Source: an uncultured Acidobacteriota bacterium
Lineage (GTDB): Bacteria; Acidobacteriota; Thermoanaerobaculia; UBA5066; Gp7-AA6
Length of the DNA stretch: 64,000 nucleotides
Reading direction: 5' to 3'
Assembly: GCA_963797495.1 (NCBI GenBank)
Contig: CAWCPN010000002.1
Span: 3,240,520-3,304,519, forward strand
In this document: one piece after another, positions 1 to 64,000 of the stretch
Layout: every line of letters begins with the position of its first letter
Position numbering within the stretch: the first letter of the stretch is position 1
Translations under genes and position numbers: made by a program
Notes under the pieces: model-generated
Seen by the model: the letters and a program-made list of their open reading frames with translations, nothing else
The model's database searches: none
What the model was told of the DNA's origin: nothing

Positions 1-236
1 TCGACGGCCACGAGCTCGCCACGAAGGCGATCGAGCACACGATCGCGTTCCTGATGCCGCCGGACGAGACGTTCGACGTCGGCGTCGACATGCGCACTCC
101 GGTGGACCGGAGCTACGAGGTTCCGTTCCGTTTTAACGGCAAGATCGACAAACTGACCATCAAGCTGGGCCCCTCGCAGCTGGCGGACCGTGATCAGAAG
201 AAGGCAGACGAGGCCATCGCCCGGGCGAGAGACTAG
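1..236 (+). CDS. 3' end of a gene truncated by the window start; the C-terminus resembles sulfatase family proteins (..PFRFNGKIDKLTIKLGP..)
   Basis: The reading frame is open from nt 3 through the stop at 234-236. The tail motif F-x-G-K-I-D-K-(V/L)-T-I-x-L is remembered from arylsulfatase C-termini. No N-terminal catalytic part is present in the window. Confidence 0.35.
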   Translation, partial: DGHELATKAIEHTIAFLMPPDETFDVGVDMRTPVDRSYEVPFRFNGKIDKLTIKLGPSQLADRDQKKADEAIARARD

Positions 237-295
237 GCGCGGATTCGACGGGGGAGCCCGCGGCGTCGGCGGCAAGGAGTTCGAAAGGAAGGGCC

Positions 296-685
296 GTGAG
301 CGAAACGCGCCTCGACGGGTCGGGAAGAGTCCTGGTCTTCGCCTCGGTGGTGGAGGCGGGGACGGGCCTGGCCCTGTTGATCGATCCGGCGCTCGTCGTT
401 CGATTGCTGGTGGGCGCCGAGCTCGCCGGCGCCGGTCAGCTCGTCGGCCGGTGTTTCGGAATCGCGCTCTTCGCGCTGGGGCTGGCCTGCTGGCCGCGTC
501 CAGCCGCGACCGCCGCCTTCCGGGCCATGCTGGTCTACAACGCGCTCATTGCGCTGTACCTGGGCGAACTGGGCACGATCGGCCACATGCGGGGCCTCCT
601 GCTCTGGCCGGCGGTGATCCTGCACGCCGCCGTGGCGCTCGCCCTGGTCGGGATCGGGGCAAAGACCCGAAAAATGAAGACCTGA
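296..685 (+). CDS. small hydrophobic membrane protein (hypothetical, 3-4 predicted TM)
   Basis: GTG start preceded by AAGGAAGG. The 129-aa product is Ala/Leu/Gly rich with several hydrophobic helices. Codon usage is consistent with the neighbouring genes. Confidence 0.45.
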   Translation: MSETRLDGSGRVLVFASVVEAGTGLALLIDPALVVRLLVGAELAGAGQLVGRCFGIALFALGLACWPRPAATAAFRAMLVYNALIALYLGELGTIGHMRGLLLWPAVILHAAVALALVGIGAKTRKMKT

Positions 686-691
686 CCCCGC

Positions 692-874
692 ATGTGGCGG
701 ACGATCTACCTGATGAAGCTCCCGCGGCTCGAGAAGCGCCTCCGGGTCGCCCTCGACTGGACGTGGGATCTCGTTTTCTCGAAGGACCTCGTCAAGTTTC
801 TCTCGCGGCGCAGGGAGACGATCTCCCAGCCGCAGGAGGAAGTCCGCGGCGCCATGGCGCGCGCCGCGGGTTAG
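692..874 (+). CDS. hypothetical small protein (60 aa)
   Basis: ATG 7 nt after the upstream stop. The product is non-low-complexity, Trp-rich and basic. There is no recognisable family. Confidence 0.2.
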   Translation: MWRTIYLMKLPRLEKRLRVALDWTWDLVFSKDLVKFLSRRRETISQPQEEVRGAMARAAG

Positions 875-897
875 GCTTTTCCGATCAAGGAGCTCCG

Positions 898-1398
898 ATG
901 CCGACGTTGACCGACCGCCTCTCGCGTTTCCGCCGCCTCGTCCTGCGCGTCTCGACGGGCCTGCGCTGGCTGCCACCGACCGTCGCCCGCCTGACCCTCG
1001 GGTGGGTGTTCGTCGAGTCCGGGTGGGGCAAGCTGCACAACCTCGAGAAGGTGATCGGGTACTTCACGGACCTGGGCATTCCGGCGCCCCAGATCCAGGC
1101 GCCGCTCGCCGCCGGCACCGAGTTCGTGTGCGGGGTCCTCATGCTGCTCGGCCTCGCCACCCGGCTGGCGAGTCTGCCGCTGATCGGCACCATGATCGTG
1201 GCGATCCTCACGGCGCGACGCAGCGAGATCACCGGGATCTCCGACGTCTTCGGGTTCATCGAGTACCTCTACATCGCCCTCTGCCTGTGGCTCGGGGCCT
1301 ACGGCGCGGGCCCGATCTCCCTCGATGCGGTTTTCGGCAGAAAGTTCGAGGCGGGCGAGCGTCCGCTCGGCATCCGCGAAGGGGCGCTCGTCCCCTGA
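898..1398 (+). CDS. DoxX family membrane protein
   Basis: ATG with AAGGAG 6 nt upstream. The 166-aa product has a typical DoxX pattern (..GWVFVESGWGKL..GIPAP..) with four hydrophobic helices. Confidence 0.75.
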   Translation: MPTLTDRLSRFRRLVLRVSTGLRWLPPTVARLTLGWVFVESGWGKLHNLEKVIGYFTDLGIPAPQIQAPLAAGTEFVCGVLMLLGLATRLASLPLIGTMIVAILTARRSEITGISDVFGFIEYLYIALCLWLGAYGAGPISLDAVFGRKFEAGERPLGIREGALVP

Positions 1399-1796
1399 GT
1401 TTCTGAAAAATTTCCGGGGGGGATGAAACCGCGGCGCGCGAGCGCCGCGGTTGGCGTTTGGACCGCTGCGGGCCTCCAAGTTCCCGGAGTCCGCCGTCGG
1501 GGATCCCGGCGGCGCCCGAGCGCATCCCGCCGATCGCCGGCCTCGTCAGCGCGAGGCCGCGCGCGGTCATCGATTTCGGGTTCGTCCCGGGCCTTCACGT
1601 TCTTGGGCGATCGTTCGGAAAAGCGAAATCGTCGTTGTTCGCTTCCGCGTCGGCCGCGAGCTCGTCCCCCGCGACGGGTCTTGCGTCCGCGCCCGAGCGC
1701 GTTCCGGCCCGTTCGCGCGCGGGTCGCCCGTGGCACCCGCGTTGCTCCCTCGGCGGTCAGGCGCCGTGCGTGCGGCGCCGCAGAAAGGAGCGGACA

Positions 1797-4704
1797 ATGA
1801 TGACCACCAGAAGTCCCGGGTTCCGGAGGGCGTGGATTGCGGTCGCGGCCCTGGCGGCCGTGCTCGCGTTCGCGTCGCTCGCGGCCGCGCAGCAGCTCAC
1901 GGGCAACATCATCGGCTACGTCGCCGACGAGCAGGGCGGGCGCCTGCCCGGGGTCAGCGTCACGCTCACGGGCGTGGGCGCGGCGAAGACCCAGACGACG
2001 GACGCCCGCGGCGAGTATCGTTTCGTCAGCCTGGGCCCCGGCGTCTACACGCTCGAGTACGAGCTGCAGGGGTTCGGCAAGGTCACCAAGCCCGACGTCA
2101 AGGTCTCGGTCGGGCAGAACACGGAGACGAGCGGGATTCTCCGGATCTCGGGCATCGAGACCGACGTCGTCGTGAGGGGAGAGCAGCCGCTCCTCGACAC
2201 GCGCCAGGTCCAGACCGGCGCCGTCGTCGACCAGACGGAGCTCCAGGCGATCCCGACGGCGCGCGATCCGTGGGTCATTCTCTCGACGGTGCCGGGCGTG
2301 CAGCTCGACCGGGTCAACGTCGGCGGCAACGAGAGCGGCCAGCAGTCGACCTACGTCGGCAAGGGCGCGGACTCGAGCCAGAACACCTGGAACCTCGACG
2401 GCGTCACGATCACCGACATGGGCGCACTCGGGTCCTCCCCGACCTACTACGACTTCGAGTCGTTCGAGGAGATCCAGGCCACGACCGGGGGCAGCGACGT
2501 CACCGCCACTTCGCCGGGCGTACAGCTGAATCTCGTCACCAAGCGCGGCACCAACGACATCCACGGCTCCGCCCGGTACTACCTGGCCGACGGCGACCTC
2601 CAGTGGAACAACGTCACCGCCGAAGACCAGGCGCAGGGCGTGACCAACGGGGGCAACCGGATCAACGAGGTCCAGGACTACGGCGTCGAGATCGGCGGCC
2701 CGCTGGTGCGCGACCGGCTCTGGATCTGGGGCGCCGCCGGGCGCAACCAGATCAACCTCTTCAACGCCCAGGGCAATCCGGACGATACGAAACTCGTGGA
2801 CTACAGCGCCAAGGTCAATCTGCAGCTCTTCGACTCCACGGCGCTGGCCGGGAACTTCTCCAACGGCAACAAGCAGAAGTTCGGCCGCAACGTCAGCTTC
2901 TCCCGGCCGCCGCCCGCCTCCTGGAACCAGGACGGCCCGACGACCATCTGGCGGGGCGAGGTCTCGCAGGTCTTCTCGTCGTCCCTGTTCGCCTCGGCGT
3001 CCTACTCGTCGGTCTCGAGCGGTTTCTCGCTCACGCCGCAGGGCGGGATCGACGTGAACGACCTCTACATCAACACCGACGGCCAGTTCATCGGCAGCTA
3101 CCTCTACGCCGACACCGTCCGCCCCCAGCAGCAGGCCACGGCCAACGGCTCGTACTTCTTCTCGACCGGGGAGCTCGGCCACGAGCTGAAATTCGGCTTC
3201 AACTACCGCACGACCAACGTCGAGTCGAATTCCTTCTGGCCGGGCAACGGCAACGTCGGTGACCTCGCCGACTTCAACGCGCCCGCCGCCCTCCTGACGC
3301 GGCCGGCCGTCCTCGACTCGACGCTGGACTACTACAGCGGCTACCTGGCGGACACGCTGACGCTGGGGAACCTGACGATCAATGCCGGAGTCCGTTTCGA
3401 CTCGCAGAAGGGGCGCAACCTCGCGACCACGACGCCCGCCAATCCCGTGATCCCGGACCTCCTGCCGGCCGTCACCGCGCCCGGCGGAGCGACTCCGTTC
3501 ACCTGGGAGGACGTCGTGCCGCGCGTGGGGGCGACCTACGCCCTCGGCGCCGACCGGAAGACGCTGCTCCGGGCGAGTTACTCGCAGTATGCGGACCAGC
3601 TCGGTTCGGCGGCGATCGGCTTCATCAGTGCGGGGCAGATCGCCGGTCTCTACTATTACTGGAACGACGCCAACGGGGATTTCGTCGTGACGCGCGACGA
3701 GCTCGACCTCTCGAACCTCATCGCCAGCTATGGCGTCGACCCGGCGAACCCGGGCTCGGCCATTTCCGCCAACCGCATCGATCCCAACCTGAAGGCGGGC
3801 AAGACGACCGAGGTCATCGGCGGCATCGAGCGCGAGCTGTCCGACGACCTCGTGGTCGGCGTCAGCTACACCTACCGCAAATACACGGGCGCAGCTCTAT
3901 CCCCACCGGACGGGCCTCACCGAGGACGACTACGAGGTGGGGGGCGTCCTGACGGGAACGCTGTTCGACGGCTCGCCCTTCAGTCAGCCGTACTACCAGT
4001 TGAAGCCCGGCGTCGGGGTTCCGGCCGGCGTCACGCTGGAGAACCGGCCCGACTGGAACACCGTCTACAACGGCGTCGAGCTTTCGTTTCAGAAGCGGTT
4101 GACCGACAAATGGCTCGTCCGCGGCAGCGGCACCTACCAGACCTGGAACCAGAATGGCGGCGCCGGCTCCTGCTACGACCCGACGAGCGACCGCGGCGGC
4201 AACAACGAGCTCTGGCCCGGGACGGCGATCGCGATCCAGACCGGTTCGACCTGCGCGGGCAACGACATCGCGGCGTTTCCCGCCGGCTCGAACAGCGGCT
4301 CGCGCAACGAGGTCTTCCTCAACGCGCGGTGGCTCTTCAACGTCGGCGCCCTGTACCAGCTCCCGGCGGGCTTCGCCGTCGCGGGCAATTTCTTCGGCCG
4401 CGAGGGCTACCCGTACGTCAACTACTACCGGTTCGATCCGGGCGACGGCCTCGGGACCCGGGACAACGTCATCGGCAAGCTCTCCGATCATCGGTACGAC
4501 GACGTCTACGAGCTCGACCTGCGCCTCGAGAAGGTGATCGCGGTCAACCCTCTCCAGATCACCCTCGCGGCCGACGTCTTCAACGTCCTCAACCAGGGCA
4601 CCATCCTGCAGAGGAACGCCCGCGTGGACGTTTCCGCCTACGACAGCATCATCGAGATGCAGAGCCCGCGCGTCGTTCGCTTCGGCGCGCGAATCGGCTT
4701 CTAG
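1797..4704 (+). CDS. TonB-dependent outer-membrane receptor with N-terminal carboxypeptidase-regulatory-like domain, interrupted by one frameshift near 3890
   Basis: The signal peptide MMTTRSPGFRRAWIAVAALAAVLAFASLAAAQQ is followed by the CarboxypepD_reg motif YRFVSLGPGVYTL, a plug and a barrel. The barrel is continuous in frame 0 to about 3893 (..YTYRKYTG) and then continues in frame +1 (QLYPHRTGLTEDDYEVGG..). It ends with the canonical C-terminal aromatic motif ..RFGARIGF. A leader of about 400 nt precedes the ATG. Confidence 0.8.
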
Positions 4705-4956
4705 GCGGCCGCCTCCGGCACTCTCCGTGGCGGGCCTTCCCGGGGCCCGCCCTTTCTGTCTGCCCTGGGGCCGGGAGCGGCCGGGGCCGCCCTTCGTGGC
4801 AAGATACGGGCCCTGAGCGAGAAGAGCCCCGATTCGACCGCGCGCATCCCGCCCCCCCGCGGTTTCGACGTCGTCTGTCTCCCGATCATCGATTGGGGAT
4901 TTCGCGTCCAGCGGCCGCAGCAGCTCCTGAAGCCTTTCGCCGCGGCGGGGCACCGC

Positions 4957-7900
4957 GTGTTCTACGGGAAGACCTCTTTTCTCGGCCTCGACCGGGAGCC
5001 GGAGCTGGCGGAAGTCGCGGAGCGCGTTTTCGAGATCGGGCTGCCGGGCGAGCACGACTTCGACCTCTACGGGAGGACCGTCGGCGGCGAAACGCTCGAC
5101 CAGGCGTTCGCCGGGATCGCGGAGCTCGCCGAGCGGCACGGGATCCGGGACGCCGTGGTTCTCGTGCAGTACCCCTCGTGGGAGCCCCTGTCGCGGAGGC
5201 TGCGCGAGGAGCTCGGGTGGCGGGTCGTCTACGACTGCATGGACGACCACTCGGGGTTCGGAACGCACGGGCCAGACACGGCGGCCGACGAGGAGCGGCT
5301 CCTGCGCGGCGCCGACCTCGTCCTCGTGACCTCCTCGAAGCTCGAGGAGCGCGTGCGGCGGGTTCGCCCGGACGCCCTGCGCCTCCCGAATGCGGGCGAC
5401 GAGCGGCACTTCGCGCGGCTCCCGCCGCGGGCCGCGAGCCCGCTCGCGCGCCTGCCGCGCCCGGTCGTCGGGTACTACGGCGCCATCTCCGCCTGGTTCG
5501 ACGGCCCGGCGGTCCGGCAAGCCGCGGCGCGGTATCCGGACTGGTCCTTCGCGCTCATCGGCGACACGCGCGGCGCCGAGCTCGGGGATCTCGCCACGCG
5601 CCCGAACGTGCACCTGACGGGAGAAGTGGCCTACGGAGAGCTGCCGTCCTATCTCGCGGCCTTCGACGTCTGCACGATCCCGTTCCGGCGGACGCCGCTG
5701 ACCGAGGCCACCAATCCCGTCAAGATCTTCGAATACTTCGCCACGGGCAAGCCCGTGGTCGCCCGGCGCCTGCCGGAGCTCGAGCCGTACTCCGACGTTG
5801 TGGACCTGTACGAGACTTCCGCCGAGTTCGTCGCGGCGCTCGAGCGCGCGATCCGCGAGGGCGTGTCCCCGGGACCGGCGGCGGACCGGCGGCGCCGACT
5901 CGCGCGGGAGAACACCTGGCAGGCGCGATACGAGGCGCTGCGGGAGCGACTCGATGCAATCCCCTCGCCCCGACCCTCGCCCTCGGGGAGAGGGGGCACG
6001 GTTGCGCCGGCCTCGGACGCGGTGGACCGGCGCGTCAAGGAGATCCGGCGGCTCGCCGCCATCGTCCGGGAGCGGGAGGAGGGCATCCGGTTTCTGCAGG
6101 GAGAGCTCGCGGGCCTCGAGCGCCAGCTTCGCGGCAACATCGAGGACCTGGAAACCCAGCTCGCCCGGGCCGAGGAGACCTCGGAGGCCCGGGGCGCGCA
6201 TCTGTCCGCCGTTCTCGAGGAGCTCTCGCGCTGGGAGAACTCGCGCCTCGGGCAGCTTCGTAGGGCGGCCGAACGCGTCCGAGGGGTTCCCGGCTCGGCC
6301 CGGCGGGCGCTCGGGCGGGCGACCGCGCCCGGGACCCCGCTCTTCGAGATCGGCCGTCGGACCATTCCGCGCCCCTTCGCCCGGTACCTGCGGCGGACGT
6401 TCGCCCCCGTGGCGCAGCCCGAGAAGCTCGTGACGCTGCCGGCCGACGCGCCGCGCCGCCAGGACGCCGTGCCGGCCGTGCCGTCGGGCCATTACGACGT
6501 CGTCGTCTTCTCGATCATCGACTGGGACTTCCGCTTCCAGCGGCCGCAACAGCTGGCGACGCAGTTCGGCCGCCACGGCCACCGCGTCCTGTACCTGTCG
6601 ACCACGAAGTTTCTGGCGCCGGGCGGTCCGGCCTGGGACCTGGCCCGCAAGGCCGAGAACGTGGGGGAGTTGCGCATCCGGTCGCGCCGCGCCCTCGGTA
6701 TCTACAGCGGCCGTCTCGAGGAGGCCGACCTCGACACGCTCGTCGCCGCCTTCGAGTCCCTGGCACGCGACCTCGCCATGGGCGACACGGTCGGCGTCGT
6801 CCAGATTCCGTTCTGGGCCCCGCTCGCCGAACGGCTGCGCGAGCGGCTCGGCTGGCGCGTGGTGTACGACTGCATGGACGAGTGGACGAACTTTCCGGGC
6901 TTCGGCCAGAGCGTGCTGTCGCTCGAGGAGAATCTCGTCCGCCGCGCCGACGTGACCGTCGTTTCGGCCGACCGGCTGCTCGAGAAGTGGAAGGGTGTCG
7001 CCCCGCGGCTCACACTCGCGAAGAACGGCATCGACGCGGAGCACTACCGCCGCCTCTATGGTCCGAACGCGCTCCTGAAGGACGCCCGGCGGCCGATCAT
7101 CGGCTACTACGGGGCGCTGGCGTCCTGGGTGGACGTGCCGCTCCTGACGAAGATCGCCGACGCGCATCCGGACGCGACGATCGTGCTCGCGGGCGGCCAC
7201 TTCGACGTGGACCTCTCGCCGATCGTCTCGCGAAGCAACCTCCGGCTTCTCGGCCAGCGGCCCTACGAGGAGATGCCGAAGCTCCTCTGGAGCTTCGACG
7301 CCTGCGTGATCCCGTTTCTCGTCAACGACATCACCGAGGCCACCAACCCGGTCAAGTTCTACGAGTACCTCTACGGCGGCAAGCCCGTCGTCGCCCCGGC
7401 GTTGACGGAGCTTCTGCCGTACGCGGACATCTCCTACCTCGCCCGCGGCCACGACGAGTTCCTGGCCCAGCTTTCCCGGGCGCTGGCCGAGCCGACGGAC
7501 GACCCGCGCCGGGCGAAGCGCCGCCAGGTCGCCGAGGAGAACGACTGGGCGCACCGGTACGCGGCGATCGACGCCGGCCTCGCCGAAGCACACCCTCTCG
7601 TCTCGGTCGTCGTGGTGACCTACGGCGGCCTGGAGCTGACGAGGGCCTGCCTCGACTCGCTCGACCGCGAGACCTGGCCGCGCCTGGAGATCCTCGTCGT
7701 CGACAACGCCTCCAACGACGGCACCCCCGAATACCTGCGCGAGGCCGCGGCCCGGGAGCCCCGGATCCGGACGATCCTCAACGCCGAGAATCGCGGTTTC
7801 GCCGCCGCCAACAACCAGGGGATCGCCGCTTCGAGCGGCGAGGTCGTCGTGCTCTTGAACAACGACACGGTGGTTCCGCCGGGCCTCATGGGCATGCTCG

Positions 7901-8391
7901 TCCGGCACCTCGAGCGGGATCCTTCCATCGGCCTCCTGTGCCCCACGACCAACTTCTGCGGCAATGAGGCCCGGGTGGAACCGGATTACGAAGAGATCGG
8001 CGGGCTTCCGAACTTTGCCGCCCGCCGCGCCGAGGCGCATCGCGGCCGCGTCTTCGACATCGGTGTCGCGGCGATGTACTGCGTCGCCGCCCGGCGGGCC
8101 GTCCTCGACGACGTCGGGCCTCTCGACGAGGCGTACGGGATCGGCATGTTCGAGGACGACGACTTCGCCGTCCGGATGCGTGCGAAGGGCTACCGCGTCG
8201 CCTGCGCCGAGGACGCCTACGTCCATCACGTCGGCCAGGGGGCCTTCCGCAAGCTCTCGCCCGCGGCCTACGACGCGCTCTGGAAGAAGAACCAGGCCTA
8301 CTTCGAGAAGAAGTTCGGGGTCGAATGGAAGAAGCACATCCCGCGCGAGGGGGTGGCGGCGGTGGCGTCGAAGGTGGGGGCGGAGTCCTGA
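4957..8391 (+). CDS. tri-domain glycosyltransferase: GT4-like module, coiled coil, second GT4-like module, then a GT2 (DxD) module. The true start lies upstream of 4957 (about 4800-4950).
   Basis: An internal duplication is visible. FDVVCLPIIDWGFRVQRPQQL (encoded from about 4865) matches YDVVVFSIIDWDFRFQRPQQL (about 6490). Both modules carry an EX7E-like motif, EATNPVKIFEY and EATNPVKFYEY. Residues about 355-440 are heptad-like and Glu/Arg/Leu rich, which suggests a coiled coil. The C-terminal module has VSVVVVTYGG..ILVVDNASNDGT..NRGFAAANNQG, typical of GT2. The frame is open back to the TonB stop at 4704 with no ATG, GTG or TTG, so the start is non-canonical or lost to an indel. A 7-C run at 4849-4857 is a candidate site. 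Confidence 0.8.
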   Translation: MFYGKTSFLGLDREPELAEVAERVFEIGLPGEHDFDLYGRTVGGETLDQAFAGIAELAERHGIRDAVVLVQYPSWEPLSRRLREELGWRVVYDCMDDHSGFGTHGPDTAADEERLLRGADLVLVTSSKLEERVRRVRPDALRLPNAGDERHFARLPPRAASPLARLPRPVVGYYGAISAWFDGPAVRQAAARYPDWSFALIGDTRGAELGDLATRPNVHLTGEVAYGELPSYLAAFDVCTIPFRRTPLTEATNPVKIFEYFATGKPVVARRLPELEPYSDVVDLYETSAEFVAALERAIREGVSPGPAADRRRRLARENTWQARYEALRERLDAIPSPRPSPSGRGGTVAPASDAVDRRVKEIRRLAAIVREREEGIRFLQGELAGLERQLRGNIEDLETQLARAEETSEARGAHLSAVLEELSRWENSRLGQLRRAAERVRGVPGSARRALGRATAPGTPLFEIGRRTIPRPFARYLRRTFAPVAQPEKLVTLPADAPRRQDAVPAVPSGHYDVVVFSIIDWDFRFQRPQQLATQFGRHGHRVLYLSTTKFLAPGGPAWDLARKAENVGELRIRSRRALGIYSGRLEEADLDTLVAAFESLARDLAMGDTVGVVQIPFWAPLAERLRERLGWRVVYDCMDEWTNFPGFGQSVLSLEENLVRRADVTVVSADRLLEKWKGVAPRLTLAKNGIDAEHYRRLYGPNALLKDARRPIIGYYGALASWVDVPLLTKIADAHPDATIVLAGGHFDVDLSPIVSRSNLRLLGQRPYEEMPKLLWSFDACVIPFLVNDITEATNPVKFYEYLYGGKPVVAPALTELLPYADISYLARGHDEFLAQLSRALAEPTDDPRRAKRRQVAEENDWAHRYAAIDAGLAEAHPLVSVVVVTYGGLELTRACLDSLDRETWPRLEILVVDNASNDGTPEYLREAAAREPRIRTILNAENRGFAAANNQGIAASSGEVVVLLNNDTVVPPGLMGMLVRHLERDPSIGLLCPTTNFCGNEARVEPDYEEIGGLPNFAARRAEAHRGRVFDIGVAAMYCVAARRAVLDDVGPLDEAYGIGMFEDDDFAVRMRAKGYRVACAEDAYVHHVGQGAFRKLSPAAYDALWKKNQAYFEKKFGVEWKKHIPREGVAAVASKVGAES

Positions 8392-8441
8392 GGCTCGGTG
8401 GGCCGGTCGGCCGCGTGGCTCTCAACCGGTGGCTTTGTGGC

Positions 8442-9854
8442 ATGGCCGTTGTCGTGGCCGGCGCCATCCTTTCGCTGCAGCTGCTGGTGCCTCCGGTCGT
8501 GGGACTGGCGGACAACGGAGACTTCGAAAAGGTCATGGCCCCGGTCGGCCTGGCATATCCGACCGCGAGCTACGGCGAGCGGCACTGGTCCTGGGCGCTG
8601 ACCCGTTTTTCGGTCGTGGCTCCGCGGCCTTCCAACAGCGGCGCCCTCTATTCGGAGATTCTGGTGGCCGGCATGGCCGCCCGACTCAGCCGCTGGCTGC
8701 GGCCGGAGGGCGCCCGAGTCTTCGACATTCGGACTCTCGGAGCGGTCCACATCGTGGTGCTGCTCGGCGCGATCGCGCTGATCCTCGCAGCCTGTCGGGA
8801 CCTGGCGCCCGTCACGCAGGTTGCCGTCGCCGTCCTTCTCGTCTTTTTCTTCACGGACGTCGGCTACGCCGCCTGTTTCAACTCTCTGTACGGGCAGACG
8901 GCGTCTTTCCTGTTTCTCTTCTATCTGGTTGGGATCGCGGGACTGGCGGTGCGGCGGGGCGGCCTGTCGTGGCCGCTCCTCGGCGGATACGTTCTCTGCG
9001 CAGTCCTGTTCCTGGCGTCCAAGCCCCAGGAGTGCATCCACGGGCCGGTCCTCGCGCTGTTGGGCGTGGCCCTCGCCGGCCCCAGGAAGGGCTGGGTCGC
9101 GGCGGGCCTCGGCGTCGCGCTGATCGCCTTTTCCGCCTGGTACTACTACGACGCGATCCCGGAGCTCGAGATCCGGAAAGTCGCGCGGTACCACACGGTC
9201 TTCATGGAGCTTCTTCCGAATTCGCCGCAACCCGCGCGCGATCTCGCCGAGCTCGGCCTCGACGCGGATCTCATCCGATACTCGGGGATCCACGCATACC
9301 TCCCGACGTCTCCGATCGGAGATCCCGGCTTTCAGGCCCGGTTCTTCGAGCGATTCGGGTACCGCAAGCTCCTCGTCTTCTACGCCACCCACCCGTCCCG
9401 CCTGTTCGATCGCACCCGAAGGGCGGCCCGGCGTGCCTTCCGCCTCCGGCCCGCGTCGCTGGGTAATTTCGCCGAGGATGCCGGACGCCCGGCCGGCGAG
9501 CAGACGAGGCGGTTTGCCGCGTGGAGCGATCTGCGGCTCCGGCTGGGTCGCCGGGGACTCCTCTGGCTGGGCCTCGCGCTCGGTGGCACGGCGCTCTTCG
9601 TGGGCCACGGGTTCGGACGGGCCTCGCCGCGCGGGCGGTCGTTTCGCACGGCGCTCGGAGCTCTCGTGATCATGGCGACCGTCGAATTCTTCGTGTGCGC
9701 TCTGGCGGACTTTCTCGGCGACCTGCCGCGGCACCTCTACGCCTTCCAGGCGATGTTCGACCTCATTCTGATCGCGGATGCGGGATGGCTGGTGCAGTCA
9801 TTCGTCTCCTGGAGCCGGCGTCGCGCCTTGAGCCTCGCACCCGGATCGGCCTGA
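8442..9854 (+). CDS. polytopic integral membrane protein (hypothetical; possible membrane glycosyltransferase or polymerase of the glycan locus)
   Basis: ATG at residue 40 of ORF 8325..9854. About 10 predicted TM helices followed by a soluble Arg-rich tail. The gene lies immediately downstream of the tri-domain GT. Confidence 0.55.
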   Translation: MAVVVAGAILSLQLLVPPVVGLADNGDFEKVMAPVGLAYPTASYGERHWSWALTRFSVVAPRPSNSGALYSEILVAGMAARLSRWLRPEGARVFDIRTLGAVHIVVLLGAIALILAACRDLAPVTQVAVAVLLVFFFTDVGYAACFNSLYGQTASFLFLFYLVGIAGLAVRRGGLSWPLLGGYVLCAVLFLASKPQECIHGPVLALLGVALAGPRKGWVAAGLGVALIAFSAWYYYDAIPELEIRKVARYHTVFMELLPNSPQPARDLAELGLDADLIRYSGIHAYLPTSPIGDPGFQARFFERFGYRKLLVFYATHPSRLFDRTRRAARRAFRLRPASLGNFAEDAGRPAGEQTRRFAAWSDLRLRLGRRGLLWLGLALGGTALFVGHGFGRASPRGRSFRTALGALVIMATVEFFVCALADFLGDLPRHLYAFQAMFDLILIADAGWLVQSFVSWSRRRALSLAPGSA

Positions 9855-9862
9855 GCGAGACC

Positions 9863-10684
9863 CTAACGCGGCGTGTCGCGATGGCGCAGCAGGACCGTGT
9901 CCTGGCTCTTCTGCATGCGCAGAGCCTGGATGTCGAGGACGTCGAAGAATCGCACCCACTGGCGGCGGATGTAATCGTGTGTATGGAAGGTGTTCTGGTA
10001 GAACGCAGGGAGGTCGATGGACTGACCGTAGACTCCGTCGACGTAGAGGAAGCCCTCGCGGCGGATTCGCTCGAGCCGGTCGCCGGAGAACTGACTGTAG
10101 TGGTGTTCTCCGCTCGTCGTCACGACGAGCAGGGCGCCCGGCCTGGTGATTCGCCGTAGCTCCCCGAGCCACGCGAGCTGCATGTCCTCGGGCAGATGCG
10201 TGAAGACGCTGATGCCGATGATGAGGTCGAAGTACTCGTCGGGGTAGGGCAACGGCGGCAGGTGGGGAGAAAGGCGAAACTCGCCATAGCGACCGTACCT
10301 GCGCTGCAGGAATCCGATCGCCTCCTCGTCGATGTCCGTTCCGTGGGTCTCGCAACCCGGATACAGGGTCTTCAGCGCGCGGATGGTCCGGCCGCAGCCG
10401 CATCCCCAGTCGAGGACGCGCTGAAAGCTCGCCAGATCCTGGTCAACGACCGAGAGGACCGAATTCAAGTCATCGCAGATCGAGAAACCGCTCTCGATGA
10501 AGCCCGGGACGTAGCCACCGACGACCCTCACCTGCATGTGCTTGGGCGGCGGCAGGACGATCCCCTCGTGGCGGACCACCGCGCGGAGCTGCTCGACGGT
10601 GGCTTCGAGGTCTTCGATACGGCCGCGCTTCTCCGCGAGATCGGCCTCCCGCCACTGTTCGAGTCTCTCGATGCGCGGGCCCAT
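9863..10684 (-). CDS. class I SAM-dependent methyltransferase with N-terminal coiled-coil extension
   Basis: Motif I is VLDWGCGCGRTIRAL and the post-I acidic residue is in THGTDIDEEAI. The N-terminus RIERLEQWREADLAEKRGRIEDLEATVEQLRAV is a predicted coiled coil. An alternative TTG start at 10765 would overlap the upstream TGA (TTGA). Confidence 0.7.
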   Translation of the reverse strand: MGPRIERLEQWREADLAEKRGRIEDLEATVEQLRAVVRHEGIVLPPPKHMQVRVVGGYVPGFIESGFSICDDLNSVLSVVDQDLASFQRVLDWGCGCGRTIRALKTLYPGCETHGTDIDEEAIGFLQRRYGRYGEFRLSPHLPPLPYPDEYFDLIIGISVFTHLPEDMQLAWLGELRRITRPGALLVVTTSGEHHYSQFSGDRLERIRREGFLYVDGVYGQSIDLPAFYQNTFHTHDYIRRQWVRFFDVLDIQALRMQKSQDTVLLRHRDTPR

Positions 10685-10761
10685 GCGTTGCCACGCGGCC
10701 GCTTGAACGGCCGCCTTGACCTTCTGCCACAGCCGGGGCGGCGTGATGCGCTTGAGCCAGC

Positions 10762-12282
10762 TCAAGGTGTCGCGTCTCTCGACGACCCCGGGGGCCCGGG
10801 AAGGGCCGACGACGGTCGCGATGCGCGGATCGCCGTCTGGACCAGGAAGGCCAGGCCCCCGAGCAGGCACAGCCCGGCGAAGATGCGAACCGGCCGGTCC
10901 TCCGGTCGAATCACTCGACCGCGCAGAATCAGAGGTTGAGGGACGGCGAAAGGTCGCACGTCCACGGGCTTCCAGTTTGGCACCTGGCCCGGGCTGCGGA
11001 AGTTCCAGTTGTGGCCCGCTGCGACGAACGCGGGCCCCCGGTCGTGGCCCGTTTCGCGGCGAATCCACGCTTCGGCTAGGCGCGCGTTGAACTCGACGTG
11101 ATTCCAGAGTGGATCACCCTGGTACGTTTCGAGGAAGACGTCCGTCGTGCCCATCGCCACCCCGCCCATCGCACCGTAGTAGAAGAGGACGCCGAGGATC
11201 GAAACCGCGAGCCCGGCGGCTGCCGAAAGCACCAGAGCGGGGCGTCCTGCGCGGCGGCCCGGCGCGTAGCTCGCGGCGAGGCTCAGCACGAGGGGAGCGA
11301 TGGCCGCGTGGAGATATCGCGGCCCCCACGTATCCTCGGCCCACAGATCGAGAAGGGAGAAGCCGCCAGCCAGTCCGGCCACGGAAAGGACGGCGAAAAC
11401 CGCGACTGGCCGGTTCCGCCGCCAGGCCGCGGGAAGGCGCACCAGCGCAACCACCGCGACCGGGGCGAAGACGAGCAGCCCCTTGTTCGGCGAACCGATG
11501 AATCCCACCAGATGCAGCAGGGGAGCCACGACGCTCCGGGCGCGGAAGCCGCGCAGGTACGCGCCGGTCCCGCCGAATCGCTCCCAGGATGCGATTCGCC
11601 AGGATGCGTTGAGCAGGTACGCGGCTGCCACCACTGCCAGGATCGCGAGCGCCCGTGCCGCGTGCGCCCGGACAGGGAGCGCCGCGCGGCCCCATCGCGC
11701 GGCGAAGCTCCAGATCAGATATCCGACGGCCGGCGCGAGCATCACGCCGTTCGACTTGGAGGCGACGGCGAAGACGCAGCAGATCGTGAAGAGCGCCACC
11801 GCCGGCCAGCGCGGTCGGCGGGAGTCGCCGAGCGCCAGGAAACCTGCGGCCAGAAGGGCCAGAGCTTGTGTGGTCTCGAGTCCGATGTACGCATAGGGCC
11901 AGAGCATCGTGGCGAACCCCGCCGTCAGCGAGAGCGCCAGGGCGAACCCTGCGCCATGCCCCAGGCGCGAGCACCAGACGAACAGCAGCGTCACGATACC
12001 GGCCGTCGCCGCGACGGGCTGGATGGACAAGGCACGGTCGCCCCAGGCGGGGCCGCCGGCGGCATCGCCGAGGAGCACGAACGGACACTCGAGCAGGACC
12101 GCCGCGGGTCCGTTGCGCCCCCAGTCGACTTCGCGCAGCGAGTGGCCGCTCCCGGCGGCCGCGCGGCAGGCGGCAACGTCGAAATGGACATAGCCCATCC
12201 CGACGGTTGAAAACGGGGACATCGAGAGATAGAGAAGAAATACGGCAAAGAACAACGCCAGAACCGGAGGGCGGCTAGACAT
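10762..12282 (-). CDS. polytopic membrane protein, possible GT-C-fold (PMT/ArnT-like) glycosyltransferase
   Basis: The ATG overlaps the upstream stop (ATGA) and GAAGGA lies just upstream. About 11 TM helices are followed by a periplasmic-type C-terminal domain (..LETYQGDPLWNHVEFN..). The family assignment is tentative. Confidence 0.6.
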   Translation of the reverse strand: MSSRPPVLALFFAVFLLYLSMSPFSTVGMGYVHFDVAACRAAAGSGHSLREVDWGRNGPAAVLLECPFVLLGDAAGGPAWGDRALSIQPVAATAGIVTLLFVWCSRLGHGAGFALALSLTAGFATMLWPYAYIGLETTQALALLAAGFLALGDSRRPRWPAVALFTICCVFAVASKSNGVMLAPAVGYLIWSFAARWGRAALPVRAHAARALAILAVVAAAYLLNASWRIASWERFGGTGAYLRGFRARSVVAPLLHLVGFIGSPNKGLLVFAPVAVVALVRLPAAWRRNRPVAVFAVLSVAGLAGGFSLLDLWAEDTWGPRYLHAAIAPLVLSLAASYAPGRRAGRPALVLSAAAGLAVSILGVLFYYGAMGGVAMGTTDVFLETYQGDPLWNHVEFNARLAEAWIRRETGHDRGPAFVAAGHNWNFRSPGQVPNWKPVDVRPFAVPQPLILRGRVIRPEDRPVRIFAGLCLLGGLAFLVQTAIRASRPSSALPGPPGSSRDATP

Positions 12283-13202
12283 CAGTCCTTCGGCCGCCGC
12301 CCGACGAGCAGCTGAAAATCGCTTGTCAGCAGTCCCGAGTCGACGAGGGCGTCCTCGGTCTCCCACACGGCTCGCAGGATCGCCTCGGCCTCCGGATCCC
12401 CCGGCGTGAAGTTGTGGGCGATGCCGTTGTAGAGCAGGTGCTGAATCGTCCCCCCGAGGAGCTTCCGGTGCGGGACCTCGAAGTACCGTTCGAAGAGCGG
12501 CCCGATCTCCGCCGACCGGATCGACTCGAAAGGGGACGCCGCCACGACCTCCTCGACGGTCGGCCGGCCCTCGTAGGGCTTCACCTCGCCCCGCCGAAGC
12601 GTCCGGAAGCGCGGCGGAATCAGGGCCATGAGGGCCTTCGTCAGCTCGATCTGCTGGTCGGTCCACTGGAACTGGGTCGGACCGACGAACTCTTCGAGGA
12701 TGAAGAGGCCGTGCGGCGTCATGGCGTCGAGGACCTGGGTCATGACGTGCTCGAGCTCGAGGAAGTGGTGGAAGCTGTGAGACGAGACGACCAGGTCGTA
12801 CCGGTTCGGTTCGAGACGGAGCCGGTTGCAGTCCTCGACGCGAAAGTGTCCGGGCGCGCCGGCCTTTTCCCGCGCCGCCTCCGCCTCCCGCACCCGGTCC
12901 GGGCTCGCGTCCATCCCCTCGACCTCGCGGGTCGAACCGATCCGGTGGAGCTGCAGGCTCAACGAACCCGAGCCGCAGCCCAGTTCCAGGCTGCGCTCCG
13001 CGGGCCCGCCGAGCTCCCGGGCGAGCCACCGCCGCCAGGGCAGGCCGTCGATCCGGCTCCGGGACTCGTAGTGGGTCTGTATCGACGGGTGGTCGATCCA
13101 GGCATGCATCTCGTGGGTGGCTTCGACAGCCAGATGATCGCCCCACTTGCGGCCCTCCGCCTGGAGACGCTCCTGATAATCGGAAGAGCTCGGATGCGTC
13201 AC
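12282..13202 (-). CDS. class I SAM-dependent methyltransferase
   Basis: GTG start overlapping the upstream TGA (GTGA), with GAGG upstream. Motif I is LELGCGSGSLSL. The remainder is a Methyltransf_11/12-like fold. Confidence 0.7.
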   Translation of the reverse strand: MTHPSSSDYQERLQAEGRKWGDHLAVEATHEMHAWIDHPSIQTHYESRSRIDGLPWRRWLARELGGPAERSLELGCGSGSLSLQLHRIGSTREVEGMDASPDRVREAEAAREKAGAPGHFRVEDCNRLRLEPNRYDLVVSSHSFHHFLELEHVMTQVLDAMTPHGLFILEEFVGPTQFQWTDQQIELTKALMALIPPRFRTLRRGEVKPYEGRPTVEEVVAASPFESIRSAEIGPLFERYFEVPHRKLLGGTIQHLLYNGIAHNFTPGDPEAEAILRAVWETEDALVDSGLLTSDFQLLVGRRPKD

Positions 13203-14566
13203 GGAACCTCGGACGGATGATACGGCCAGCCGAGCGCGCGCGCGGCGGCGAACATGACGAGGAGGATCGCGGCCGGGGCCAGCTGTGCGAGCAGCCGCGG
13301 GAGTGCCTGCGCGACGTGCAGCTCGAGGGGCCAGTTGGTCTGAAGGAAAATCGCCCACCAGGCGACCAGGGCCGCCGAAACCCCCGCGGCCAGGCATCGC
13401 TCGCGAACACAGCTCCGCCGCAGCAGGTACACGACCGCGACGGCGAGCGCGGGCCAGAGCAGGCCCCACCGTGAGACGTCGAGGGCCGACTCGACACAGA
13501 GGCGCCCGACGTGAAGGATCCGCCGCCGCGATTCGGCGAGGCTTCCCGGCGCGGTGATGCTCCGGAAGTTGGGATCGTCCACCGCGAGCCACGCGAGGTA
13601 GGCGAGTCTCGCGGCCACGAACGCGGCGACGACGGCGATGCCGCGTGCGTGCGCGACAAGCCGGCGGGCGGCCCGGTGCCGGTCGGCCAGAACCCAGGAC
13701 GCCGCGACGGCGAGGCACGCGATCGCCGCGAGGATCAACCCTTCGTTCTTCACGACGGTCAGTGCGCCGATCATCCAGGGGAGGGCGCCCGCGTCGCGGG
13801 GGCGCAGGGATGCCGCGACGGTCGCCGCGACGATCGCGGCCACGGGCATGTCGGCATAGCCGCCGGCCGCCGACCGCGTCGAGAGTCCGGGCACGACGGC
13901 GACGAGAAGGGTCGCCAGGAGCGCCGCCCGGCGGGAGAGACGCGAGGACGCGGCGGCATAAGTCGAGACGAGAAGCGCCGCGTAGAAGAGGAGGAAGATC
14001 GGCTTCAGGGCGTCGAAGTCGAAGCCGCGCCGCGACAGCGACAGGAGTCCCTCGAGCATCGGGACGAGAGGGGGATAGGTCAGGAGCCGCCGGTTGTAGA
14101 CGTCCCCGGCGTACCACTCGCGGCCCAGTCCGCCTTCGACGACGAGCCTCTGCGCCTTGCTCGCCCAGATCTGGAACCCGTCCCACCACAGGGGGTGGCG
14201 CAGATCGAGAACCGTGAAGGCGAGGACCGCGGCGGCGATCGCGGCGAGCAGGAGGATGGATCGCGGGTCCAGGGGGGCCGTCGCTCCATCGATTGCGTCA
14301 CGGTTCGGAAGCCGCGCGACGACGCGGCGGGCGGCCGCGAGGAGCAGGGCGCCGGCGAGGACGGCCGCGATCGCGACCAGCGCGTGCTTCGGCACGAGCA
14401 CGGACAGGGGGAAGAGCAGCGCCGCGCAGGCGGCGCCCCCGCCGACGAAGCGGACCGTCCATCCGAAGGGGCCGCGGGTGCCGGGAGGCATCCACAGGCC
14501 GCCGAGCGACGCGAGGGCGAGGGCGAGCAAACCGGTCCAGAGCAGTTCGTGCACCGGGACGCTCAC
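13199..14566 (-). CDS. polytopic integral membrane protein (hypothetical; candidate GT-C-like or polymerase)
   Basis: GTG start overlapping the upstream stop (GTGA). More than 10 hydrophobic helices, with loops that include a ..HPLWWDGFQIW.. motif. Confidence 0.55.
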   Translation of the reverse strand: MSVPVHELLWTGLLALALASLGGLWMPPGTRGPFGWTVRFVGGGAACAALLFPLSVLVPKHALVAIAAVLAGALLLAAARRVVARLPNRDAIDGATAPLDPRSILLLAAIAAAVLAFTVLDLRHPLWWDGFQIWASKAQRLVVEGGLGREWYAGDVYNRRLLTYPPLVPMLEGLLSLSRRGFDFDALKPIFLLFYAALLVSTYAAASSRLSRRAALLATLLVAVVPGLSTRSAAGGYADMPVAAIVAATVAASLRPRDAGALPWMIGALTVVKNEGLILAAIACLAVAASWVLADRHRAARRLVAHARGIAVVAAFVAARLAYLAWLAVDDPNFRSITAPGSLAESRRRILHVGRLCVESALDVSRWGLLWPALAVAVVYLLRRSCVRERCLAAGVSAALVAWWAIFLQTNWPLELHVAQALPRLLAQLAPAAILLVMFAAARALGWPYHPSEVP

Positions 14567-14979
14567 TCTCCGGGGATTCCGATGACGACCGGTTTCGGCC
14601 CGTCGATCCGGCGCGGGGAGCGAAGGCGGAGCTCCGGCGGAGGCGAACCGATCGTCAGCACGAGGTCCGCATCCCGCGTCTCCGGTTCGGCGACCGGCAG
14701 AAACCGCACGGAGACGGGGTTCCGGGGGTAGAGCGCCCGTTGCCAGAGACGCGCCTCCCACTCGTCGGAACGGGAGGCCACCAGGAGAATCCGAACGCCC
14801 GGCGAAACCTCCGCACGAACGCGTCGCGCCTGTTCCTCGAACCCCGGCGAAAAGACCCCGGGCCCCGGCCCCCGCCGCACGGCTTCGAGGTCCCGGGCCA
14901 TCGACGCGAAGCCGGACGCGAGCGACGCGCCGACGAAGATCAGGGTCGCGGTGAAGGCGAACGCCCGCGAACCGCTCAT
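14563..14979 (-). CDS. small exported/anchored protein (first gene of the 5-gene glycan operon)
   Basis: The N-terminal hydrophobic segment FAFTATLIFVGASLA is followed by a soluble domain of about 110 aa. The stop overlaps the next start. Confidence 0.4.
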   Translation of the reverse strand: MSGSRAFAFTATLIFVGASLASGFASMARDLEAVRRGPGPGVFSPGFEEQARRVRAEVSPGVRILLVASRSDEWEARLWQRALYPRNPVSVRFLPVAEPETRDADLVLTIGSPPPELRLRSPRRIDGPKPVVIGIPGE

Positions 14980-15022
14980 GCGCCGGCAGGATAGCTCAGG
15001 CGCGCGAGGCCGGTGTCGAGTC

Positions 15023-16216
15023 CTACTCTCCCGGCGCGGGAACGGCGCGGAAGACGAACGGGGGAGCCGGCTTGTCGTTCTGGCCCCGCGCGCGGATGAG
15101 GTCCGGCGCGACGCCGGCGGCCTCGGCCGCCTCGAGGAAGAAGGCGGTGATCCGTCGGGCGTGCTCGTCGAGGCGCTCGCCCTCGATGTTGGAGAGCATG
15201 ACGGTCACCAGGCGCGCGTGCGGCACGACGACGATGGCGCTGCGGCCGCCCACGCCCCGGCCGCCGTGCCAGACGTAACGGCGGCCGCGCGCGTCGCGTC
15301 TCGACGTACCAGCCGAGGCCGTATCCGGTCGAGGCGCCGTTGCGCGTCCTCTGCGGCGTGAACATCGCCTCCAGGGCGTCGTTGCGGAGGATCTCGCCCC
15401 GCAGCAGGGCCTCGCCGAAGCGGACGAGGTCCTCGGTCGGTCGAGACGTAGCCGCCGCCGCCCCAGAGGCAGCTCGTGTCCACCGGTCGCGCGGCGCGCA
15501 GGAGCCCGAGGAAACCGCGCTCGTAGAAGAGGCGTGCGGCCGGGCAGAAACCGCCGGGGATCGTCGGCCATGGTGGAGCTCATGCCGGCGGGGCCGGCGA
15601 CCGTCTCGTTCAGGAGCTCGGAGAACCGCTTTCCGGTGGCCGCCTCCATGGCCGCCGAGAGGAGCAGGTAGCCCTTGCGCGACATCGAATGAGCGAGTCC
15701 CGCGGGGCGGATGAAGAGCCGGCCCGAGAGCGTCCGCGCCGCGTCGCGGGCCCCGGCGCAGGGGGCGGCTGCGACCTCGTCGTCCGCGAAGTCGCTCGTC
15801 CCGGCCAGGTGCGCCGCGAGGGCGCGCGCCGTGACGGGGACGCGCGTCTCGGGAAGGTCGGGCAGGTACTTCTGCAGGGGGGCGTCGAGGTCGAATCGCC
15901 CGTCCTGGGCCAGCCGTTCCATGACGGTCGCCGTCAGCGGCATCGCCACCTCGTAGATCCGGAACTGGGTCGAGCGCGAGACCTTGCGCTGTCGGTCGAC
16001 GTCCGCGAAGCCGAACGCCGTCGACCAGACGATGTCGTCGCCGACGGCGACGGCGACCGCCGTTCCGGGATAGAGCTGGAGGACCTGGTCGAGCATCGCC
16101 CTCGACTCGTCGATCGCGCGCGCGTAGGGCGAGCTCGGGCCCGGCAGCCCGGGCGCGCCGATGCCGCGAGAAGCGGCGAGCAGCGTGGGAGCGGCGAGGC
16201 GGCGCAGCGTGCTCAT
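15023..16216 (-). pseudogene. beta-lactamase / serine hydrolase family protein, disrupted by multiple frameshifts
   Basis: Recognisable segments are spread over three frames: the N-terminus (..AIDESRAMLDQVLQLYPGTAVAVAVGDDIVWSTAFGFADVDRQ..), ..WGGGGYVS.. and ..MFTPQRTRNGASTGYGLGWYVE.., and the C-terminus ..GGRSAIVVVPHARLVTVMLSNIE... The ATG overlaps the stop of the upstream kinase (ATGA). Confidence 0.55.
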
Positions 16217-17425
16217 GCGGTTGGGGCGAGCCTCGGCCCGGCGCTCGGCGCCGTGCGACGGGAGGCGACGTCGACCGGGCGCGCGGCGGCGGTCGCCGCC
16301 ATGACCAGGGGGAACGTCAGGGAGACCTCGCAGCCGCGGCCGGGCGCGCCGCGGAAGTCGAAGTCGTGGCGGTTCGGGTACAGGAGCTCGAGCCGATCGC
16401 GCGTGTTGCGCAGGCCGACGCCGCCCTCGGTCGGGCGCGGGGCGACGCCGCTCGGACCCGGTCCGTCGTCGCGCACGAGCAGGTGCAGGCGGTCGCCGGC
16501 CTCGCGCCGCGCGTGGACCTCGATCGGCCCGGAGCCGGGTCGGGCGCCGATGCCGTGCTTGATCGCGTTCTCGACGAGCGGCTGAAGGATCAGGTTCGGG
16601 ACGAGCGCGTCGGCGATGCCGGGCTCGACGTCGAGCCGCACGGTGAGCCGGTCCTGGAAGCGCGTCTGCTGGATCTCGAGGTAAACCTTCAGCAGCTCGA
16701 GCTCCTTGCGGAGGGGAATCAGGTCGCTGCCCTCGTTCTGCAGCGAGAGCCGGAGCAGGTCCGCCAGGCGCACGACGGTGCGCGCGGCCGCCTCGCGGTC
16801 GCGGAAGACGAGCGGCAGGATGCTGTTGAGGGTGTTGAAGAGGAAGTGCGGGTGCAGCTGCATCTTCAGCGCCTCGAGCCGCGCCGAAAGCAGCCGCGTC
16901 TTGACCTGCGAGGCCCGCAGCTCGCGCTCGCGCGTCAGCCGCCCGTACGACAGCGCCCAGGTCGCCCCGACGATCGCGGCGTAGGTCACGAAAGTGGTCG
17001 GGAACAGGACCCGAAACATCTGCGGAAGGGCCGCGAACTGCGTCGCGACGACCAGCGGAAAGCCCATGAGCAGCGGATACGCGACCTGGTAGGCGGCGCA
17101 ATGGGCGATGGGGAACACGATTCCGCCGGCCGCGAGGCCGGCGATCGGGAGGGCCCAGTTCGCGCGGGTGGGCGGACAGCGCCGGGCGAGCCAGACGACG
17201 ACCGGCGTGAACACCGCCCAGATGGTCGAGGCGAGCAGGCACTGCGCCAGCGGCTTCCCAGAGTCCGAACTCCAGCCGCTGGAGCTGGAACGGGTCGCTG
17301 AAGTACCGGTCGGCGGCGCGGAAGAGACCGACGAGGGTCCAGGCGGCGAGCACCCAGCCGGCCGCCCGCCAGCGTTCGCCGCGCGGGGCCCGGGGCAGTT
17401 CCCGGAACGGGAAGGCGGCGCTCAC
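16213..17425 (-). CDS. LytS/YehU-family sensor histidine kinase (paralog 1), with one frameshift in the membrane domain near 17250
   Basis: Signature LHPHFLFNTLNSI followed by HATPase_c (..ENAIKHGI..GVGLRNTRDRLELLYP..). The N-terminal TM region reads in a second frame (VSAAFPF..FQLQRLEFGLWE) upstream of the shift. The GTG overlaps the stop of paralog 2 (GTGA). Confidence 0.7.
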
Positions 17426-18657
17426 GCGAGCGCTCCCTCCGGGCGCGCAGCCACGATCGGCTCCAGCGGCAGCGTGATCGTCACGTCGTGCCCCTTCTCG
17501 AGCCGATCGGAGATGGCGATCCGGTGGCGGTCGGGATAGAGCAGCTCCAGCCGCAGCTTCGTCTTGCGCACGAACGAGTCGTCGATGGCGGTCGCCGCCG
17601 GAACCTCCCCGGGATCGAGCGCCGACTCGTGCACCTCCAGGTGCAGGCCGGCGTCGTCCGGCCAGGCGCGGATCTCGATCGCGGCGCGGCCGGGCCGGAC
17701 CGAGATGCCGTTGGCGATCGCGCTCTCGGCCAGCGGCAGCAGGACCAGATTGGGCACCGCCGAATCCAGCGCCTCCGGGGCGATCGAAAACCGGACCTCG
17801 AGGCGGTCCTGGAGGCGTGTCTGCTCGATCTGGAGATAGAGGCGGATGTACTCGAGCTCCGTCTTCAGCGGGACGAGGCCGGTGGCGTCGTTGTGCAGGG
17901 CGAGGCGGAGAATGTCGCCGAGCTGGACCACGGTGCGCGCGGCGGCGCGCGGCTCGGTCCGGATGAGCGGCAGGATCGTGGCCAGCGTGTTGAACAGGAA
18001 CGGCGGATGGAGGCGCAGCTTCAGGGCCTCGAGCTGCGTCTGGACGAGCTCGCGCTCGAGCTCGGAGGCCTGGAGCTCCTTTTCGCGAAAGGTGCGGTAG
18101 TCGTCGATGCCCCACGTCACGCCGACGATTCCGATGTAGGTCGCCAGGCGCGCCGCGCCGCCGAAGGCGAGGGTCGCCGTGAACATGGCCATGAATCCCC
18201 CGCCGAATTCGGGGGGATCGACGGCGTACCAGAAGACGTTGGTCGCCAGCAGGTGGAAGAGCGCGGCGACCGCGCCCCCGGCGAGCAGGACCGGAACCGT
18301 CGCCAGGCGCCGGCCGCGCCGCGGGCGGAACCTCCGGGCCAGGCGCATGATCGGCGGCGTCAGCGCGGCCCAGAGGTAGGCCGTGACGAGGCTGGCGGCC
18401 AGCGATTCGCCGACCGGCAGCGCCAGCCGCGGCTGCAGGGAAGGGCCGCGGAGGTAGCGCTGCGCCGCGATGAAGAGGCCGACGACCGTCCAGACGGCGA
18501 GGACCTCCAGGGCCCGCCGCCGCTGCGGCCGGTCGGTCGCCGGGGGAGGCGACCGGACGTCGGGGGCGGCCGGAACGAAGACGGCCGTCGCGGGGCGCCC
18601 GGAGGCGTCGGAGGCCTCCCGGACGATCGCGATCCGTGCGCGCGCGGCCGCCCTCAT
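17422..18657 (-). CDS. LytS/YehU-family sensor histidine kinase (paralog 2), intact
   Basis: A 411-aa product. Four to five N-terminal TM helices are followed by LHPPFLFNTLATI (His_kinase) and HATPase_c. Confidence 0.8.
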   Translation of the reverse strand: MRAAARARIAIVREASDASGRPATAVFVPAAPDVRSPPPATDRPQRRRALEVLAVWTVVGLFIAAQRYLRGPSLQPRLALPVGESLAASLVTAYLWAALTPPIMRLARRFRPRRGRRLATVPVLLAGGAVAALFHLLATNVFWYAVDPPEFGGGFMAMFTATLAFGGAARLATYIGIVGVTWGIDDYRTFREKELQASELERELVQTQLEALKLRLHPPFLFNTLATILPLIRTEPRAAARTVVQLGDILRLALHNDATGLVPLKTELEYIRLYLQIEQTRLQDRLEVRFSIAPEALDSAVPNLVLLPLAESAIANGISVRPGRAAIEIRAWPDDAGLHLEVHESALDPGEVPAATAIDDSFVRKTKLRLELLYPDRHRIAISDRLEKGHDVTITLPLEPIVAARPEGALA

Positions 18658-18729
18658 CTCCGAGCCGCGGGCGTTCGCCTTCGGATCCGGGGCGCTCGCA
18701 TTGCCATCCCGCTCGGCCGTCGGCAGCCG

Positions 18730-19497
18730 CTAGACCGCCAGCCGGCGGAACTCCTTCAACCGCTCGCGGTACGTGCTCGAAAGGGTCAGCTTCGTGCCGT
18801 CCCTCAAAGTCACCGCGTAGTCGCCGTTGAACCAGGGGTGCATTTCCTTGATCCGCTCGATGTTGACGATCGTCGAGCGGTGGATGCGGAAGAACTTCCT
18901 GGGATCGAGCCGTGACTCGATACCCGAGGTGGTCTCGTGGAAAACGTAGACCTCCTTGCCGACGTGCAGCCGCACGTTGTTGCGGGACGACTCGATCCAG
19001 TCGACGTCGGCCACGCGGAGGAAGACGCTCCGCTCGTCCTTCTTGATCAGGAGCCACTCCGGGTAGGCGCGCTCGCGCTGGATGTCTTCGAGCAGGGCGT
19101 GGAGCGTGGCCTTCAGCTGGCGCGACGAGCTCCGGTCGATCTCTCCCCGGGCGCGCTCGACGGCGTCGTGCAGACGCTCGCCGGAAAAGGGCTTCATGAG
19201 GTAGTCGACGGCATGCGCCTCGAAGGCCTTGAGGGCGTAGCGGTCGAAGGCGGTCACGAAGATGACGGCGGGCAGGTCCTGGGGATCGCAGCTCGCCAGG
19301 ACGCCGAAGCCGTCGAGTCCGGGCATCTGCACGTCGAGGAGCACGAGCTGCGGCTTCATCTCGGTGATGGCCTTGACGGCCTCGAAGCCGTCGCCGCACT
19401 CGCCGATGATCTCGATGTCCGGCTCGTCCTGAAGGCCGTTGCGCACCCACTCGCGCGCCAGCGGCTCGTCGTCGACGATCAGGGTTCGGATTTTCAT
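18730..19497 (-). CDS. LytTR-family response regulator (REC + LytTR DNA-binding domain)
   Basis: MKIRTLIVDDEPLARE..LLDVQMPGLDG.. forms the receiver domain and the C-terminal domain is LytTR. A perfect GAGGAGG sits 6 nt upstream of the ATG. Confidence 0.9.
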   Translation of the reverse strand: MKIRTLIVDDEPLAREWVRNGLQDEPDIEIIGECGDGFEAVKAITEMKPQLVLLDVQMPGLDGFGVLASCDPQDLPAVIFVTAFDRYALKAFEAHAVDYLMKPFSGERLHDAVERARGEIDRSSSRQLKATLHALLEDIQRERAYPEWLLIKKDERSVFLRVADVDWIESSRNNVRLHVGKEVYVFHETTSGIESRLDPRKFFRIHRSTIVNIERIKEMHPWFNGDYAVTLRDGTKLTLSSTYRERLKEFRRLAV

Positions 19498-19758
19498 GCC
19501 CACCCTCCTCTTTTCTGCAACGCCGCAAGGGCTGATACGTAAAGGAACGAAAGGAGTTACATGGATATGCCGGGTCATTTCGACCCAAGTTTCCGGACGT
19601 CGGGTTCAAAAAGCGGAACATGATGCCGAACGGGTCGCGCGAGGGGCCAACTGCTGTGACGAAAGGGCGCAATCGAAGGGCGAACCGCTCGCGCGTCCGG
19701 ACCGTGCAGGGCCGAATCGCGTTTTTCGGATGGAGTGTTCGATGATCCGGACGTCGAA

Positions 19759-20079
19759 GTGAGCGGACTGCGCTTCCTCGCCGTCGCATTGCTGGCCCTC
19801 CCGATCGGGTTCGGGCCCGATTCCGGCGGCCGAAAGGCCGATCCGCCGCCCGCGACCCCGGAGGCGAACCCGGATGCCTTTGCCGCGACCGTGCGGCCGG
19901 TGCTCGCCGCCCGGTGCGCCCCCTGCCACGAACCCGGCGGAAAGATGTACGCGAAACTCCCGTTCGACCGCCCCGAAACGATCGCCGCGCACTCCGCGGG
20001 CGTCCTCCGGCGGCTGAAGGGCGCCGACCGCGAAGCCGTCGAGAAGTGGCTCGCCAGTCTGCCGCCGTCTCCGCGTTGA
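19759..20079 (+). CDS. small exported protein with PSCyt1-like (planctomycete cytochrome c) CxxCH motif
   Basis: The predicted signal peptide is MSGLRFLAVALLALPIGFG. The motif ..VRPVLAARCAPCHEPGGK..LPFDRPETI fits the PSCyt1 pattern (ILxxRCxxCHG). The stop overlaps the TTG of the next gene (TTGA). Confidence 0.45.
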   Translation: MSGLRFLAVALLALPIGFGPDSGGRKADPPPATPEANPDAFAATVRPVLAARCAPCHEPGGKMYAKLPFDRPETIAAHSAGVLRRLKGADREAVEKWLASLPPSPR

Positions 20080-21791
20080 CCCCCTTCGCGTTCGTCCCGT
20101 TGCTCGCCGCGTTCGCCGTCCCGGCGGACGCGCCTTTGGCGCCGCCGAACTTCCTGGACATCAATCCGTCGTGGTCGCCGGACGGGACACGCCTCGTGTA
20201 CCAGAGCGCCCGCCACGGAAATGCGCAGCTCTACGTCATCGGCGCCGACGGGACGGGCGAGCGCCGCCTGACGGAGAGCCTCGGCGACGACACGCACCCT
20301 TCGTGGTCGCCCGACGGCCGGTGGATCCTCTTCGACTCCAACCGCGACGGCGTCTGGAATCTCTACCTCGTCCGACCCGACGGCACCGGCCTGACGCGCC
20401 TGACGTACCGGGGCGAGGCGCCGGGGGAAGCGTTCGCGCGCCACCCGTCGTGGTCGCCGGACGGAGCGCGGATCGCGTTCGACTCCGATCGCGACGGCGA
20501 CGAGGAGATCTACGTCTGCGACGCCGACGGCGGGAACGCCCGGCGGCTGACGAGAAGCCCCGGCCCCGACGGCCACGCGGCCTGGAGCCCGGACGGGAAC
20601 GAGATCCTCTTCACCGGGACCCGAGGCGGCAACCAGGACGTCTGGATCGTCGATGCGCCGGGAGGGATTCCCCGGCGGCTGACGAGCGACACCGCCGCCG
20701 ACGGGGCCGCCCGAATGTCGCCCGACGGCCGAAAAATCGCTTTCTTCTCGGAGCGGGACGGACACGCCGAGATCTACCTCATGAACCGCGACGGCTCGAA
20801 CCCGCACAACCTCACGCGCGATGCTTCGACCGAGTACGAGCTGGCCTGGTCGCCCGACGGCGGCCGACTCGCCTACTACTCCGACGCGCCGGGCGGCCGG
20901 TTCGAGGTGTTCGTGATGGACGCCGACGGCGGCAACCGGCGGCAGGTGACCGACGCCGCATACGACAGCGCCTTCCCCCAGTGGTCGCCGGATGGGACGC
21001 GGGTGGTCTTCGGCTCCACGCGCGACGGCGACTGGGAGATCTACACGATGTCGGCCGACGGCTCGGATGCCCGGCGCCTCACGTCGAGCCCCGGCCGGGA
21101 CGCGCATCCGCAGTTCACGCCGGACGGGCTGCGGATCCTGTTTCAATCGCCGCGCGACCGGGACGCCGACGGGGAGGTCGACATCTACGTCGCCAACGCC
21201 GACGGCTCGAGCCCGAAGCGGCTGATCGGCGGCCCGGGCTTCGACGGCGTCCCGGTGCCGTCGCGCGACGGCCGGTGGCTGGCGTTCCAGCGGGGAACCC
21301 CCTCCGGCGAGAAGTTCCACTGGGAGCTGTTCGTGGCGGACATGGACGGCCGGAAGGTGCGGCCGCTGACCTCCAACGCCTGGTCGAGCCAGGTGCCGAG
21401 CTGGAGCCCCGACGGGCGGACCCTCGTCTTCCACGCGGACCCGGAGGTCCGCAACCAGCTGTTCCTGCTCGACGTGGCCACCGGGGCCGTGAAGGCCCTG
21501 CTCGCGAGCGACGCGACGGACGAAACACCGTCGTTCTCGCCCGACGGGAATTCGGTCGCGTTCGTCTCGACGCGCGACGGCAGCCGCGACCTCTACCGGC
21601 TCGACGTCGGTTCTTCGGCCGTGACGCGCCTGACCCGCGGAATGGACGTCTGGTCCCAGGCGGGATGGTCGCCGGACGGGAAGCGGCTGATCTTTTCCGC
21701 GAAGGCCGGAGGAGTCCACGACGTCTACGTCGTCGGGGTGGACGGGTCCGGATTGAAGCGGCTGACGAAGGGGGTCGAGGGGCTGCGATAA
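20076..21791 (+). CDS. PD40/TolB-like beta-propeller repeat protein (about 11 repeats)
   Basis: Repeated ..PSWSPDG.R..F.S.RDG..E(I/L)Y.. units run throughout. The short N-terminal hydrophobic segment is TPFAFVPLLAAFAVPADA. Confidence 0.8.
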   Translation: MTPFAFVPLLAAFAVPADAPLAPPNFLDINPSWSPDGTRLVYQSARHGNAQLYVIGADGTGERRLTESLGDDTHPSWSPDGRWILFDSNRDGVWNLYLVRPDGTGLTRLTYRGEAPGEAFARHPSWSPDGARIAFDSDRDGDEEIYVCDADGGNARRLTRSPGPDGHAAWSPDGNEILFTGTRGGNQDVWIVDAPGGIPRRLTSDTAADGAARMSPDGRKIAFFSERDGHAEIYLMNRDGSNPHNLTRDASTEYELAWSPDGGRLAYYSDAPGGRFEVFVMDADGGNRRQVTDAAYDSAFPQWSPDGTRVVFGSTRDGDWEIYTMSADGSDARRLTSSPGRDAHPQFTPDGLRILFQSPRDRDADGEVDIYVANADGSSPKRLIGGPGFDGVPVPSRDGRWLAFQRGTPSGEKFHWELFVADMDGRKVRPLTSNAWSSQVPSWSPDGRTLVFHADPEVRNQLFLLDVATGAVKALLASDATDETPSFSPDGNSVAFVSTRDGSRDLYRLDVGSSAVTRLTRGMDVWSQAGWSPDGKRLIFSAKAGGVHDVYVVGVDGSGLKRLTKGVEGLR

Positions 21792-21804
21792 CGGATCCGA
21801 CGCG

Positions 21805-22344
21805 CTACCTCTTCTTCGGCCCGTAGTCCCCGTCGAATGCCGTCGCCCAGGTCTTGCCACCGTCGGTGGAGGTTTCCCAGAGCTGCCGGACGTGTCCTCC
21901 GGCAATCGGCGACCACGTGATGCGGTTGCGGACGGTGCCGGCGCCCTGGGGCTTCTCGCCTTCGAGGACCATCTTCGCCCCCTGGCGTCCGCCGGTCAGC
22001 AGCAGGACGTTGCCCTTGTCGTCGACCCAGGTCTGGCTCCACCGCTTCTTCGCCGAATCCCACATGTTCAGGCTCGTCCCGCTCAGGCCGGAAGCGCCCT
22101 TCCACTCCTCGCGCACCGCGCATCCGGCGAGGATCGACGTGATCCGATTGCCCCCGGCCGTCTTTCCGGCCTCGACGACCTCCCAGTTGCCGAGCCAGAA
22201 ATCGAACTGGCGATACTCCGGGGACGTGCAGGGCTTCGGAGCGGCGGCGGTCATGGAAGCGTCCGACGGCGGCCGCACGATCGTGGTTTCGCCGACCGTC
22301 AGCGCCAGGATTCCGGCCAGGGCGGGCAGCGTCGGGAGCGCCAT
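21805..22344 (-). CDS. secreted hypothetical protein
   Basis: ATG with GAGGAGG 7 nt upstream. The signal peptide MALPTLPALAGILALTVG is followed by a conserved-looking domain, ..FDFWLGNWEV..SLNMWD..KRWSQTWVDDKGN... Confidence 0.55.
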   Translation of the reverse strand: MALPTLPALAGILALTVGETTIVRPPSDASMTAAAPKPCTSPEYRQFDFWLGNWEVVEAGKTAGGNRITSILAGCAVREEWKGASGLSGTSLNMWDSAKKRWSQTWVDDKGNVLLLTGGRQGAKMVLEGEKPQGAGTVRNRITWSPIAGGHVRQLWETSTDGGKTWATAFDGDYGPKKR

Positions 22345-22505
22345 GCGGGTTGCCTCCTCTCGTCATGGTCAGGATACGGACTCTGGGGAGGCCCTGGCCA
22401 CGGTCTTGGGACGGGACCGGTGTTCCGGCGGACGAGACGACGCGCGCACACCACGAGCGTGAGGTTGCCGGTTCGGCGCCGGGGCGGGGATGGCCCCGGC
22501 GCCTC

Positions 22506-23573
22506 CTAACGCAGTCTCCGGAAGGCGTGGGTCTTGATCGTCAGCCAGACCCGCGCCCCGGGCTCGAGGCGAAGCTCCTGCGCCGAGGCGCGCGTGAGCC
22601 GAACGGTCCAGTCGAAACCATCGGCCGCCACGCCGATCCAGGCTCCCCCGGGCGAGAGGTCGGCCGCGGCGACGCGGCCCGCGAGCACGTTGCGCGCGGA
22701 GACGTGCGCGGGAGCCTCCGTCGACACCAGGATGTCGTCGGGCGACACGGCGTAGATCGCGCGCCCGTCGGCGGCGGACGGGGAGCCCGTCGGCACGACC
22801 AGCCGCGCCTGGCCCGACCGGAGGACGGCCTTCTCGTCGCCGGCGACGCCGCTTTCGAGCTCTCCCGAGATCACGTTGTCGAACCGCGCGTCCGGATCGA
22901 CGGACGACGTCCGCATCTCGCGCAGCACCGCGGCGGTCGCTCCCTGGCGGACGAGCGCTCCGCGGCGCAGCAGCAGCGCCTCGCCGGCCATCACGGCGGC
23001 CTCGCCGGTGTTGTGGGTGACGTACACGCACGGGATGCGGAGCGTGTCGCGCACGCGCAGCAGGTAGGGGAGGATGCGCTCGCGCAGCTCGACGTCCACG
23101 GCCGCGAGCGGCTCGTCGAGCAGGAGCAGCCTCGGCCGCGTGGCGATCGCCCGGGCGAGCGCCACGCGTTGTCGCTCCCCGCCGGAGAGGCTGCCCGGAT
23201 AGCGGTCGAGGAGCGGTGCGATTTCCAGGATCCCGACGGCTTCCGTGAAGAGTCCCTCGCGCGATGCACCGCGCATGCCGAACCGGACGTTGCGCCGAAC
23301 GTCGAGGTGCGGAAAGAGGCAGGAGTCCTGGGGGACGTAGCCGATCCGCCGCCGTTCGGGAGGCATCCGGATGCCGCGCTCCGTGTCGAGGAGCACATCT
23401 CCGTCGATCGCGATGCGCCCCCGCGCGGACGGCCGCAGGCCCGCGAGGGCCTCGAGCAGGGAGGTTTTCCCCGCGCCGGACGGCCCGAGGACGGCGACGG
23501 CATCGGCCGAGAGGCGCGCCGAGATCTCCAGCGGGAATGCCGCCAGCGGCAGACTCAGGTCGAGCGTGATCAC
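22506..23573 (-). CDS. modC: molybdate ABC transporter ATP-binding protein (ABC + C-terminal TOBE)
   Basis: Walker A is GPSGAGKTS, the ABC signature is LSGGERQRVALARA and Walker B is LLLLDEP. The C-terminal domain is a TOBE (Mop) domain. Confidence 0.9.
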   Translation of the reverse strand: MITLDLSLPLAAFPLEISARLSADAVAVLGPSGAGKTSLLEALAGLRPSARGRIAIDGDVLLDTERGIRMPPERRRIGYVPQDSCLFPHLDVRRNVRFGMRGASREGLFTEAVGILEIAPLLDRYPGSLSGGERQRVALARAIATRPRLLLLDEPLAAVDVELRERILPYLLRVRDTLRIPCVYVTHNTGEAAVMAGEALLLRRGALVRQGATAAVLREMRTSSVDPDARFDNVISGELESGVAGDEKAVLRSGQARLVVPTGSPSAADGRAIYAVSPDDILVSTEAPAHVSARNVLAGRVAAADLSPGGAWIGVAADGFDWTVRLTRASAQELRLEPGARVWLTIKTHAFRRLR

Positions 23574-24247
23574 CGCGCGGCCTCCCGACGCCCGCGCCCG
23601 CCGATGAGCTCCGAGGCGAGCACGGCCGCGAAAGCGATCGCCACGGTCACCCAGACGAGCCGCATCGCCCCCGCGTCCTCTCCGATCTGGTGACGCTGGA
23701 AGATCGCGAGGGCCATGGTCTGCGTGCGGCCGGGGATGCTCCCCGCGACGATGATGGTGGCGCCGAACTCGCCGAGCGCTCGCGAAAAGGCGAGCAGGGT
23801 CCCCGTCAGGATTCCGCGGCCGGCGAGCGGCAGCGTCACGCGCCGGAACGCCTCGAACGGGCCGCAGCCGAGCGAACGCGCGATGGCCGGCAATCGGCGG
23901 TCGACTTCCTCGAAGGCCGTCCGCGCGGGGCGCACGAGGAGGGGGAAGGCCATCACCGCGGTCGCCAGCACGACCGCCTTCGTCGTGAAGAGGACCTCGA
24001 TGTCCAGTCGCTGGAGGAGGCCGCCGAGCGGGCCGCGGCGGCGTAGCGCGTCGAGGAGCAGAATTCCCACCGCCGTCGGCGGCAGGACGAGCGGCAACGA
24101 CAGGAGTGTCTCCGCGAGCGTGCGGAGCGGCCCTCCGCGCCGCGAGAGCGCCCAGCCGGCCGCGACGCCGAGAGGCAGGATGAGGGCCGTCGCGATCGCG
24201 GCGACCCGGAGTGTGAGGAGGAGAACCGAAACGTCGCCGCCGGTCAC
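23570..24247 (-). CDS. modB: molybdate ABC transporter permease
   Basis: BPD_transp_1 permease with the EAA-like loop ..ARSLGCGPFEAFRRVTLP... It overlaps both neighbours by 4 nt. Confidence 0.9.
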   Translation of the reverse strand: MTGGDVSVLLLTLRVAAIATALILPLGVAAGWALSRRGGPLRTLAETLLSLPLVLPPTAVGILLLDALRRRGPLGGLLQRLDIEVLFTTKAVVLATAVMAFPLLVRPARTAFEEVDRRLPAIARSLGCGPFEAFRRVTLPLAGRGILTGTLLAFSRALGEFGATIIVAGSIPGRTQTMALAIFQRHQIGEDAGAMRLVWVTVAIAFAAVLASELIGGRGRREAAR

Positions 24248-24990
24248 GGTGTCTCCCGGACGAGGAAGCCCTGGCGCGCGAACACCGCGCGGCCCGCGGG
24301 CGATGCGAGGAAGGTCACGAATTTCGCGGCCGCCTCCGGGTGTTTCGAGCCGGCGATCGGGGCGACGGAGTACGTGATGGCCGGTCCGTTCGGCACGCGG
24401 TAGGCGATCCGGACCTCGGGGGAGATCGCCGCGTCCGTGCTGTAGACGATTCCGGCCGGCACGTCGCCGCCCGCCACGGCGGCGAGGGCGGCTCGGACGT
24501 CGAGGGTCGGGACGACCCGCTTCTCGAGAGCGTCCCAGACGCCTTCCTGCGTCAACCAGGCCTTTGCGTAGATGCCCGCCGGGACCGCGGCCGGGTCGGC
24601 CAGCGCCAGCCGGGAGAACGCGAGGAGGTTCCGCGCCGAGTGGATCCTGGCGGCCGAGGCGTCCGGCACCACGACGACGAGAGCGTTCGACAGAAACTCC
24701 CTCCGGTCCTCCGCGCGGACGAGGCCGGTCCTCTCGAGCGCGTCCATCTTCGCCGTGTCGGCGGAGAAGAAGACGTCGGCCGGTGCGCCCGCCTCGATCT
24801 GCCGCGCGAGGTCGCTCGAGGACGCGAAGGAGAAGGTGACCTTCGTTCCGGCCCTGGCCTCGAAGTCACGTCCGGCTTCCCGGAGAGTCTCGGTGAGGCT
24901 CGCCGCGCCGAAGACGAGAATCTCCGAGGGAGGCGCCGCAATCGCGAACGCCGAGGCCAGGAGCAGGGCGCGGACCGGATTCGCTCTCAT
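24244..24990 (-). CDS. modA: molybdate-binding periplasmic protein
   Basis: Signal peptide followed by ModA-like motifs (..FGAASL..FSFASSSDLARQI..YSTDA..). Confidence 0.85.
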   Translation of the reverse strand: MRANPVRALLLASAFAIAAPPSEILVFGAASLTETLREAGRDFEARAGTKVTFSFASSSDLARQIEAGAPADVFFSADTAKMDALERTGLVRAEDRREFLSNALVVVVPDASAARIHSARNLLAFSRLALADPAAVPAGIYAKAWLTQEGVWDALEKRVVPTLDVRAALAAVAGGDVPAGIVYSTDAAISPEVRIAYRVPNGPAITYSVAPIAGSKHPEAAAKFVTFLASPAGRAVFARQGFLVRETP

Positions 24991-25006
24991 GGCGCCGCCG
25001 GCCCCA

Positions 25007-25399
25007 TCAGCCCCGGATGACCATGACCTCGGTGGCCTTGATCAGCGCGACGGCGGGGGAACCGACTTTGAGCTGGAGGTTGCGCACGGCCCCGGACGTG
25101 ATGATCGCCGTGAGCGTCTGGCCGCCGACCTCCAGCGTGACCTCCGCGAGCAGGCCCGAGATTCGGAGCTTCGTCACGACGCCGGCGAGCTTGTTGCGCC
25201 CGCTGATCGCGTCGAGGCCCGACCCGGCCGGTGCCGATCCGCCCAGGCGGGCGATCTCGGAGCGGGGGATGCGGTGGTGGCCGCCGGGCGTCTTCACCGA
25301 ACGGATCCGCTTCCGGTAGATCCACTGCTTGATCGTCGGATAGCTGACGCCCAGGGCCCGGGCGGCCTCGGCCGGCGTCAGGGCGGCGTTTCGAGCCAT
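25007..25399 (-). CDS. ModE-like transcriptional regulator (HTH_17/excisionase-type HTH + TOBE/Mop domain)
   Basis: The N-terminal HTH is LTPAEAARALGVSYPTIKQWI. The C-terminal molybdate-binding TOBE domain is ..ISGRNKLAGVVTKL..VALIKATEV... It is the first gene of the mod operon. Confidence 0.8.
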   Translation of the reverse strand: MARNAALTPAEAARALGVSYPTIKQWIYRKRIRSVKTPGGHHRIPRSEIARLGGSAPAGSGLDAISGRNKLAGVVTKLRISGLLAEVTLEVGGQTLTAIITSGAVRNLQLKVGSPAVALIKATEVMVIRG

Positions 25400-25410
25400 G
25401 CCGACGATTC

Positions 25411-25440
25411 TATACGATTCAATACGATTCTGTGCGGGGC
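25411..25440. promoter_or_regulatory. three tandem 10-bp direct repeats (CGATTCTATA / CGATTCAATA / CGATTCTGTG) in the 84-nt leader of the modE-modABC operon; putative operator
   Basis: The repeats were read directly in the intergenic sequence between the desaturase stop (25484) and the modE start (25399). Confidence 0.3.
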
Positions 25441-25483
25441 CTGCGGAGGGGGCCGGCCGGCGCGCCCGGGCGGCTTGCGCGCT

Positions 25484-26566
25484 CTACGCGGAGAGGGGCT
25501 CGGAAACCGCGATCTGCGCGTCCGGGGCTTCGCGCAGCTCCTGGCTCCCGGCCTTCGCTTCCTGAAGCTGCGCGCCGCCGGTCGGGCCTTCGCGCACGTA
25601 CCGGGTGCGCAGCGACAGCCGCGGGTCGAAGATGAACTGCAGCAACAGTCGAGTCCACGACGAGTGGTAGTGGAGCGTGTCGTAGGCCTCGGGCGCGGCG
25701 CGCTTGATCGCGGGCAGGCGGTTCCACGGGATCGAGGGGAAGTCGTGGTGCTCGTTGTGGTATCCGACGTTGAGGGCGACCGGGTTCATGGGCCCGTAGT
25801 AGTCGACCGTCTCCTGGCCCGGGAACACGATGTAGTGCTCCTGGATCCAGCGGGCGCCCAGCGGATGCAGGCCGACCGAGAACATCAGCGAGACGAAGAG
25901 GTACGCCAGCGCCTGCCAGCCGAAGAAGTAGATCAGGGCGCCGTCGTAGGCCACCTGCGCGAGAACGTTGATGACGACCCAGCGGTCGATCGGCTTCAGG
26001 ACGCGCAGCCGCGTGGGCCGCAGGGCCTGCATGATCGCGAAGAGGAAGAGCCACGCCGCCTTGCCGACGGCCGAGCGGCCGAAGAGCCGGAACTCCCAGT
26101 GGCTCGGGATGTCCGCGTCGAAGTCGTACGTCCCGAGGAAGGCGTGGTGTTTCATGTGGTAGCGCTGGAAGAAGACGGACGTCGGGGCGCCGTGCGGCAG
26201 GTTGGCGAGGATCCCGACGAGCGTGTTCTTCCCGGGGGTCTTGAAGACCAGGTTGTGCGTGATCTCGTGGATGACGACCCAGAGCGCGTGGTTGGCGAAC
26301 GCGCCGAAGGTGACCGCGACGAGACCGATCACCCACCACGGGCTCCCGGCCACCGAGGCGGCGACCGCCGTCTGCGCGGCCACGATCCCGAACGTGATCC
26401 AGAAGGTCCAGGGATTCTTGCCGACGAGGTCCCGGATCTCCGGGTGCCGGAGAATGATCGAGCGCGCGCGGCCGCCGTGGGGGTTGGGGCCTTCCGGCTC
26501 CAGAAAATCGAGCGCCCGGGTCCCGGCGGACGCCTTCTCAGGTTTTGACATCACAGTTACCGCCAC
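25484..26566 (-). CDS. membrane fatty-acid desaturase of the sphingolipid delta-4 (dihydroceramide) desaturase type
   Basis: Three His boxes are present: HEITHNL, HMKHH and HNEHH. The N-terminal Lipid_DES-like segment is ..ILRHPEIRDLVGKNPWTF... There are multiple TM helices. Confidence 0.7.
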   Translation of the reverse strand: MAVTVMSKPEKASAGTRALDFLEPEGPNPHGGRARSIILRHPEIRDLVGKNPWTFWITFGIVAAQTAVAASVAGSPWWVIGLVAVTFGAFANHALWVVIHEITHNLVFKTPGKNTLVGILANLPHGAPTSVFFQRYHMKHHAFLGTYDFDADIPSHWEFRLFGRSAVGKAAWLFLFAIMQALRPTRLRVLKPIDRWVVINVLAQVAYDGALIYFFGWQALAYLFVSLMFSVGLHPLGARWIQEHYIVFPGQETVDYYGPMNPVALNVGYHNEHHDFPSIPWNRLPAIKRAAPEAYDTLHYHSSWTRLLLQFIFDPRLSLRTRYVREGPTGGAQLQEAKAGSQELREAPDAQIAVSEPLSA

Positions 26567-26641
26567 AGCCTCTCGCGACTCGCCACCGGGAGTCCAGTCT
26601 TTTCTGGGGCCGGGTGCGGCCGATGTGGAAAACAGCGCAAA

Positions 26642-26717
26642 TGGAGCCGACGACCGGACTTGAACCGGTGACCTGCGGTTTACGAAACCGCTGCTCTACC
26701 GACTGAGCTACGTCGGC
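26642..26717 (-). tRNA. tRNA-Thr (anticodon CGU)
   Basis: Reverse complement GCCGACGUAGCUCAGUCGGUAGAGCAGCGGUUUCGUAAACCGCAGGUCACCGGUUCAAGUCCGGUCGUCGGCUCCA. The 7-bp acceptor, D, anticodon and T arms fold canonically. The anticodon loop UUCGUAA gives CGU. CCA is encoded. Confidence 0.85.
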
Positions 26718-26804
26718 TCGGGGTTCGAGCGGGGCATCTTACGGAAAGGGCGGGGGGGCGTCAAACGGCCGGCCCGTGCCGCCCGTGTCCGGAGGCCCCG
26801 GGCC

Positions 26805-29800
26805 CTAGTCGAATTTCACGGAGACGATCTTGGAGCAGCCCGGCTCTTCCATCGTCACGCCGTACATCACGTCGGCCGTCTCCATCGTGCGCTTGTTGTG
26901 CGTGATGGCGATGAACTGGGTCTCCTCGGTCATCTCGCGCAGCAGACGCGTGAACCGGTCGATGTTGGCCTCGTCGAGGGGCGCATCGACCTCGTCCAGG
27001 ATGCAGAAGGGCGAGGGCTTGTAGCGGAAGATCGCCATCAGCAGAGCGATCGCCGTCAGGGCCTTCTCGCCCCCGGAGAGCAGCAGGATCGACTGGTTCC
27101 GCTTGCCGGGCGGGTGCGCGTCGATCTCGATGCCCGACTCGAGCACGTCGGTTTCATCGAGCAGTTTCATTTCGGCCGAGCCGCCCTGGAAGAGCCGGGC
27201 AAACATGGCCTTGAAGTTCTCGTTGATCGCGTGGAACGCCTCGGCGAATCGTTCGGAGGAGGTGGCGTTGATCTTCCGGATCGATTCCTGGAGCTCGGCG
27301 ATCGATTTGAGGAGATCGTCGCGCTGGGTCGTCAGGAAGACGAGCCGCTCGGACATCTCCTTGTGCTCCTCGAAGGCCAGGACGTTGACCGGCCCCAGCC
27401 GCTCGATCGAGGCCGCCAGCTCGGCGACTTCCGTCTCGAGGGCCGCCAGGGCCTCCGGGGACGCGTCGGCGGGCGCCTCGAGCGCCTCGGGCTCGACGCC
27501 GAACTCCTCCCGGCACTGCGCGACGAGATGCTCGAGATCCGAGGCGGCGCGCGTGGCGGCGACCTCGGCCTCGAAACGGGCCTCGCGCGCGGCGTCGAGG
27601 GCGGCCCGGTCGGCCCGGGTCGCGGCTTCGGCGCCTTCGACGCGGGACACGACTTCCCGGGCGGTCTCGACCGCGGCCGAATGCTCGACGGCCTGTTTCT
27701 CGCGGTCGGCGAGGTTGGCGGTCTGGCGGGTCCGTGCCTCCGACTCCTCGTGGACGAGTTCCGCCGCCCGCGTGGCGATGCGCGCTTCTTCCTCGGTGGC
27801 CTCGGCGAGGCGCCGTTCCAGCGTCGAATGCGTCTCCCGCAGCGTGTCCCGCGCGGCCTCCATGGACCGTCGCCGCTCGGCGGCGACCTCCGCCTCCGTG
27901 CGGCGATGGGCGAGCTCGTCGCCCCGGGACTGCGCCGTCGAGCGGGCTTCGGACAGCGCGGCGGACAGAGCGCCGGTCCGGCGGTGCGCATCGTCTTCGG
28001 CCTCCGCGAGGCGACGTTCCTCGGTCTCGAGCGCCACGCGGCGCGCCCTGTGCCCGTCGGCCTCGGCGGAAAGCGCCGCGGTCTCGGCCGCGATCGTCTC
28101 GCGTTCCCGCCTCAGGCGGTCGCGCTCCGACAGCCTCTCTTCCAGACGAGCGACGAAGGCGCTGTGGGCGGCCTGCGCCGCGCGCTCGGCGTCGCGCAGC
28201 GGTGGCAGGTCCCGCTCGCGGCCCGAACGGCGGACCCGAAACTCCTCGAGCCGGGCCTCCGCCGCCTCCAGGGTCGCCCGTTGGGCCTCGAGGCGGTCCG
28301 AGAGCGAGTCTTTCTCCCGCCGCAGCGCGAAGAGCCCCGACGCCTCGGCGGCCGGCCCCGCGATGCGGACGACGGGTCCGCGAACGACCTCGCGATTCCG
28401 GGTGACGAACGTCATGCCGGGATGCTGCTCCGACAGCGAGAGCGCGTCCGGGAGACTCTCGACGAACGCCGTCGCCGGGAGTGCCGCGCGCTCGGCGGGG
28501 GAGAGCCCGGAGTGGCCTTCGATCACCGCGTCCCAGCCGAGGGCGCCCTCCGGCCTCCCGTTCGGGGCCGCGTGACGCCAGTCGGCCCGCACCATGCGGG
28601 CGGCCGAGAGGCTCCGCATCGCATCGACCGCCTGGAGGACGTCTCCCGTGGCCAGCAGCGCGTCCGAGTCTCTCCCGAGCACGAGGCCCACCGCGTCTTC
28701 CCAGCCCGCGCGGGGACGGATTCGATCGGACAGCGCGCCATGCTCGGACAGTCCGGCGCCGCGCAGAGCCTGGCGAACCTCGTTGACGCTCATCTCGCGG
28801 GCGCGCAGGGTCTCGAGCAGCGACGCCAGCCGGTGTTCGAGCGCGCCCACCGCCTGGCGGGCGGCATCCCGCCCCGCCTCGGCTTCGGCGATCCTGGCGG
28901 CGAGCCCGGCGATCTCTCCCTCGGCGGCCGTCACGCGCCCGCTCGCCTCGGCGGCGGCCGCCCGCAGTCGTTCGGCCTCGCGCTCGGCCTCGCCGGCCTC
29001 CCTCTCCCGCCCTGCGAGCTCCTCGGCGATCCGCGCCCCGGTTTCGGCCAGGCGGGACAGCGACGCCGCGATGCGCTCGGCCGCGAGGTCCACCTCGTGC
29101 CGGGCGTTGCGCGCGCCGACCCGCTCCCCGGCGGCGTTGAGCGCGCGGGTCCGGGTCTCTTCCAGTTCGCGTTCGAGCGCGTCGGAGGCGTCCGCGGCTT
29201 CGGAGGCGAGTCGGTCGGCCTCCTCGCGAGCGAGCGACTTGGCGCGCGCCTCGGCGACCGTCCGTTCGAGGCGCTCCTGGAGGTCCGCGAGGTCCCGCGC
29301 CGCGCGCGTCTGCTCGGAGGCGAAGTCGCGGCCTTCGCGCTCGAGGGCGCCGCGGCGGGCGGCCAGGTCCATGGCCGCGCGCCGGTTGGCGTCCAGCAGC
29401 GCGTCGTCGCGGGCGATCGAAGCTTCGAGGGACGCCAGGGCTTCACGCAGCGAATCGCGCCGGGCGAAGGCCTCTCCCGCCTCCAGGCGCGCCTGGGTGA
29501 GGGCGGCCTCGGCGCGGGCCAGTACCGCCGCGGCCTCGGCTTCGCGGTCGCGCCGCTCGTCCCGCAGCCGCTCGCTCCCGGACAGCGTCTCGCGGAGGGC
29601 GTCGCCGCGGACCCGGGTCAGCGAGGCCTTGCGCCGCCGGAGGATCTCGGTCTGTTCCTTGTACCGCGCGGCGCGGGAGGCCTGCCGTCTCAACGAGGCC
29701 ACGTTCTTTTCGATCTCGCCGACGATGTCGGAGAGACGGAGCAGGTTGCCGCGCGTCTCCTCGAGCTTGCCCTCGGCGAGGCGTTTCTTGAGCTTGTACT

Positions 29801-30314
29801 TGGTGATCCCCGCCGCCTCCTCGATCAGCCGACGGCGGTCCTGCGGCTTGGTCGACAGGACCTGGTCGATGCGCCCCTGCTCGATGACCGAGTACGCGCG
29901 CACGCCGAGGCCCGTTCCGAGCAGCTGGTCCTGGATGTCGCGCAGGCGCACCAGCTTGTCGTTGAGGAAGTACTCGCCTTCGCCGTCGCGGTAAACCCTC
30001 CGTCCGACGCGAAGGTCCCCGTCGGCGTCGCCCTTCTCGGAATCGCCGTTCGAAGCCGCCAGGGTCAGAACGACTTCGGCCATGCCGAGCGGCCGGCGCT
30101 TGGCCGAGCCGTTGAAGATGACGTCGTCCATCCGTTCGCCGCGGAGCACTTTGGCGCTCTGCTCTCCCAGGGCCCAGGCCACGGCGTCGCTGATGTTCGA
30201 CTTTCCGCAGCCGTTCGGACCGACGACCGCGGTGACCGAGCCAGGAAAGGCCAGATCCACCTTGTCGTAGAAGGACTTGAAGCCCGCGATCTCGACCCGC
30301 TTCAAACGGAGCAT
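26805..30314 (-). CDS. smc: chromosome segregation protein SMC
   Basis: The N-terminus is MLRLKRVEIAGFKSF..GPNGCGKSNI. A long coiled coil follows. The C-terminus has ..LSGGEKALTAIALLMAIF..ILDEVDAPLDEAN... Confidence 0.9.
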   Translation of the reverse strand: MLRLKRVEIAGFKSFYDKVDLAFPGSVTAVVGPNGCGKSNISDAVAWALGEQSAKVLRGERMDDVIFNGSAKRRPLGMAEVVLTLAASNGDSEKGDADGDLRVGRRVYRDGEGEYFLNDKLVRLRDIQDQLLGTGLGVRAYSVIEQGRIDQVLSTKPQDRRRLIEEAAGITKYKLKKRLAEGKLEETRGNLLRLSDIVGEIEKNVASLRRQASRAARYKEQTEILRRRKASLTRVRGDALRETLSGSERLRDERRDREAEAAAVLARAEAALTQARLEAGEAFARRDSLREALASLEASIARDDALLDANRRAAMDLAARRGALEREGRDFASEQTRAARDLADLQERLERTVAEARAKSLAREEADRLASEAADASDALERELEETRTRALNAAGERVGARNARHEVDLAAERIAASLSRLAETGARIAEELAGREREAGEAEREAERLRAAAAEASGRVTAAEGEIAGLAARIAEAEAGRDAARQAVGALEHRLASLLETLRAREMSVNEVRQALRGAGLSEHGALSDRIRPRAGWEDAVGLVLGRDSDALLATGDVLQAVDAMRSLSAARMVRADWRHAAPNGRPEGALGWDAVIEGHSGLSPAERAALPATAFVESLPDALSLSEQHPGMTFVTRNREVVRGPVVRIAGPAAEASGLFALRREKDSLSDRLEAQRATLEAAEARLEEFRVRRSGRERDLPPLRDAERAAQAAHSAFVARLEERLSERDRLRRERETIAAETAALSAEADGHRARRVALETEERRLAEAEDDAHRRTGALSAALSEARSTAQSRGDELAHRRTEAEVAAERRRSMEAARDTLRETHSTLERRLAEATEEEARIATRAAELVHEESEARTRQTANLADREKQAVEHSAAVETAREVVSRVEGAEAATRADRAALDAAREARFEAEVAATRAASDLEHLVAQCREEFGVEPEALEAPADASPEALAALETEVAELAASIERLGPVNVLAFEEHKEMSERLVFLTTQRDDLLKSIAELQESIRKINATSSERFAEAFHAINENFKAMFARLFQGGSAEMKLLDETDVLESGIEIDAHPPGKRNQSILLLSGGEKALTAIALLMAIFRYKPSPFCILDEVDAPLDEANIDRFTRLLREMTEETQFIAITHNKRTMETADVMYGVTMEEPGCSKIVSVKFD

Positions 30315-30534
30315 TTCCGAGCAATGTAGCAAAGCGGCAGTGGCGCCGCCACTAGAGATTGGGGCCCGACCCGCCCGGACCCCCAATAACCGGTAGGCGG
30401 ACGCTCGACGGCGGCCGGCCGCCCGAGGCCCGCGGGACGACCCCCGGCCATGCGTTTCGACGACGAAGTGCGCGGGTTCCGATCGCCCGTCCGCGGAGGT
30501 CGTGCCGGCCGGTGTTGCTAGGATGCCGCGCAGC

Positions 30535-32205
30535 ATGAAATCCGACATTCAAATCGCCCAGGAGGCTCGGCTGCGTCCGATCGAGGAAGTCGCGCGCGAC
30601 GCCGGGATCCATCCGGAAGACTTCATCCCCTACGGGCGCGACAAGGCCAAGGTCGCCGTTTCGGCGATCGCCCGCGCCGAGGGACGCCCGGAAGCGCCGC
30701 TCGTGCTCGTCTCGGCGATCACTCCCACGCCCGCGGGCGAGGGCAAGTCCACGACCACGGTGGGCCTGGGCCAGGCGCTCAACCGCCTCGGCAAGCGGGC
30801 GATCATCGCCCTGCGCGAGCCATCCCTGGGTCCCTGCTTCGGGATCAAGGGCGGCGCCGCGGGCGGCGGTTACTCGCAGGTCGTGCCGATGGAGGACATC
30901 AACCTCCACTTCACGGGAGACTTCCCGGCCATCACGGCGGCGCACAACCTCCTCGCCGCGATGATCGACAACCATCTCCATCACGGCAACGCGCTCGGCA
31001 TCGACCAGCGCGACATCCCGTTCCGGCGCGTGCTCGACATGAACGACCGGGCCCTGCGCGACACGGTCATCGGACTCGGCGGCAAGATCAACGGAATCCC
31101 GCGGGAAACCGGCTTCGACATCACCGTGGCCTCCGAGGTGATGGCGATTCTCTGCCTCGCCCGGGACCTCAACGATCTCAAGGAGCGTTGCGGGTCGATC
31201 GTGGCCGGCTACCGGCGCGACACGAGCGCGATCCGCGCCGCGGACCTGAAGGCCAACGGCGCCATGGCGGCGCTGCTCAAGGACGCCATCCATCCCAACC
31301 TGGTCCAGACCCTCGAGGGCACTCCCGCGCTCATCCACGGCGGACCCTTCGCCAACATCGCGCACGGCTGCAACTCGATCCTCGCGACGCGCATCGCCAT
31401 GCGCTACGGCGAGGTGGCGGTGACCGAGGCGGGCTTCGGGTTCGACCTCGGCGGCGAGAAGTTCCTCGACATCAAGTGCGCCTACGGCGACATGTGGCCG
31501 TCGGTGGTCGTGCTGGTCGCCACCGTGCGGGCGCTCAAGATGCACGGCGGCGCGCCCAAGGACGCCCTCGGCGTGGAGGACCTGGCGGCGCTCTCGCGCG
31601 GCGTCCTGAATCTCGAGCGGCATCTCGACAACGTCCGGATCTTCGGCCTGCCCGCCGTGGTCGCAATCAACAAGTTTCCGACCGACTCGCCGGCCGAGAT
31701 CGCGTTCCTCGAGAAGCGCTGCTCCGAGCTCGGCGTGAGGGCCGCGCTCTCCGAGGTCTATGCACGCGGCGGCGCCGGCGGCGAGGACCTCGCGCGGGCG
31801 GTGCTCGCCGAAATCGGGCAGGGCGCGGCTAAATATCGTCCGCTCTATCCCTGGGACCGGCCGCTGGCGGAGAAGATCGAGATCGTCGCGCGGCGGCTCT
31901 ACGGCGCGGGCGGGGTCTCGTTTTCGAAGGAGGCCGAGCAGCGCCTCCAGCGCTACGAGAAGCACGGGTTCGGGAACCTGCCGATCAACATCGCCAAGAC
32001 GCCGTACTCGTTTTCGGACGATCCGAAGAAGGGCGGCCGTCCCTCCGGGTTCACGCTGCGCGTGGACCGGACGCGGCTCTTTGCGGGCGCGGGGTTCGTG
32101 GTGGCCGTCTGCGGCGACATCATGACGATGCCCGGACTGCCCAAGCAGCCGGCCGCCGAGACGATCGACGTCGACGCCGAGGGGCGGATCTCCGGGCTCT
32201 TCTGA
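30535..32205 (+). CDS. fhs: formate--tetrahydrofolate ligase
   Basis: Full-length FTHFS with ..[16 protein letters not shown]... No internal disruptions. Confidence 0.95.
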
Positions 32206-32328
32206 TCCCGCCCGGCGCGGCGGCGCGCCTCGAAAAGTGACCCGCGGTCGCAAACATCGGTGTACGACAAGTGTTGCGATTGTCTTCAGGGTATGTGTAT
32301 GGTCGCGCTGTTAGGGGGCCTTCCGGTC

Positions 32329-33417
32329 ATGTTGACAGTTGAGGTTCGTCGGCGCCCGGGCACGAGTGCCGAGATGCATCGCGTCACCGGCGGAAGCGCG
32401 ACAGTTGGCGCCTCGTCGGGCAACGAAATCGTCGTCCGCGCGCGCGGAGTCTACGGCCGCCACATGCGGCTGTTCGAACGCGACGGCAACTACCACCTCG
32501 ACCTCTTCAAGGGCATCGAGACCGTCCAGGTCAACGGCCGCGACTTCTTCGGAGGTCCGATCACCGTGGGCGACCGAATCTCGATCGGCGAGGCGACGCT
32601 CACCGTGGTGGAGGCTTCGTCGGCCATGCGGCCGACTCCGTTGGGGGAGATCCCCGCGGGCGATCTCGCGGCGCCGCCGGAAGTGCCGGCCGCCGCCGTC
32701 CTGCCGGTGACGGAAGTCGAGTATCGGGCGCTGCGGCTGGCGGCGTTTCGCCTGTGCCGCGAGGCGCACTCCTCGGAGGACCTCGCCACCGAGCTGACGG
32801 ATTTCCTGGACCGCGAGCTTCCCCCCTCGGAATGGGCGGTCGGCGAGTTTTCCGCGGTCGCGGGATTCCGGCCGCTCGCTTCGACGTTCCGGGAAAACCC
32901 GGCTCTTCCGCCCCGCATGGCGCAGGACCTGCGGTCGGGCGAGCGCCTGGCGCGCGCCGAGACCGTCACGGGCGCGCTGACGCTCCTCATCGAACCGATG
33001 CGCGAGGGGGTCGGCTGCGTCGGGATCCTCGTGCGCGAAACGCCGCGTTTGGCGGCCCGGGCCGTTCTCTTCCTCGAGGAGCTCGTGCAGATGGCCGGCA
33101 TCGCATTCTCCGGGATCGGCGCGCACGAGCCGGGACACGCCGCCGTCCGGCAGACGATGGAGGTTCCGGCCCCGGCCGCGCCGGCCGCCGAGCCGAGCCT
33201 GGCCGAGACGGTGCTTCGCCAGACGGACGACCTCAAGAAGATCGTCGAGACCGTGGAACGCGAGGTCATCGACCGCGCCATGCGTCGCGTGGAAGGCAAC
33301 CAGAGCCGGGGAGCCCAGGTCCTCAACATCTCGCGCGGTTCCCTGATCGCCAAGCTCAAGGAGTTCGGGATCGCGGACTATCGATACCTCCGGCGCGAGC
33401 GGGGTCGCCGGGGCTAG
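32329..33417 (+). CDS. FHA-domain transcriptional regulator with C-terminal Fis-type HTH
   Basis: The N-terminal FHA-like segment is ..GNEIVVRARGVYGRHMRLFERDGNYHLDLF.... The C-terminus ..RGAQVLNISRGSLIAKLKEFGI.. is an HTH_8. An AT-richer promoter-like island lies at 32250-32328. Confidence 0.65.
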   Translation: MLTVEVRRRPGTSAEMHRVTGGSATVGASSGNEIVVRARGVYGRHMRLFERDGNYHLDLFKGIETVQVNGRDFFGGPITVGDRISIGEATLTVVEASSAMRPTPLGEIPAGDLAAPPEVPAAAVLPVTEVEYRALRLAAFRLCREAHSSEDLATELTDFLDRELPPSEWAVGEFSAVAGFRPLASTFRENPALPPRMAQDLRSGERLARAETVTGALTLLIEPMREGVGCVGILVRETPRLAARAVLFLEELVQMAGIAFSGIGAHEPGHAAVRQTMEVPAPAAPAAEPSLAETVLRQTDDLKKIVETVEREVIDRAMRRVEGNQSRGAQVLNISRGSLIAKLKEFGIADYRYLRRERGRRG

Positions 33418-33445
33418 GAACGCTTCGCCTGCGAGGGGGCCCGAT

Positions 33446-33913
33446 TCATCGGGCCGCCGCGTCGAGCTCCTCCTGGAACGCCAGGATCGAACTGCAGAGC
33501 GCCCGCAGGCCCGAAGGGAGCGTCAGGAGGAGCTCGCCCGAGGCGTTGACGACCACCTGTTCGGTTTCGCCCGAGACGAGCAGGTCGCCCGTCTCGCTGC
33601 GGACCTCGTAGTCCATCACGAGGCGCGCGACGCTCGGCGCGCGCAGGCGTGCGGTCACCCGGATCGTCTGGTCGGGGCGCGCGGGTGCCCGGTACCGGAG
33701 CTCCATCCGCGTGACCGGCACGCGGTAGCCCATCTCGAGCGCGCGGGCGGCCGAGAAGCCGAAGCGGCCCGTCAGGGCTTCGCGGACATGCTCGAAATAC
33801 AGGACGTAGTGTCCATGCCACACGACCCCGTACGGGTCGCACTCGGCGAACCGTACGGGGATCTCGAGCGTCAGGCCGCAGAGAGGAGGAGCGGAGCGCG
33901 CCGGAGGGGTCAT
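33446..33913 (-). CDS. hotdog-fold acyl-CoA/acyl-ACP thioesterase (4HBT/YbgC-like)
   Basis: ..ECDPYGVVWHGHYVLYFE.. is the 4HBT catalytic region. The ATG overlaps the stop of the upstream KS-like gene (ATGA). Confidence 0.7.
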   Translation of the reverse strand: MTPPARSAPPLCGLTLEIPVRFAECDPYGVVWHGHYVLYFEHVREALTGRFGFSAARALEMGYRVPVTRMELRYRAPARPDQTIRVTARLRAPSVARLVMDYEVRSETGDLLVSGETEQVVVNASGELLLTLPSGLRALCSSILAFQEELDAAAR

Positions 33914-35010
33914 CCCGGCGATTCCATCACGGCGGCGAGAAAATTTCCGCCGGCGCCGAAAGAGTTGACGAGGGCGCGCCGCGCGTCGCCTGCCGCCACC
34001 GCCCGGCAAGCCGCCACGAGCTGGGCGCCTCCGGCCGCCGCCATCTCGCCGATCGCGTCCTTGACCGAGACCTCGCGGGGCCGCCGGCTGCCGAAGACGG
34101 TCCGCATCGCCTCCTGCCTCGGCCCGGTCCATCTCGGCGACCCCGTCGCGCGAGGAGAGCCAGAGATCGACGCTCCCGGCGTCGGCCCCGGCATCCTCGA
34201 GGGCCCCCCGGATCGCCCGCTCCATGGCGCCCGGGTGCGGCGCGAACCGGTAGGGTTCCGACGCCACGCCGGCCGTGCCGATGCCCGAAATGCGGGCCAG
34301 GGGAGTCGCTCCACGTCCGCGCGCGGCCGACTCTTCCTCGAGGAGCAGGACGAAGGCGCCCTCGCCCTGCACGATGCCGTTGGCGCGCTTCTCGCCCCGC
34401 AGCGCGCCGACGCGGTCGAAGCCCATCGCATAGAAGGCGTTCCATTCGTCGACCGCCCCGGCCAGCATCGCACGCGCCCGACCCGAGGCGAGGGCGAGCG
34501 TCGAGAACAGGACGGCGTTCAGGGCCGAAGGGTCCTTCTGGGTGATCGTGACGTTGGGCCCGAAGATCTTGAGCTCGATCGAGACCTGGGAGGCCGGGGC
34601 GTTGGCGACGGTGTTGGGGAAGTGGAACGGAGGCGCCGCCTCCGGCGACTCGAGGATCAGGACCTTGAGGAACTCGGTCAGCGCGCCCGCGCCCGCCGAG
34701 CCGGTTCCCATGGCGATGCCGATCGATTCGGGGTCGTCGGCGATGGCGTAGCCGGACTCGGCGATCGCCTGGGCGGAGGCGATCAGGGCGAACTGGCTGC
34801 CGCGGTCGAGGCGCCGCGCCTTCATCGCCGGGATCTCGGGCTGCGGCGAAAAACCTTCGTAGCGCGCGGCATGCGTGGCCTGCATGCCGCCGCGGGCCTC
34901 GGGGTCGAGCGGACGGATCGCGCGGTCTCCGGCCGTGAGACGCCGGTAGAACTCGGCCGGGCTGCGGCCGAGCGGGGAGACCGCGCCGGTCCCCGTGACG
35001 AGGCCGCGCG
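33910..35010 (-). CDS. ketosynthase-like protein with the active-site Cys replaced by Gln (KS-beta / chain-length-factor-like); frameshifted (one or more) and start unclear
   Basis: The N-terminal part reads ..GLVTGTGAVSPLGRSPAEFYRRL..ARRLDRGSQFALIAS..GPNVTITQKDPSALNAV.., with Q where FabF has Cys. The true C-terminus ..ALVNSFGAGGNFLAAVMESPG lies in a different frame, implying a shift near 34130-34160. No ATG, GTG or TTG precedes GLVTG in frame. Confidence 0.5.
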
Positions 35011-35012
35011 GA

Positions 35013-36235
35013 TCAGCCGGCGCCGGTATAGCGCGAGAGAACGACGACCGAGCTGTTGCCGCCGAACGCGAACGAGTTCGACAGGGCGACCTCGACCTCG
35101 ACGTCGCGCGCCGCGTTGGGAACGTAGTCGAGGTCGCAGGCCGGGTCGGGGTTCTCGTAGTGGATCGTGGGCGGGACCATGCCGTCGCGGACGGTCAGCG
35201 CCGTCGCCACCGCCTCGATCGCCCCGGAGGCGCAGAGGCAGTGGCCGATCATGGACTTGATCGAGGAGACCGGGATCGCGCGTGCCCGGTCGCCGAGGGC
35301 GGCCTTCAGCGCGGAGGTCTCGGCCGAGTCGTTCTGCGGCGTCGCGGTGCCGTGCGCGTTGACGTAGTCGACGTCCTCGGGGTTGAGGCCGGCGCTCCGG
35401 AGCGCCGCCCGGATCGTGCGGCCGCCGGCGGCGCCGGAGGGATCCGGCGCGGTCATGTGGTACGCGTCGGAGGTGACGCCATAGCCGCGAAACTCGGCGA
35501 CGACCGGCGCGCCGCGGCGGCGCGCGCGCCCCTCCTCCTCGAAGACGAGGATCCCGGCCGCCTCGCCGATCGAGAGGCCCTTGCGCTCGCGGTCGAAGGG
35601 CCGGCAGGGATCGGGATCCACCGAGCGCAGCGAGTTGAAGCCGCCGTAGGTCAGCCGAGCCAGCACGTCCGAGCCGCCCGTGACCACGACGTCCGCCAGG
35701 CCCGCGGCGATCGCGTCGAAGGCGTAGCCCATGGCGTTGGCCGAGGAGGAGCAGGCCGTCGTGATCGTCGACTTGATGCCCTCGAGGCCGAAGCGCTGCG
35801 CGACGCGGTCGGTGATCGAGTCGGGCAGGTGATTGAGGACCTTCGAGGGGCGGGCCTTCCGGCCGCGCAGGTAGAGCTCGAAGAAGGCCTCGCGAGTCGA
35901 TCAGGCCCGAGGTGCCGCCGCCGAGGATCACGCCGATGCGGGACGGGATCCTCGCGCGCGAGGTCGAGGCCCGCGGCCGCGATGGCCTCCCGCGCCGCGG
36001 CGACCCCCATGCGGTCGGCGCGGGACATGCGCCGCCGCTCGGCCGCCGTCAGGAAGCCGTCCGGGATCTCTTCGACCTGGGCCGCCGTCTGCGTGCGGTA
36101 GGAGGCGGGGTCGAAGAGCGAGAACGGGCGGATGCCGCAGGCGCCCGAGAGCAGGTTCGTCCAGAAATCCGCGAGCGTTCCGCCGATCGACGTGACCGCC
36201 CCCAAGCCGGTGATGACGACACGCCGCTGGCCCAC
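35013..36235 (-). CDS. beta-ketoacyl synthase (FabF/KAS II-like, active-site Cys present), with two +1 frameshifts near 35880-35930
   Basis: The N-terminus is [19 protein letters not shown]. The active site is [16 protein letters not shown], and His/His lie in [11 protein letters not shown] and IGHCLCASG. The reading switches frame twice within about 60 nt (..EDP / [17 protein letters not shown] / REAFFELYL..). Confidence 0.65.
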
Positions 36236-36316
36236 GCGGCGATTGTGGCACAGGGCCGGGCGTCGCGGCGGCGCGCCGTCCAGGACGTTCTTGACTCCTC
36301 TGCCATAATCCCGCCC

Positions 36317-36758
36317 GTGGCGGATGCACGCGTCGACTGGCACACCTACTTCATGAACATCGCCCGGCAGGTCTCGACCCGGTCGACCTGCCCGCGCAAG
36401 CACGTCGGCGCCGTCATCGTGCGCGACAAGACGATCCTCTCGACCGGGTACAACGGCTCGATCCGCGGGCCTGCCGCACTGTTCGGACGTCGGCTGCACG
36501 ATGGAGGACGGCCACTGCGTCGCTACGGTCCACGCGGAGGCCAACGCGATCATCCAGGCCGCCAAGAACGGAGTGTCGATCGAGGGCGCCGAGATCTACA
36601 CGACGGCCAGCCCCTGCTGGCCCTGCTTCAAGCTGATCGCCAACTCCGGTCTCGGCCGCGTGTACTACGGCGAGTTCTACCGGGACGAGCGCTCGCTCCT
36701 CGTGGCCAGGAGTGCGGGCATCGAGCTCGTGGACCTCTCCGCTTCCGCACGGGCCTGA
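36317..36758 (+). CDS. dCMP deaminase (cytidine/deoxycytidylate deaminase family), with one frameshift near 36470
   Basis: ..[37 protein letters not shown] lies in one frame and ..[17 protein letters not shown] in the next. The zinc motifs HAE and PCxxC are both present. Confidence 0.7.
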
Positions 36759-37463
36759 CGCGACCGATCAGGAGGGCGCCGGCGCCCCTCCGAGCGCGAG
36801 GATCCGAAGGCAATCCTCCAGGTGGCCCTTCGAGGCGGCCGAGAGCTGGAAGAAGCGGCACCCGAGTGCCCCGGTCGGGCTCCTTCCCGAGCCGGACGAC
36901 GAGAGCCTCGGCGACGAGCGGTGCGCACGCCGTGCTCGACCGGAACGTCGAAAGAGACTTCGAGCCGCGCTCCGATCGGCTGCCGCGCGTCGGTGCGTAC
37001 GAAGAAGCCGCCGCGCGAAAGGTCCCGGATCGTGCCGGCGTGCTGGAGGCCGTCCCGCCAGAACGTGATCGACCACCCGACCGCGGCACGCGCCTCCTCG
37101 CGCGGCAGGACCTGCAGGAACCGGCGCAGGGCCGCGAAGAAGGCCTCCGGGTCGAGCGGCAGCGGCAATGTGGCGTCCGCCCCGGCACGCGTGGACGCCG
37201 CCTCGGACCCCGTCGGTCCGACCACCACGATGGGCGTCCGGGCGAAGGCGGGGTCCGCCTTGAGAACCCGCGTGAGATCGACGCCCGTCATCCCCTTCAT
37301 GCCGGCACTGACGACGATCAGGGCCGGGCGTTCCGCGGCGCACGAGGTCGAGCGCCTCCGTGCCGCCGGCGGCCTCGAGCGTCTCGCAGCCGGTGCGCTT
37401 CAGGACTTCCTCCGCGGCTCCGCGAAAGAGCCCCGTGTCGTCGACGAGGAGGATCGGAGACAT
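36677..37463 (-). CDS. response regulator receiver domain fused to a PilZ-like domain; one frameshift inside REC
   Basis: [43 protein letters not shown] is the REC N-terminus. After the shift, ..[27 protein letters not shown] is the REC C-terminus. The PilZ-like part is ..[30 protein letters not shown]... Confidence 0.5.
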
Positions 37464-37470
37464 CGGTGCC

Positions 37471-38193
37471 TCAGAATCCCCGCGGCCGCAGCACGACCTC
37501 GCCGTGCAGCACGTGGGCGAGGCGACGTCAGGACGGACATGAGCGCGTCCACGACGTCCTCGGTCGTCAGCATCTGCGGCCGGTCGAGCGTCGGCCGATA
37601 GCGGTTCGAAGAACTCGGTGTCGACCGAGCCCGGGCAGATCGCGGTGACCCGGATGTTGGCCGGCTTCAGCTCCGCGGCGAGCGCGCGGCTGAAGCCGAC
37701 GAGCCCCGCCTTGGCGGCGCAGTAGACCGTGCCCTCGGCGAAACCCTCGAGGCCCGCGATCGAGGACATGATGACGATGTCCGAGGGTGCGGATCGCAGC
37801 AGTGCATGGAGGCAGGCCTGCGACAGGTAGATGGCGGCGGCCAGATTCGTCTCGAGCATCGACGCGACCTCGGAGCGCTTGGCTTCCAGCAGCGGCGCCC
37901 GGTAGCCGAGCCCGGCGTTGTTGATCAGGATGTCCAGGCGCCGGAAGCGCGAGAGCAGCACGTCGACGCGCGTCGTAGAGGGCCGGGACGCTGCGCAGGT
38001 CGAGCACGTGGTAGGCGGCCTCTCCGCCGGCATCGGTGATCTCGCGGGCCACCTCGCGCAGCTTTTCCTCGCGGCGCGCGACCAGGAACACCTTCACGCC
38101 CGCGGCGGCCAGGGCGAGCGCGAAGGCCCGGCCCAGGCCCGAGGAGGCTCCCGTGATCAGCGCCACCTTGCCGTGCAGGGTCTGGCCCGTCAT
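37471..38193 (-). pseudogene. short-chain dehydrogenase/reductase (SDR) with at least four frameshifts
   Basis: GKVALITGASSGLGRAFA, RLDILINNAGL, YCAAKAGLVGFSRALAAEL and C-terminal ..[14 protein letters not shown] are all recognisable but distributed over three frames. Confidence 0.55.
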
Positions 38194-38283
38194 GGCGCCA
38201 AGTTATCAGGCTATTGGCGGCCCCGGCCGGCGTCCAGCGCCCGCCGGGCGCCGGCTGTCCGCGCCTGTATCATCCGCTCCCGC

Positions 38284-39310
38284 ATGGACACGATCTCCCA
38301 CGGCTTCGCGGGCTCGATCCTGGCCCGCTCGGCCGCGGAGCGCCCCGCGGCGCGGGCGGCCCTCGTTCTCGGCGCCGTCGCGGCGATGGTTCCGGACCTC
38401 GACTTCCTCTTCTTCTCCAACCGCCTCGACTACCTGCGCGACCACCGGAGCTGGACCCATTCCTTCCTGGTCCTGCCGTTTCTCGCGCTGGGGCTGGCCC
38501 TCGTCGCGAAGGCCTTCGCGCGCCGGGCGCGCTCTGCGCGATGCTGTGGCTCTTCGCCGCGATCGGGATCGCGTCCCACATCCTCTTCGACTGGGCGACG
38601 TCCTTCGGGACGATGTTCTGGACGCCCGTGACGCGGCATCGCTACGCCCTCGACTGGCTTTTCATCCTCGACCCGCTCTTCACCGGGATCGCGCTCGGCA
38701 ACGCTCGATCCTCACGCTCGTGCTTCCGGGACCGCGCGCGTCGAATCGCGATCGTCGGCTCGGGCGTGCTCGCGGCCTACGTCGCAGCCTGCGCCGTCCT
38801 CCATGCCCGCGCCCTCGAGATCTGGAAGCGGCTCGACGCGGCCCGCCGCCGGGCGCGCGGGTCGCGGTGCTGCCGCAGTTTCTGTCGCCCTTCCGCTGGC
38901 TCGGGCTCTCGGAGAGCGGCGGACGAGATCCGCGTCGCCTTCTTCGACATCGGACCCTTCGCGAAGGGCGTCGCGGACCCGCAGCCGCCGAAGCGGTGGG
39001 GGGAGGTGCTGCGGAGCCTCTCGGACTTCTACCCGCCGCCCGCGCGCGCGAAGGTCGCGACGCTACGAGAAGCCGGCGGGCCGCGCCGGCGCTCGAGGCG
39101 GCGCGCACGCCTCGACGGACTGGCAGATCTACCTGGCGTTCGCGCGGTTTCCGCTCGAGACCGTCTACCCGGAGCCGGACGGAGGAGCGACGGTGATCGT
39201 CCAGGACCTGCGCTTCCTGCCGTTCTTCACGGGCCCGTGGGAGCCCGACCAGAAGCAGGGGATCCGGCGGCAGCCCTTCGTCTACCGCGTCCGCTTGGAC
39301 CGCGTCGCTA
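38284..39310 (+). pseudogene. YdjM-like membrane-bound metal-dependent hydrolase (DUF457) with several frameshifts
   Basis: MDTISHGFAGSILARS..PDLDFL..DHRSWTHSFL..ASHILFDWATSFGTMFWTP.. spans at least three frames. The 3' end is uncertain. Confidence 0.45.
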
Positions 39311-39416
39311 CGCGCCGTCGAGCGGGGCTTCGTTCGCAGCGGGCGCTGAGGGCGTCGGCGCCGCGGCGGGGCGGCGTCGCCGGCGACGTAGGAGTACTCG
39401 GGCTCGGGCGTCCGCG

Positions 39417-42349
39417 TCAGGGCCTCCGAGATCGCGGCGTAGTAGCCGACCTTGATGAGCAGGCGCACGAAGACGAAGACCTGCTGCGTCGAGGATCAGC
39501 GGCACCAGGGCGAAGCGCGCCTCGCCGCCCGGCCGAGGGATCGAGGACGAGCCACAGCAGGTAGAGGGCCGCCGTGACGAGCGGTGTAGATCCCGAGCAC
39601 GCCGAGCAGGCGCAGCGGCCGGCCCGAGCGCGCCCGCGATTCCGAAGACGAATCGCGAGACACGGGCGGAAGGTCCGGCCGCGCCACCCAGACCGTCCGC
39701 ACGGCGTCGGCGAGGAGCTTGATCGCGGCGAAGGCGAGCGCGAGCGCGAGCAGCCGCAGCCCCGTGACCGCGAGCGCCGCCTGCTCGGTGTGGAGCTCCT
39801 TGACGCGCGCGCCAGCGCCTCGCCCGAGCCGACGTAGATCCACTCGTAGGCCGCGAACGCCGCGCCGAAGCGCCGCGAACGTGAACAGCAGGAAGGCCGG
39901 CATGCGACGCATGCCCTCGCGGCCGAACGTGACGAGCGAGCTCGAGGGCTCCCGCAGCACGCCGAGCATGCCTCCGAGACCGAATGCGTGGAGCACCGTC
40001 GCGAGCAGGGCGAGGGAGAAGGCGGTGGCCCCCACGCCGCGCATCCCCGGCAGCTCCGACCACCGGATGCCCTCGGCGGAGAGCAGGCCCGTCGCGATCT
40101 CGGGGAAGTTGCCGAGCACGTCCGGGTGGACGCGGCGCACCGTCTCCCACCAGCCGTAGTCGGGGTTGGCGACCATCTTGTCGGCGGCCGGCGAGCGGTC
40201 GAGCAGCGCAGTGCAGCGTGTTGGAGATCGGGAGGATGAGCGCGGCCGACAGGAGAAGCTGGATCAGCCAGAGGGCGACGGCGAGGTAGGGCTTGGAGAG
40301 CGAGAGCCGCAGCCCGCGCAGGAAGCAGGCAGAAGGCCCGCGGGCCGCGGCGCCTCACCAGACCACCGTCATGAAGTCGATCATGTTCTGGACCCAGAAG
40401 ACCGCGCGCGCCGTCCAGCGCGTCGCGGCCGCGCGGAGTCGTCCTGCGTGCGCCGGCCGTTGTTCGTGCGGTCGGCGTCGAGCAGGATCTTCTCCTCCGG
40501 GTCCACGACGGCTTCGAGAGCCGCGGTCCGGACGTCACGCGGAACCGCTTCCATCGCGCCTCGCCGTCCCAGTGCGAGCGGTACTCGCGGCCGCCCTCGA
40601 AGCGCAGCAGCGACGTCGACCGGCATGGCGACGTCTCCGCTGCGGACGACCGTGACCCGGCTGTCATATCCGCGCGGCTTTCGCGAGCTCCGGCGGCGGG
40701 CCCGTCGGAGAGGCGGCCGTCCTTCTCGAAGAGGCCCGCGCGGCGGCGCCGCGGGCTCGCTCTCGGCCTCGGCCACCGCGTAGTCGACGATGCCCGAGGA
40801 AAAGAACGTCCGGTCGAAGAACCACGTCCAGTCCTGGCCGGTCGAGTCGTTGACGGCGGCGATGAAGTCCTGCGTCGTCGGGTGGCGGAAGCGCCAGCGG
40901 TCGGCATAGAGGCGCAGGCGCCCGGTCCATCGCGGGCGTGCCGAGCAGCCGCTCGAGGGTCGCCATCGTGAGCGCCGTCTTCGTGGTAGACGTGGGCGCC
41001 GTAGGACTTGCGCTCGCGGAACTTCCAGCTCTCCGACGCGAGCACGTCCCAGTCGGCGACCTCGAAGTAGCGCCGGTTCGAGTCGAGCGGGTAGTGGATC
41101 TCGATCCCGAGCGGGAAGTGGAGGCCGAAGACGTTCAGCTCCACGTGGTTCGGCCCGAAGACCGACTTCAGGACGCGGTCGGTCATGTAGGTGTTGAATC
41201 CCTCGTCGAGCCACGCCTCCTCGAACTCGTTCGAGGCGAGCAGGCCGTAGAGGAACTGGTGGCCGGTCTCGTGCACGGTGACGCCCTCGGGGCGGTGGAC
41301 GTTCTTCGGCGCGCTCCAGGAGGTGCCCGCGGTGATGAGCGTCGGGTACTCCATCCCGCCCGCGCCCCGGGCGCCCCAGGGCGGGATCGACGATCGTCAG
41401 GGTGCTCGTACGGATAGGCCGCCGAGGACCCGGCCGTAGCCCGAGAGCGCGGCCTTCGCCGCCCGGAAGTGCCTCTCCGCCTGGGCCGCATGCTCGGGCT
41501 GAAGGAGCAGGATGAGGCGAACGTCGCCCAGCCCCGCCTCCCGGAACGCGTCTTCGAGCACCAGGTACGCAGGATCGGCCGTCCAGGCGAAGTCGTGGAC
41601 GCCCTTCTGGCGGAATCGGTAGAGGACCCGGCCGGCCGAAGTCTCGCGCTCTTCGACGCTGGCGGCCGGTGGCGCCGACCCGGCCCTTGAAGCGGGCGGG
41701 CACGTCGATCGAGACGTCGTAGTTCCCGAAGTCGGCGAAGAACTCGCTCGACGCGTGGAACTGGTGGCAGTTCCAGCCGCCGTCCTGGAAAACCCCGATC
41801 TTCGGAAACCACTGCACGACGAAGAAGAAATCGCCCTTGTAGCCGGTGCGCACGGACACGCGCGGCAGCCGCGAGACGAAGTCCATGGCGATCGAGATCG
41901 TCTCGCCCGGCGCCACGGGGCGGCCCGGGATCGACCTCGGCGACCGTGCGGTCGTCGGGATTGCCGTCGTCGGGGGCGATGTACTTGAGCGAGGCCAGCA
42001 GGTCTTCGCCGTCGGCGCCGGTCATGCGGAGGATCTCGATCGAGCCCCAGGAGTCCGGCGGCAGCCGGCCGTCGCGGCTCTCGCCGCGGGACTCCCGGTA
42101 AAAGGTCGAGAGCGTGTTGCGGAAGGCGTTCAGATAGAGGTGAAAGCGCAGACGTCGCGGCCGGACGCGAGGTGGTGTTCTTCCAGGTCAGGACCTGCGT
42201 GCCCTCGACCGTCTTTTTTTCCGGTGTCGAGCTTGCAGGAGATCTGGTACGAGGCGACCGGCGGCGGCGGGAAGGGACGAGCGGCGAGGGCCGACGGTCG
42301 CGGCCGCGCCGAGCGCGGCCGCCAGGACCCCGGCTTTTGCCGAAGACAT
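39417..42349 (-). pseudogene. M1-family (gluzincin) metallopeptidase, heavily frameshifted
   Basis: The signal peptide is [18 protein letters not shown]-domain fragments include ..[16 protein letters not shown].. and ..[35 protein letters not shown]... The zinc site is HETGHQFLYGLLASNEFEEAWLDEGFNTY (HEXXH-X18-E). Fragments lie in all three minus frames. Confidence 0.5.
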
Positions 42350-42369
42350 TGCGCGGACTGTAGCATGAG

Positions 42370-44624
<2,255 letters not shown>

Positions 44625-44695
44625 GGCGGCCGCGAGGGCCGCCCCGACGCATGGGCGGAGCGTGTCCCCGCTCTCCTCTCCGTTGCGCCGGTCCG

Positions 44696-45253
44696 TTACG
44701 CCGGCTGCGCGGCGAGCTTCCCCTTGAGCCCCTTGAGCTTGAAGGAGAGCATGACCAGCAGGATTCCCCACACGATCGCCAGCGCCGCGATCAGCCAGGT
44801 CACCGAGAGGATTCCGGCGCCCGGGTAGAGAAAGAAAAGAACCCCGAGGGCGACGGTGAGAATCCCCGAAAGGATCCACATCCACTCGCCCTGGACTTCC
44901 TTGCGCAGGCGGATCGCGGCCGAGATCTGGAGAACGCCGGCGAAAATCGCCCAGAACGCGAGTACCCAGAGCAGCGTGATCGCGGTCAGGCCGGGCCACA
45001 GGAACGCGACGATACCCGCCGCGATGCCGACGAGGCCGATCACGACGAGTGATCCCCACTTGCCCCGGATGCCGGCGACGACGCCGAAGATGCCGTCGAT
45101 CAGGGCGTAGGCGCCCCAGAGAGCGACCAGAATCAGGATGGTGAGGCCGGGCCACGCGTACGCCAGGACACCGAAGAGGATCGCGAGAATGCCGCGGAGC
45201 AGGACGACCCACCAGTGCTCGGCCATGGTCCGGACGGCGGAGAAGGCGGCCAT
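44696..45253 (-). CDS. HdeD/DUF308 family membrane protein
   Basis: Six-TM pattern with the repeated GxW motifs typical of HdeD. GGAAAGGAG lies upstream of the ATG. Confidence 0.75.
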   Translation of the reverse strand: MAAFSAVRTMAEHWWVVLLRGILAILFGVLAYAWPGLTILILVALWGAYALIDGIFGVVAGIRGKWGSLVVIGLVGIAAGIVAFLWPGLTAITLLWVLAFWAIFAGVLQISAAIRLRKEVQGEWMWILSGILTVALGVLFFLYPGAGILSVTWLIAALAIVWGILLVMLSFKLKGLKGKLAAQPA

Positions 45254-45296
45254 CGGTCACTCCTTTCCAGGTTGCTGTCCCGAGGCGACGCCGTCG

Positions 45297-45512
45297 AGGT
45301 CGCTCTACTTCTTCTTCGGCGGGCTTTCTCTTGCGGGCCGCCGGCTTGCGCTTCTTCGCGGCGGCCTTGCTCTTCTCGGCCTTGCTCTTGCGCTTGAGGT
45401 CGGCGCGGTGGGCGCGCTCGTAGGTCTGGATGTCCTTGAAGCGCCCCGAGGAGTCGCGGACGGCGTAGAGCTTCTTTCCGGCGACGCTGCGGTGAGTCGT
45501 TCTGCGGGCCAT
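45297..45512 (-). CDS. small highly basic Lys/Arg/Ala-rich protein; 3' end uncertain
   Basis: MARRTTHRSVAGKKLYAVRDSSGRFKDIQTYERAHRADLKRKSKAEKSKAAAKKRKPAARKRKP... The ORF has no in-frame stop before it runs into the hdeD-like gene. A stop (TAG, 45303-45305) exists in the -1 frame. Confidence 0.35.
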
Positions 45513-45563
45513 GAGAAACCTCCTTCCGGTCGGCGGACTGGAGCCGACCGCTCTTCGGGCAGT

Positions 45564-46245
45564 CTATGCGAACCCGGTGAAGATCGGCAGAAGCGACGTC
45601 AGGTCCGCCACGCGCCGCGTCCCTTCCGGAGCCGGCGCGTCGCCGATCAGCACGGGCGCCAGTCCCGCGCGCCGGGCACCGACGACGTCGATCTCGTAGA
45701 TGTCGCCGACGTACGCGCAAGCGGCCGGGGGAAGCCCGAGCCGTCCGGTGGCCGCCAGGAAGATGCGGGGATCCGGCTTCTCGACGCCGACCTCGGCCGA
45801 GTCCACGACGAACTCGAGGTGGGCCGAGAGGCCGGCCGCTTCGAGGAGCGTCCGCACGCGCCCGTCGGCGTTCGAGACGACTGCGATGCGATATCCCCGG
45901 CGCCGCAGGGTCTCGAGGGCCTCCAGCGAGCCTTCGGCGCGCCTCGACCAGAGGTTGGACCGGCGGTGCTCGCCGGCGACGCCGGCCGCGGCCTGGCGGC
46001 GGGCGCCGGCCTCCGCCAGCCCGAGGCCACGGAGCAGCGTGTCGAGGTACAGGGGCAGACGCTCGGCGTCCCGGGACTCGGGCCGCTCGAGAACGAGGGC
46101 GCGCACCGCGGCGACGGCCAGCGTCTCGGCCCGGCCGAAACGCCGCCGCGTCGAAACCGACCCCGGCGGCGCGACAGACGCGCTCGCCGTCGACGTGGAT
46201 CAGCGTGCCGCCGGCGTCGAAGAGGACGGCCCGGATGTCCTTCAT
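45564..46245 (-). CDS. HAD-superfamily hydrolase, with one frameshift near 46100-46150
   Basis: Motif I is MKDIRAVLFDAGGTL. After the shift, motifs III/IV read ..IAVVSNADGRV.. and ..YVGDIYEIDVVGARRAG... The ATG overlaps the glmM stop (ATGA). Confidence 0.6.
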
Positions 46246-47575
46246 CCTCCGAGCTCGGCCCGGACGACGATTTCGAGCTCGTCGGCGATGGCGTGGACCT
46301 CGCCGGGTTCCGGCCCCTCGACGAGGATGCGCAGGAGCGGCTCCGTGCCCGAGTAGCGCAGGAAGACGCGCCCGCGGGCCCGCAGGCTCTCCTCGGCGCG
46401 GGCGACCGCTCCCCGGATGCCGGCCGACTGCTCGATCGGCACGCGCCGGCCGACCCGGACGTTGCGCAACGTCTGCGGCATCTTCTGCAGGGTCGCGAGG
46501 TCCGAGAGCCTTCGTCCGCTCTCGCGGACGATCGCGGCGACCAGCATCGCGGTCAGGATGCCGTCGCCCGCCGGCGACAGGGGAGCCAGCAGCGTGTGTC
46601 CCGACGTTTCGCCGCCGAGCGCCGCCCCGGTCTCGTCCATCCGCCGCGCCACGTTGCGGTCGCCGACGGCGGCGCGGGAGAACGCGATGCCCTCCTGGCG
46701 CAGCGCCGCCTCGAGCCCGAAGTTGGACATGACCGTGCCGACCACGCCGCCCGGCGGCAGCGTGCCGCGGGCCTTCCAGTCACAGGCCACGATCCAGAGC
46801 ACGTCGTCGCCGTCGAGGATGCGCCCGGTCTCGTCCGCGAAGATGGCCCGGTCGGCGTCGCCGTCGAAGGCGACACCGAGAGCCGCACCCTCCTCCCGCG
46901 TCATCGCGCGCCATCTCCTCCGGGATGAAGGGCGCCGCAGCCGCGGTTGATGTTGCGGCCATCCGGAGCGTCGTGAATCGCCGTGACCCGCGCACCGGCG
47001 CGGTGGAGGGCGCGGGGGCCGATCTGAAACGCCGCGCCGTTCCCGGCGTCCATCAGGATCGGAAGGCCCTCGAGGTCGCGCGGGACGCCGGCCTTCAGGC
47101 GCGAGATGTAGGTCGCGATGAGGCCCGGGTCCGGGTCGGGCGGCGCCGGCGTGGGTCGGGGAGCGCCGGCGCCCATGCCCGCCACGAGCTTCTTCTCGAG
47201 GTCCGCCTCGCCGGCGTCGGGCCACTTCCGGCCGTCCGGGCCGAAGATCTTGATTCCGTTGTCCTCGTACGGGTTGTGCGAGGCCGAGACGGCCACGCCG
47301 GCCGCGGCGCCGATCTCGAGGACGAGCTCGGCGATGCCCGGCGTGGTGATGACGCCCGCCGATGCGACGCCGCAGCCGGCCTCGCGAAGGCCCGCGGCGA
47401 GGTCGGCGACGATCGCCGGGGTCGACTCCCGCGTGTCGCCTCCCACCACCACGCGAAGGGCCCCGGCCCCGGCCAGGTTGTTGCCGAGCTCGCGGCCGAG
47501 CAGGCGCACCGAGGGCGGGTCGAGCGGGTACTCGCCCGCCCGCCCGCGCAGTCCGTCGGTTCCGAAGAGCTTCAA
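46242..47575 (-). CDS. glmM: phosphoglucosamine mutase, with one frameshift near 46910; TTG start
   Basis: The N-terminus is KLFGTDGLRG and the active-site region is ..SASHNPYEDNGIKIF... The C-terminal half ..GVAFDGDADR..GETSGH.. lies in the adjacent frame. Confidence 0.8.
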
Positions 47576-47597
47576 GCCGGGTCTCCTGGAGAGCTGG

Positions 47598-48299
47598 TCA
47601 TTTTCGTCTCGGGCGGGGCGCGGGGGTGGGCGTCGGCGGCGGCGCCGGCCGGATCCGGACGCGGACCGTGACGACCTGCCCGTCGCGCACGCGGACGCCG
47701 GCGGGCGGCGTCGACAGCGTCGTGGAGGTCGAGAACGTCGCGTCGCGACCCTCGACCGAGACGGGCTCGGTCTTGATCTGGACGGTTCGGGCGAGGGTCT
47801 TCGCCGGGCCCTGGAGGCGCGCCTGGTGCGGCTCGACCGAGACCTCCTCGACATTCGCGCCGTCGACGACCTGGCCGATGATGTCGGGGAGGATCGGGAC
47901 GGTCTTGTCCCCGATGGCGTCGAGGACGACCCGGATCTCGGTCGGCGAGATCGCGATGACCTCGATGTCCCGCGGCACGTTGATGTCGGCGGGCTCGAGA
48001 GCGTAGCGCTTCTCGCCGGGCAACGAATCCACGAGGTCGACGACGGCTTCGAGCTTGGACGGTTCGAGCTGTCGCAGGGGAGTGAACGCGCCGCGCACCC
48101 GCACATCGACGCCGTCCGGCAGGGGCGAGACGATGACGGTCCCGGGCGGGATGTTCACGATCGAGAGGGGGATGCGGTAGCTGCGCTCCGAGATCCGTTC
48201 GCGCCGCTCGCCCGTCAGGACGTACCACGTGATGCAGGCGATCGCCAGGGCGAGCAGCTTCGTGCCCGGATTGCGGAGGAAGAGGCCCGAGAGCTTCAT
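47598..48299 (-). CDS. cdaR: CdaR (YbbR-like domain) regulator of diadenylate cyclase
   Basis: The N-terminal TM anchor is followed by YbbR-like repeats and a Pro-rich tail. The ATG overlaps the cdaA stop. Confidence 0.75.
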   Translation of the reverse strand: MKLSGLFLRNPGTKLLALAIACITWYVLTGERRERISERSYRIPLSIVNIPPGTVIVSPLPDGVDVRVRGAFTPLRQLEPSKLEAVVDLVDSLPGEKRYALEPADINVPRDIEVIAISPTEIRVVLDAIGDKTVPILPDIIGQVVDGANVEEVSVEPHQARLQGPAKTLARTVQIKTEPVSVEGRDATFSTSTTLSTPPAGVRVRDGQVVTVRVRIRPAPPPTPTPAPRPRRK

Positions 48300-49078
48300 G
48301 GGTGCACCGCGAATTCGCGGAAGAGCAGGTCGCGCAGCGACTTGCCGTCCAGGTCCTCCTGGAGGTCCCCGTCGCGCGCGACCGAAATGGTGCCGCGCTC
48401 CTCCGACACGAGGATCGCGAGGGCGTCGGTCTCCTCCGTGATTCCGATGGCCGCGCGGTGGCGCGTGCCGAACCTTTTCGGCAGGCCCTCCTTGAGAGAG
48501 AGCGGCAGGAAGCTCGCCGCCGCCGCGATCCGGTCGCCCGAGACGATCACGGCCCCGTCGTGCAGTGGGGTGCCCGGCGCGAAGAGCGTCACGAGCAGCT
48601 CGTACGAGATCGCGGAGTCGATCGCGGAACCGTTCTCGATGTAGGTCTTCAGGCCCTCCCGGCGTTCGAGGACGAGGAGGGCGCCGACGCGGCGGGCCGC
48701 CAGCGAGGTGACCGCGAGGACGATCTCGGAGATCGACTCTTCGGCGTGATACCCGGAGAAGAGGGCGAAGAACGGCGTCCGGCCGAAGGCGGCGAGCGCG
48801 CGGCGCAGCTCGTGGGAGAAGAGCACGATGACCGCGAACGGGACGTAGAAGATCAGCGCTCGCAGCACCGTCGTCAACGCGGCCAGCTTGAGAAAGACCG
48901 CCCCCGCGTACACGGCGAAGATGGCGAAGAGGCCCAGCACCATCTGCACGGCGCGCGTTCCGCGGATCAGGCGGAGCAGGCCGTACGTGATCACCGCGAC
49001 GATCGCGATGTCGAGGGCGTCGCGCCAGCCGAAGTTCAGGTGGGTCAGCTGCCCGAGCCGGCTCGCCAGGGAGTCCAT
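48296..49078 (-). CDS. cdaA: diadenylate cyclase CdaA (DisA_N domain)
   Basis: Three N-terminal TM helices, then DAC motifs ..HDGAVIVSGDRI.. and ..GTRHRAAIGITEETDA... Confidence 0.9.
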   Translation of the reverse strand: MDSLASRLGQLTHLNFGWRDALDIAIVAVITYGLLRLIRGTRAVQMVLGLFAIFAVYAGAVFLKLAALTTVLRALIFYVPFAVIVLFSHELRRALAAFGRTPFFALFSGYHAEESISEIVLAVTSLAARRVGALLVLERREGLKTYIENGSAIDSAISYELLVTLFAPGTPLHDGAVIVSGDRIAAAASFLPLSLKEGLPKRFGTRHRAAIGITEETDALAILVSEERGTISVARDGDLQEDLDGKSLRDLLFREFAVHP

Positions 49079-50232
49079 CAGCGGGCGGTCGCCTGGGCGG
49101 CGGCCGGTGCGGCCGCGGCCGGACGGGCGATCGCGTCGGACATCCGGAGGAAGCGGACCGACTCGGCCACGTCGTGGACCCGGAGAATCGACGCTCCGCC
49201 GCGGGCGGCGGCGGCCAGCGCCGCGAGCGATCCGGGAAGCCGCTCGGCGGCCGAAGCGGAATCGGGCACGTCCGAGAAGCGCCGGACGAACCCTTTCCGC
49301 GAGGCCCCGGCCGCCAGGGGCCGGCCGAGGGAGGCGAAGGCCGGCAGGTGCCGGAGCAGCGCGAGATTGTCCTCGGGGGCCTTGCCGAATCCCAGTCCCG
49401 GGTCGAGCGCGATCGAGTCCTCCGCGATCCCGGCCGATACGGCGCGGTCCGCGGCAGCGGCGAGGAACTCCGCGATGTCGCCGATCAGGTGCTCGTACCG
49501 CACGTCGTCCTGCATGGTCTGCGGATCGGTTCCCCGCATGTGCATCAGGATGGCCCCCGCTCCCGCGGAGGCGATCGTGGCGAAGAGTTCCGCGTCGAAA
49601 CGCCCCGCCGACACGTCGTTGACGGCGTCGGCGCCGGCCGCGAGCGCCGCCTGCGCCACGGACGACCGGCGCGTGTCGACCGACAGGGGGGCGTCGGTCT
49701 TCTCGCGGATTGCGGAAACGACCGGAACGATCCGGGCGATTTCCTCTTCGGCGGAGAGTGGCTGCGCCTGGCCGTAGGTCGCCGGCCGCGTGGATTCGCC
49801 GCCGACGTCCACGATCGCGGCACCCTCGTCGAACATCGCGAGCGCCCGGGCCACGGCCCGCCCGCGGTCGAAGTAGAGCCCCCCGTCCGAGAAAGAATCC
49901 GGAGTCACGTTGAGGATCCCCATGACGGCCGGGCCCGCCGAAAAGTCGAGCGATCGCCCGCGGGCCATCGCCAGCCGCGCCGGGCGCCGGGCGGCCCGTT
50001 CGAATGCCGCCTCGGCGCGCTGGCGCAGGCTCGCGGGCATGGCGCGGAGCGTTTCGGCCCGGCGCGAGCGCGCGATGACGACCGGCCGCGACGCCGAGCT
50101 CTCGAAACGGACCACGTCGACCGGGAAATCGGCGGGCGGGAAGGTCGCGGGTCGGAAGCCGTCCCAGCCGCAGATCTCCTGGAGCGAAGCGGCGTCGTGC
50201 GCGGCGATGACGAGGTCGGCCGGCGGCGGCAT
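49078..50232 (-). CDS. folP: dihydropteroate synthase with an N-terminal extension of about 100 aa
   Basis: The pterin-binding region is ..GILNVTPDSFSDGG..IVDVGGESTRP..ILMHM... It is preceded by a 100-residue region with no recognisable domain. Confidence 0.8.
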   Translation of the reverse strand: MPPPADLVIAAHDAASLQEICGWDGFRPATFPPADFPVDVVRFESSASRPVVIARSRRAETLRAMPASLRQRAEAAFERAARRPARLAMARGRSLDFSAGPAVMGILNVTPDSFSDGGLYFDRGRAVARALAMFDEGAAIVDVGGESTRPATYGQAQPLSAEEEIARIVPVVSAIREKTDAPLSVDTRRSSVAQAALAAGADAVNDVSAGRFDAELFATIASAGAGAILMHMRGTDPQTMQDDVRYEHLIGDIAEFLAAAADRAVSAGIAEDSIALDPGLGFGKAPEDNLALLRHLPAFASLGRPLAAGASRKGFVRRFSDVPDSASAAERLPGSLAALAAAARGGASILRVHDVAESVRFLRMSDAIARPAAAAPAAAQATAR

Positions 50233-50436
50233 TCCCGGAGTCTAGTGGATCGTGTCGGCGGCCCGGAAACGGCGTCCCGTTCGCCGCGGCCGGCGCCCGT
50301 CCGACCCGGCCGTCGGCTCCCCGGGCGATGACCGCCGGCCCGGCGGCGCCGCTTCCCGTACAACCCGCTCAAGGACAGGACGGTCGTCGTCGCGAGCCGC
50401 GCGGCCTCGGAGGAGCTTCGGCGCCTCGCGCGCTGA

Positions 50437-50928
50437 CTAGACGGCTTCGTCCGCCGTCGGGCCGTAGACGGACGGCAGGGGGACGTCGAGCTCGCGCAGG
50501 TAGACGCTGAGCTGCCCCCGGTGGTGGATGCTGTGGTTGAGCAGGACCCGCCGCAGGATCGAGCGTCGCTTGAGCGCGAAGAAGACCGTTCCGTCCGGCT
50601 TGACGACCGGGAACTCCTCGTCCATGGCGGTGTCGGACGTGCCGGCGATGGCGGCCCGGCCCCCGGCGACGTTCTCGTCGAACCGGGCGACGTATTCGGC
50701 CGCGGTCTTCATCGAGGGAGCCTTCTCGCTGCCGATCTGGAAGCGGTCCTTCTCGATCCGCATTCCGAAGCGGGGGAGCTCGGTCACGTGGGTGGCAAGC
50801 TCGCCCAGGCTCCGCGACTTCGCGTGCGGCTTCCAGTCGAGACGGTCCGACGGGAGACGCTCGAGCAGGCGGCGGGTCGTCGCCATCTCGGCGTCGTATT
50901 CGGGCAGGATCGTCTCGGCGAAGGTCAT
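50437..50928 (-). CDS. DinB/YfiT-like (DinB_2) metal-dependent hydrolase-fold protein
   Basis: 163 aa with the four-helix DinB pattern and His motifs (..HVTELP.. and ..HSIHHRGQ..). Confidence 0.75.
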   Translation of the reverse strand: MTFAETILPEYDAEMATTRRLLERLPSDRLDWKPHAKSRSLGELATHVTELPRFGMRIEKDRFQIGSEKAPSMKTAAEYVARFDENVAGGRAAIAGTSDTAMDEEFPVVKPDGTVFFALKRRSILRRVLLNHSIHHRGQLSVYLRELDVPLPSVYGPTADEAV

Positions 50929-50962
50929 GGTCGAGCCGTCGGCGCGTCCGGGCGGGTCCGCC

Positions 50963-52876
<1,914 letters not shown>

Positions 52877-52933
52877 CGAAATCTCCTTGCCGAGGGACAG
52901 CCCGGGTTGAGCATAACGGACTCCAGACGGCTT

Positions 52934-53449
52934 TTATTGCTCCGTGACCACCTCGTGGATGTCCGGCAGGTGCGCGTGCAGCCCCTCGTGCTCCATCCCG
53001 TAGCCGGCGTAGAGGCCTCCGCCCTCCGTCGAGAAGAGCGAGAAGTCCACGGACACGTTGGCCTTACGGTCCAGAGGTTTGTCGATGACCGCGGCCAGAC
53101 GCAGGGACCCCGCCCCCGCCCCTCGGAGGTGGTCCATCAGGTACGTCTCGATCACGCCCGTGTGCACGACGTCTTTGAGCAGCAGGATGTGCTTGCCGCG
53201 GACCTGAAAACCGGTGGTGAAATCGATCGCCAGGGTGTCGTTGGCGCTCTCGGCCCGGCGCACGTGCAGGAACTCGCAGGCGAACGGGCCGCGCATCCGC
53301 CGGGCCAGATCGGCCATGAAGAAGGCCGAGCCCTTGAGGATCGAGACGACGACGAGCGGCCGGTCGCGGACGTCGCGGTCGATGGCGCCGGCGACGGCCT
53401 CCACACGCTCGGCGATCAGCCGCGCTTCGTAGCGCCGCTCGAGCCTCAC
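52934..53449 (-). CDS. hpt: hypoxanthine-guanine phosphoribosyltransferase
   Basis: ..VVVSILKGSAFFMADLAR.. and the PRPP motif ..ILLLKDVVHTGV... The GTG overlaps the tilS stop (GTGA). Confidence 0.9.
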   Translation of the reverse strand: MRLERRYEARLIAERVEAVAGAIDRDVRDRPLVVVSILKGSAFFMADLARRMRGPFACEFLHVRRAESANDTLAIDFTTGFQVRGKHILLLKDVVHTGVIETYLMDHLRGAGAGSLRLAAVIDKPLDRKANVSVDFSLFSTEGGGLYAGYGMEHEGLHAHLPDIHEVVTEQ

Positions 53450-54472
53450 GACGGGGTCTCCGAGACGGTTGGAGTGTCGATCCGCAAATGGTACACCGCC
53501 GGCGCCGGGCCGACCGACAGAAGGGCGCCGCGCCGCTCGAACCGGATGCGCCGGCCCGCCTCGAACCGGAAGTCCCCGGCCGACGCCAGCCGCCGGAGAA
53601 CCTGCTCGCGCTCGCGTCCCGTCATCGGCGGCCGGCCGGGCCGCGCGAACGGGGCGGCCAGCCTCTCGAGGGCCGCCCGGCCGAGCTCTTCGGGGAGGCC
53701 CGCGAGGAAGGCCGCTTCCGCGAACGCGGCGCCTTCGGCGAACCGGAGACGCGGCAGGATGCTCGCGGCGAGCTCGCGTTCGAGCTCGTCCCGCTGCGCG
53801 CGCAGGCGCGCAGACCTCGGTCAGCAGCGCCGAGCGCGCTTCCGGTTCGAGCTCCGCGAGCCGTCGGCGGATGCGATTTCTCGAAAGGCGCAGGTCGCCG
53901 TTGGAGGGGTCGCGGCGAAACGGGATCGCCCGCTCCGCCAGTGACCGGAGGATCTCCGCGCGCGAGACCGAGAGCAGCGGCCGGACGATTCCGTCCTCCC
54001 GCGCCTCCCGCGGACCGGCGAGAAGCGCCAGTCCGCCCCGCCGCTCCCTGGCGAGCAGGTGCGACTCGAGGACGTCGTCCTCCTGGTGCGCCGTCGCGAC
54101 GCGGCTCGCGCCGGCTTCGCCGGCCATCTCGAGGAGCGCCTCGTAGCGCACGTGCCGGGCGCCGGCCTCCGGCGAGAGCCGAAGCTCCCGCGAGGTGGCG
54201 CGGGCGTCGCGTCGCCGGAAAAGAAGCGGCAGTCCCAGCCGCCGGGCCTGGTCCCGGACGAACTCGAGGTCCCGATCCGCCCCGCGCCGCTGCCAGCCGT
54301 GATGGACGTGGCCGACGGCGAGCGACCAGCCGGTCCGTGCCGCGACCTCGACCGCCCCGTGGAGCAAGGCCATCGAGTCCGCGCCGCCGGAGACCGCCAG
54401 AAGCAGGGACGAGCCGGGGGGCGCCAGCTCGCAGGTCGCCGCCCTCTCGAGGGCGGCCTCGACGGCGTTCAT
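53446..54472 (-). CDS. tilS: tRNA(Ile)-lysidine synthetase, with one frameshift near 53830
   Basis: The PP-loop is LLLAVSGGADSMALLH. The C-terminal domain continues in the adjacent frame (..LRAQRDELERELAASILPRLRFAEG..). Confidence 0.8.
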
Positions 54473-54558
54473 TCGCCGATGGTAACGCCGGTGACGGCTC
54501 CCGGGTGTTTTCCGTCCGCACGGGTCTGGTGCCGCCGGCCCGGCGTCGAGGCCGCGCC

Positions 54559-55725
54559 CTAGAGCCTGCTCCCGAGCAGTCCCGCGGCGCGCTCGGCCGC
54601 CTTCTGCCAGCGCGGGCGCAGGCGCCAGCCGGCCGGCTCGACGCGACACGCCTGCTCGAGGTCGCGGGCGAACATCGCCCGCATCGCCGCGCCCGTCGCC
54701 GGGTCGACGACGATCAGATTGAGCTCGTAGTTGCGCGTCATCGACAGCGGATCGAGGTTGCTCGATCCGACCAGGCTGATTTGCCCGTCGACGACGGCCG
54801 TTTTGGCGTGGACCATGACGCCCGTCCACTCGTACACGCGCACGCCGGCATCGAGGAGATCCTGATACACGCGCCGCGCGGCGGTCCCGGCGAGCGGATG
54901 GTTGTTGCGGCCGGGAAGCAGGATGGAAACGGCCACGCCCCGGCGCGCGGCGCCCCGGAAGGCGGCGAGGACTCCCGGAGGCGCCACCATGTAGGCGTCG
55001 GTGACCTCGAGCGTGGAACGCGCCTGGGCCGCGAGCCGCTGATAGATCGCGGCCATGCGCCCGGCACCGGGCCGATCCTCCGCGAGGATCGCGACCGGCG
55101 GCCGGAGCTCGGCGGCATGCGCCGCCGGCGGCGGCGGGTCGCCCCGGGCCCCTCCCGCCCACATCGCCTCGAACGCCCGCCCGACGTCGCGCGCGATCTC
55201 CCCCCGGACGAAGAGCGCCGTGTCCCTCCAGCCGCGCCCGCCCTTCTCGGACGGCGACCAGCGGTCGCTGATGCAGATTCCGCCCACGACCGCCGCCTCG
55301 GAGTCGACGACGAGTCCCTTGCGGTGGTCGCGATGCCGCATGCGGAGCCAGCTCCACGGGGCGAACGGGGAGAGGGGCCGAAACGGCCGGGCGGTCACCC
55401 CGTCGTTCCTGAGCACGGAGGCGATCGAGCCGCCGCGCACCATCATCGATCCGATCGGGTCGTAGAGGACGCGGACCTCGACCCCGCGCCGGGCGGCCGC
55501 GGCCAGGGCCTCGGCGAACTGCATGCCGGTCTCATCCGCGGCGAAGATGAAGTTCTCGAAGAGCACCTGCCGGCGAGCCGACGCGATGGCCTCGAGCATC
55601 GCCGGGAATGCTTCCGCGCCGTCGCGCAACAGGCGGACGCGGGTCCCGCCGCGAGCGGGAGAGCCGGCGAGCCGTGCCAGCTCGCCGGCGATCCCCGCGG
55701 GGGGGAGCAGTGGCCCGTCAGTCAT
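54559..55725 (-). CDS. phospholipase D family protein (cardiolipin synthase-like, two HKD motifs, no TM segment)
   Basis: HKD motif 1 is HRKGLVVD and motif 2 is HAKTAVVDGQISLVGSSNLD. Confidence 0.8.
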   Translation of the reverse strand: MTDGPLLPPAGIAGELARLAGSPARGGTRVRLLRDGAEAFPAMLEAIASARRQVLFENFIFAADETGMQFAEALAAAARRGVEVRVLYDPIGSMMVRGGSIASVLRNDGVTARPFRPLSPFAPWSWLRMRHRDHRKGLVVDSEAAVVGGICISDRWSPSEKGGRGWRDTALFVRGEIARDVGRAFEAMWAGGARGDPPPPAAHAAELRPPVAILAEDRPGAGRMAAIYQRLAAQARSTLEVTDAYMVAPPGVLAAFRGAARRGVAVSILLPGRNNHPLAGTAARRVYQDLLDAGVRVYEWTGVMVHAKTAVVDGQISLVGSSNLDPLSMTRNYELNLIVVDPATGAAMRAMFARDLEQACRVEPAGWRLRPRWQKAAERAAGLLGSRL

Positions 55726-57106
55726 CGACCTTGTCCTCGAGGCCGGACGGGGCCAGCCGCGACAGCGCGACGTCGGTCGGCCATGGCCGGCGGCCCTCCA
55801 TCTCGGCCCGCTCCTTGCGGGCCACGGCGCCGCGGACGACGTGAGCGCCGATCCACCGGATGGGCTCGGGCGGGAAGCGGCCGGCCGAGCGGTCCACGAG
55901 CGGGTGCCGGCTCCAGTCGTCGTCCCGCTCGAGCACGAGGCTGGCGAGGACCCGGCCGCCGACGCGGCTCGGACCCACGCCGTTCCCGCTCCAGCCGACT
56001 CCGTGGACGATGTGCGGGCGCCCGCCGAGCCGGCCGAGCAGCGGGAGGCTGTTGGGCGTGCGGTCGATCGGCCCGGACCAGTCGTGCGTGACTTCGGCGC
56101 CGAGCGCAGGATAGTAGCGCTGCAGATCGCCCGCGACCGTGCGCGCGCGCTTCGCGTTGCGGTCGAAGTCCGTCCCGATCCGGCCGCCGCACGCGATGCC
56201 CCAGCCGCCCTTTCCGAAAGCGACGCGTCCGTCGGCCGTCGCGTGGTAGTAGTCGACCATCAGCTGCGAGTCGGTGATGCACTCGCCGCCGGTCCAGCCG
56301 ATCGATGCGAGGCGATCCGGGACCGGGGCGGTCATCACCATGTCGCTCGTGATCGCGACGATGGCGCGGGAGAGCTCCCGGATCCCCGCCGCCCACGCGT
56401 TGACCGCGACGACCAGCTTATCGGCCGTCAGTCTGCCGCGACCGGTCGAGACGACGACGGGCGCGCCGCGCGTGAACGCACGGACCCGCGTGTTTTCGAA
56501 GATCTTCACGCCGGATTCGAGCGCCACCCGGCGCAGGCCCCGTGCGAGCGCGGCCGGTTGGACCGTCGCGGCGCCGGGCTCGAACACTCCGGCGCGGTGG
56601 ATCCTCGACCCCGACCGCCGCGCGACCTCTTCGGGTGCGAGACGCCGAAACGGCTCGACCCCGAGCTTTTCCGCCACCTCGAGGACTCCGTCCCAGGCTC
56701 CGAGCTGCGCCGTCGAGGTCGCCGTCCAGAGCCAGCCGGCCTGGCGAAACCTCGCGTCGATCGCGTGCGCGTGGCAGAAGTCCCGGATCTCGCCGACGGC
56801 CTCTTCCGAACCGCGCGCCACTCGCAGCGCGTCCGCCGTCCCGCAGAGCGACACGAGCGAGGGCAGCTTCGACCACCAGGACAGCGCGAAGCCGCCGTTT
56901 CGTCCCGACGCGCCGCCGCCGCAGACGTCCTGCTCGAGCACCGCGACTTCGCGCGCGGGCTCGAGCTCCTTGATCCGGATCGCCGTCCAGAGCCCGACGT
57001 AGCCGCCGCCGAGGATCCCGACGTCCGCGCGGACGTCGCCCTCGAGGGCCGGCGCGTCCGGGGCGTCGCCCGCGACCTCCTGGAGCCAGAACGAGCGGTG
57101 GGGCAC
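55718..57106 (-). CDS. FAD-dependent oxidoreductase (DAO family)
   Basis: The Rossmann dinucleotide motif is VGILGGGYVGLWTA. The product is 462 aa and the gene overlaps the PLD gene by 8 nt. Confidence 0.8.
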   Translation of the reverse strand: MPHRSFWLQEVAGDAPDAPALEGDVRADVGILGGGYVGLWTAIRIKELEPAREVAVLEQDVCGGGASGRNGGFALSWWSKLPSLVSLCGTADALRVARGSEEAVGEIRDFCHAHAIDARFRQAGWLWTATSTAQLGAWDGVLEVAEKLGVEPFRRLAPEEVARRSGSRIHRAGVFEPGAATVQPAALARGLRRVALESGVKIFENTRVRAFTRGAPVVVSTGRGRLTADKLVVAVNAWAAGIRELSRAIVAITSDMVMTAPVPDRLASIGWTGGECITDSQLMVDYYHATADGRVAFGKGGWGIACGGRIGTDFDRNAKRARTVAGDLQRYYPALGAEVTHDWSGPIDRTPNSLPLLGRLGGRPHIVHGVGWSGNGVGPSRVGGRVLASLVLERDDDWSRHPLVDRSAGRFPPEPIRWIGAHVVRGAVARKERAEMEGRRPWPTDVALSRLAPSGLEDKVDD

Positions 57107-57150
57107 GGAGAGCGAGACTCTATACTCCGCCCGGCGGAAAGGCCGACAGG

Positions 57151-58044
57151 ATGAAGGGTTGCGCGCGAAGCCTGATTTTCCAGGTCGTGGGGGTTCTCGT
57201 GGCCCTCGCCGGCGTGCTGGCCTTTCTCCAGGTTCGCCACGGGCTCGCGCCGGGTCGCGTCATCGGGCCGGCGATTTTCGCGGCCCTCTTCGGATGCATC
57301 GGACTCGGCCTCCTCCTCGCCATCTCGCGGCCGCTTCGCGAGCGGGCGGCGTTGCGCGACTGCCTCGCCGGCAAGCGGCCGACCGACGGGAAGCGAACCG
57401 GCATCGCCGGAACGATCGAGCCGGTCGGCGATCTTCTGCGCTCGCCGCTGACCGGCACCGCGTGCCTGGCGTACCGGTACGAGATCTACCTCTGGGTCGG
57501 CCACGGCCGGCGCCGGACCCGGGCGGTGTACTTCGAGGGCGTGGCGCTCGTGCCGTCCGTGATCGCGACGCCCGCGGGGAGCTTCCGCCTGCTCGCGGTC
57601 CCCGAGTTCGACTTCGGGAGGGAGAGCATCGAACCGCAGCAGGCCCTCTTTCACTGGTCCGAGCACGCGAAGACGGCGCCCTTCGAGACGCCGGAAGCCG
57701 CGCGCAAGACGCTCGCCAGGCAGTGGACCGACGATGACGGGGCCTACCGGAGCGAGAAGCGGCATCCGACCGACGGCGAAGTGCCGCTCGAGGAATGCAA
57801 GTATCACGAGGACCTGATCCGGAAGGGCGACCGGGTCTACGTCGTCGGCCTCTTCTCCGAGTCCCGAGGCGGCATCGTCCCGCACGCCAACTGGGCGAAG
57901 GAGACGCGGATCATGAAGGGCGAACCGGAGTCGATCCTGGGGCAGCTGAAGGCACGGATCGTGAGGTACGCCATCGGCGGCATCGTTTTTCTCGGTGTGG
58001 CCGGAGGCATCCTCTCGGCCGTCGTCTCGAGCGCGCGGCCGTAG
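57151..58044 (+). CDS. hypothetical membrane protein (two N-terminal TM helices and one C-terminal TM helix)
   Basis: 297 aa with a central soluble domain. No recognisable family. Confidence 0.5.
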   Translation: MKGCARSLIFQVVGVLVALAGVLAFLQVRHGLAPGRVIGPAIFAALFGCIGLGLLLAISRPLRERAALRDCLAGKRPTDGKRTGIAGTIEPVGDLLRSPLTGTACLAYRYEIYLWVGHGRRRTRAVYFEGVALVPSVIATPAGSFRLLAVPEFDFGRESIEPQQALFHWSEHAKTAPFETPEAARKTLARQWTDDDGAYRSEKRHPTDGEVPLEECKYHEDLIRKGDRVYVVGLFSESRGGIVPHANWAKETRIMKGEPESILGQLKARIVRYAIGGIVFLGVAGGILSAVVSSARP

Positions 58045-58159
58045 GCCTCGTGCGCGGGTTTGCGCGCCGGCCTTCCTTCGCGCCGCAGCGTCCTGTAGGC
58101 TTCGGCCAGCGTCGCCCAGACGGACGCGGGCGCGGACGGCCGCCGGGAAGGGAGTGAGC

Positions 58160-58522
58160 ATGACGACTCGACGAGAGGTTCTCTTTGCCACCCTCTTCGC
58201 GCTCACGGCCGCGTGGGCCCCGGCTCTCCCGAAGGCGGCCGGACCGTTGCAGGTGACCTTCTACTACCTCCCCGGCTGACCGATCTGCGCGAAGATCAAG
58301 CCCGCCGTGAGCGGGTTGGAGCAGGAGTACAAGGGCCGGGTCATCGGGCAGAATCTCGACGCCACGACCCAAGAGAACAAGAAGATCGTCCATTCGCTCG
58401 GATTCGAGAATCACGGCATGGTGATCCGTTCCGCCGACGGCAAGGTCCTCTGGAAGCAGCCCGATCACGACGTGAGCGTGGACGACATGCGCGCGGAGCT
58501 GGGGAAGCTTCTCGCGAATTAG
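58160..58522 (+). CDS. exported thioredoxin-fold protein with an in-frame TGA in the redox motif (PG-[TGA]-PIC); candidate UxxC selenoprotein, otherwise a CxxC protein with a base error or a pseudogene
   Basis: ORFs 57995..58279 and 58307..58522 share one frame. The joined product is MTTRREVLFATLFALTAAWAPALPKAAGPLQVTFYYLPG*PICAKIKPAVSGLEQEYKGRV..GKVLWKQ..MRAELGKLLAN. It aligns colinearly with thioredoxin (WCGPC aligned with PG*PIC). AAGGGAG lies 6 nt upstream of the ATG. A hairpin sits about 20 nt 3' of the TGA. Confidence 0.55.
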
Positions 58523-58593
58523 GTGGGTCCGTCCCGGGATCCGCGGCGCAAATCCGCGCAGGCCTCGTCGCTTCAGTGACGGGGACGAGGCGC

Positions 58594-60490
58594 TCAGGGG
58601 CCGTAGAGCGGGAGCCCGAAGATCTTGACCAGGAAGACGGCCATCTGGCCGCGGATGTTCGGGTCGTTCGGGCAGTAGTTGCCGCCGCCGCAGCCGGCCG
58701 TGATCCCCTCGGCCTGGAGCCGCTCGACCCAGTCCGCAAACGTCGACGGGCACGCAACGTCCGCGAATATCCCGGTACAGGACGGCGGCATGTAGGCCGG
58801 CCCGTGTTCCGCCTTCAGGAGGAACACGGCCATCTGGGCGCGCGTGACGGGTTGGTTGGGACAGTAGTTGCCGCTTCCGCAGCCGCCGGTGATCCCGAGC
58901 GCCGCGAACTCCTCGATCCAGTCCGCCGCGAAGTCGCCGATGTGGACGTCCGCGAAGACCGTTCCGGTCGCCGGCGGAGGCACGTGGCCCGCGCCGAACA
59001 TGCCCTTCAGGAGGAAGACCGCCATCTGGGCCCGGGTGACCGTGCTGCCCGGGCAGTAGTTGCCGCCTCCGCAGCCGCCCGTGGCGCCGGAATGGAAGAG
59101 GTTCTCGATGAAGGTGTAGAACGGGTGGGTCGTGGGTACGTCGGCGAAGCTGTTGCCGACGTGCAGCAGTCGGGCCCACTTGGTCCCCTCGAGGCTCAGG
59201 GTCTCCGTCAGTACGACGTCCCAGTGCTGCGCCGGGCGCGCTCCGGAAACGGTGACGCGGATAGCAGTCGCCGGTCGCGTCGTGGCAATCCGCCGTCCCG
59301 CCGCCGGCAACGGACCCGTAGGCCGCGGTCGCGTCGTCGATCGTGTAGGTCGGGCCCACGGGCCCGGTGAGGCTCGACGCCGAGCCGGTGAAGCTCTGGG
59401 GTCCCACGAGAGTGTTCATCCACGCGGGGGACACCTCGACGGTTTCCCCGGGCTCGAGCACGCCGTTGAGGTTGGAATTGGTGCCGGCGACCGCATGGGC
59501 GTCGACCGAGGCGGCTTGCGGCGCGAGCGAGGCCATCGTCACGCGTCCGATCTTGCCGACCACCTCGGTAAACCACAGGTTGCCGTCGGGGCCGCTCGTC
59601 AGGGCGACCGGGGCCGCGGCCGCCGTGGGAACTGGGAACTCGGTGACGACGCCGGCCGGTGTGATTCGACCGATCTTGTTGGAAGCGGCCTCGGCAAACC
59701 AGAGGTTGCCGTCCGGGCCGGTCGTGATGCCGAGCAGGTTGGCCGCGGCGGTCGGGATCGGGAATTCGGTGATCGCGCCGGTTGGCGTGATCCGGCCGAT
59801 CTGGTTGGCGCCCGTATCGGTGAACCAGATGTTTCCGTCCGGGCCGGCCGTGATTCCCTGGGGCTGGCTGCCGGCGACTCCGACCGGGAACTCCGTGATG
59901 TTCCCGGCCGTGGTGATCCGCCCGATCTTCCCGCCCGTGATTTCCGTGAACCAGAGGTTGCCGTCCGGTCCGCCGGCGATCTGGATCGCCGTGCCGGGGG
60001 TCGGGGTCGGAAACTCCGTGACGACGCCTGCCGTGGTGATGCGCCCGATCTTGTTGGCGCTACCCTCGGTGAACCAGAGGTTGCCGTCCGATCCGGCTGC
60101 GATGCCGACGAGTCCGCTCATCGCGCTCATCACGGCGTAGTCGTCAAACCCGCCCAGGGTCGTCATCCGCCCGATCTTGTTGCTGCCGGCTTCGGGAAAC
60201 CACAGGTTGCCGTCCGACCCGGCCGCGATGAATTGCGGGTTGGCGCCCGCGGGAAAGTCGTCGATCGATCCCGCGGTCGTGATCCGGCCGATCTTGCCCG
60301 CGCCGAACTCGGTGAACCAGAGATTGCCGTCCGGCCCGGCGCAGATGCCGACCGGCTCGCTGTTGCTCGTCGCGATGGGGAACTCGGTGATGACCTGGGC
60401 ACGCGCCGTGCCGGCGACACAGAGGCCGGCGAGGATGATTCCGGAAAGGCAACCGGTCGCCTGAGCGACGGCGCGAAGCTTGGATGCCAT
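58594..60490 (-). CDS. exported protein: N-terminal Vgb (streptogramin-lyase)-like beta-propeller repeats plus three C-terminal SLH-like repeats; one frameshift near 59270
   Basis: Signal peptide, then at least 8 repeats of ..GPDGNLWFTE..KIGRIT.AG.ITEFP... The C-terminus has three copies of F.DV..W(I/V)E.L...GIT.GCGxGNYCP...TRAQMAVFL(L/V)K. AGGAGG lies upstream of the ATG. Confidence 0.6.
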
Positions 60491-60576
60491 GGAAAGGCCT
60501 CCTGGTTCCGAAGTCAGCGCTGGTTTGACGGGAAGGCGAAGCGTATCCCAGAGGGAGATCGGCGCGGCCGGCAGCG

Positions 60577-61254
60577 TCAGGCCGTCTTCCGATACAACCC
60601 GTTGGCGGACACGCGGCGGCCCGTCTCGACTTTGGGCCGGGCGGTGCGGGTGGGTTCGAGGGGCATCAGGCCGAGCCGCGCCATGTCGCGGTCGAGCGCC
60701 GCGGCGTCCACGAGGACGTGGCGGCCCCCGCTGTCGAAGCCCTCGTAGACATCGGGTTCGCCGGGGACCGCCTGAACTCCGCGGCCGGTCAGATCGGTCT
60801 CGGGAGTGAAGACGGAAACGAGCAACCGCCCGCCCGGTTTGAGTACGCGCGCGGTCTCCGCGAGGGCCCGATCCCACTCCTCGCGGCTCTGCGCGCAGTG
60901 ATAGAGGCCGAGCGCGACGACCAGGTCGACCGTGGCATCGGCAATCGCGGAGAGATCGTCCATTCGCCCGACGCGCACCCTCCTTTTCGCCTCCGCCGCA
61001 CCGAGGATCGCGGCCACGCGCTCGCGGGTTTTCGCCACCATGGCCGGCGAGGCGTCGACCGCCTCTACGTCGAATCCCTTCTCGGCGAGAAGCACGGCGT
61101 TGCGGCCGCCCGCGCAGCCGAGATCGAGGACCCGGACGCGCGAGGCGTCCGGACACTCGTTCACGAGCTGCGTCAGACGCGCGTCGGGTTCCCGCGCCGC
61201 AAAGCGCTCGACGTTCTCGGGGGAGTCCCAGAAGGAGGCCGTCACTTCGGACAT
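60577..61254 (-). CDS. class I SAM-dependent methyltransferase
   Basis: Motif I is VLDLGCAGGRNAVLL and the acidic residue is in VEAVDASPAM. About 225 aa. Confidence 0.75.
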   Translation of the reverse strand: MSEVTASFWDSPENVERFAAREPDARLTQLVNECPDASRVRVLDLGCAGGRNAVLLAEKGFDVEAVDASPAMVAKTRERVAAILGAAEAKRRVRVGRMDDLSAIADATVDLVVALGLYHCAQSREEWDRALAETARVLKPGGRLLVSVFTPETDLTGRGVQAVPGEPDVYEGFDSGGRHVLVDAAALDRDMARLGLMPLEPTRTARPKVETGRRVSANGLYRKTA

Positions 61255-61403
61255 CACTCTATGACCGGAGCCCCGTCGGAATTCGAGGTGGATCGCAACG
61301 GAGACGGCCGCCGGGACGAGAACCCGTTTGTCCTTGACCGGCTGACGGGCCCCCCGTAGTCTTGCCGGAGATTCACCTTGTCGCTGCACGAAAAGGAGGG
61401 GGC

Positions 61404-62825
61404 ATGTCCGCTCGCCGACCCGCCCTGCTGGCCGTCGCTCTCTCGCTGTCTGCAACCGCCGCGGTGACGGCGCAAACCGGCCTGCGGGACCTTCTGACGG
61501 ATTTCCTGCGGGAGGGGATCACGCTCGCGCCGCCTCCTCTGGTCGGGGGGACCAGCCACGTCGCCCATTTCAACAGCCTCGACCAGACGCAGTTCGTGGC
61601 CGTGCGGCAGTTCAACCAGGAGCTTGCGTTTCAGCTCTCGTCCTACCCTCTCGCGTCCTCGTCCGGGGGCTTCTCCTATCGATTCGACCCGGCGCTGGGG
61701 ACCTTCACGCGCGCGACCGAGAGCTTCGGCCCGATCTACGCGGAGCGCTCCGACACGATCGGCAAGGGAAAGTCCAACCTCGGCCTGAACTTCAGTCACT
61801 TCGACTTCAGCCGGATCAACGACCTGTCGCTGAAAGACGGCGACCTGAAGCTCGTCTTTCAGCACACGGACGTCGGGAAGTACATCGAAGGGGACGTCAT
61901 CACCGCGGATCTTTCCCTGAAGCTCAAGTCGGACATCATCGCGTTCGTGATGACCTACGGAATCACGGACCGGTTCGACATCGCCGCGGCCATTCCGATC
62001 GTCAAGGTCGGACTGTCCGCCAGCACGGACGCCACGGTCCAGCGACTGGCGACGGGCCCCTGCCCGGGAGGAACCCCCGACTGTTCGGCCACTCCGATCC
62101 ACCGCTTCCCCGGGGACACGTCGAGCGAGACCTTCGAAGACAGCGGGAGCGCCACCGGCGTCGGCGACATGGTTCTCCGGGGCAAGTACCGGGTCGCCGA
62201 GGGGTCCGCCGGCGGCCTCGCGCTGGGCGCGGACCTTCGACTGCCGACCGGAGAGGAGCGCGATCTGCTGGGCACCGGGGTATGGCAGGCCCGGCTCGCA
62301 TTGATCTGGTCCGTCCATCTCGGAACGATCTCGCCCCATGTCAACGCCGGGTACACGTGGTCGACGAACCCGTCGGACGATCGGACGCCCGAGGAAATCA
62401 ACCCCCCGCATGGCGGGGACCCGCTACCCCGGCTGACGATCCCGGATCAGCTCGACTACACCGTGGGCTTCGACTGGGCCGTGCACCCGCGCGTCACGGT
62501 CGCCTTCGACGTGATCGGCCGAACCTTTTTCCAGACACAGATCGTCCAGGTCCAGGATCAGAGGTTTACCGCCGAAACGGGCGACTCCCGGGGAGGCGAC
62601 TGCCAGTGCGAACCGGAAGGCCAACAGCCCCCGCAGACCGTGACCGCTCAGTATCCCCGGCTCACCACGACCCGGGGAGACCTGAACACGCTGCTCGGGT
62701 CGTTCGGCTTGAAGGTCAATCCGTTCGCGAATCTGCTCGTCACCGCCAACGTCCTCTTCTCGCTGAACAGGCAGGGGCTGCAGTTCAACATCGCCCCGTT
62801 GGTCGGCGTGGACTACAGCTTCTAG
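61404..62825 (+). CDS. outer-membrane beta-barrel protein (putative MetA/phenol-degradation-pathway-like porin)
   Basis: The signal peptide is MSARRPALLAVALSLSATAAVTAQ. Alternating amphipathic strands run throughout. The product ends in ..VGVDYSF (C-terminal Phe). Confidence 0.55.
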   Translation: MSARRPALLAVALSLSATAAVTAQTGLRDLLTDFLREGITLAPPPLVGGTSHVAHFNSLDQTQFVAVRQFNQELAFQLSSYPLASSSGGFSYRFDPALGTFTRATESFGPIYAERSDTIGKGKSNLGLNFSHFDFSRINDLSLKDGDLKLVFQHTDVGKYIEGDVITADLSLKLKSDIIAFVMTYGITDRFDIAAAIPIVKVGLSASTDATVQRLATGPCPGGTPDCSATPIHRFPGDTSSETFEDSGSATGVGDMVLRGKYRVAEGSAGGLALGADLRLPTGEERDLLGTGVWQARLALIWSVHLGTISPHVNAGYTWSTNPSDDRTPEEINPPHGGDPLPRLTIPDQLDYTVGFDWAVHPRVTVAFDVIGRTFFQTQIVQVQDQRFTAETGDSRGGDCQCEPEGQQPPQTVTAQYPRLTTTRGDLNTLLGSFGLKVNPFANLLVTANVLFSLNRQGLQFNIAPLVGVDYSF

Positions 62826-62827
62826 GA

Positions 62828-63805
62828 CTAGCGCAGGCTGACGATCACCCAGGAATCCCCCCGCTTCTCCAGGATGAAGACGCGCTCGCGCTCGTCATGC
62901 TGTTCCCCTCCGACCTGGGGAACCGCGACCAGCCGCTGGAACGCCCGAACGACCGCGCGGGAGTCCTTGACTTCGATCTGACGAATCTCCAGCTCGACCT
63001 GCTGGGACTTGAGTCCCTGCCAGGCGTTTTCGACGCTGCTGCGGGCTTCTCCGGCGAGCGCGGGATAGACCCGGACATACAGGTTGAGATCCAACGAGTT
63101 CTGGGCTCTCCGGTAGTCCTGAAGAACGGCGCGGATCTTCTCCTGGTCGGAAGGCGCCGCGCGGGCTGCTTCCGGCGTGGGGGAAGAAGGGACACGGCTC
63201 GGCTCAGGCGCTGCGGACGGGACCGAGACCGCAGGCAAGGCCGGCTGCGGGCGCGCGGTGGGCTCCGGCAGAGCGGCGATTCGCGCAACGGGACTCGGAC
63301 GTCTTTTCGAGAGTTCCCGGCTCGAGGTTTCAGCCTGTTCGAAGGCCGCGGCCCCGGCTTCGAAGGCTGCGCGGGCGGCGGCGTAGTCCTGCTGCTTGAC
63401 CAGTCTCTGTCCTTCCTTCTCCTGGGCGCGACCCAGGTCGTAGAGGCTGGCGGCAAGGGCCGGGGCCCCGGCCCGCTCGGCGTCTCTCCGCGCGCGGCTG
63501 GCGCCAGCCTTTGCGTCTTCCGCCTGCCTCGACAGAGCCGATGACTCCTCCGCCCGAGCCGCGGCCTCCCCGGAGATCTGCCCCGGGCTCGCCGGTGCGG
63601 TCGGCTCCGGCGGCGCCGCCGTCGGTCTGGCCTGCAGCTCCGATTCCGGCGCGGCGGGAATCGCCGGCGCGGGAGTCTCCACCGGCGCCGTCGCGGGTCG
63701 GCGGATTTCCGAGCGAGCCCACGGTCGCAACAGCACCAGCCCAGCGGCGGTCACCAGGAGCACGCCCACAACGACCGGGATCCAGGCGCGGCGGCGGGCG
63801 GACAT
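62828..63805 (-). CDS. membrane-anchored protein with Pro/Ala-rich linker and C-terminal NTF2/SnoaL-like domain
   Basis: The N-terminal TM anchor is IPVVVGVLLVTAAGLVLL. The linker of about 200 aa has low complexity. The C-terminus is conserved-looking (..VRVYPALAGEARSSVENAWQGLKSQ..). Confidence 0.45.
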   Translation of the reverse strand: MSARRRAWIPVVVGVLLVTAAGLVLLRPWARSEIRRPATAPVETPAPAIPAAPESELQARPTAAPPEPTAPASPGQISGEAAARAEESSALSRQAEDAKAGASRARRDAERAGAPALAASLYDLGRAQEKEGQRLVKQQDYAAARAAFEAGAAAFEQAETSSRELSKRRPSPVARIAALPEPTARPQPALPAVSVPSAAPEPSRVPSSPTPEAARAAPSDQEKIRAVLQDYRRAQNSLDLNLYVRVYPALAGEARSSVENAWQGLKSQQVELEIRQIEVKDSRAVVRAFQRLVAVPQVGGEQHDERERVFILEKRGDSWVIVSLR

Positions 63806-64000
63806 GGGCGACCGGTCGCCGCCGGACGTGGGGATCCGGCTCTCGCTCGCTCTCTCGAGGCTCCCGTCCGGAGCCCTCGGCAGACCGGTCGAGCGATACG
63901 GCGTGGTGGCCTGGGCGACGAACTGGCGGTTCAGCCGATTCTGGGCGCTCGGCGTGACCGAGGCGTTCGGTGTGACCGTAACGACTTGAGACCCGAGAGC

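Follow-up and report, generated by a model that had tools for sequence, protein, structure and literature searches.

Where translation begins is the question raised by a long reading frame in the 64-kb stretch of DNA analysed here (the window), which opens without a canonical start codon. The frame (frame 1, forward strand, as are all features of the locus mapped below) runs from 4705, immediately after the TAG (4702–4704) that ends the upstream gene, to a stop codon at 8389–8391. Its first ATG, GTG or TTG is the GTG at 4957–4959, which lies inside the first of two GT4 modules; this is the start of the public annotation (P0001, 1,144 aa) and would be an internal position, residue 49 in strand β2, if the protein were counted from the CTG at 4813. 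Both CTG 4813 and an ATA at 4804 are in frame. The gene is described here as a putative large, three-enzyme sugar-polymer synthase of soil Acidobacteria with an apparent conserved CTG start.

An open frame without a canonical start

The comparison set comprised 42 orthologous loci (40 distinct) from GTDB Nanopore MAGs and JGI Illumina metagenomes, and the orthologues of 1,100–1,250 aa have the same architecture as the window protein. The lack of a canonical start, which the original prediction had drawn from the window, is borne out, and all 42 loci share one layout. In 25 of them, the ORF frame contains no ATG, GTG or TTG from the closest preceding stop up to the first conserved strand; in the others, canonical starts are scattered at non-homologous positions. 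Judged from these alignments, the missing start is conserved and is not an assembly error.

Such an error had been offered as an explanation, in the form of an indel near a 7-C run at 4849–4857 hiding the real start. Orthologues carry interrupted versions of the run (CCGCCACCCCGC and CCGCCTCCCCGC) that match it in length, and 4849–4857 therefore contains no indel. Independent Illumina and Nanopore orthologues share the frame, the length and the absence of a start, which refutes the proposal. More broadly, it is barely conceivable that an assembly indel, in the 7-C run or elsewhere in 4705–4956, conceals a normal start codon. At least one likely indel does lie nearby, in the upstream gene. This gene, earlier labelled TonB, encodes a TonB-dependent-receptor-like outer-membrane protein (CarboxypepD_reg, Plug and OMP β-barrel); its stop before 4705 is confirmed, and it is broken in the window by a frameshift at about 3893/3895, beside a GGG run. 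Several related Nanopore MAG loci also carry frameshifts or stops within the glycosyltransferase gene (L013, L011 and L053). However, more than 20 contigs from Illumina metagenomes, as well as independent MAGs, have the same start-less layout and an identical C-run length, and the other two frames offer no conserved start. The assembly-indel explanation can be regarded as effectively refuted already.

It is very improbable that the public annotation is correct, with an internal start (GTG 4957 or some other codon) and a first GT4 module that is truncated or decaying. GTG 4957 is the first canonical start, and gene callers picked such starts in most orthologues, but the internal starts chosen vary between orthologues. 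Within the region skipped, 4858–4956 is under strong purifying selection at the protein level, with a column entropy of 0.33, 0.23 and 0.88 bits at codon positions 1, 2 and 3, respectively. This stretch encodes a β1–loop–α1 unit containing the most conserved motif of the family, IIDWxFRxQRPQQL, which is kept by the second GT4 module. Translation must therefore begin upstream of 4957. The original prediction would have been overturned by orthologues starting at or after 4957, and the opposite was found. According to the structural model, a start at 4957 would delete β1–loop–α1 from the fold. As the gene seems to start at CTG 4813, public annotations lose the first 48 residues.

The CTG codon and the block upstream of it

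The proposed initiation codon is CTG (CUG) 4813–4815. Without exception, the 40 distinct loci have the tetranucleotide CTGA here in the frame of the ORF, and the full set of 42 has the CTG, again always in frame, in support of the rare start that had been suggested for this position. All indels downstream of the CTG are multiples of 3, and its distance from the conserved CLPIIDW strand, a stretch that takes in the N-terminal tail of the protein, is 33, 60, 63, 69 or 72 nt depending on the locus, always a multiple of 3. Directly upstream is a six-base spacer (4807–4812) of fixed length and variable sequence, 6 nt long in 41 of 42 loci. Its variation lacks codon periodicity, and some of the least variable bases are those that would occupy third positions of codons. 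The exception is L099 (5 nt), which contains the sole non-triplet indel of the 42 loci, between AAGATA and CTG. In the ORF frame of L099 a TGA stop directly precedes CAAGAT, and CTG is the only in-frame near-cognate codon after this upstream stop.

The CTG closes a block, (C)GTGGC-AAGATA-N6-CTGA (4795–4816), carried by all 42 loci with few variants. Its first part, CGTGGCAAGATA (4795–4806), is nearly invariant in the 40 distinct loci, codon third positions included; even the T of CGT and the A of ATA, which would be wobble bases, are conserved, and ATA is the rarest Ile codon at the GC content found here. Sequence upstream of the block is unconserved (approximately 1.7 bits per column). The block is specific to this gene, occurring once per locus and only at the glycosyltransferase gene.

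This block is best read as a candidate extended −10 promoter (TG-n-CAAGAT), with TG at 4797–4798 and the hexamer CAAGAT at 4800–4805. As in extended −10 (TGn) sigma-70 promoters, TG at −15/−14, A at −11 and T at −7 are present in 34 of 35 distinct TG-bearing loci, and the −35 region is unconserved. C is found at −12 in 35 distinct loci (34 with CAAGAT, and L164 with CCAGAT), all of which have TG at −15/−14. The five loci with TAAGAT, from at least two lineages, all lack this TG, as if TG were dispensable where the hexamer of the candidate promoter improves from CAAGAT to TAAGAT. TGnCAAGAT occurs once in the window, at the glycosyltransferase gene. TAAGAT is likewise found at a single place, ahead of tRNA-Thr, where it forms the −10 of a textbook promoter (TTGACG-17-TAAGAT).

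A promoter is also called for by the position of the block, since many loci place it 0–25 nt past the terminator of the upstream gene. In the window, an intrinsic-terminator-like hairpin, GGCGGGCC-TTC-CCGGGGCCCGCC with a T-rich tail (4729–4761), belongs to the TonB-receptor-like gene; its 10-pair stem has 8 G–C pairs and is followed by CTTTCTGTCT. Hairpins of the same kind, with T-runs, are found 0–25 nt upstream of the block in L010, L085, L096, L059, L090, L104 and L119.

The hexamer of TGnCAAGAT is separated from CTG by 7 nt in 41 of the 42 loci; in L099 the separation is 6 nt. Because the start codon is a fixed 7 nt past the hexamer, RNA polymerase would initiate at the CUG or 1 nt before it, and the transcript would be a leaderless or near-leaderless mRNA with no Shine–Dalgarno sequence. 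In the orthologous loci no GGAG-like Shine–Dalgarno motif precedes the CTG. The same geometry is seen with ATG elsewhere in the window: at smc, where TGcTACATT-8-ATG at 30314 gives an N-terminus typical of SMC, at a folP-like gene (TAGACT-6-ATG at 50232) and at 25399 (TAGAAT-7-ATG). The reading that we prefer, at about an even chance, is that the frame starts at the invariant CUG 4813 of a leaderless or near-leaderless mRNA, with the promoter-like block upstream.

Several observations count against promoter function or sit uneasily with it. L164 differs from extended −10 promoters in having C at −11, with loss of the key A. The base after the hexamer is nearly invariant (A, or T in two TAAGATT loci), another difference from such promoters, and one that the consensus leaves unexplained. 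Transcription is predicted to start on pyrimidines (C/C/T), bases that are disfavoured for initiation. At these loci the −35 region is no better than background, so the TG-less TAAGAT variants would be weak promoters. There was no strong general TANNNT-N5-8-ATG signal in the approximately 250 kb of clade DNA scanned.

The same block could instead serve as a special ribosome-binding region on a leadered mRNA, with the in-frame ATA 4804 as start codon (AUA, or AUU in two lineages) and a protein beginning M-R-A-L-S, which we consider improbable. ATA or ATT is present in 42 of 42 loci, in frame in 41, and the following codon usually specifies Arg, through synonymous CGG, AGG or CGA. AUA and AUU are near-cognate codons with an efficiency in E. 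coli similar to that of CUG (bioRxiv 10.1101/063800). Against this, the 5-nt spacer of L099 puts ATA out of frame and into a TGA, the two codons after ATA have no coding periodicity, and no Shine–Dalgarno-like sequence lies upstream. At loci whose terminator adjoins the block, only terminator read-through could supply the leader, and the ATA falls in the −10-like element, itself explained independently. The case against an ATA start hangs on one contig, L099.

A further possibility, unlikely but worth setting out, retains CUG 4813 and has it reached by termination–reinitiation on a leadered transcript, again with no Shine–Dalgarno sequence. The ribosome would leave an out-of-frame mini-ORF that begins at GTG 4796 (GTG GCA AGA TAC GGG CCC TGA), or, at loci where the upstream gene runs into the block and ends there, would come from that gene, stopping at or just before the overlapping C-TGA and restarting at CUG. 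GTG or ATG is present at −17 in 37 of 42 loci, and the mini-ORF stop is a TGA overlapping CTG, or TAA or TAG within AAGATAA/G. In L099, L100 and L110 an upstream DoxX-like gene stops inside the block, 4–10 nt before CTG, and the GCA to GCC change of L164 is synonymous in the mini-ORF frame. In the L162 lineage, where the region has been replaced, there is again a short GTG ORF, whose TGA overlaps a TTG start (TTGA). However, L006 has neither kind of ORF ending near CTG, and L161 has no out-of-frame mini-ORF, its GTG being in frame with the main ORF. In terminator-bearing loci, the window included, the GTG has neither a Shine–Dalgarno sequence nor a −10 of its own, and mini-ORF length varies (3 or 6 codons). 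Reinitiation also leaves unexplained both the invariance of AAGAT at the mini-ORF wobble position and the reuse of TAAGAT as the tRNA-Thr −10 hexamer.

Leaderless or near-leaderless initiation at the CUG has partial precedents. In the leaderless mRNAs of Mycobacterium, Deinococcus and Caulobacter, the −10 element lies 6–8 nt upstream of the start codon. The gene described here resembles them in having a −10-type hexamer within that range, at a fixed 7 nt, and no Shine–Dalgarno sequence. It differs in its start codon: known leaderless mRNAs almost always have a 5′-terminal AUG, less often GUG, whereas the codon here is CTG in 40 of 40 distinct loci. A conserved non-canonical start that throttles or regulates expression is known from infC, which has AUU. 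The likeness to infC-type genes is that selection has maintained a near-cognate start codon in many species. Those genes, however, are Shine–Dalgarno-led, whereas here a promoter-like element stands in place of a leader, and there is no sign of regulatory logic of the IF3-feedback kind.

Near-cognate start codons are strongly disfavoured on leaderless mRNAs; in Caulobacter any non-AUG codon drastically cut reporter levels, and non-AUG starts account for only 4.4% of the natural leaderless mRNAs (PMC8459731). In E. coli, CUG, AUA and AUU starts give approximately 1–2% of the AUG level (bioRxiv 10.1101/063800). That near-cognate codons work poorly on leaderless mRNAs where tested counts against a CUG start. 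If ribosomes do use the CUG, output of this large enzyme is probably kept low, because a near-cognate codon should initiate poorly.

Architecture of the encoded protein and its relatives

On present sequence evidence we take the gene to be intact and expressed, encoding a three-glycosyltransferase enzyme read from CUG 4813 and not from GTG 4957. The proposed coding sequence (4813–8391) has 1,192 codons plus stop, and its product has the order originally predicted: GT4, coiled coil, GT4 and GT2. Pfam and NCBIfam identify two Glyco_trans_1_4 (TuaH-like) GT4 modules and one GT2 module. GT4 membership is supported by PF13692 (64.6 bits, cut-off 27, in two stretches) and PF13524 (55.9 bits, cut-off 25), and GT2 membership by PF00535 (102 bits, cut-off 23.3, E 4e-29).

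The protein would begin with a short, poorly conserved N-terminal tail rich in Ser, Pro, Ala and Arg (residues 2–18, 4816–4866; pLDDT <50 for residues 1–9), which is absent in the L162 lineage. GT4 module 1 (residues 19–382, 4867–5958) is TuaH-like by Pfam and NCBIfam and has a predicted GT-B fold (AF2, pLDDT approximately 90), with two Rossmann-like domains that include the N-terminal β1–loop–α1. In the model, β1 (residues 19–23), the IIDWGFRVQRP loop and α1 (residues 34–44) also have pLDDT of about 90. Foldseek matches to this module include MshA, sucrose-phosphate synthase and BshA, with target-normalised TM-scores of approximately 0.7, and methylmannose-polysaccharide mannosyltransferase.

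A coiled-coil and helical linker follows (residues 403–530, 6019–6402), assigned from AF2 secondary structure and a heptad pattern of hydrophobic a/d positions. Its Glu/Arg/Leu segment is predicted to form a continuous helix of 73 residues (403–475, counted from CTG 4813; 6019–6237). Over residues ~403–450, a/d positions are 62–88% hydrophobic and other positions 0–15%, in the best register per 28-residue window. GT4 module 2 (residues 562–926, 6496–7590) is defined by its profile match, alignment to module 1 and AF2. The GT2 (GT-A) module (residues 930–1168, 7600–8316) is defined by PF00535, sequence matches to PDB entries 6yv7 and 2z87, and AF2. It carries FEDDDF, together with LLNNDT at what we take, by position, to be the usual DxD site.

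By analogy, this is most likely a single-polypeptide glycan assembly enzyme. The architecture can be compared with those of WbbB (K. pneumoniae O12), K. pneumoniae O7 ORF6 and WbdD/WbdA (E. coli O9a), systems in which a coiled-coil protein bears the terminating enzyme at its distal end (PMC11231755). In common with WbbB-type ruler proteins, its single polypeptide has a coiled coil flanked by an enzymatic module on one side and two putative polymerizing GT modules on the other; the predicted helix 403–475 separates GT4 module 1 from GT4 module 2 and GT2. By analogy with WbbB and O7 ORF6, polymerization of a repeat would fall to the C-terminal GT4 and GT2 pair; across the coiled coil, the N-terminal GT4 would add a different, possibly chain-terminating, sugar. 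It differs from WbbB/WbdD-type proteins in its short coiled coil (approximately 70–125 residues). A further difference is that, of the ORFs examined in the window, none was recognized as a Wzm/Wzt ABC2-type transporter and the sole ABC system is of the solute-import type, which counts against a terminator–ruler–polymerase arrangement. Among named families, both GT4 modules score best with TuaH, the teichuronic acid biosynthesis glycosyltransferase of Bacillus subtilis (NF047676, 149.4 bits, E 1e-43). The window protein is far below the 550-bit equivalog cut-off, so is not assigned as TuaH, and differs from it in architecture and phylum.

The two GT4 modules share 41% identity over 366 aa (E 2e-85) and the motifs IIDW(G/D)FR(V/F)QRPQQL and EATNPVK, which indicates that they are paralogous. 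The tandem duplication originally predicted is therefore plausible as to paralogy, but at 41% identity it would be ancient and not recent. Homologues 58–73% identical from the coiled coil onward keep the coiled coil–GT4–GT2 part and replace GT4 module 1 with PS_pyruv_trans, a methyltransferase, a methyltransferase plus kinase (as in WbdD) or a sulfotransferase. Since other enzymatic domains occupy the position of module 1, the history appears to be one of module shuffling and not of simple recent duplication. Conservation with these domain-swapped homologues begins at approximately residue 390–440.

The glycosyltransferase gene and its missing start codon

The glycosyltransferase frame (4705–8391, + strand) is open from immediately behind a TAG stop at 4702–4704 to its own stop at 8389–8391, and the earliest ATG, GTG or TTG within it is GTG 4957. 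Pfam and NCBIfam matches comprise two Glyco_trans_1_4 (TuaH-like) GT4 modules and a GT2 module at the C-terminus. The GT4 modules are 41% identical across 366 residues (E 2e-85), and both contain the motifs IIDWxFRxQRPQQL and EATNPVK. In an AlphaFold2 model generated from 32 input sequences (mean pLDDT 86; residues counted from CTG 4813), a GT-B module (19–382) is followed by a continuous helix of 73 residues (403–475) with a clear heptad pattern, short helices to residue 530, a second GT-B module (562–926) and a GT-A module (930–1168). Foldseek relates the modules to retaining GT4 enzymes (MshA, sucrose-phosphate synthase) and to GT2 enzymes. The ORF scan, domain matches, model and heptads bear out every part of the original prediction, a GT4-GT4-GT2 fusion with a coiled coil and no canonical start codon.

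The protein is publicly recorded as P0001, with 1,144 aa and GTG 4957 as its start, although the record begins with M, not V. More than 50 orthologues share the architecture at 67–83% identity and, where named, belong to Thermoanaerobaculia or Acidobacteriota. Their N-termini, as annotated, are spread over the first 150 residues, and the first IIDW motif is missing from most of them. Orthologous DNA from GTDB genomes, JGI metagenomes (among the matches listed) and individual look-ups comprised 42 loci, 40 of them distinct. Counting from the nearest stop upstream, 25 of the 42 reach the first conserved strand without any in-frame ATG, GTG or TTG; in the remaining loci the canonical codons occupy non-homologous positions, as chance predicts.

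One explanation put forward for the missing codon was an indel near the run of Cs at 4849–4857 that hides the real start. The run equals in length the interrupted runs of the orthologues, the start-less layout recurs in them, and many of their contigs were assembled from Illumina reads; this refutes the indel explanation. The concern was reasonable because the upstream gene speaks against an indel-free assembly. This gene (1458–4704, +) encodes a TonB-dependent-receptor-like outer-membrane protein (CarboxypepD_reg, Plug and OMP beta-barrel domains) and ends in a terminator-like hairpin (4729–4751, +). It shifts from frame 0 to frame 1 at approximately 3893/3895, adjoining a GGG run; the orthologous upstream ORF of locus L165 aligns with 3390–3893 in one frame and with 3895–4701 in another. 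The frame change is either an assembly indel or the mark of a pseudogene. In four contigs of long-read Microflora Danica (MFD) MAGs (L013, L011, L053 and L001) the glycosyltransferase ORF itself is broken by a stop or frameshift within the first 400–425 codons; these breaks are likely to be sequencing indels, with pseudogenes as the alternative.

Translation must begin upstream of GTG 4957. Across 40 sequences, the mean entropy of columns 4858–4956 is 0.33 bits at the first codon position, 0.23 at the second and 0.88 at the third, the signature expected of protein-level selection. The residues encoded there form beta1 (19–23), the IIDWGFRVQRP loop and alpha1 (34–44) of the first Rossmann-like domain, and GTG 4957 corresponds to residue 49, within beta2. 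This runs counter to a start at or after 4957 with a truncated first module.

An invariant CTG downstream of a conserved block

A block with the sequence (C)GTGGC-AAGATA-N6-CTGA, followed by (G/A)C, is present in all 42 loci (4795–4818 in the window). It occurs once per locus and, within the window, at the glycosyltransferase gene alone; the sequence 5' of it is unconserved (approximately 1.7 bits per column). Its would-be wobble positions are conserved, so the constraint acts on nucleotides rather than on a peptide. CTGA does not vary among the 40 distinct loci, and its CTG is in frame in each. The distance from CTG to CLPIIDW, the first conserved strand of GT4 module 1, is 33, 60, 63, 69 or 72 nt. 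Every value is divisible by three, and the reading-frame constraint therefore begins at or before the CTG. The 6 nt spacer between AAGATA and CTG is of fixed length and lacks codon periodicity, and inspection of the aligned loci revealed no conserved hairpin formed by the spacer and CTGAGC.

The sole non-triplet indel of the region falls in this spacer, at locus L099. Here the upstream DoxX-like gene stops at the TAA within AAGATAA; with ATA out of frame, the open frame has CTG as its sole near-cognate codon. The evidence favours CTG 4813 over ATA 4804 as the start codon; a single contig, L099, supplies the argument against ATA. Together with the triplet-only spacing, these features support a rare start such as CTG 4813, the other explanation first proposed, and we consider it reasonably probable that this codon is the start, whatever the mechanism. 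The finding is real and goes beyond an annotation glitch: a gene found across the clade has no canonical start, and an invariant in-frame CTG lies 7 nt past a -10-like block.

If CUG 4813 is the start, nearly all public entries of the family are N-terminally truncated, most by at least 48 residues. The truncation would remove the first strand and nucleotide-binding loop of a catalytic domain and would mislead structural and functional work. Standard gene finders would systematically overlook such genes, for which a promoter block followed by a near-cognate codon would provide a searchable pattern.

At nine loci (L003, L008, L053, L081, L099, L100, L110, L161 and L162) a small upstream gene of 160–200 aa, DoxX/MauE-like where Pfam data exist, replaces the TonB-like receptor and ends 4–57 nt before the CTG. 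Its stop codon falls inside the conserved block in L099, L100 and L110. L161 (730–775 of Ga0210180_11479935) contains tandem promoter-like units, TGaCAGATT-8-GTG, with the GTG in frame, and then TAAGATT-6-CTG; here a canonical GTG start of leaderless appearance may have arisen 21 nt 5' of the CTG.

Promoter-like features and possible routes to the CUG

The block fits an extended -10 element, with TG (4797–4798), one base and CAAGAT (4800–4805). Wherever the hexamer begins with C, in 35 distinct loci (34 with CAAGAT, and L164 with CCAGAT, which has lost the key A at -11), TG is present. It is absent from all five loci (L006, L100, L105, L110 and L161) with TAAGAT, which is the better hexamer; on a rough tree these are spread over at least two lineages. 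TAAGAT occurs exactly once on the two strands of the 64-kb window, upstream of the only tRNA gene, where TTGACG-17 nt-TAAGAT (26741–26769, −) forms a textbook promoter-like sequence approximately 20 nt before tRNA-Thr(CGT) (26642–26717). The TG-less variants of the block thus share their hexamer with this tRNA promoter. TGnCAAGAT likewise has one occurrence in the window, at the glycosyltransferase gene. At many loci only 0–25 nt separate the upstream gene's terminator from the block, so that a promoter is needed there.

The hexamer is 7 nt from the CTG (6 nt in L099). Transcription would therefore be expected to begin at the CTG itself or 1 nt earlier, giving a leaderless or near-leaderless mRNA. 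RNA polymerase bound at the extended -10 block would produce this transcript, and ribosomes would initiate on it at CUG 4813. Upstream of the block TTGACA matches are at background level, with no conserved -35 element, and the predicted initiating nucleotides at the CTG are pyrimidines. A simple sigma-70 scan of 4400–5100 returned no promoter, the scanner being one that demands a -35 element, and an Rfam scan of 4500–5100 (E up to 5) gave a chance snoRNA match and no known RNA element. From this comparative evidence, we rate the reading as a whole, promoter block plus CUG start, at about even chances. Its strictest form, a leaderless mRNA with a 5'-terminal CUG throughout a Thermoanaerobaculia-like clade of Acidobacteriota, is a more tentative proposal. 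A sigma-54 reading of TGGCAA-N5 was ruled out, as the -12 GC is not conserved in orthologues, and a minus-strand promoter (TATCTT) was dropped, as its transcripts would run into the 3' end and terminator of the upstream gene, which converges on it.

Ribosomes could also reach CUG 4813 by termination–reinitiation, after translating the upstream gene or a mini-ORF. The GTG at 4796 in the block opens an out-of-frame ORF of three or six codons whose TGA overlaps the CTG, and in three lineages the stop of the upstream gene lies inside the block. A similar arrangement is found where the block has been replaced, in the L162 lineage, which is nested inside the clade (5960–6003 of Thermoanaerobaculia MAG JBBEBB010000034.1; protein P0006). 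Here TATACT-6-GTG is followed by AGGA and then by TTG, a start that lies two codons ahead of the first strand (FDVLCLP); the GTG opens an out-of-frame ORF of eight codons, and the overlap of its TGA with the TTG (TTGA) mirrors the CTGA of the main type. However, L006 has no mini-ORF, the GTG of L161 shares the frame of the main ORF, and in loci with an upstream terminator the mini-ORF GTG lacks a ribosome-binding signal. Nor does reinitiation explain the nucleotide-level invariance of the block or its match to the tRNA promoter, and it is ranked below initiation on a transcript from the block. Programmed frameshifting from the mini-ORF (GTG 4796) to the main frame was ruled out by the lack of a slippery site, by the early stop of the mini-ORF in about one-quarter of loci, and by the absence of its start codon in five. 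Stop-codon read-through from the upstream gene was also rejected, given the intervening terminator and the variation among loci in the upstream gene and its frame.

The same -10/start geometry, with a normal ATG and no Shine–Dalgarno sequence, is found at other genes in the window, all on the minus strand: smc (30314; TGcTACATT-8-ATG, with the canonical SMC N-terminus MLRLKRVEIAGFKSF), a folP-like (Pterin_bind) gene (50232; TAGACT-6-ATG), a small HTH gene (25399; TAGAAT-7-ATG) and a 138-aa gene (14979; a -10-like hexamer 6–8 nt before the ATG). These are candidate leaderless mRNAs. The ftsH gene (TTG 52876, −) has an ordinary Shine–Dalgarno start, AAGGAG-7-TTG, which rules out a CTG upstream of it as a leaderless-type start. 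The organism thus seems to use both modes of initiation. A search of approximately 250 kb of clade DNA for a general leaderless signal gave no clear TANNNT peak.

To our knowledge, no leaderless bacterial transcript with natural, evolutionarily conserved and obligate initiation at CUG has been described. If real, this mode of initiation would add to two known kinds, leaderless mRNAs and near-cognate starts. It would be a natural test of non-AUG selection without a Shine–Dalgarno sequence and probably without a leader, which is reportedly very inefficient in model bacteria. Near-cognate codons on leaderless mRNAs perform very poorly in Caulobacter (PMC8459731), and in E. coli CUG yields 1–2% of the AUG level (bioRxiv 10.1101/063800). 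Initiation of this type would imply relaxed start-codon discrimination by the 70S ribosomes of this lineage, or selected throttling of translation to about 1% of the AUG level.

Module exchange and predicted function

Many homologues share 58–73% identity with the window protein over the coiled coil and everything C-terminal to it, with GT4 module 1 replaced by a polysaccharide pyruvyltransferase, a methyltransferase, a methyltransferase plus kinase, or a sulfotransferase (public entries P0058, P0059, P0062, P0074, P0077, P0084, P0089 and P0106). The methyltransferase–kinase pair resembles WbdD. In P0048, P0049 and locus L005, a pyruvyltransferase is fused ahead of a complete GT4-coiled coil-GT4-GT2 protein, and the start codons are normal.

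In ABC-transporter-dependent O-antigen systems, a coiled-coil 'ruler' bears at its far end a chain-terminating enzyme, which can be a Kdo transferase, methyltransferase or kinase-methyltransferase; in WbbB and O7 ORF6, both polymerizing GT modules are in the same polypeptide as the ruler (PMC11231755). By analogy, the glycosyltransferase fits the WbbB/O7 ORF6 design and would probably be of the terminator–ruler–polymerase type. Its architecture is a fresh example of a known design. Independently of the start codon, the exchange of modules on a constant coiled coil-GT4-GT2 part would extend this enterobacterial O-antigen design to uncultured soil Acidobacteria. No Wzm/Wzt transporter was found among the window ORFs examined.

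The neighbours are otherwise housekeeping genes, apart from two class I SAM-methyltransferase genes on the opposite strand (9863–11068 and 12282–14189, −), convergent on the 3' end of the glycosyltransferase gene. Methyltransferase genes of this class are similarly placed in L164 (4491–5282, −) and L165 (5067–5903, −). The products of all these genes may act on the same glycan as the glycosyltransferase. In L165 the gene after the methyltransferase joins methyltransferase and GT2 domains. A 509-codon ORF in the window (8325–9854, +) overlaps the glycosyltransferase gene over its final 67 nt; this ORF has a coding-like GC3 phase and no Pfam match.

Follow-up and report, generated by a model that had tools for sequence, protein, structure and literature searches.

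A LytTR signalling operon of uncultured Acidobacteria that appears to combine one competent kinase with two conserved pseudoenzymes

The minus strand of the stretch of DNA analysed here (the window, 64,000 nucleotides) carries a four-gene signalling operon that is shared by at least 28 uncultured Acidobacteria species and encodes a LytTR response regulator (RR), two kinase-like membrane proteins (HK2 and HK1) and a beta-lactamase-fold protein (BL). Judging from their motifs, HK1 is the one probable kinase of the pair, HK2 is a predicted pseudokinase and BL a predicted exported pseudoenzyme. The usual picture of a two-component system is a single kinase with a single regulator; here, a lineage of soil Acidobacteria retains two extra "dead" proteins under selection and translationally coupled. 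If our reading is true, this is a natural, sequence-defined case of pseudoenzymes recruited as sensors or modulators of a histidine kinase, and the predicted operator and small predicted regulon make the operon directly testable in a heterologous host. In practice, the public labels of these genes, "histidine kinase" and "serine hydrolase", are functionally misleading.

The operon, its conservation and its broken frames

The genes follow each other as RR, HK2, HK1 and BL (Table 1), the order and positions proposed in an earlier note on this DNA, and the two 4-nt overlaps by which that note linked the last three can be read directly in the sequence: GTGA between HK2 and HK1 (17425-17422) and ATGA between HK1 and BL (16216-16213). 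The arrangement is also kept in relatives, where the hydrolase-fold gene is intact, and with this the operon withstands the refutation proposed in the note. Among 28 species-level Thermoanaerobaculia genomes with a BL at least 69% identical, the four genes are contiguous in every locus (28/28), an order far above chance, and the 4-nt overlaps recur in 23/28 loci for HK2/HK1 and 20/28 for HK1/BL. The host organisms are known as uncultured MAGs. Purifying selection acts on all four genes, with median dN/dS of 0.13 for RR, about 0.32 for HK2, 0.27 for HK1 and about 0.28 for BL, values that are rough because GC3 is extreme. BL is followed, after a gap of 43 nt and with no terminator found, by three co-oriented genes that may extend the operon; synteny shows their linkage to it to be frequent, not universal. 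The neighbourhood of the operon is rich in envelope-glycan genes.

Table 1. Features of the window, with positions counted from its first nucleotide
Feature	Position	Strand	Basis or context
CGTCC-N16-CGTCC repeat, tentative regulon site	1663..1688	+	TonB-dependent receptor gene (ATG 1798) about 110-135 nt downstream
SAM methyltransferase	12282..13202	-	Pfam
Protein with about 12 TM segments, faint STT3/GT-C match	13199..14566	-	Pfam, hydropathy
138-aa protein with N-terminal hydrophobic segment	14563..14979	-	hydropathy
BL, predicted exported pseudo-beta-lactamase, LACTB / DD-peptidase-like fold	15023..16216	-	PF00144, frame repair
HK1, LytS/AlgZ-type kinase	16213..17425	-	PF06580 + HATPase_c (PF02518), frame repair
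HK2, predicted conserved pseudo-histidine kinase, 411 aa	17422..18657	-	PF06580 as sole Pfam match
RR, REC + LytTR, 255 aa	18730..19497	-	Pfam PF00072 + PF04397
TAAC-N16-CGTAT block	19535..19559	-	invariant in 27 species; RR start about 40-60 nt downstream
Phased array of [CT]GTCC half-sites upstream of the operon, putative LytTR operator	19595..19686	-	27-species footprint
DUF1579-family secreted protein, 179 aa, candidate regulon member	21805..22344	-	homologs carry PF07617
Perfect CGTCC-N16-CGTCC direct repeat, candidate second operator	22409..22434	-	DUF1579-like gene 65-90 nt downstream

In the window, HK1 and BL are out of frame, the former through one extra base near 17251-17253 and the latter through six, near 16170 (+1), 16148-16147 (+2), 15532, 15440 and 15298. 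These frameshifts, already noticed before, are indeed present, but they are not biologically real. It is highly unlikely that HK1 and BL have truly become pseudogenes by recent inactivation, in a system that is decaying in this strain, even if the clustering of seven extra bases within 2.3 kb, with RR and HK2 clean, could suggest it. The frameshifts are insertions of 1-2 nt found in this assembly alone; indeed, every indel that is not a multiple of three is an insertion, and all are in the window sequence. Without these bases, both genes are free of stops and deletions and share 85-91% identity with intact orthologs, and a TonB-dependent receptor gene and a tilS-like gene of the window show similar frame switching without stops. 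Since the essential ligA gene (NAD-dependent DNA ligase) of the window is split likewise, into at least five frame segments, the frameshifts of HK1 and BL are assembly errors. Sister assemblies of the same long-read project also contain fragmented genes and garbled "fusion" proteins. The present long-read MAG carries frequent insertion errors, from which spurious pseudogenes and spurious fusion proteins arise in databases.

A regulator, a kinase and two predicted pseudoenzymes

RR joins a REC domain bearing the conserved Asp to a LytTR DNA-binding domain (Response_reg, E 2e-23; LytTR, E 1.5e-25), which is the make-up of a LytS/LytTR-type regulator. It retains the acidic pocket (D9/D10), the phospho-acceptor D55 and both T82 and K103, and is 79-97% identical across the 28 loci. 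BtsR and LytR are its best NCBIfam matches, both with scores that fall well short of the equivalog cut-offs.

HK1 and HK2 are paralogs of about 41-43% identity, as the earlier note had recognised, and a crude hydropathy scan gives each of them 3-4 TM segments with short loops. No Pfam match to 5TMR_LYT (PF07694) or GAF was obtained at E <= 0.01, nor was any further Pfam domain found, in agreement with the membrane-only sensor regions, devoid of any extracytoplasmic domain of their own, that had been described for both. This architecture resembles the shorter AlgZ type. HK1 combines the Pro-His-Phe H-box of PF06580 (LHPHF) with the N-box (ENAIKHG), G1 box (DDGPG) and G2 box (GGVGLRN) of HATPase_c. 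With every motif present it is, as far as can be judged from sequence, a catalytically competent LytS/AlgZ-type kinase.

The earlier idea of two kinases does not survive a motif census of HK2. At its N-terminus the protein has a TM bundle; its PF06580 region is DHp-like and its CA domain degenerate. It reads HPPF where HPHF is expected, contains ESAIANG, has neither DxGxG nor a match to HATPase_c, and does not present the complete set of H-box and N, G1 and G2 boxes that defines such kinases. The His of the P-H-F box is absent in 120/120 HK2 homologs (among the residues listed, it is replaced by P in 104, S in 9, Q in 2 and A in 2), the N-box position holds S in 92 of them, G in 27 and the Asn itself in 1, and the G1 box is missing from 120/120. 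In LytS-type kinases the phospho-His sits between Pro and Phe, and the H382Q variant of BtsS shows no phosphorylation (PMC10653868). Because HK2 has lost its phospho-His, its N-box Asn and its G1 box, HK1 would be the only competent kinase of the operon. A His two residues upstream (LHPPF) is kept in 114/120 homologs of HK2, and for this reason an unusual phospho-site may be conceivable at that position.

BL belongs to the PF00144 / MEROPS S12 fold and family by overall similarity: it matches PF00144 with an E of 5.6e-36 before and 3.5e-49 after repair of the frame, and LACTB (PDB 7v21) with an E of 5.7e-51, while alkaline D-peptidase and R61 DD-peptidase were matched as well. Of the catalytic motifs, the first, SxxK, has become ExxM (Y-E-[VA]-A-M across the operon-linked clade), and the alignment to 7v21 places the E and M on the Ser and Lys of SxxK. 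The second, Y-x-N/S/T, is replaced in the operon-linked clade by [MV]SR or another residue followed by S-R, the Tyr being Met in the window and Met, Val or others across the clade. The third, K/H-[TSG]-G, is conserved as W-H-G-G-R-G. Among homologs that are at most 43% identical to BL, most retain both catalytic residues of SxxK, Ser and Lys, as well as Y[ST][ST]. As Ser, Lys and Tyr are all replaced throughout the operon-linked clade, BL would not be a hydrolase of serine mechanism, and the former description of a serine hydrolase or penicillin-binding-fold enzyme finds no support. Signal-peptide-like N-termini are found in 73/81 BL orthologs, and we regard BL as a probable pseudoenzyme, conserved and exported.

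Putative operators and regulon

The LytTR-type direct repeats that the earlier note proposed to look for upstream of the operon are present, phased and kept in 27 species. In the footprint of these species, half-sites stand at -188, -167, (-146) and -105 from the RR ATG with a spacing of 21 bp, which is the layout of LytTR operators (direct repeats of about 9 bp, about 12 bp apart and about 21 bp centre to centre). In the window, site C is CGTCC (19599-19595), site B is CCTTTCGTC (19666-19658) and the distal half-site, A, is degenerate (CGCCC, 19682-19678); a GTTCCG element lies within the array (19619-19614). The AlgR consensus is CCGTTCGTC (PMC4064291), and the conserved upstream half-site equals it, or is a one-mismatch variant of it, in several species. 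Taken by itself, the 9-mer shows no enrichment in the window (59 observed versus 49 expected), and the repeats have a chance rate of about 4.5 per 64 kb. The TAAC-N16-CGTAT block is unique in the window, with 0.01 occurrences expected; no RNA structure or Rfam match was found there, and by the ECF consensus the block is a candidate ECF-sigma-type promoter (AAC / CGT).

The exact repeat upstream of the DUF1579 gene, which is syntenic with the operon, recurs at the corresponding position in 18 related loci besides the window, with conserved TTGcc and TAnnGT boxes after it. As for the TonB-dependent receptor genes, such upstream sites also exist in loci L016 and L023 and in all 10 loci of a sister clade. 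In this clade the pseudo-lactamase gene is unlinked from the operon, and CGTCC repeats lie between the TonB-dependent receptor and pseudo-lactamase genes in 10/10 loci.

Proposed mechanism, alternatives and known systems

With a confidence only a little better than even, we propose that HK1 phosphorylates RR, that HK2 modulates HK1, and that the dead lactamase is their periplasmic ligand-binding partner. HK1 would autophosphorylate and pass the phosphate to D55 of RR. HK2 would be a non-catalytic partner of HK1 with a sensing or modulating role, a pairing suggested by their paralogy, conserved adjacency and 4-nt overlap, and the exported pseudo-lactamase would bind a periplasmic ligand and signal through the short periplasmic loops of both. 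Phosphorylated RR would in turn bind CGTCC direct repeats at 21-bp spacing, its predicted targets being its own operon, the DUF1579 gene, genes for TonB-dependent receptors and, as far as the sister clade is concerned, that for the pseudo-lactamase. Envelope or peptidoglycan-fragment sensing, as initially imagined, is speculation, and the regulon hints (TonB-dependent receptors and DUF1579) are no less compatible with a system that senses a ligand imported into the periplasm. A bolder version, which we find rather doubtful, is that the dead BL is the actual receptor, capturing a ligand imported into the periplasm by TonB-dependent receptors under the same control and docking on an obligate heteromer of HK1 and pseudo-HK2. 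The ligand could then plausibly be a D-amino-acid peptide or a cell-wall-derived fragment, because of the DD-peptidase/LACTB ancestry of BL. Literature searches returned no description of such a two-pseudoenzyme receptor design in two-component systems.

An operon with two functional LytS-type kinases that respond to different signals and share one regulator, next to an active serine hydrolase, would account for the PF06580 matches of both paralogs and for the strong PF00144 match of BL. We deem it most improbable, since it is contradicted by the motif census of HK2 and by the loss of the catalytic residues of BL across its clade. The pseudo-lactamase could also be an output instead of a sensor, that is, a regulated protein that binds or sequesters molecules in the periplasm and sits at the end of the operon merely for co-expression. 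The ligands exemplified for this case are peptides and cell-wall fragments, imported by those TonB-dependent receptors that share its regulation. Such a role seems possible to us, if unlikely: the sister-clade pseudo-lactamase has its own repeat-bearing promoter region, shared with the TonB-dependent receptor genes, which suits an output under regulation no less than a co-sensor, and the repeats upstream of the operon suggest an autoregulation that would make BL a target in the clade of the window too. However, the frequent HK1/BL overlap suggests stoichiometric co-production with a kinase, and both kinase-like proteins are devoid of a periplasmic domain. Besides, the roles of target and feedback sensor can coexist, CpxP being both.

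The proposed division of labour among HK1, HK2 and BL can be set against several known systems. AlgZ(FimS)/AlgR of Pseudomonas aeruginosa likewise has a small PF06580 kinase that consists of a membrane bundle but lacks a periplasmic domain, a REC+LytTR regulator, a CCGTTCGTC-type half-site and an envelope-glycan-rich neighbourhood, a likeness of features; it differs in having one kinase, with no pseudokinase paralog or beta-lactamase-fold partner, and the repeats of our operon form 21-bp phased arrays. BtsS/BtsR and LytS/LytR share the Pro-His-Phe H-box of HK1 and the type of regulator, whereas here no 5TMR_LYT/GAF is detected and a pseudokinase and a pseudo-lactamase are added. BL is similar to LACTB, the family S12 DD-peptidases and class C beta-lactamases in fold, overall sequence and H-G-G, and departs from them in its nucleophile Ser (Glu), its general-base Lys (Met) and its lost Tyr. 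In BlaR1/MecR1, LuxP-LuxQ and TorT-TorS, a penicillin-binding-fold or periplasmic binding module is the receptor for a membrane transducer. The sensor domain of BlaR1 is fused to its transducer and acylated through an active Ser, while BL is a separate protein that could not be acylated and whose coupling to the kinase is putative. The FasBCA system of Streptococcus pyogenes has two tandem membrane kinase-like proteins and one regulator. The target site of this regulator is described as ComE-like, FasB forms heterodimers with FasC, and one of the two was proposed to be a pseudokinase (PMC12675982). As tandem kinase-like proteins encoded with one regulator, they offer a precedent for HK2-HK1-RR, although FasBCA has another gene order and no periplasmic pseudoenzyme. 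The Fas kinases are AgrC/ComD-like, not PF06580. Moreover, FasC keeps its phospho-accepting His and has lost only the need for its kinase domain, while HK2 has lost both the His and the ATP-binding residues. Together with RetS/GacS, the FasB/FasC pair is the comparator for HK2 as a putative modulating partner of HK1.

Architecture, conservation and reading frame of the operon

Four genes lie in the same orientation at 15023-19497, in a window of about 70% G+C (see table). They encode a response regulator (RR), two kinase paralogs that are about 41-43% identical (HK2 and HK1) and a protein of the beta-lactamase fold (BL). RR carries the usual set of receiver residues (D9/D10, D55, T82 and K103) and, judged by its sequence, is an intact LytTR regulator. 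A gap of 72 nt separates it from HK2, after which the genes overlap, as can be read in the DNA: the TGA of HK2 overlaps the GTG of HK1 (GTGA, 17425-17422), and the TGA of HK1 the ATG of BL (ATGA, 16216-16213). A crude hydropathy scan places 3-4 hydrophobic segments, with short loops between them, within the first ~160 residues of each kinase paralog, and a search of both proteins gave no domain beyond those listed in the table. In gene order, overlaps, paralogy and membrane segments without an extra domain, the operon is as the earlier note had described it. Scans of 14.5-20.1 kb found no sigma-70 promoter-like site and a single terminator-like site, within HK2, fewer than chance would give.

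Positions of the features discussed, in window coordinates
Feature	Position	Strand	Remarks
RR	19497-18730	-	255 aa; Response_reg E 2e-23, LytTR E 1.5e-25 (Pfam)
HK2	18657-17422	-	411 aa; PF06580 His_kinase, sole Pfam match
HK1	17425-16213	-	PF06580 and HATPase_c
BL	16216-15023	-	PF00144
Site B	19666-19658	-	CCTTTCGTC
Site C	19599-19595	-	CGTCC
TAAC-N16-CGTAT	19559-19535	-	just upstream of RR; invariant in 27 species; unique in window, 0.01 expected
CGTCC-N16-CGTCC	22434-22409	-	perfect; precedes DUF1579-family gene
DUF1579-family gene	22344-21805	-	secreted, 179 aa; syntenic with operon in ~24 loci
CGTCC-N16-CGTCC pair	1663-1688	+	upstream of CarboxypepD_reg / TonB-dependent receptor gene, ATG 1798
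ligA	42619-44703	+	essential NAD-dependent DNA ligase; at least 5 reading-frame segments

Homologs of HK2 number in the hundreds, and the named ones are labelled Thermoanaerobaculia or Acidobacteriota. On three contigs, where HK2 is 84, 83 and 72% identical, RR, a kinase gene with His_kinase only, another with His_kinase and HATPase_c, and Beta-lactamase follow in this order, all intact. A profile scan of the BL family, with one genome per species, yielded 28 loci with a BL at least 69% identical; RR-HK2-HK1-BL is contiguous in all 28, with a 4-nt stop/start overlap at HK2/HK1 in 23 and at HK1/BL in 20. Median pairwise dN/dS is 0.13 for RR, 0.32 for HK2, 0.27 for HK1 and 0.28 for BL, rough values given an extreme GC3, although constraint on each of the four genes is clear. 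The genes are conserved as an operon with coupled translation, and the arrangement on which the earlier note had made its proposal depend is kept, with intact genes, in relatives. Often, not always, BL is followed by a protein of 138-156 aa that has a hydrophobic segment near its N-terminus, a ~12-TM protein and a SAM methyltransferase; the downstream 138-aa and ~12-TM proteins had no significant Pfam or NCBIfam match, only a faint one to STT3 (E ~0.05-0.09).

The surroundings at 3889-8385 (+) and 10762-14566 (-) are rich in envelope-glycan genes, including a very large multi-domain glycosyltransferase (GT1 and GT2-like repeats), methyltransferases and two paralogous ~12-TM proteins with faint STT3/GT-C resemblance. 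Divergent from the operon is a 114-aa ORF (19735-20079, +) with a signal-peptide-like N-terminus, a CxxCH haem-binding motif (CAPCH) and only faint Pfam cytochrome c matches. It adjoins the RR gene in most related loci, and in some a 625-aa PD40/TolB-like beta-propeller protein (19914-21791) comes next.

HK1 and BL are frameshifted in this assembly. By tblastn with intact orthologs, residues 1-58 of HK1 lie in one frame (17425-17252) and the remainder, from 59 on, in another (17250-16216). In a DNA alignment against three orthologous loci, all indels of length other than 3n are insertions in the window: one base near 17253 in HK1 and, in BL, one near 16170, two near 16148-16147 and one each near 15532, 15440 and 15298. 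The signal peptide of BL is scrambled by +1/+2 insertions. Once the frames are repaired, HK1 (403 aa) and BL (395 aa) align with their orthologs end to end. The coding signal, followed across the whole window with a frame-aware composition HMM, switches frame without a stop at more than 30 places, most densely at 35.9-46.2 kb. The ligA gene there is the clearest case, with its Pfam matches in successive frames: the pieces of the adenylation domain (profile positions 7-67, 81-185 and 187-253), the OB fold, the zinc finger and the HhH. Since the organism cannot live with such a ligA, its splitting speaks strongly for insertion/deletion errors in this assembly, and genuine pseudogenisation of HK1 and BL was rejected because ligA is broken likewise. 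The frameshifts of the earlier note are present in the assembly but are artefacts and not biological.

Other frame switches without a stop lie at ~3887, where the TonB-dependent receptor gene (ATG 1798) is frameshifted, and at 34118, 53476-54472 and 57139-59262, and public annotation has probably mis-called many genes at 35900-46250, among them an M1-peptidase-like and a HAD-like gene. The related contigs belong to MAGs labelled "MFD...bin" and are named in the style of Flye; genes are fragmented on one of them as well. The database entry for the window's BL (P0136, 397 aa) is exactly the uncorrected translation. Two further database proteins, P0197 and P0211, look like HK-BL fusions; we rejected them as Rosetta-stone support, because they contain long, garbled out-of-frame stretches rich in Arg/Pro and are artefacts that frameshifts have made of the 4-nt overlap.

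The kinase pair and the beta-lactamase-fold protein

Kinases of the LytS type are phosphorylated on a His flanked by Pro and Phe, and the H382Q variant of BtsS does not become phosphorylated (PMC10653868). HK1 and its orthologs have LHPHF, ENAIKHG, DDGPG and GGVGLRN. The best 120 homologs of HK2 never have His at that position (Pro in 104, Ser in 9, Gln in 2 and Ala in 2 among the residues listed); the N-box Asn is replaced by Ser in 92 and Gly in 27 and kept in one, the DxGxG box is absent, and no HATPase_c match was found in any of the 120. Residues nearby, for example LKLRLHPPFLFNTL, are nearly invariant, so HK2 is being kept as a protein without catalysis and its gene is not in decay. By its motifs HK2 is a pseudokinase, and where two kinases had been proposed the operon encodes one competent kinase, HK1, and one pseudokinase. 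In the more distant locus L036, too, a protein with HPAF and a degenerate N-box precedes a canonical kinase, so the split between kinase and pseudokinase is older than the clade.

The reading of BL as an active serine hydrolase likewise gives way. Its nearest solved structures are LACTB (7v21, E 5.7e-51), alkaline D-peptidase and DD-peptidases. RIASISKSLT of LACTB aligns to RIYEVAMPLT of BL, which turns the nucleophilic Ser into Glu and the Lys into Met, and YSTFGY aligns to VSRKGY. Every close homolog (at least 63% identity) has YE[VA]AM or a near variant together with [M/V/other]SR, the Ser, Lys and Tyr of the motifs being replaced in all, and keeps W-H-G-G-R-G. Most homologs at or below 43% identity retain the Ser and Lys of SxxK and Y-[ST]-[ST], and a few lineages of the family have lost these independently. 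In 73 of 81 full-length family members the N-terminus has a positive n-region, then a hydrophobic stretch and a site like A-x-A, with no lipobox pattern, and most members have exactly two Cys. With its catalytic residues lost and its export signal kept, BL is therefore a conserved binding module that is exported but catalytically dead.

Repeats at the operon and at neighbouring promoters

Aligned across 27 species, the 330 nt ahead of RR show sharp conserved islands in a poorly conserved background. Direct repeats, which the earlier note had thought worth seeking in this divergent region, are there as phased [CT]GTCC half-sites, at about -188, -167, sometimes -146, and -105 from the RR ATG (spacings of 21, 21 and 62 bp), with a related GTTCCGG at about -125. 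The -167 site is in several species CCGTTCGTC, the AlgR core consensus (PMC4064291), or a one-mismatch variant. Of the three half-sites of the putative operator in the window, A, B and C, site A is degenerate. Window-wide, neither the AlgR 9-mer (59 observed against 49±7 expected, not significant) nor the paired CGTCC pattern (5 against 4.45 expected per 64 kb) exceeds chance, so that what speaks for the repeats is that they keep their positions from species to species, and not how often they occur in one window.

The TAAC-N16-CGTAT element is a candidate promoter of the ECF-sigma type, which it resembles; were it of that type, the operon would be under a second, envelope-stress-type layer of control. 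A structured RNA or riboswitch in the conserved 100-nt leader was rejected (no Rfam match, RNAalifold ~0 kcal/mol, no covarying pairs), as was a sigma-54 element in the RR leader, whose spacing does not fit.

Unexpectedly, a search of all the collected loci for CGTCC-N15-17-CGTCC gave an exact repeat 65-105 nt upstream of the DUF1579-family gene in the window and 18 other loci, followed by conserved TTGcc and TAnnGT boxes (-35/-10-like). This gene is likely a regulon member; no known function was found for the DUF1579 family. The repeat also precedes TonB-dependent receptor genes in the window and in two related loci (L016 and L023). The receptor upstream region in the window has, besides, a textbook sigma-54 element (TGGCAC-N5-TTGCT, ~1732-1747), with TTCGTCCC ahead of it at ~1583-1590 (+). 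Conserved phased direct repeats are present at the operon's own promoter and at neighbouring ones.

Proposed mechanism and relation to known systems

In the mechanism that we propose, HK1 would phosphorylate D55 of RR, with HK2 as its partner, and RR would bind the CGTCC repeats and so regulate the DUF1579 gene and TonB-dependent receptor genes as well as the operon that encodes it. The pseudo-lactamase would provide a periplasmic ligand-binding surface, which the kinases do not have. The main rival, that this protein is only a regulated output, seems to us less likely. A sister clade (L032-L041, e.g. L036 3464-11125) has a second pseudo-lactamase lineage, 47-51% identical, with R/Q for Ser and E for Lys, encoded apart from the kinase operon and always divergent to TonB-dependent receptor genes; 1-3 copies of the repeat lie between them in 10/10 loci. 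Such a separate repeat-bearing promoter fits an output equally well, and the roles of output and sensor are compatible. RR-pseudoHK-HK lies a few kilobases upstream in three of these loci, within the 10-kb flanks examined, and in the others it may lie beyond them. As for what the pseudo-lactamase would sense, a weaker part of the model, its DD-peptidase/LACTB ancestry and its association with TonB-dependent receptors hint at an imported ligand, either peptide-like or derived from the cell wall.

Our literature search found no description of the RR-HK2-HK1-BL module, no pseudo-lactamase partner of a two-component system and nothing relevant on signalling in Thermoanaerobaculia. The module should interest specialists in bacterial signalling and in pseudoenzymes, and is directly testable with synthetic genes. 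FasB and FasC are tandem kinase-like proteins that heterodimerise and share one regulator (PMC12675982); FasC retains its His, unlike HK2. There is precedent for each ingredient, in AlgZR-type kinases, FasBC-type kinase pairs and sensors of the PBP fold (BlaR1), so that what is new is the combination, and not a category.

Follow-up and report, generated by a model that had tools for sequence, protein, structure and literature searches.

A FabF-derived ketosynthase, its predicted dead partner and a coupled thioesterase form a conserved candidate lipid-elongation module in Thermoanaerobaculia

Three co-directional genes lie on the minus strand at 33446-36235 of the window, the 64-kb stretch of acidobacterial DNA that was analysed here. 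They encode a FabF-like ketosynthase (KS1), a divergent ketosynthase-like protein that has lost its catalytic triad (KS2), and a hotdog thioesterase. On balance, and with modest confidence, we favor the view that a FabF-derived KS/pseudo-KS pair and a product-releasing thioesterase together make up a specialized type II FAS-like elongation module. An earlier reading of the sequence, hereafter the original prediction, had proposed a minimal type II elongation module. Its active ketosynthase, inactive partner, releasing thioesterase and carrier-less operon are all retained here, and what has to be given up are the features specific to a KS-beta subunit. The location and orientation of the three genes were correctly called, as was the divergent dCMP deaminase gene, which lies upstream. 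This last arrangement is also kept in locus L088, whose KS2 is only 36% identical to that of the window. The features are listed in Table 1.

Table 1. Genes of the trio, the adjacent gene and the frame disruptions discussed in the text.
Feature	Position in window	Strand	Basis or remark
KS1, FabF-like beta-ketoacyl-ACP synthase	35013..36235	-	translation, Pfam, NCBIfam, PDB match
KS2, probable catalytically dead FabF-derived KS-like protein	~33910..35011	-	translation, phmmer, BLASTP
Hotdog thioesterase, 4HBT/YbgC type	33446..33913	-	Pfam, PDB alignments
dCMP deaminase (context only), divergent, upstream of trio	36332..36758	+	frameshifted near 36466
Two single-base insertions in KS1, frame shifted twice	near 35948 and 35892	-	DNA alignment to L001/L002
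Single-base insertion in KS2	near 34115	-	C-terminal 67 residues moved to another frame

After frame repair, KS1 is a protein of about 407 aa that begins with a GTG codon at 36235 and ends with a TGA at 35015-35013. Pfam recognizes both ketosynthase domains (PF00109, 144 bits; PF02801, 138 bits). The protein has the residues expected of a housekeeping FabF: the Cys-His-His triad is complete, as had been predicted (Cys 35753-35751, His 35354-35352, His 35243-35241), and Lys335 is present (35258-35256). We placed KS1 and KS2 in families by comparing scores against PDB and NCBIfam entries. The best PDB match of KS1 is the FabF of Listeria, at 359 bits versus 263 bits for the actinorhodin KS, and by these scores KS1 appears to be FabF-like rather than KS-alpha-like.

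KS2 is more divergent. It measures about 368 aa after repair, ends with a TGA at 33912-33910, and still contains both ketosynthase domains (PF00109, 85 bits; PF02801, 47 bits). The original prediction had placed a Gln at its catalytic Cys position and had taken this as the hallmark of a KS-beta, or chain-length factor. Two independent alignments, one by phmmer against the E. coli FabF C163Q structure (2gfv) and one by BLASTP of KS1 against KS2, agree that this is not the case. Within the stretch TITQKD, the residue opposite FabF Cys163 is an Asp (GAC, 34534-34532), and the Gln stands two residues earlier, opposite FabF Thr161. Of the two His of the triad, His303 corresponds to Ser (34153-34151) and His340 to Glu (34047-34045); Lys335 is retained (34062-34060). 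KS2 lacks the whole Cys-His-His triad and is predicted to be catalytically dead. The AlphaFold2 model of an orthologue that is 90% identical (P0003; pLDDT 91.6) places Asp162 two residues ahead of a helix starting at 164, which fits the geometry of a nucleophile elbow. A Foldseek search with this model returned FabFs as the top 11 matches (TM about 0.92), followed at rank 12 by 6kxd_A of the ishigamide system. By bit score KS2 is likewise nearer to E. coli FabF (107) than to the actinorhodin chain-length factor (1tqy_B, 68). By these scores it is closer to FabF than to any solved chain-length factor, and the KS-beta argument fails on this point too. The QKD motif recurs in 78 of 80 related loci, the motif search being blank for L039 and L047. 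Among the distant relatives inspected, the majority carry Glu at the nucleophile position, and Gln does occupy the Cys site in a small number of distant relatives (QKQ in P0126, NKQ in P0144).

The third gene encodes a thioesterase of 155 aa that is recognized as 4HBT_2 (59.3 bits, gathering cut-off 25.5) and 4HBT (44 bits). As had been predicted, its ATG overlaps the TGA of KS2 in an ATGA (33913-33910). In relatives, DNA comparison showed that the stop codon of KS1 abuts or overlaps the KS2 start. The putative catalytic Asp (33838-33836), within the motif ECDPYGVVWHGHY, aligned opposite the Asp of ETD in PDB 6fdg and 1z54. The enzyme shares its fold family and the conserved Asp of D-x-x-G-V-V-x-H with the YbgC/4HBT thioesterases (6fdg, 1z54, 1s5u), which act mostly on acyl-CoA when they are of the YbgC type. 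Unlike these, it is coupled to a ketosynthase pair and not to tol-pal, and it scores below both the cut-off of the YbgC/FadM subfamily TIGR00051 (55.4 vs 68.7) and that of the tol-pal equivalog.

The order KS1-KS2-thioesterase is found in 79 of the 80 species-representative loci of the Thermoanaerobaculia; in the remaining locus the contig is truncated. Of all genes in the neighborhood KS1 is the best conserved, at 79-95% identity across the class, and KS2 shows 69-90%. The dN/dS ratios among relatives (KS1, 0.088; KS2, 0.123; thioesterase, 0.127) resemble those of the housekeeping neighbors, and KS2, the inactive partner, is maintained by purifying selection.

The same trio also occurs in other lineages, with KS2 identities of 50% (L003), 41% (L087) and 36% (L088). 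In L087 it is preceded by MAT, KR, ACP and hotdog DH genes and is thus one component of a self-contained type II system, which has no ER and whose ACP falls in the 86-87 aa "phosphopantetheine-binding protein" class. ACPs of 86-87 aa, together with ApeI/ApeP-like dehydratases, are found in the related loci L005 and L092. L090 has an LpxL-type acyltransferase where the thioesterase would otherwise be, and the Holophaga locus has genes for an ACP and an ApeI-like DH ahead of a KS-KS' pair. Many homologues are fusions of about 800 aa that join an active KS to a dead KS'. One of them (P0127), with 45% identity to KS1 and 32% to KS2, lies in a cluster that includes ACP, KR, DH, MAT, PPTase and 4HBT genes. 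Such fusions lend indirect, Rosetta-stone support to the pairing of KS1 with KS2. Together with operon coupling, conservation over 80 loci and purifying selection on KS2, they bear out the proposed pairing of an active with an inactive ketosynthase.

No ACP, KR or DH gene is present in the three-gene operon, as the original prediction had stated, and a tblastn search with E. coli AcpP combined with a DSL-motif scan revealed no plausible ACP-like ORF in the 64-kb window. More broadly, we detected no ACP, MAT, KR, DH or ER in the window or in the 80 related loci of 21 kb. When the MAT, KR, ACP, DH and GAF proteins of the L087 cluster were used as queries against this same set, the only match was a nearby SDR with about 35% identity to the KR, separated from the trio by an oppositely oriented gene. 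Because this match is only generic, we do not take the SDR as evidence of a linked KR. A search with the L087 ACP, which belongs to a family of more than 5,700 members, placed none of its best 120 matches on a trio-bearing contig.

What these genes have in common with known KS/CLF systems is an active ketosynthase that adjoins a co-transcribed homologue without the triad. We infer a KS1-KS2 heterodimer, the use of an ACP in trans and the nature of the thioesterase substrate. With its triad intact, KS1 would carry out decarboxylative condensations. KS2, with Asp, Ser and Glu in place of the triad, would not condense; it would dimerize with KS1, replacing a second KS1 subunit, and as in chain-length factors it may shape the acyl pocket and the limit of chain length, or ACP docking. 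The growing chain would be carried on an ACP encoded elsewhere, from where the reductive steps, if any, would also be supplied. The translationally coupled YbgC-type thioesterase would then hydrolyze the finished acyl thioester and release a free acid.

Several described systems resemble the trio in part. The two KS chains of PDB 9s5h, which may be the anammox amxFabF2/amxFabFmut complex, were matched by KS1 at 348 bits and by KS2 at 102 bits. Literature searches yielded nothing specific for PDB 9S5H, for exosortase H or for the ketosynthases of Thermoanaerobaculia. The anammox pair, encoded in the ladderane cluster, has been experimentally shown to be a KS/CLF-like heterodimer; in amxFabFmut, Val or Thr stands in for the Cys and Asn, Glu or Cys for the His, and its gene lies upstream of that of its partner, in a cluster that also encodes radical SAM enzymes and an ACP of its own (bioRxiv 10.64898/2026.05.19.726425). 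Both pairs consist of adjacent FabF homologues, one that keeps Cys-His-His and one in which none of the three residues survives, and both appear to derive from FabF and not to belong to the aromatic PKS clade. They differ in that KS2 has an Asp at the Cys position and sits downstream, and in that the trio has a coupled thioesterase and no ACP. The ishigamide proteins Iga11/Iga12 (6kxd) also form a KS/CLF pair, which acts on reduced, fatty-acid-like or polyene chains; here similarity falls below the FabF level (KS1, 247 bits; KS2, 80 bits), and, unlike the trio, this highly reducing type II PKS is equipped with a dedicated ACP, KR and DH. In the aryl-polyene pathway, by which Gram-negative bacteria make lipids in a FAS-like manner, ApeO, ApeC and ApeK provide a similar combination of ketosynthase, CLF-like partner and hotdog thioesterase. 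ApeC is a half-size, single-domain CLF (PMC8358021). We rejected membership of the trio in this pathway, as KS2 has both the N- and C-terminal ketosynthase domains and the window contains no APE genes. The actinorhodin KS-alpha/KS-beta pair (1tqy), finally, also sets an active KS beside an inactive full-length KS-like partner; it differs from the trio, which has no ACP or cyclases and whose KS2 has Asp instead of Gln.

KS1 and KS2 could alternatively be the primary, housekeeping elongating ketosynthase of the cell, that is, a heterodimeric FabF, with the thioesterase as an editing or regulatory hydrolase. We consider this unlikely. The strong conservation and low dN/dS of KS1 fit such a role, as do the setting of the trio among housekeeping genes in deep synteny and the score of KS1 against PRK07314, the beta-ketoacyl-ACP synthase II subfamily (426 bits, above the cut-off of 387). 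On the other hand, KS1 falls below the cut-off of the fabF equivalog TIGR03150 (424 bits, or 405 for an intact orthologue, against 493.75), as do the KS partners of dead KS' proteins, all six of them (335-470 bits). Neither acpP, fabD nor fabG is adjacent to KS1, and the distant L087 cluster has the look of a secondary system in its ACP type, its hotdog DH and its lack of an ER. A second KS was found neither in the window nor in the 80 related loci; this would favor a housekeeping role but means little, since only about 21 kb per genome were seen.

The specialized elongation module might also serve a particular client. In 68 of the 80 related loci the thioesterase gene is followed on the same strand by genes for exosortase H and for a conserved membrane protein of about 200 aa, and the L014 locus shows a 4-nt overlap between the exosortase H and thioesterase genes. 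The assignment is supported by TIGR04177 (122 bits, cut-off 86) and by the NCBI and JGI names, and the best 120 matches among XrtH homologues all belong to Thermoanaerobaculia. Exosortase systems with associated acyl-handling genes exist, and the trio could supply a dedicated acyl or lipid moiety to exosortase H (IPTLxxWG-CTERM) sorting, the sortase genes having been secondarily lost or moved in the lineage of the window. We regard this as improbable. Exosortase H is absent from the window; the trio stands without it in about 12 relatives, including the very close L007 and L013, and in the distant trios L003, L087 and L088. The adjacency may be historical, because all the evidence comes from one class in which synteny is strongly conserved. 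More doubtful still is the specific proposal that the trio of Thermoanaerobaculia is the lipid-supply arm of exosortase H, providing a fatty acyl anchor or modification of IPTLxxWG-CTERM proteins. If it were true, the five-gene operon of these 68 species would be the first genetic handle on the question of what exosortases link their substrates to.

The original prediction had also reported frameshifts in both KS genes and had concluded that their function was doubtful. The three frameshifts are present in the sequence (Table 1), and a 1-nt deletion at 35012/35011 removes the ATG start of KS2; this could suggest that the genes are decaying pseudogenes, or unrelated neighbors without a joint function. 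We find this very improbable. Between 34.1 and 44.4 kb the window carries 59 non-triplet indels of its own, 52 of them single-base insertions, which strike every gene of that stretch, whereas only 14 occur between 25.5 and 33.9 kb. The KS1 insertions recur as window-specific differences against four to five relatives, and the KS1, KS2 and thioesterase genes are intact in all relatives examined. The position of the frameshifts in this local run of indels and the intact genes of every relative argue that they are assembly errors, most probably sequencing or assembly noise. The dN/dS values of 0.09-0.13 and a gene order retained down to 36% identity also speak against decay, and the frameshifts of the window should not be taken as such. 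A minimal aromatic type II PKS, in which a KS-alpha and a dedicated ACP stand beside a KS-beta chain-length factor with Cys replaced by Gln, as is usual in chain-length factors, would agree with the adjacency of an active and an inactive KS, with the Gln close to the KS2 active-site loop and with the Gln-bearing P0126 and P0144, but we give it almost no credence in view of the Asp found here and in all 78 loci with the motif, the closer match of both ketosynthases to FabF than to their actinorhodin counterparts, and the lack of any nearby ACP (window and 80 loci), cyclase, aromatase or ketoreductase.

In the pathways to polyketides and unusual lipids, chain length and priming are set by pairs of one active and one inactive ketosynthase. 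To our knowledge few have been studied, namely those of aromatic PKS, ishigamide and aryl polyenes, joined very recently by the pair of the anammox ladderane pathway. The general kind of system to which the trio belongs, a lipid-elongation module with a KS/dead-KS pair, is already known. This family is set apart by its probable FabF origin, by an acidic residue (here Asp) in the nucleophile position, and by its class-wide presence, among uncultured Acidobacteriota of soil, as an orphan three-gene operon that includes a releasing thioesterase. If characterized, it would show a dead FabF copy reprogramming a live one, and it might also bring to light an unknown acidobacterial lipid.

Three consecutive genes were read from a three-frame translation of the minus strand between 33400 and 36400, in a window of ~70% G+C whose nearest relatives are uncultured Thermoanaerobaculia, a class of the Acidobacteriota. 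They encode two ketosynthase-like proteins, KS1 and KS2, and a hotdog thioesterase. In Pfam, KS1 (144 and 138 bits) and KS2 (85 and 47 bits) each match the two ketosynthase domains, and the third protein matches 4HBT_2 (59 bits) and 4HBT (44 bits). The ATGA overlap predicted to join the thioesterase gene to KS2 is present.

Position of the three genes of the trio in the window
Gene	Start	End	Strand	Basis
KS1	GTG, 36235	TGA, 35015-35013	-	translation
KS2	directly after KS1	TGA, 33912-33910	-	translation
thioesterase	ATG, 33913	33446	-	ATGA overlap with KS2 stop

Alignment of the window with relatives revealed single-base insertions near 35948 and 35892 in KS1 and near 34115 in KS2. In addition, the ATG start of KS2 is absent (35009-35015; TGATCC in the window vs TGATGCC in relatives). 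This fourth lesion, which the original prediction did not mention, is most readily accounted for by an erroneous 1-nt deletion. Compared with five relatives, the window carries 59 non-triplet indels of its own over 34.1-44.4 kb, of which 52 are single-base insertions, against just 14 across 25.5-33.9 kb. Every gene within 34100-44400 is fragmented, and the genes for dCMP deaminase, a response regulator-PilZ protein, an SDR, a YdjM-like protein, an M1 peptidase-like protein and DNA ligase are broken alike. Because the indels are not gene-specific and the relatives' proteins are intact (400-403, 367-375 and 153-163 aa), we conclude that the frameshifts reported in both KS genes, while present in the sequence, are assembly artefacts rather than signs of gene decay. 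Many related records are 'MFD...bin' long-contig MAGs, presumably long-read assemblies, which would suit an insertion-rich error profile. Any ORF-based interpretation of 34100-44400 is unreliable.

The catalytic set of KS1 is complete, with the predicted triad located at Cys (TGC, 35753-35751), His (35354-35352) and His (35243-35241), together with the Lys. In KS2, Ser and Glu replace both catalytic His, and Lys335 is kept. Using phmmer, the KS2 stretch 'GPNVTITQKDPSA' aligned to 'GPSISIATAQTSG' in 2gfv, a structure of E. coli FabF C163Q, in a register where residue 163 faces the KS2 Asp and Thr161 faces the Gln. BLASTP of intact KS1 against KS2 orthologues gave the identical register over the KS2 stretch 'NVTITQKDPS', so that the KS1 Cys pairs with the KS2 Asp. 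Gln had been placed at the catalytic Cys position, and both alignments move this call by two residues, to Asp. In an AlphaFold2 model of a KS2 orthologue (pLDDT 91.6), the strand comprises residues 155-158 and the next helix starts at 164; the nucleophile elbow is therefore predicted to be occupied by Asp162 rather than Gln160. The 'QKD' motif was detected in 78 of the 80 related loci. In more distant relatives, the position of the catalytic Cys holds Glu, Gln, Ser, Asn, Gly or Ala, with Glu the commonest in those inspected.

By score, KS1 is closest to Listeria FabF (359 bits), with lower values for the actinorhodin KS-alpha (263) and Iga11 (247), and it lies above the NCBI PRK07314 subfamily cut-off. 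KS2, which is 29% identical to KS1, also has FabF as its top match (107 bits), followed by the two KS chains of PDB entry 9s5h (102 and 87), Iga11 (80) and the actinorhodin CLF (68), and FabFs rank first in Foldseek (TM ~0.92). KS2 is therefore a pseudo-enzyme derived from FabF. With FabF closest by score and fold, KS2 is not assigned to the aromatic KS-beta family, and the predicted placement of KS2 among type II PKS chain-length factors does not hold. In Thermoanaerobaculia, KS2 lacks a ~27-residue segment near the C-terminus (window ~33960-34040) that is found in KS1, FabF and relatives of 401-425 aa, such as the homologous protein P0132, and that is kept by those of 407 aa.

A scan for KS2 motifs over one genome per species found 190 loci. 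The best 80 all come from Acidobacteriota/Thermoanaerobaculia MAGs (identity at least 70%), and 79 of them keep the order KS1-KS2-thioesterase, the lone exception being a contig that ends within KS2. Across these 80 loci, KS1 is 79-95% identical to that of the window, KS2 69-90% and the thioesterase 61-92%. In a set of six intact relatives, dN/dS comes to 0.088 for KS1, 0.123 for KS2 and 0.127 for the thioesterase (0.117 and 0.141 for two neighbouring genes); the KS2 value shows purifying selection on the dead KS. More divergent trios occur in the related loci L003 (KS2 identity 50%), L087 (Acidobacteriota UBA4820; 41%) and L088 (36%; KS1 55%), whose thioesterases are 38-51% identical to that of the window. 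In L088 (1597-5017) the trio, in whose dead KS the catalytic Cys is replaced by Ser ('SHRS'), lies beside a divergent dCMP deaminase gene, as in the window; at such low KS2 identity, this adjacency is much older than the class.

In two loci, L037 and L057, an insertion of ~2 kb lies between KS2 and the thioesterase; the one inspected (L037:3071-4438) codes for a polytopic membrane protein of 455 aa that matches no Pfam or NCBIfam family. A convergent regulator gene (32260-33417, plus strand), whose product is FHA-like at the N-terminus and of Fis-type HTH_8 character at the C-terminus, adjoins the operon in 72 of the 80 loci, and an AAA+ sigma-54 domain is not recognisable in the relatives' gene calls (362 aa). 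In the window it lies 28 bp from the thioesterase stop. Directly after the thioesterase, 68 of the 80 relatives carry two more same-strand genes: an exosortase H (XrtH; TIGR04177, 122 bits vs a cut-off of 86), so named also by NCBI and JGI, and a conserved membrane protein of ~200 aa that matches no family. In L014, where these two genes occupy 11574-12711, XrtH overlaps the thioesterase gene by 4 nt. Both genes are absent from the window and from L007, L013 and about ten other loci, some of these relatives being very close, and a clean gap stands in their place (33417-33446 in the window). The distant trios lack XrtH. The adjacency may reflect a functional link or mere class-wide synteny.

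Several findings speak for a joint function of the genes. An exhaustive homologue search over representatives at 50% identity returned, among its best matches, many ~800-aa proteins with two KS regions. One of these homologues, P0127, combines an N-terminal half with Cys-His-His (45% identity to KS1) and a C-terminal half in which the catalytic Cys is missing (32% identity to KS2). Its cluster also encodes a 4HBT thioesterase, PPTase, MAT, KR, ACP and ApeI/ApeP-like dehydratase. In L087, genes for MAT, KR, ACP and a hotdog protein stand immediately before the trio, and in a Holophaga contig a pair of KS and inactive KS (KS') comes after genes for an ACP and an ApeI-like dehydratase. In L090 (6326-12186) and L091, a related KS-KS' pair is preceded by a B12-binding radical SAM enzyme and followed by an LpxL-type acyltransferase. 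From these contexts, the KS-KS' pair is a cassette that recurs in type II FAS-like lipid clusters, with off-loading probably by a thioesterase in some and an acyltransferase in others; the Thermoanaerobaculia version is pared down to KS, KS' and thioesterase. The L090/L091 KS' has 'QKE' at the Cys position and keeps the second His, two further B12-radical SAM genes lie close by, and the cluster looks like one for unusual lipid modification. In anammox bacteria, a FabF was shown to pair with a dead FabF in a functional heterodimer, which decarboxylates malonyl-ACP and has an altered chain preference (bioRxiv 10.64898/2026.05.19.726425). This is an experimental precedent for the KS pair of the trio.

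The predicted lack of an ACP or DH gene in the operon was borne out: neither the window nor 1.6 Mb of related loci shows an ACP, MAT, DH or ER. With the L087 ACP as query, no trio-bearing contig was among the best 120 matches of a family of >5,700 members. KS1 falls below the fabF equivalog cut-off (424 vs 493.75), as do the KS partners of five other loci and an intact KS1 orthologue (335-470 bits). Because of these sub-threshold scores and the secondary-type ACP of L087, we favour an accessory rather than a primary system.

Of the proposed minimal type-II module, the active KS, inactive partner and thioesterase stand and the family assignment does not; the original prediction was largely right, its key residue call excepted. 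Nothing about the trio points to a new kind of system. It would represent a class-wide, uncharacterised variant of the KS/CLF-like principle, one that is FabF-derived, carries an acidic residue in place of the nucleophile and is coupled to a hotdog thioesterase.
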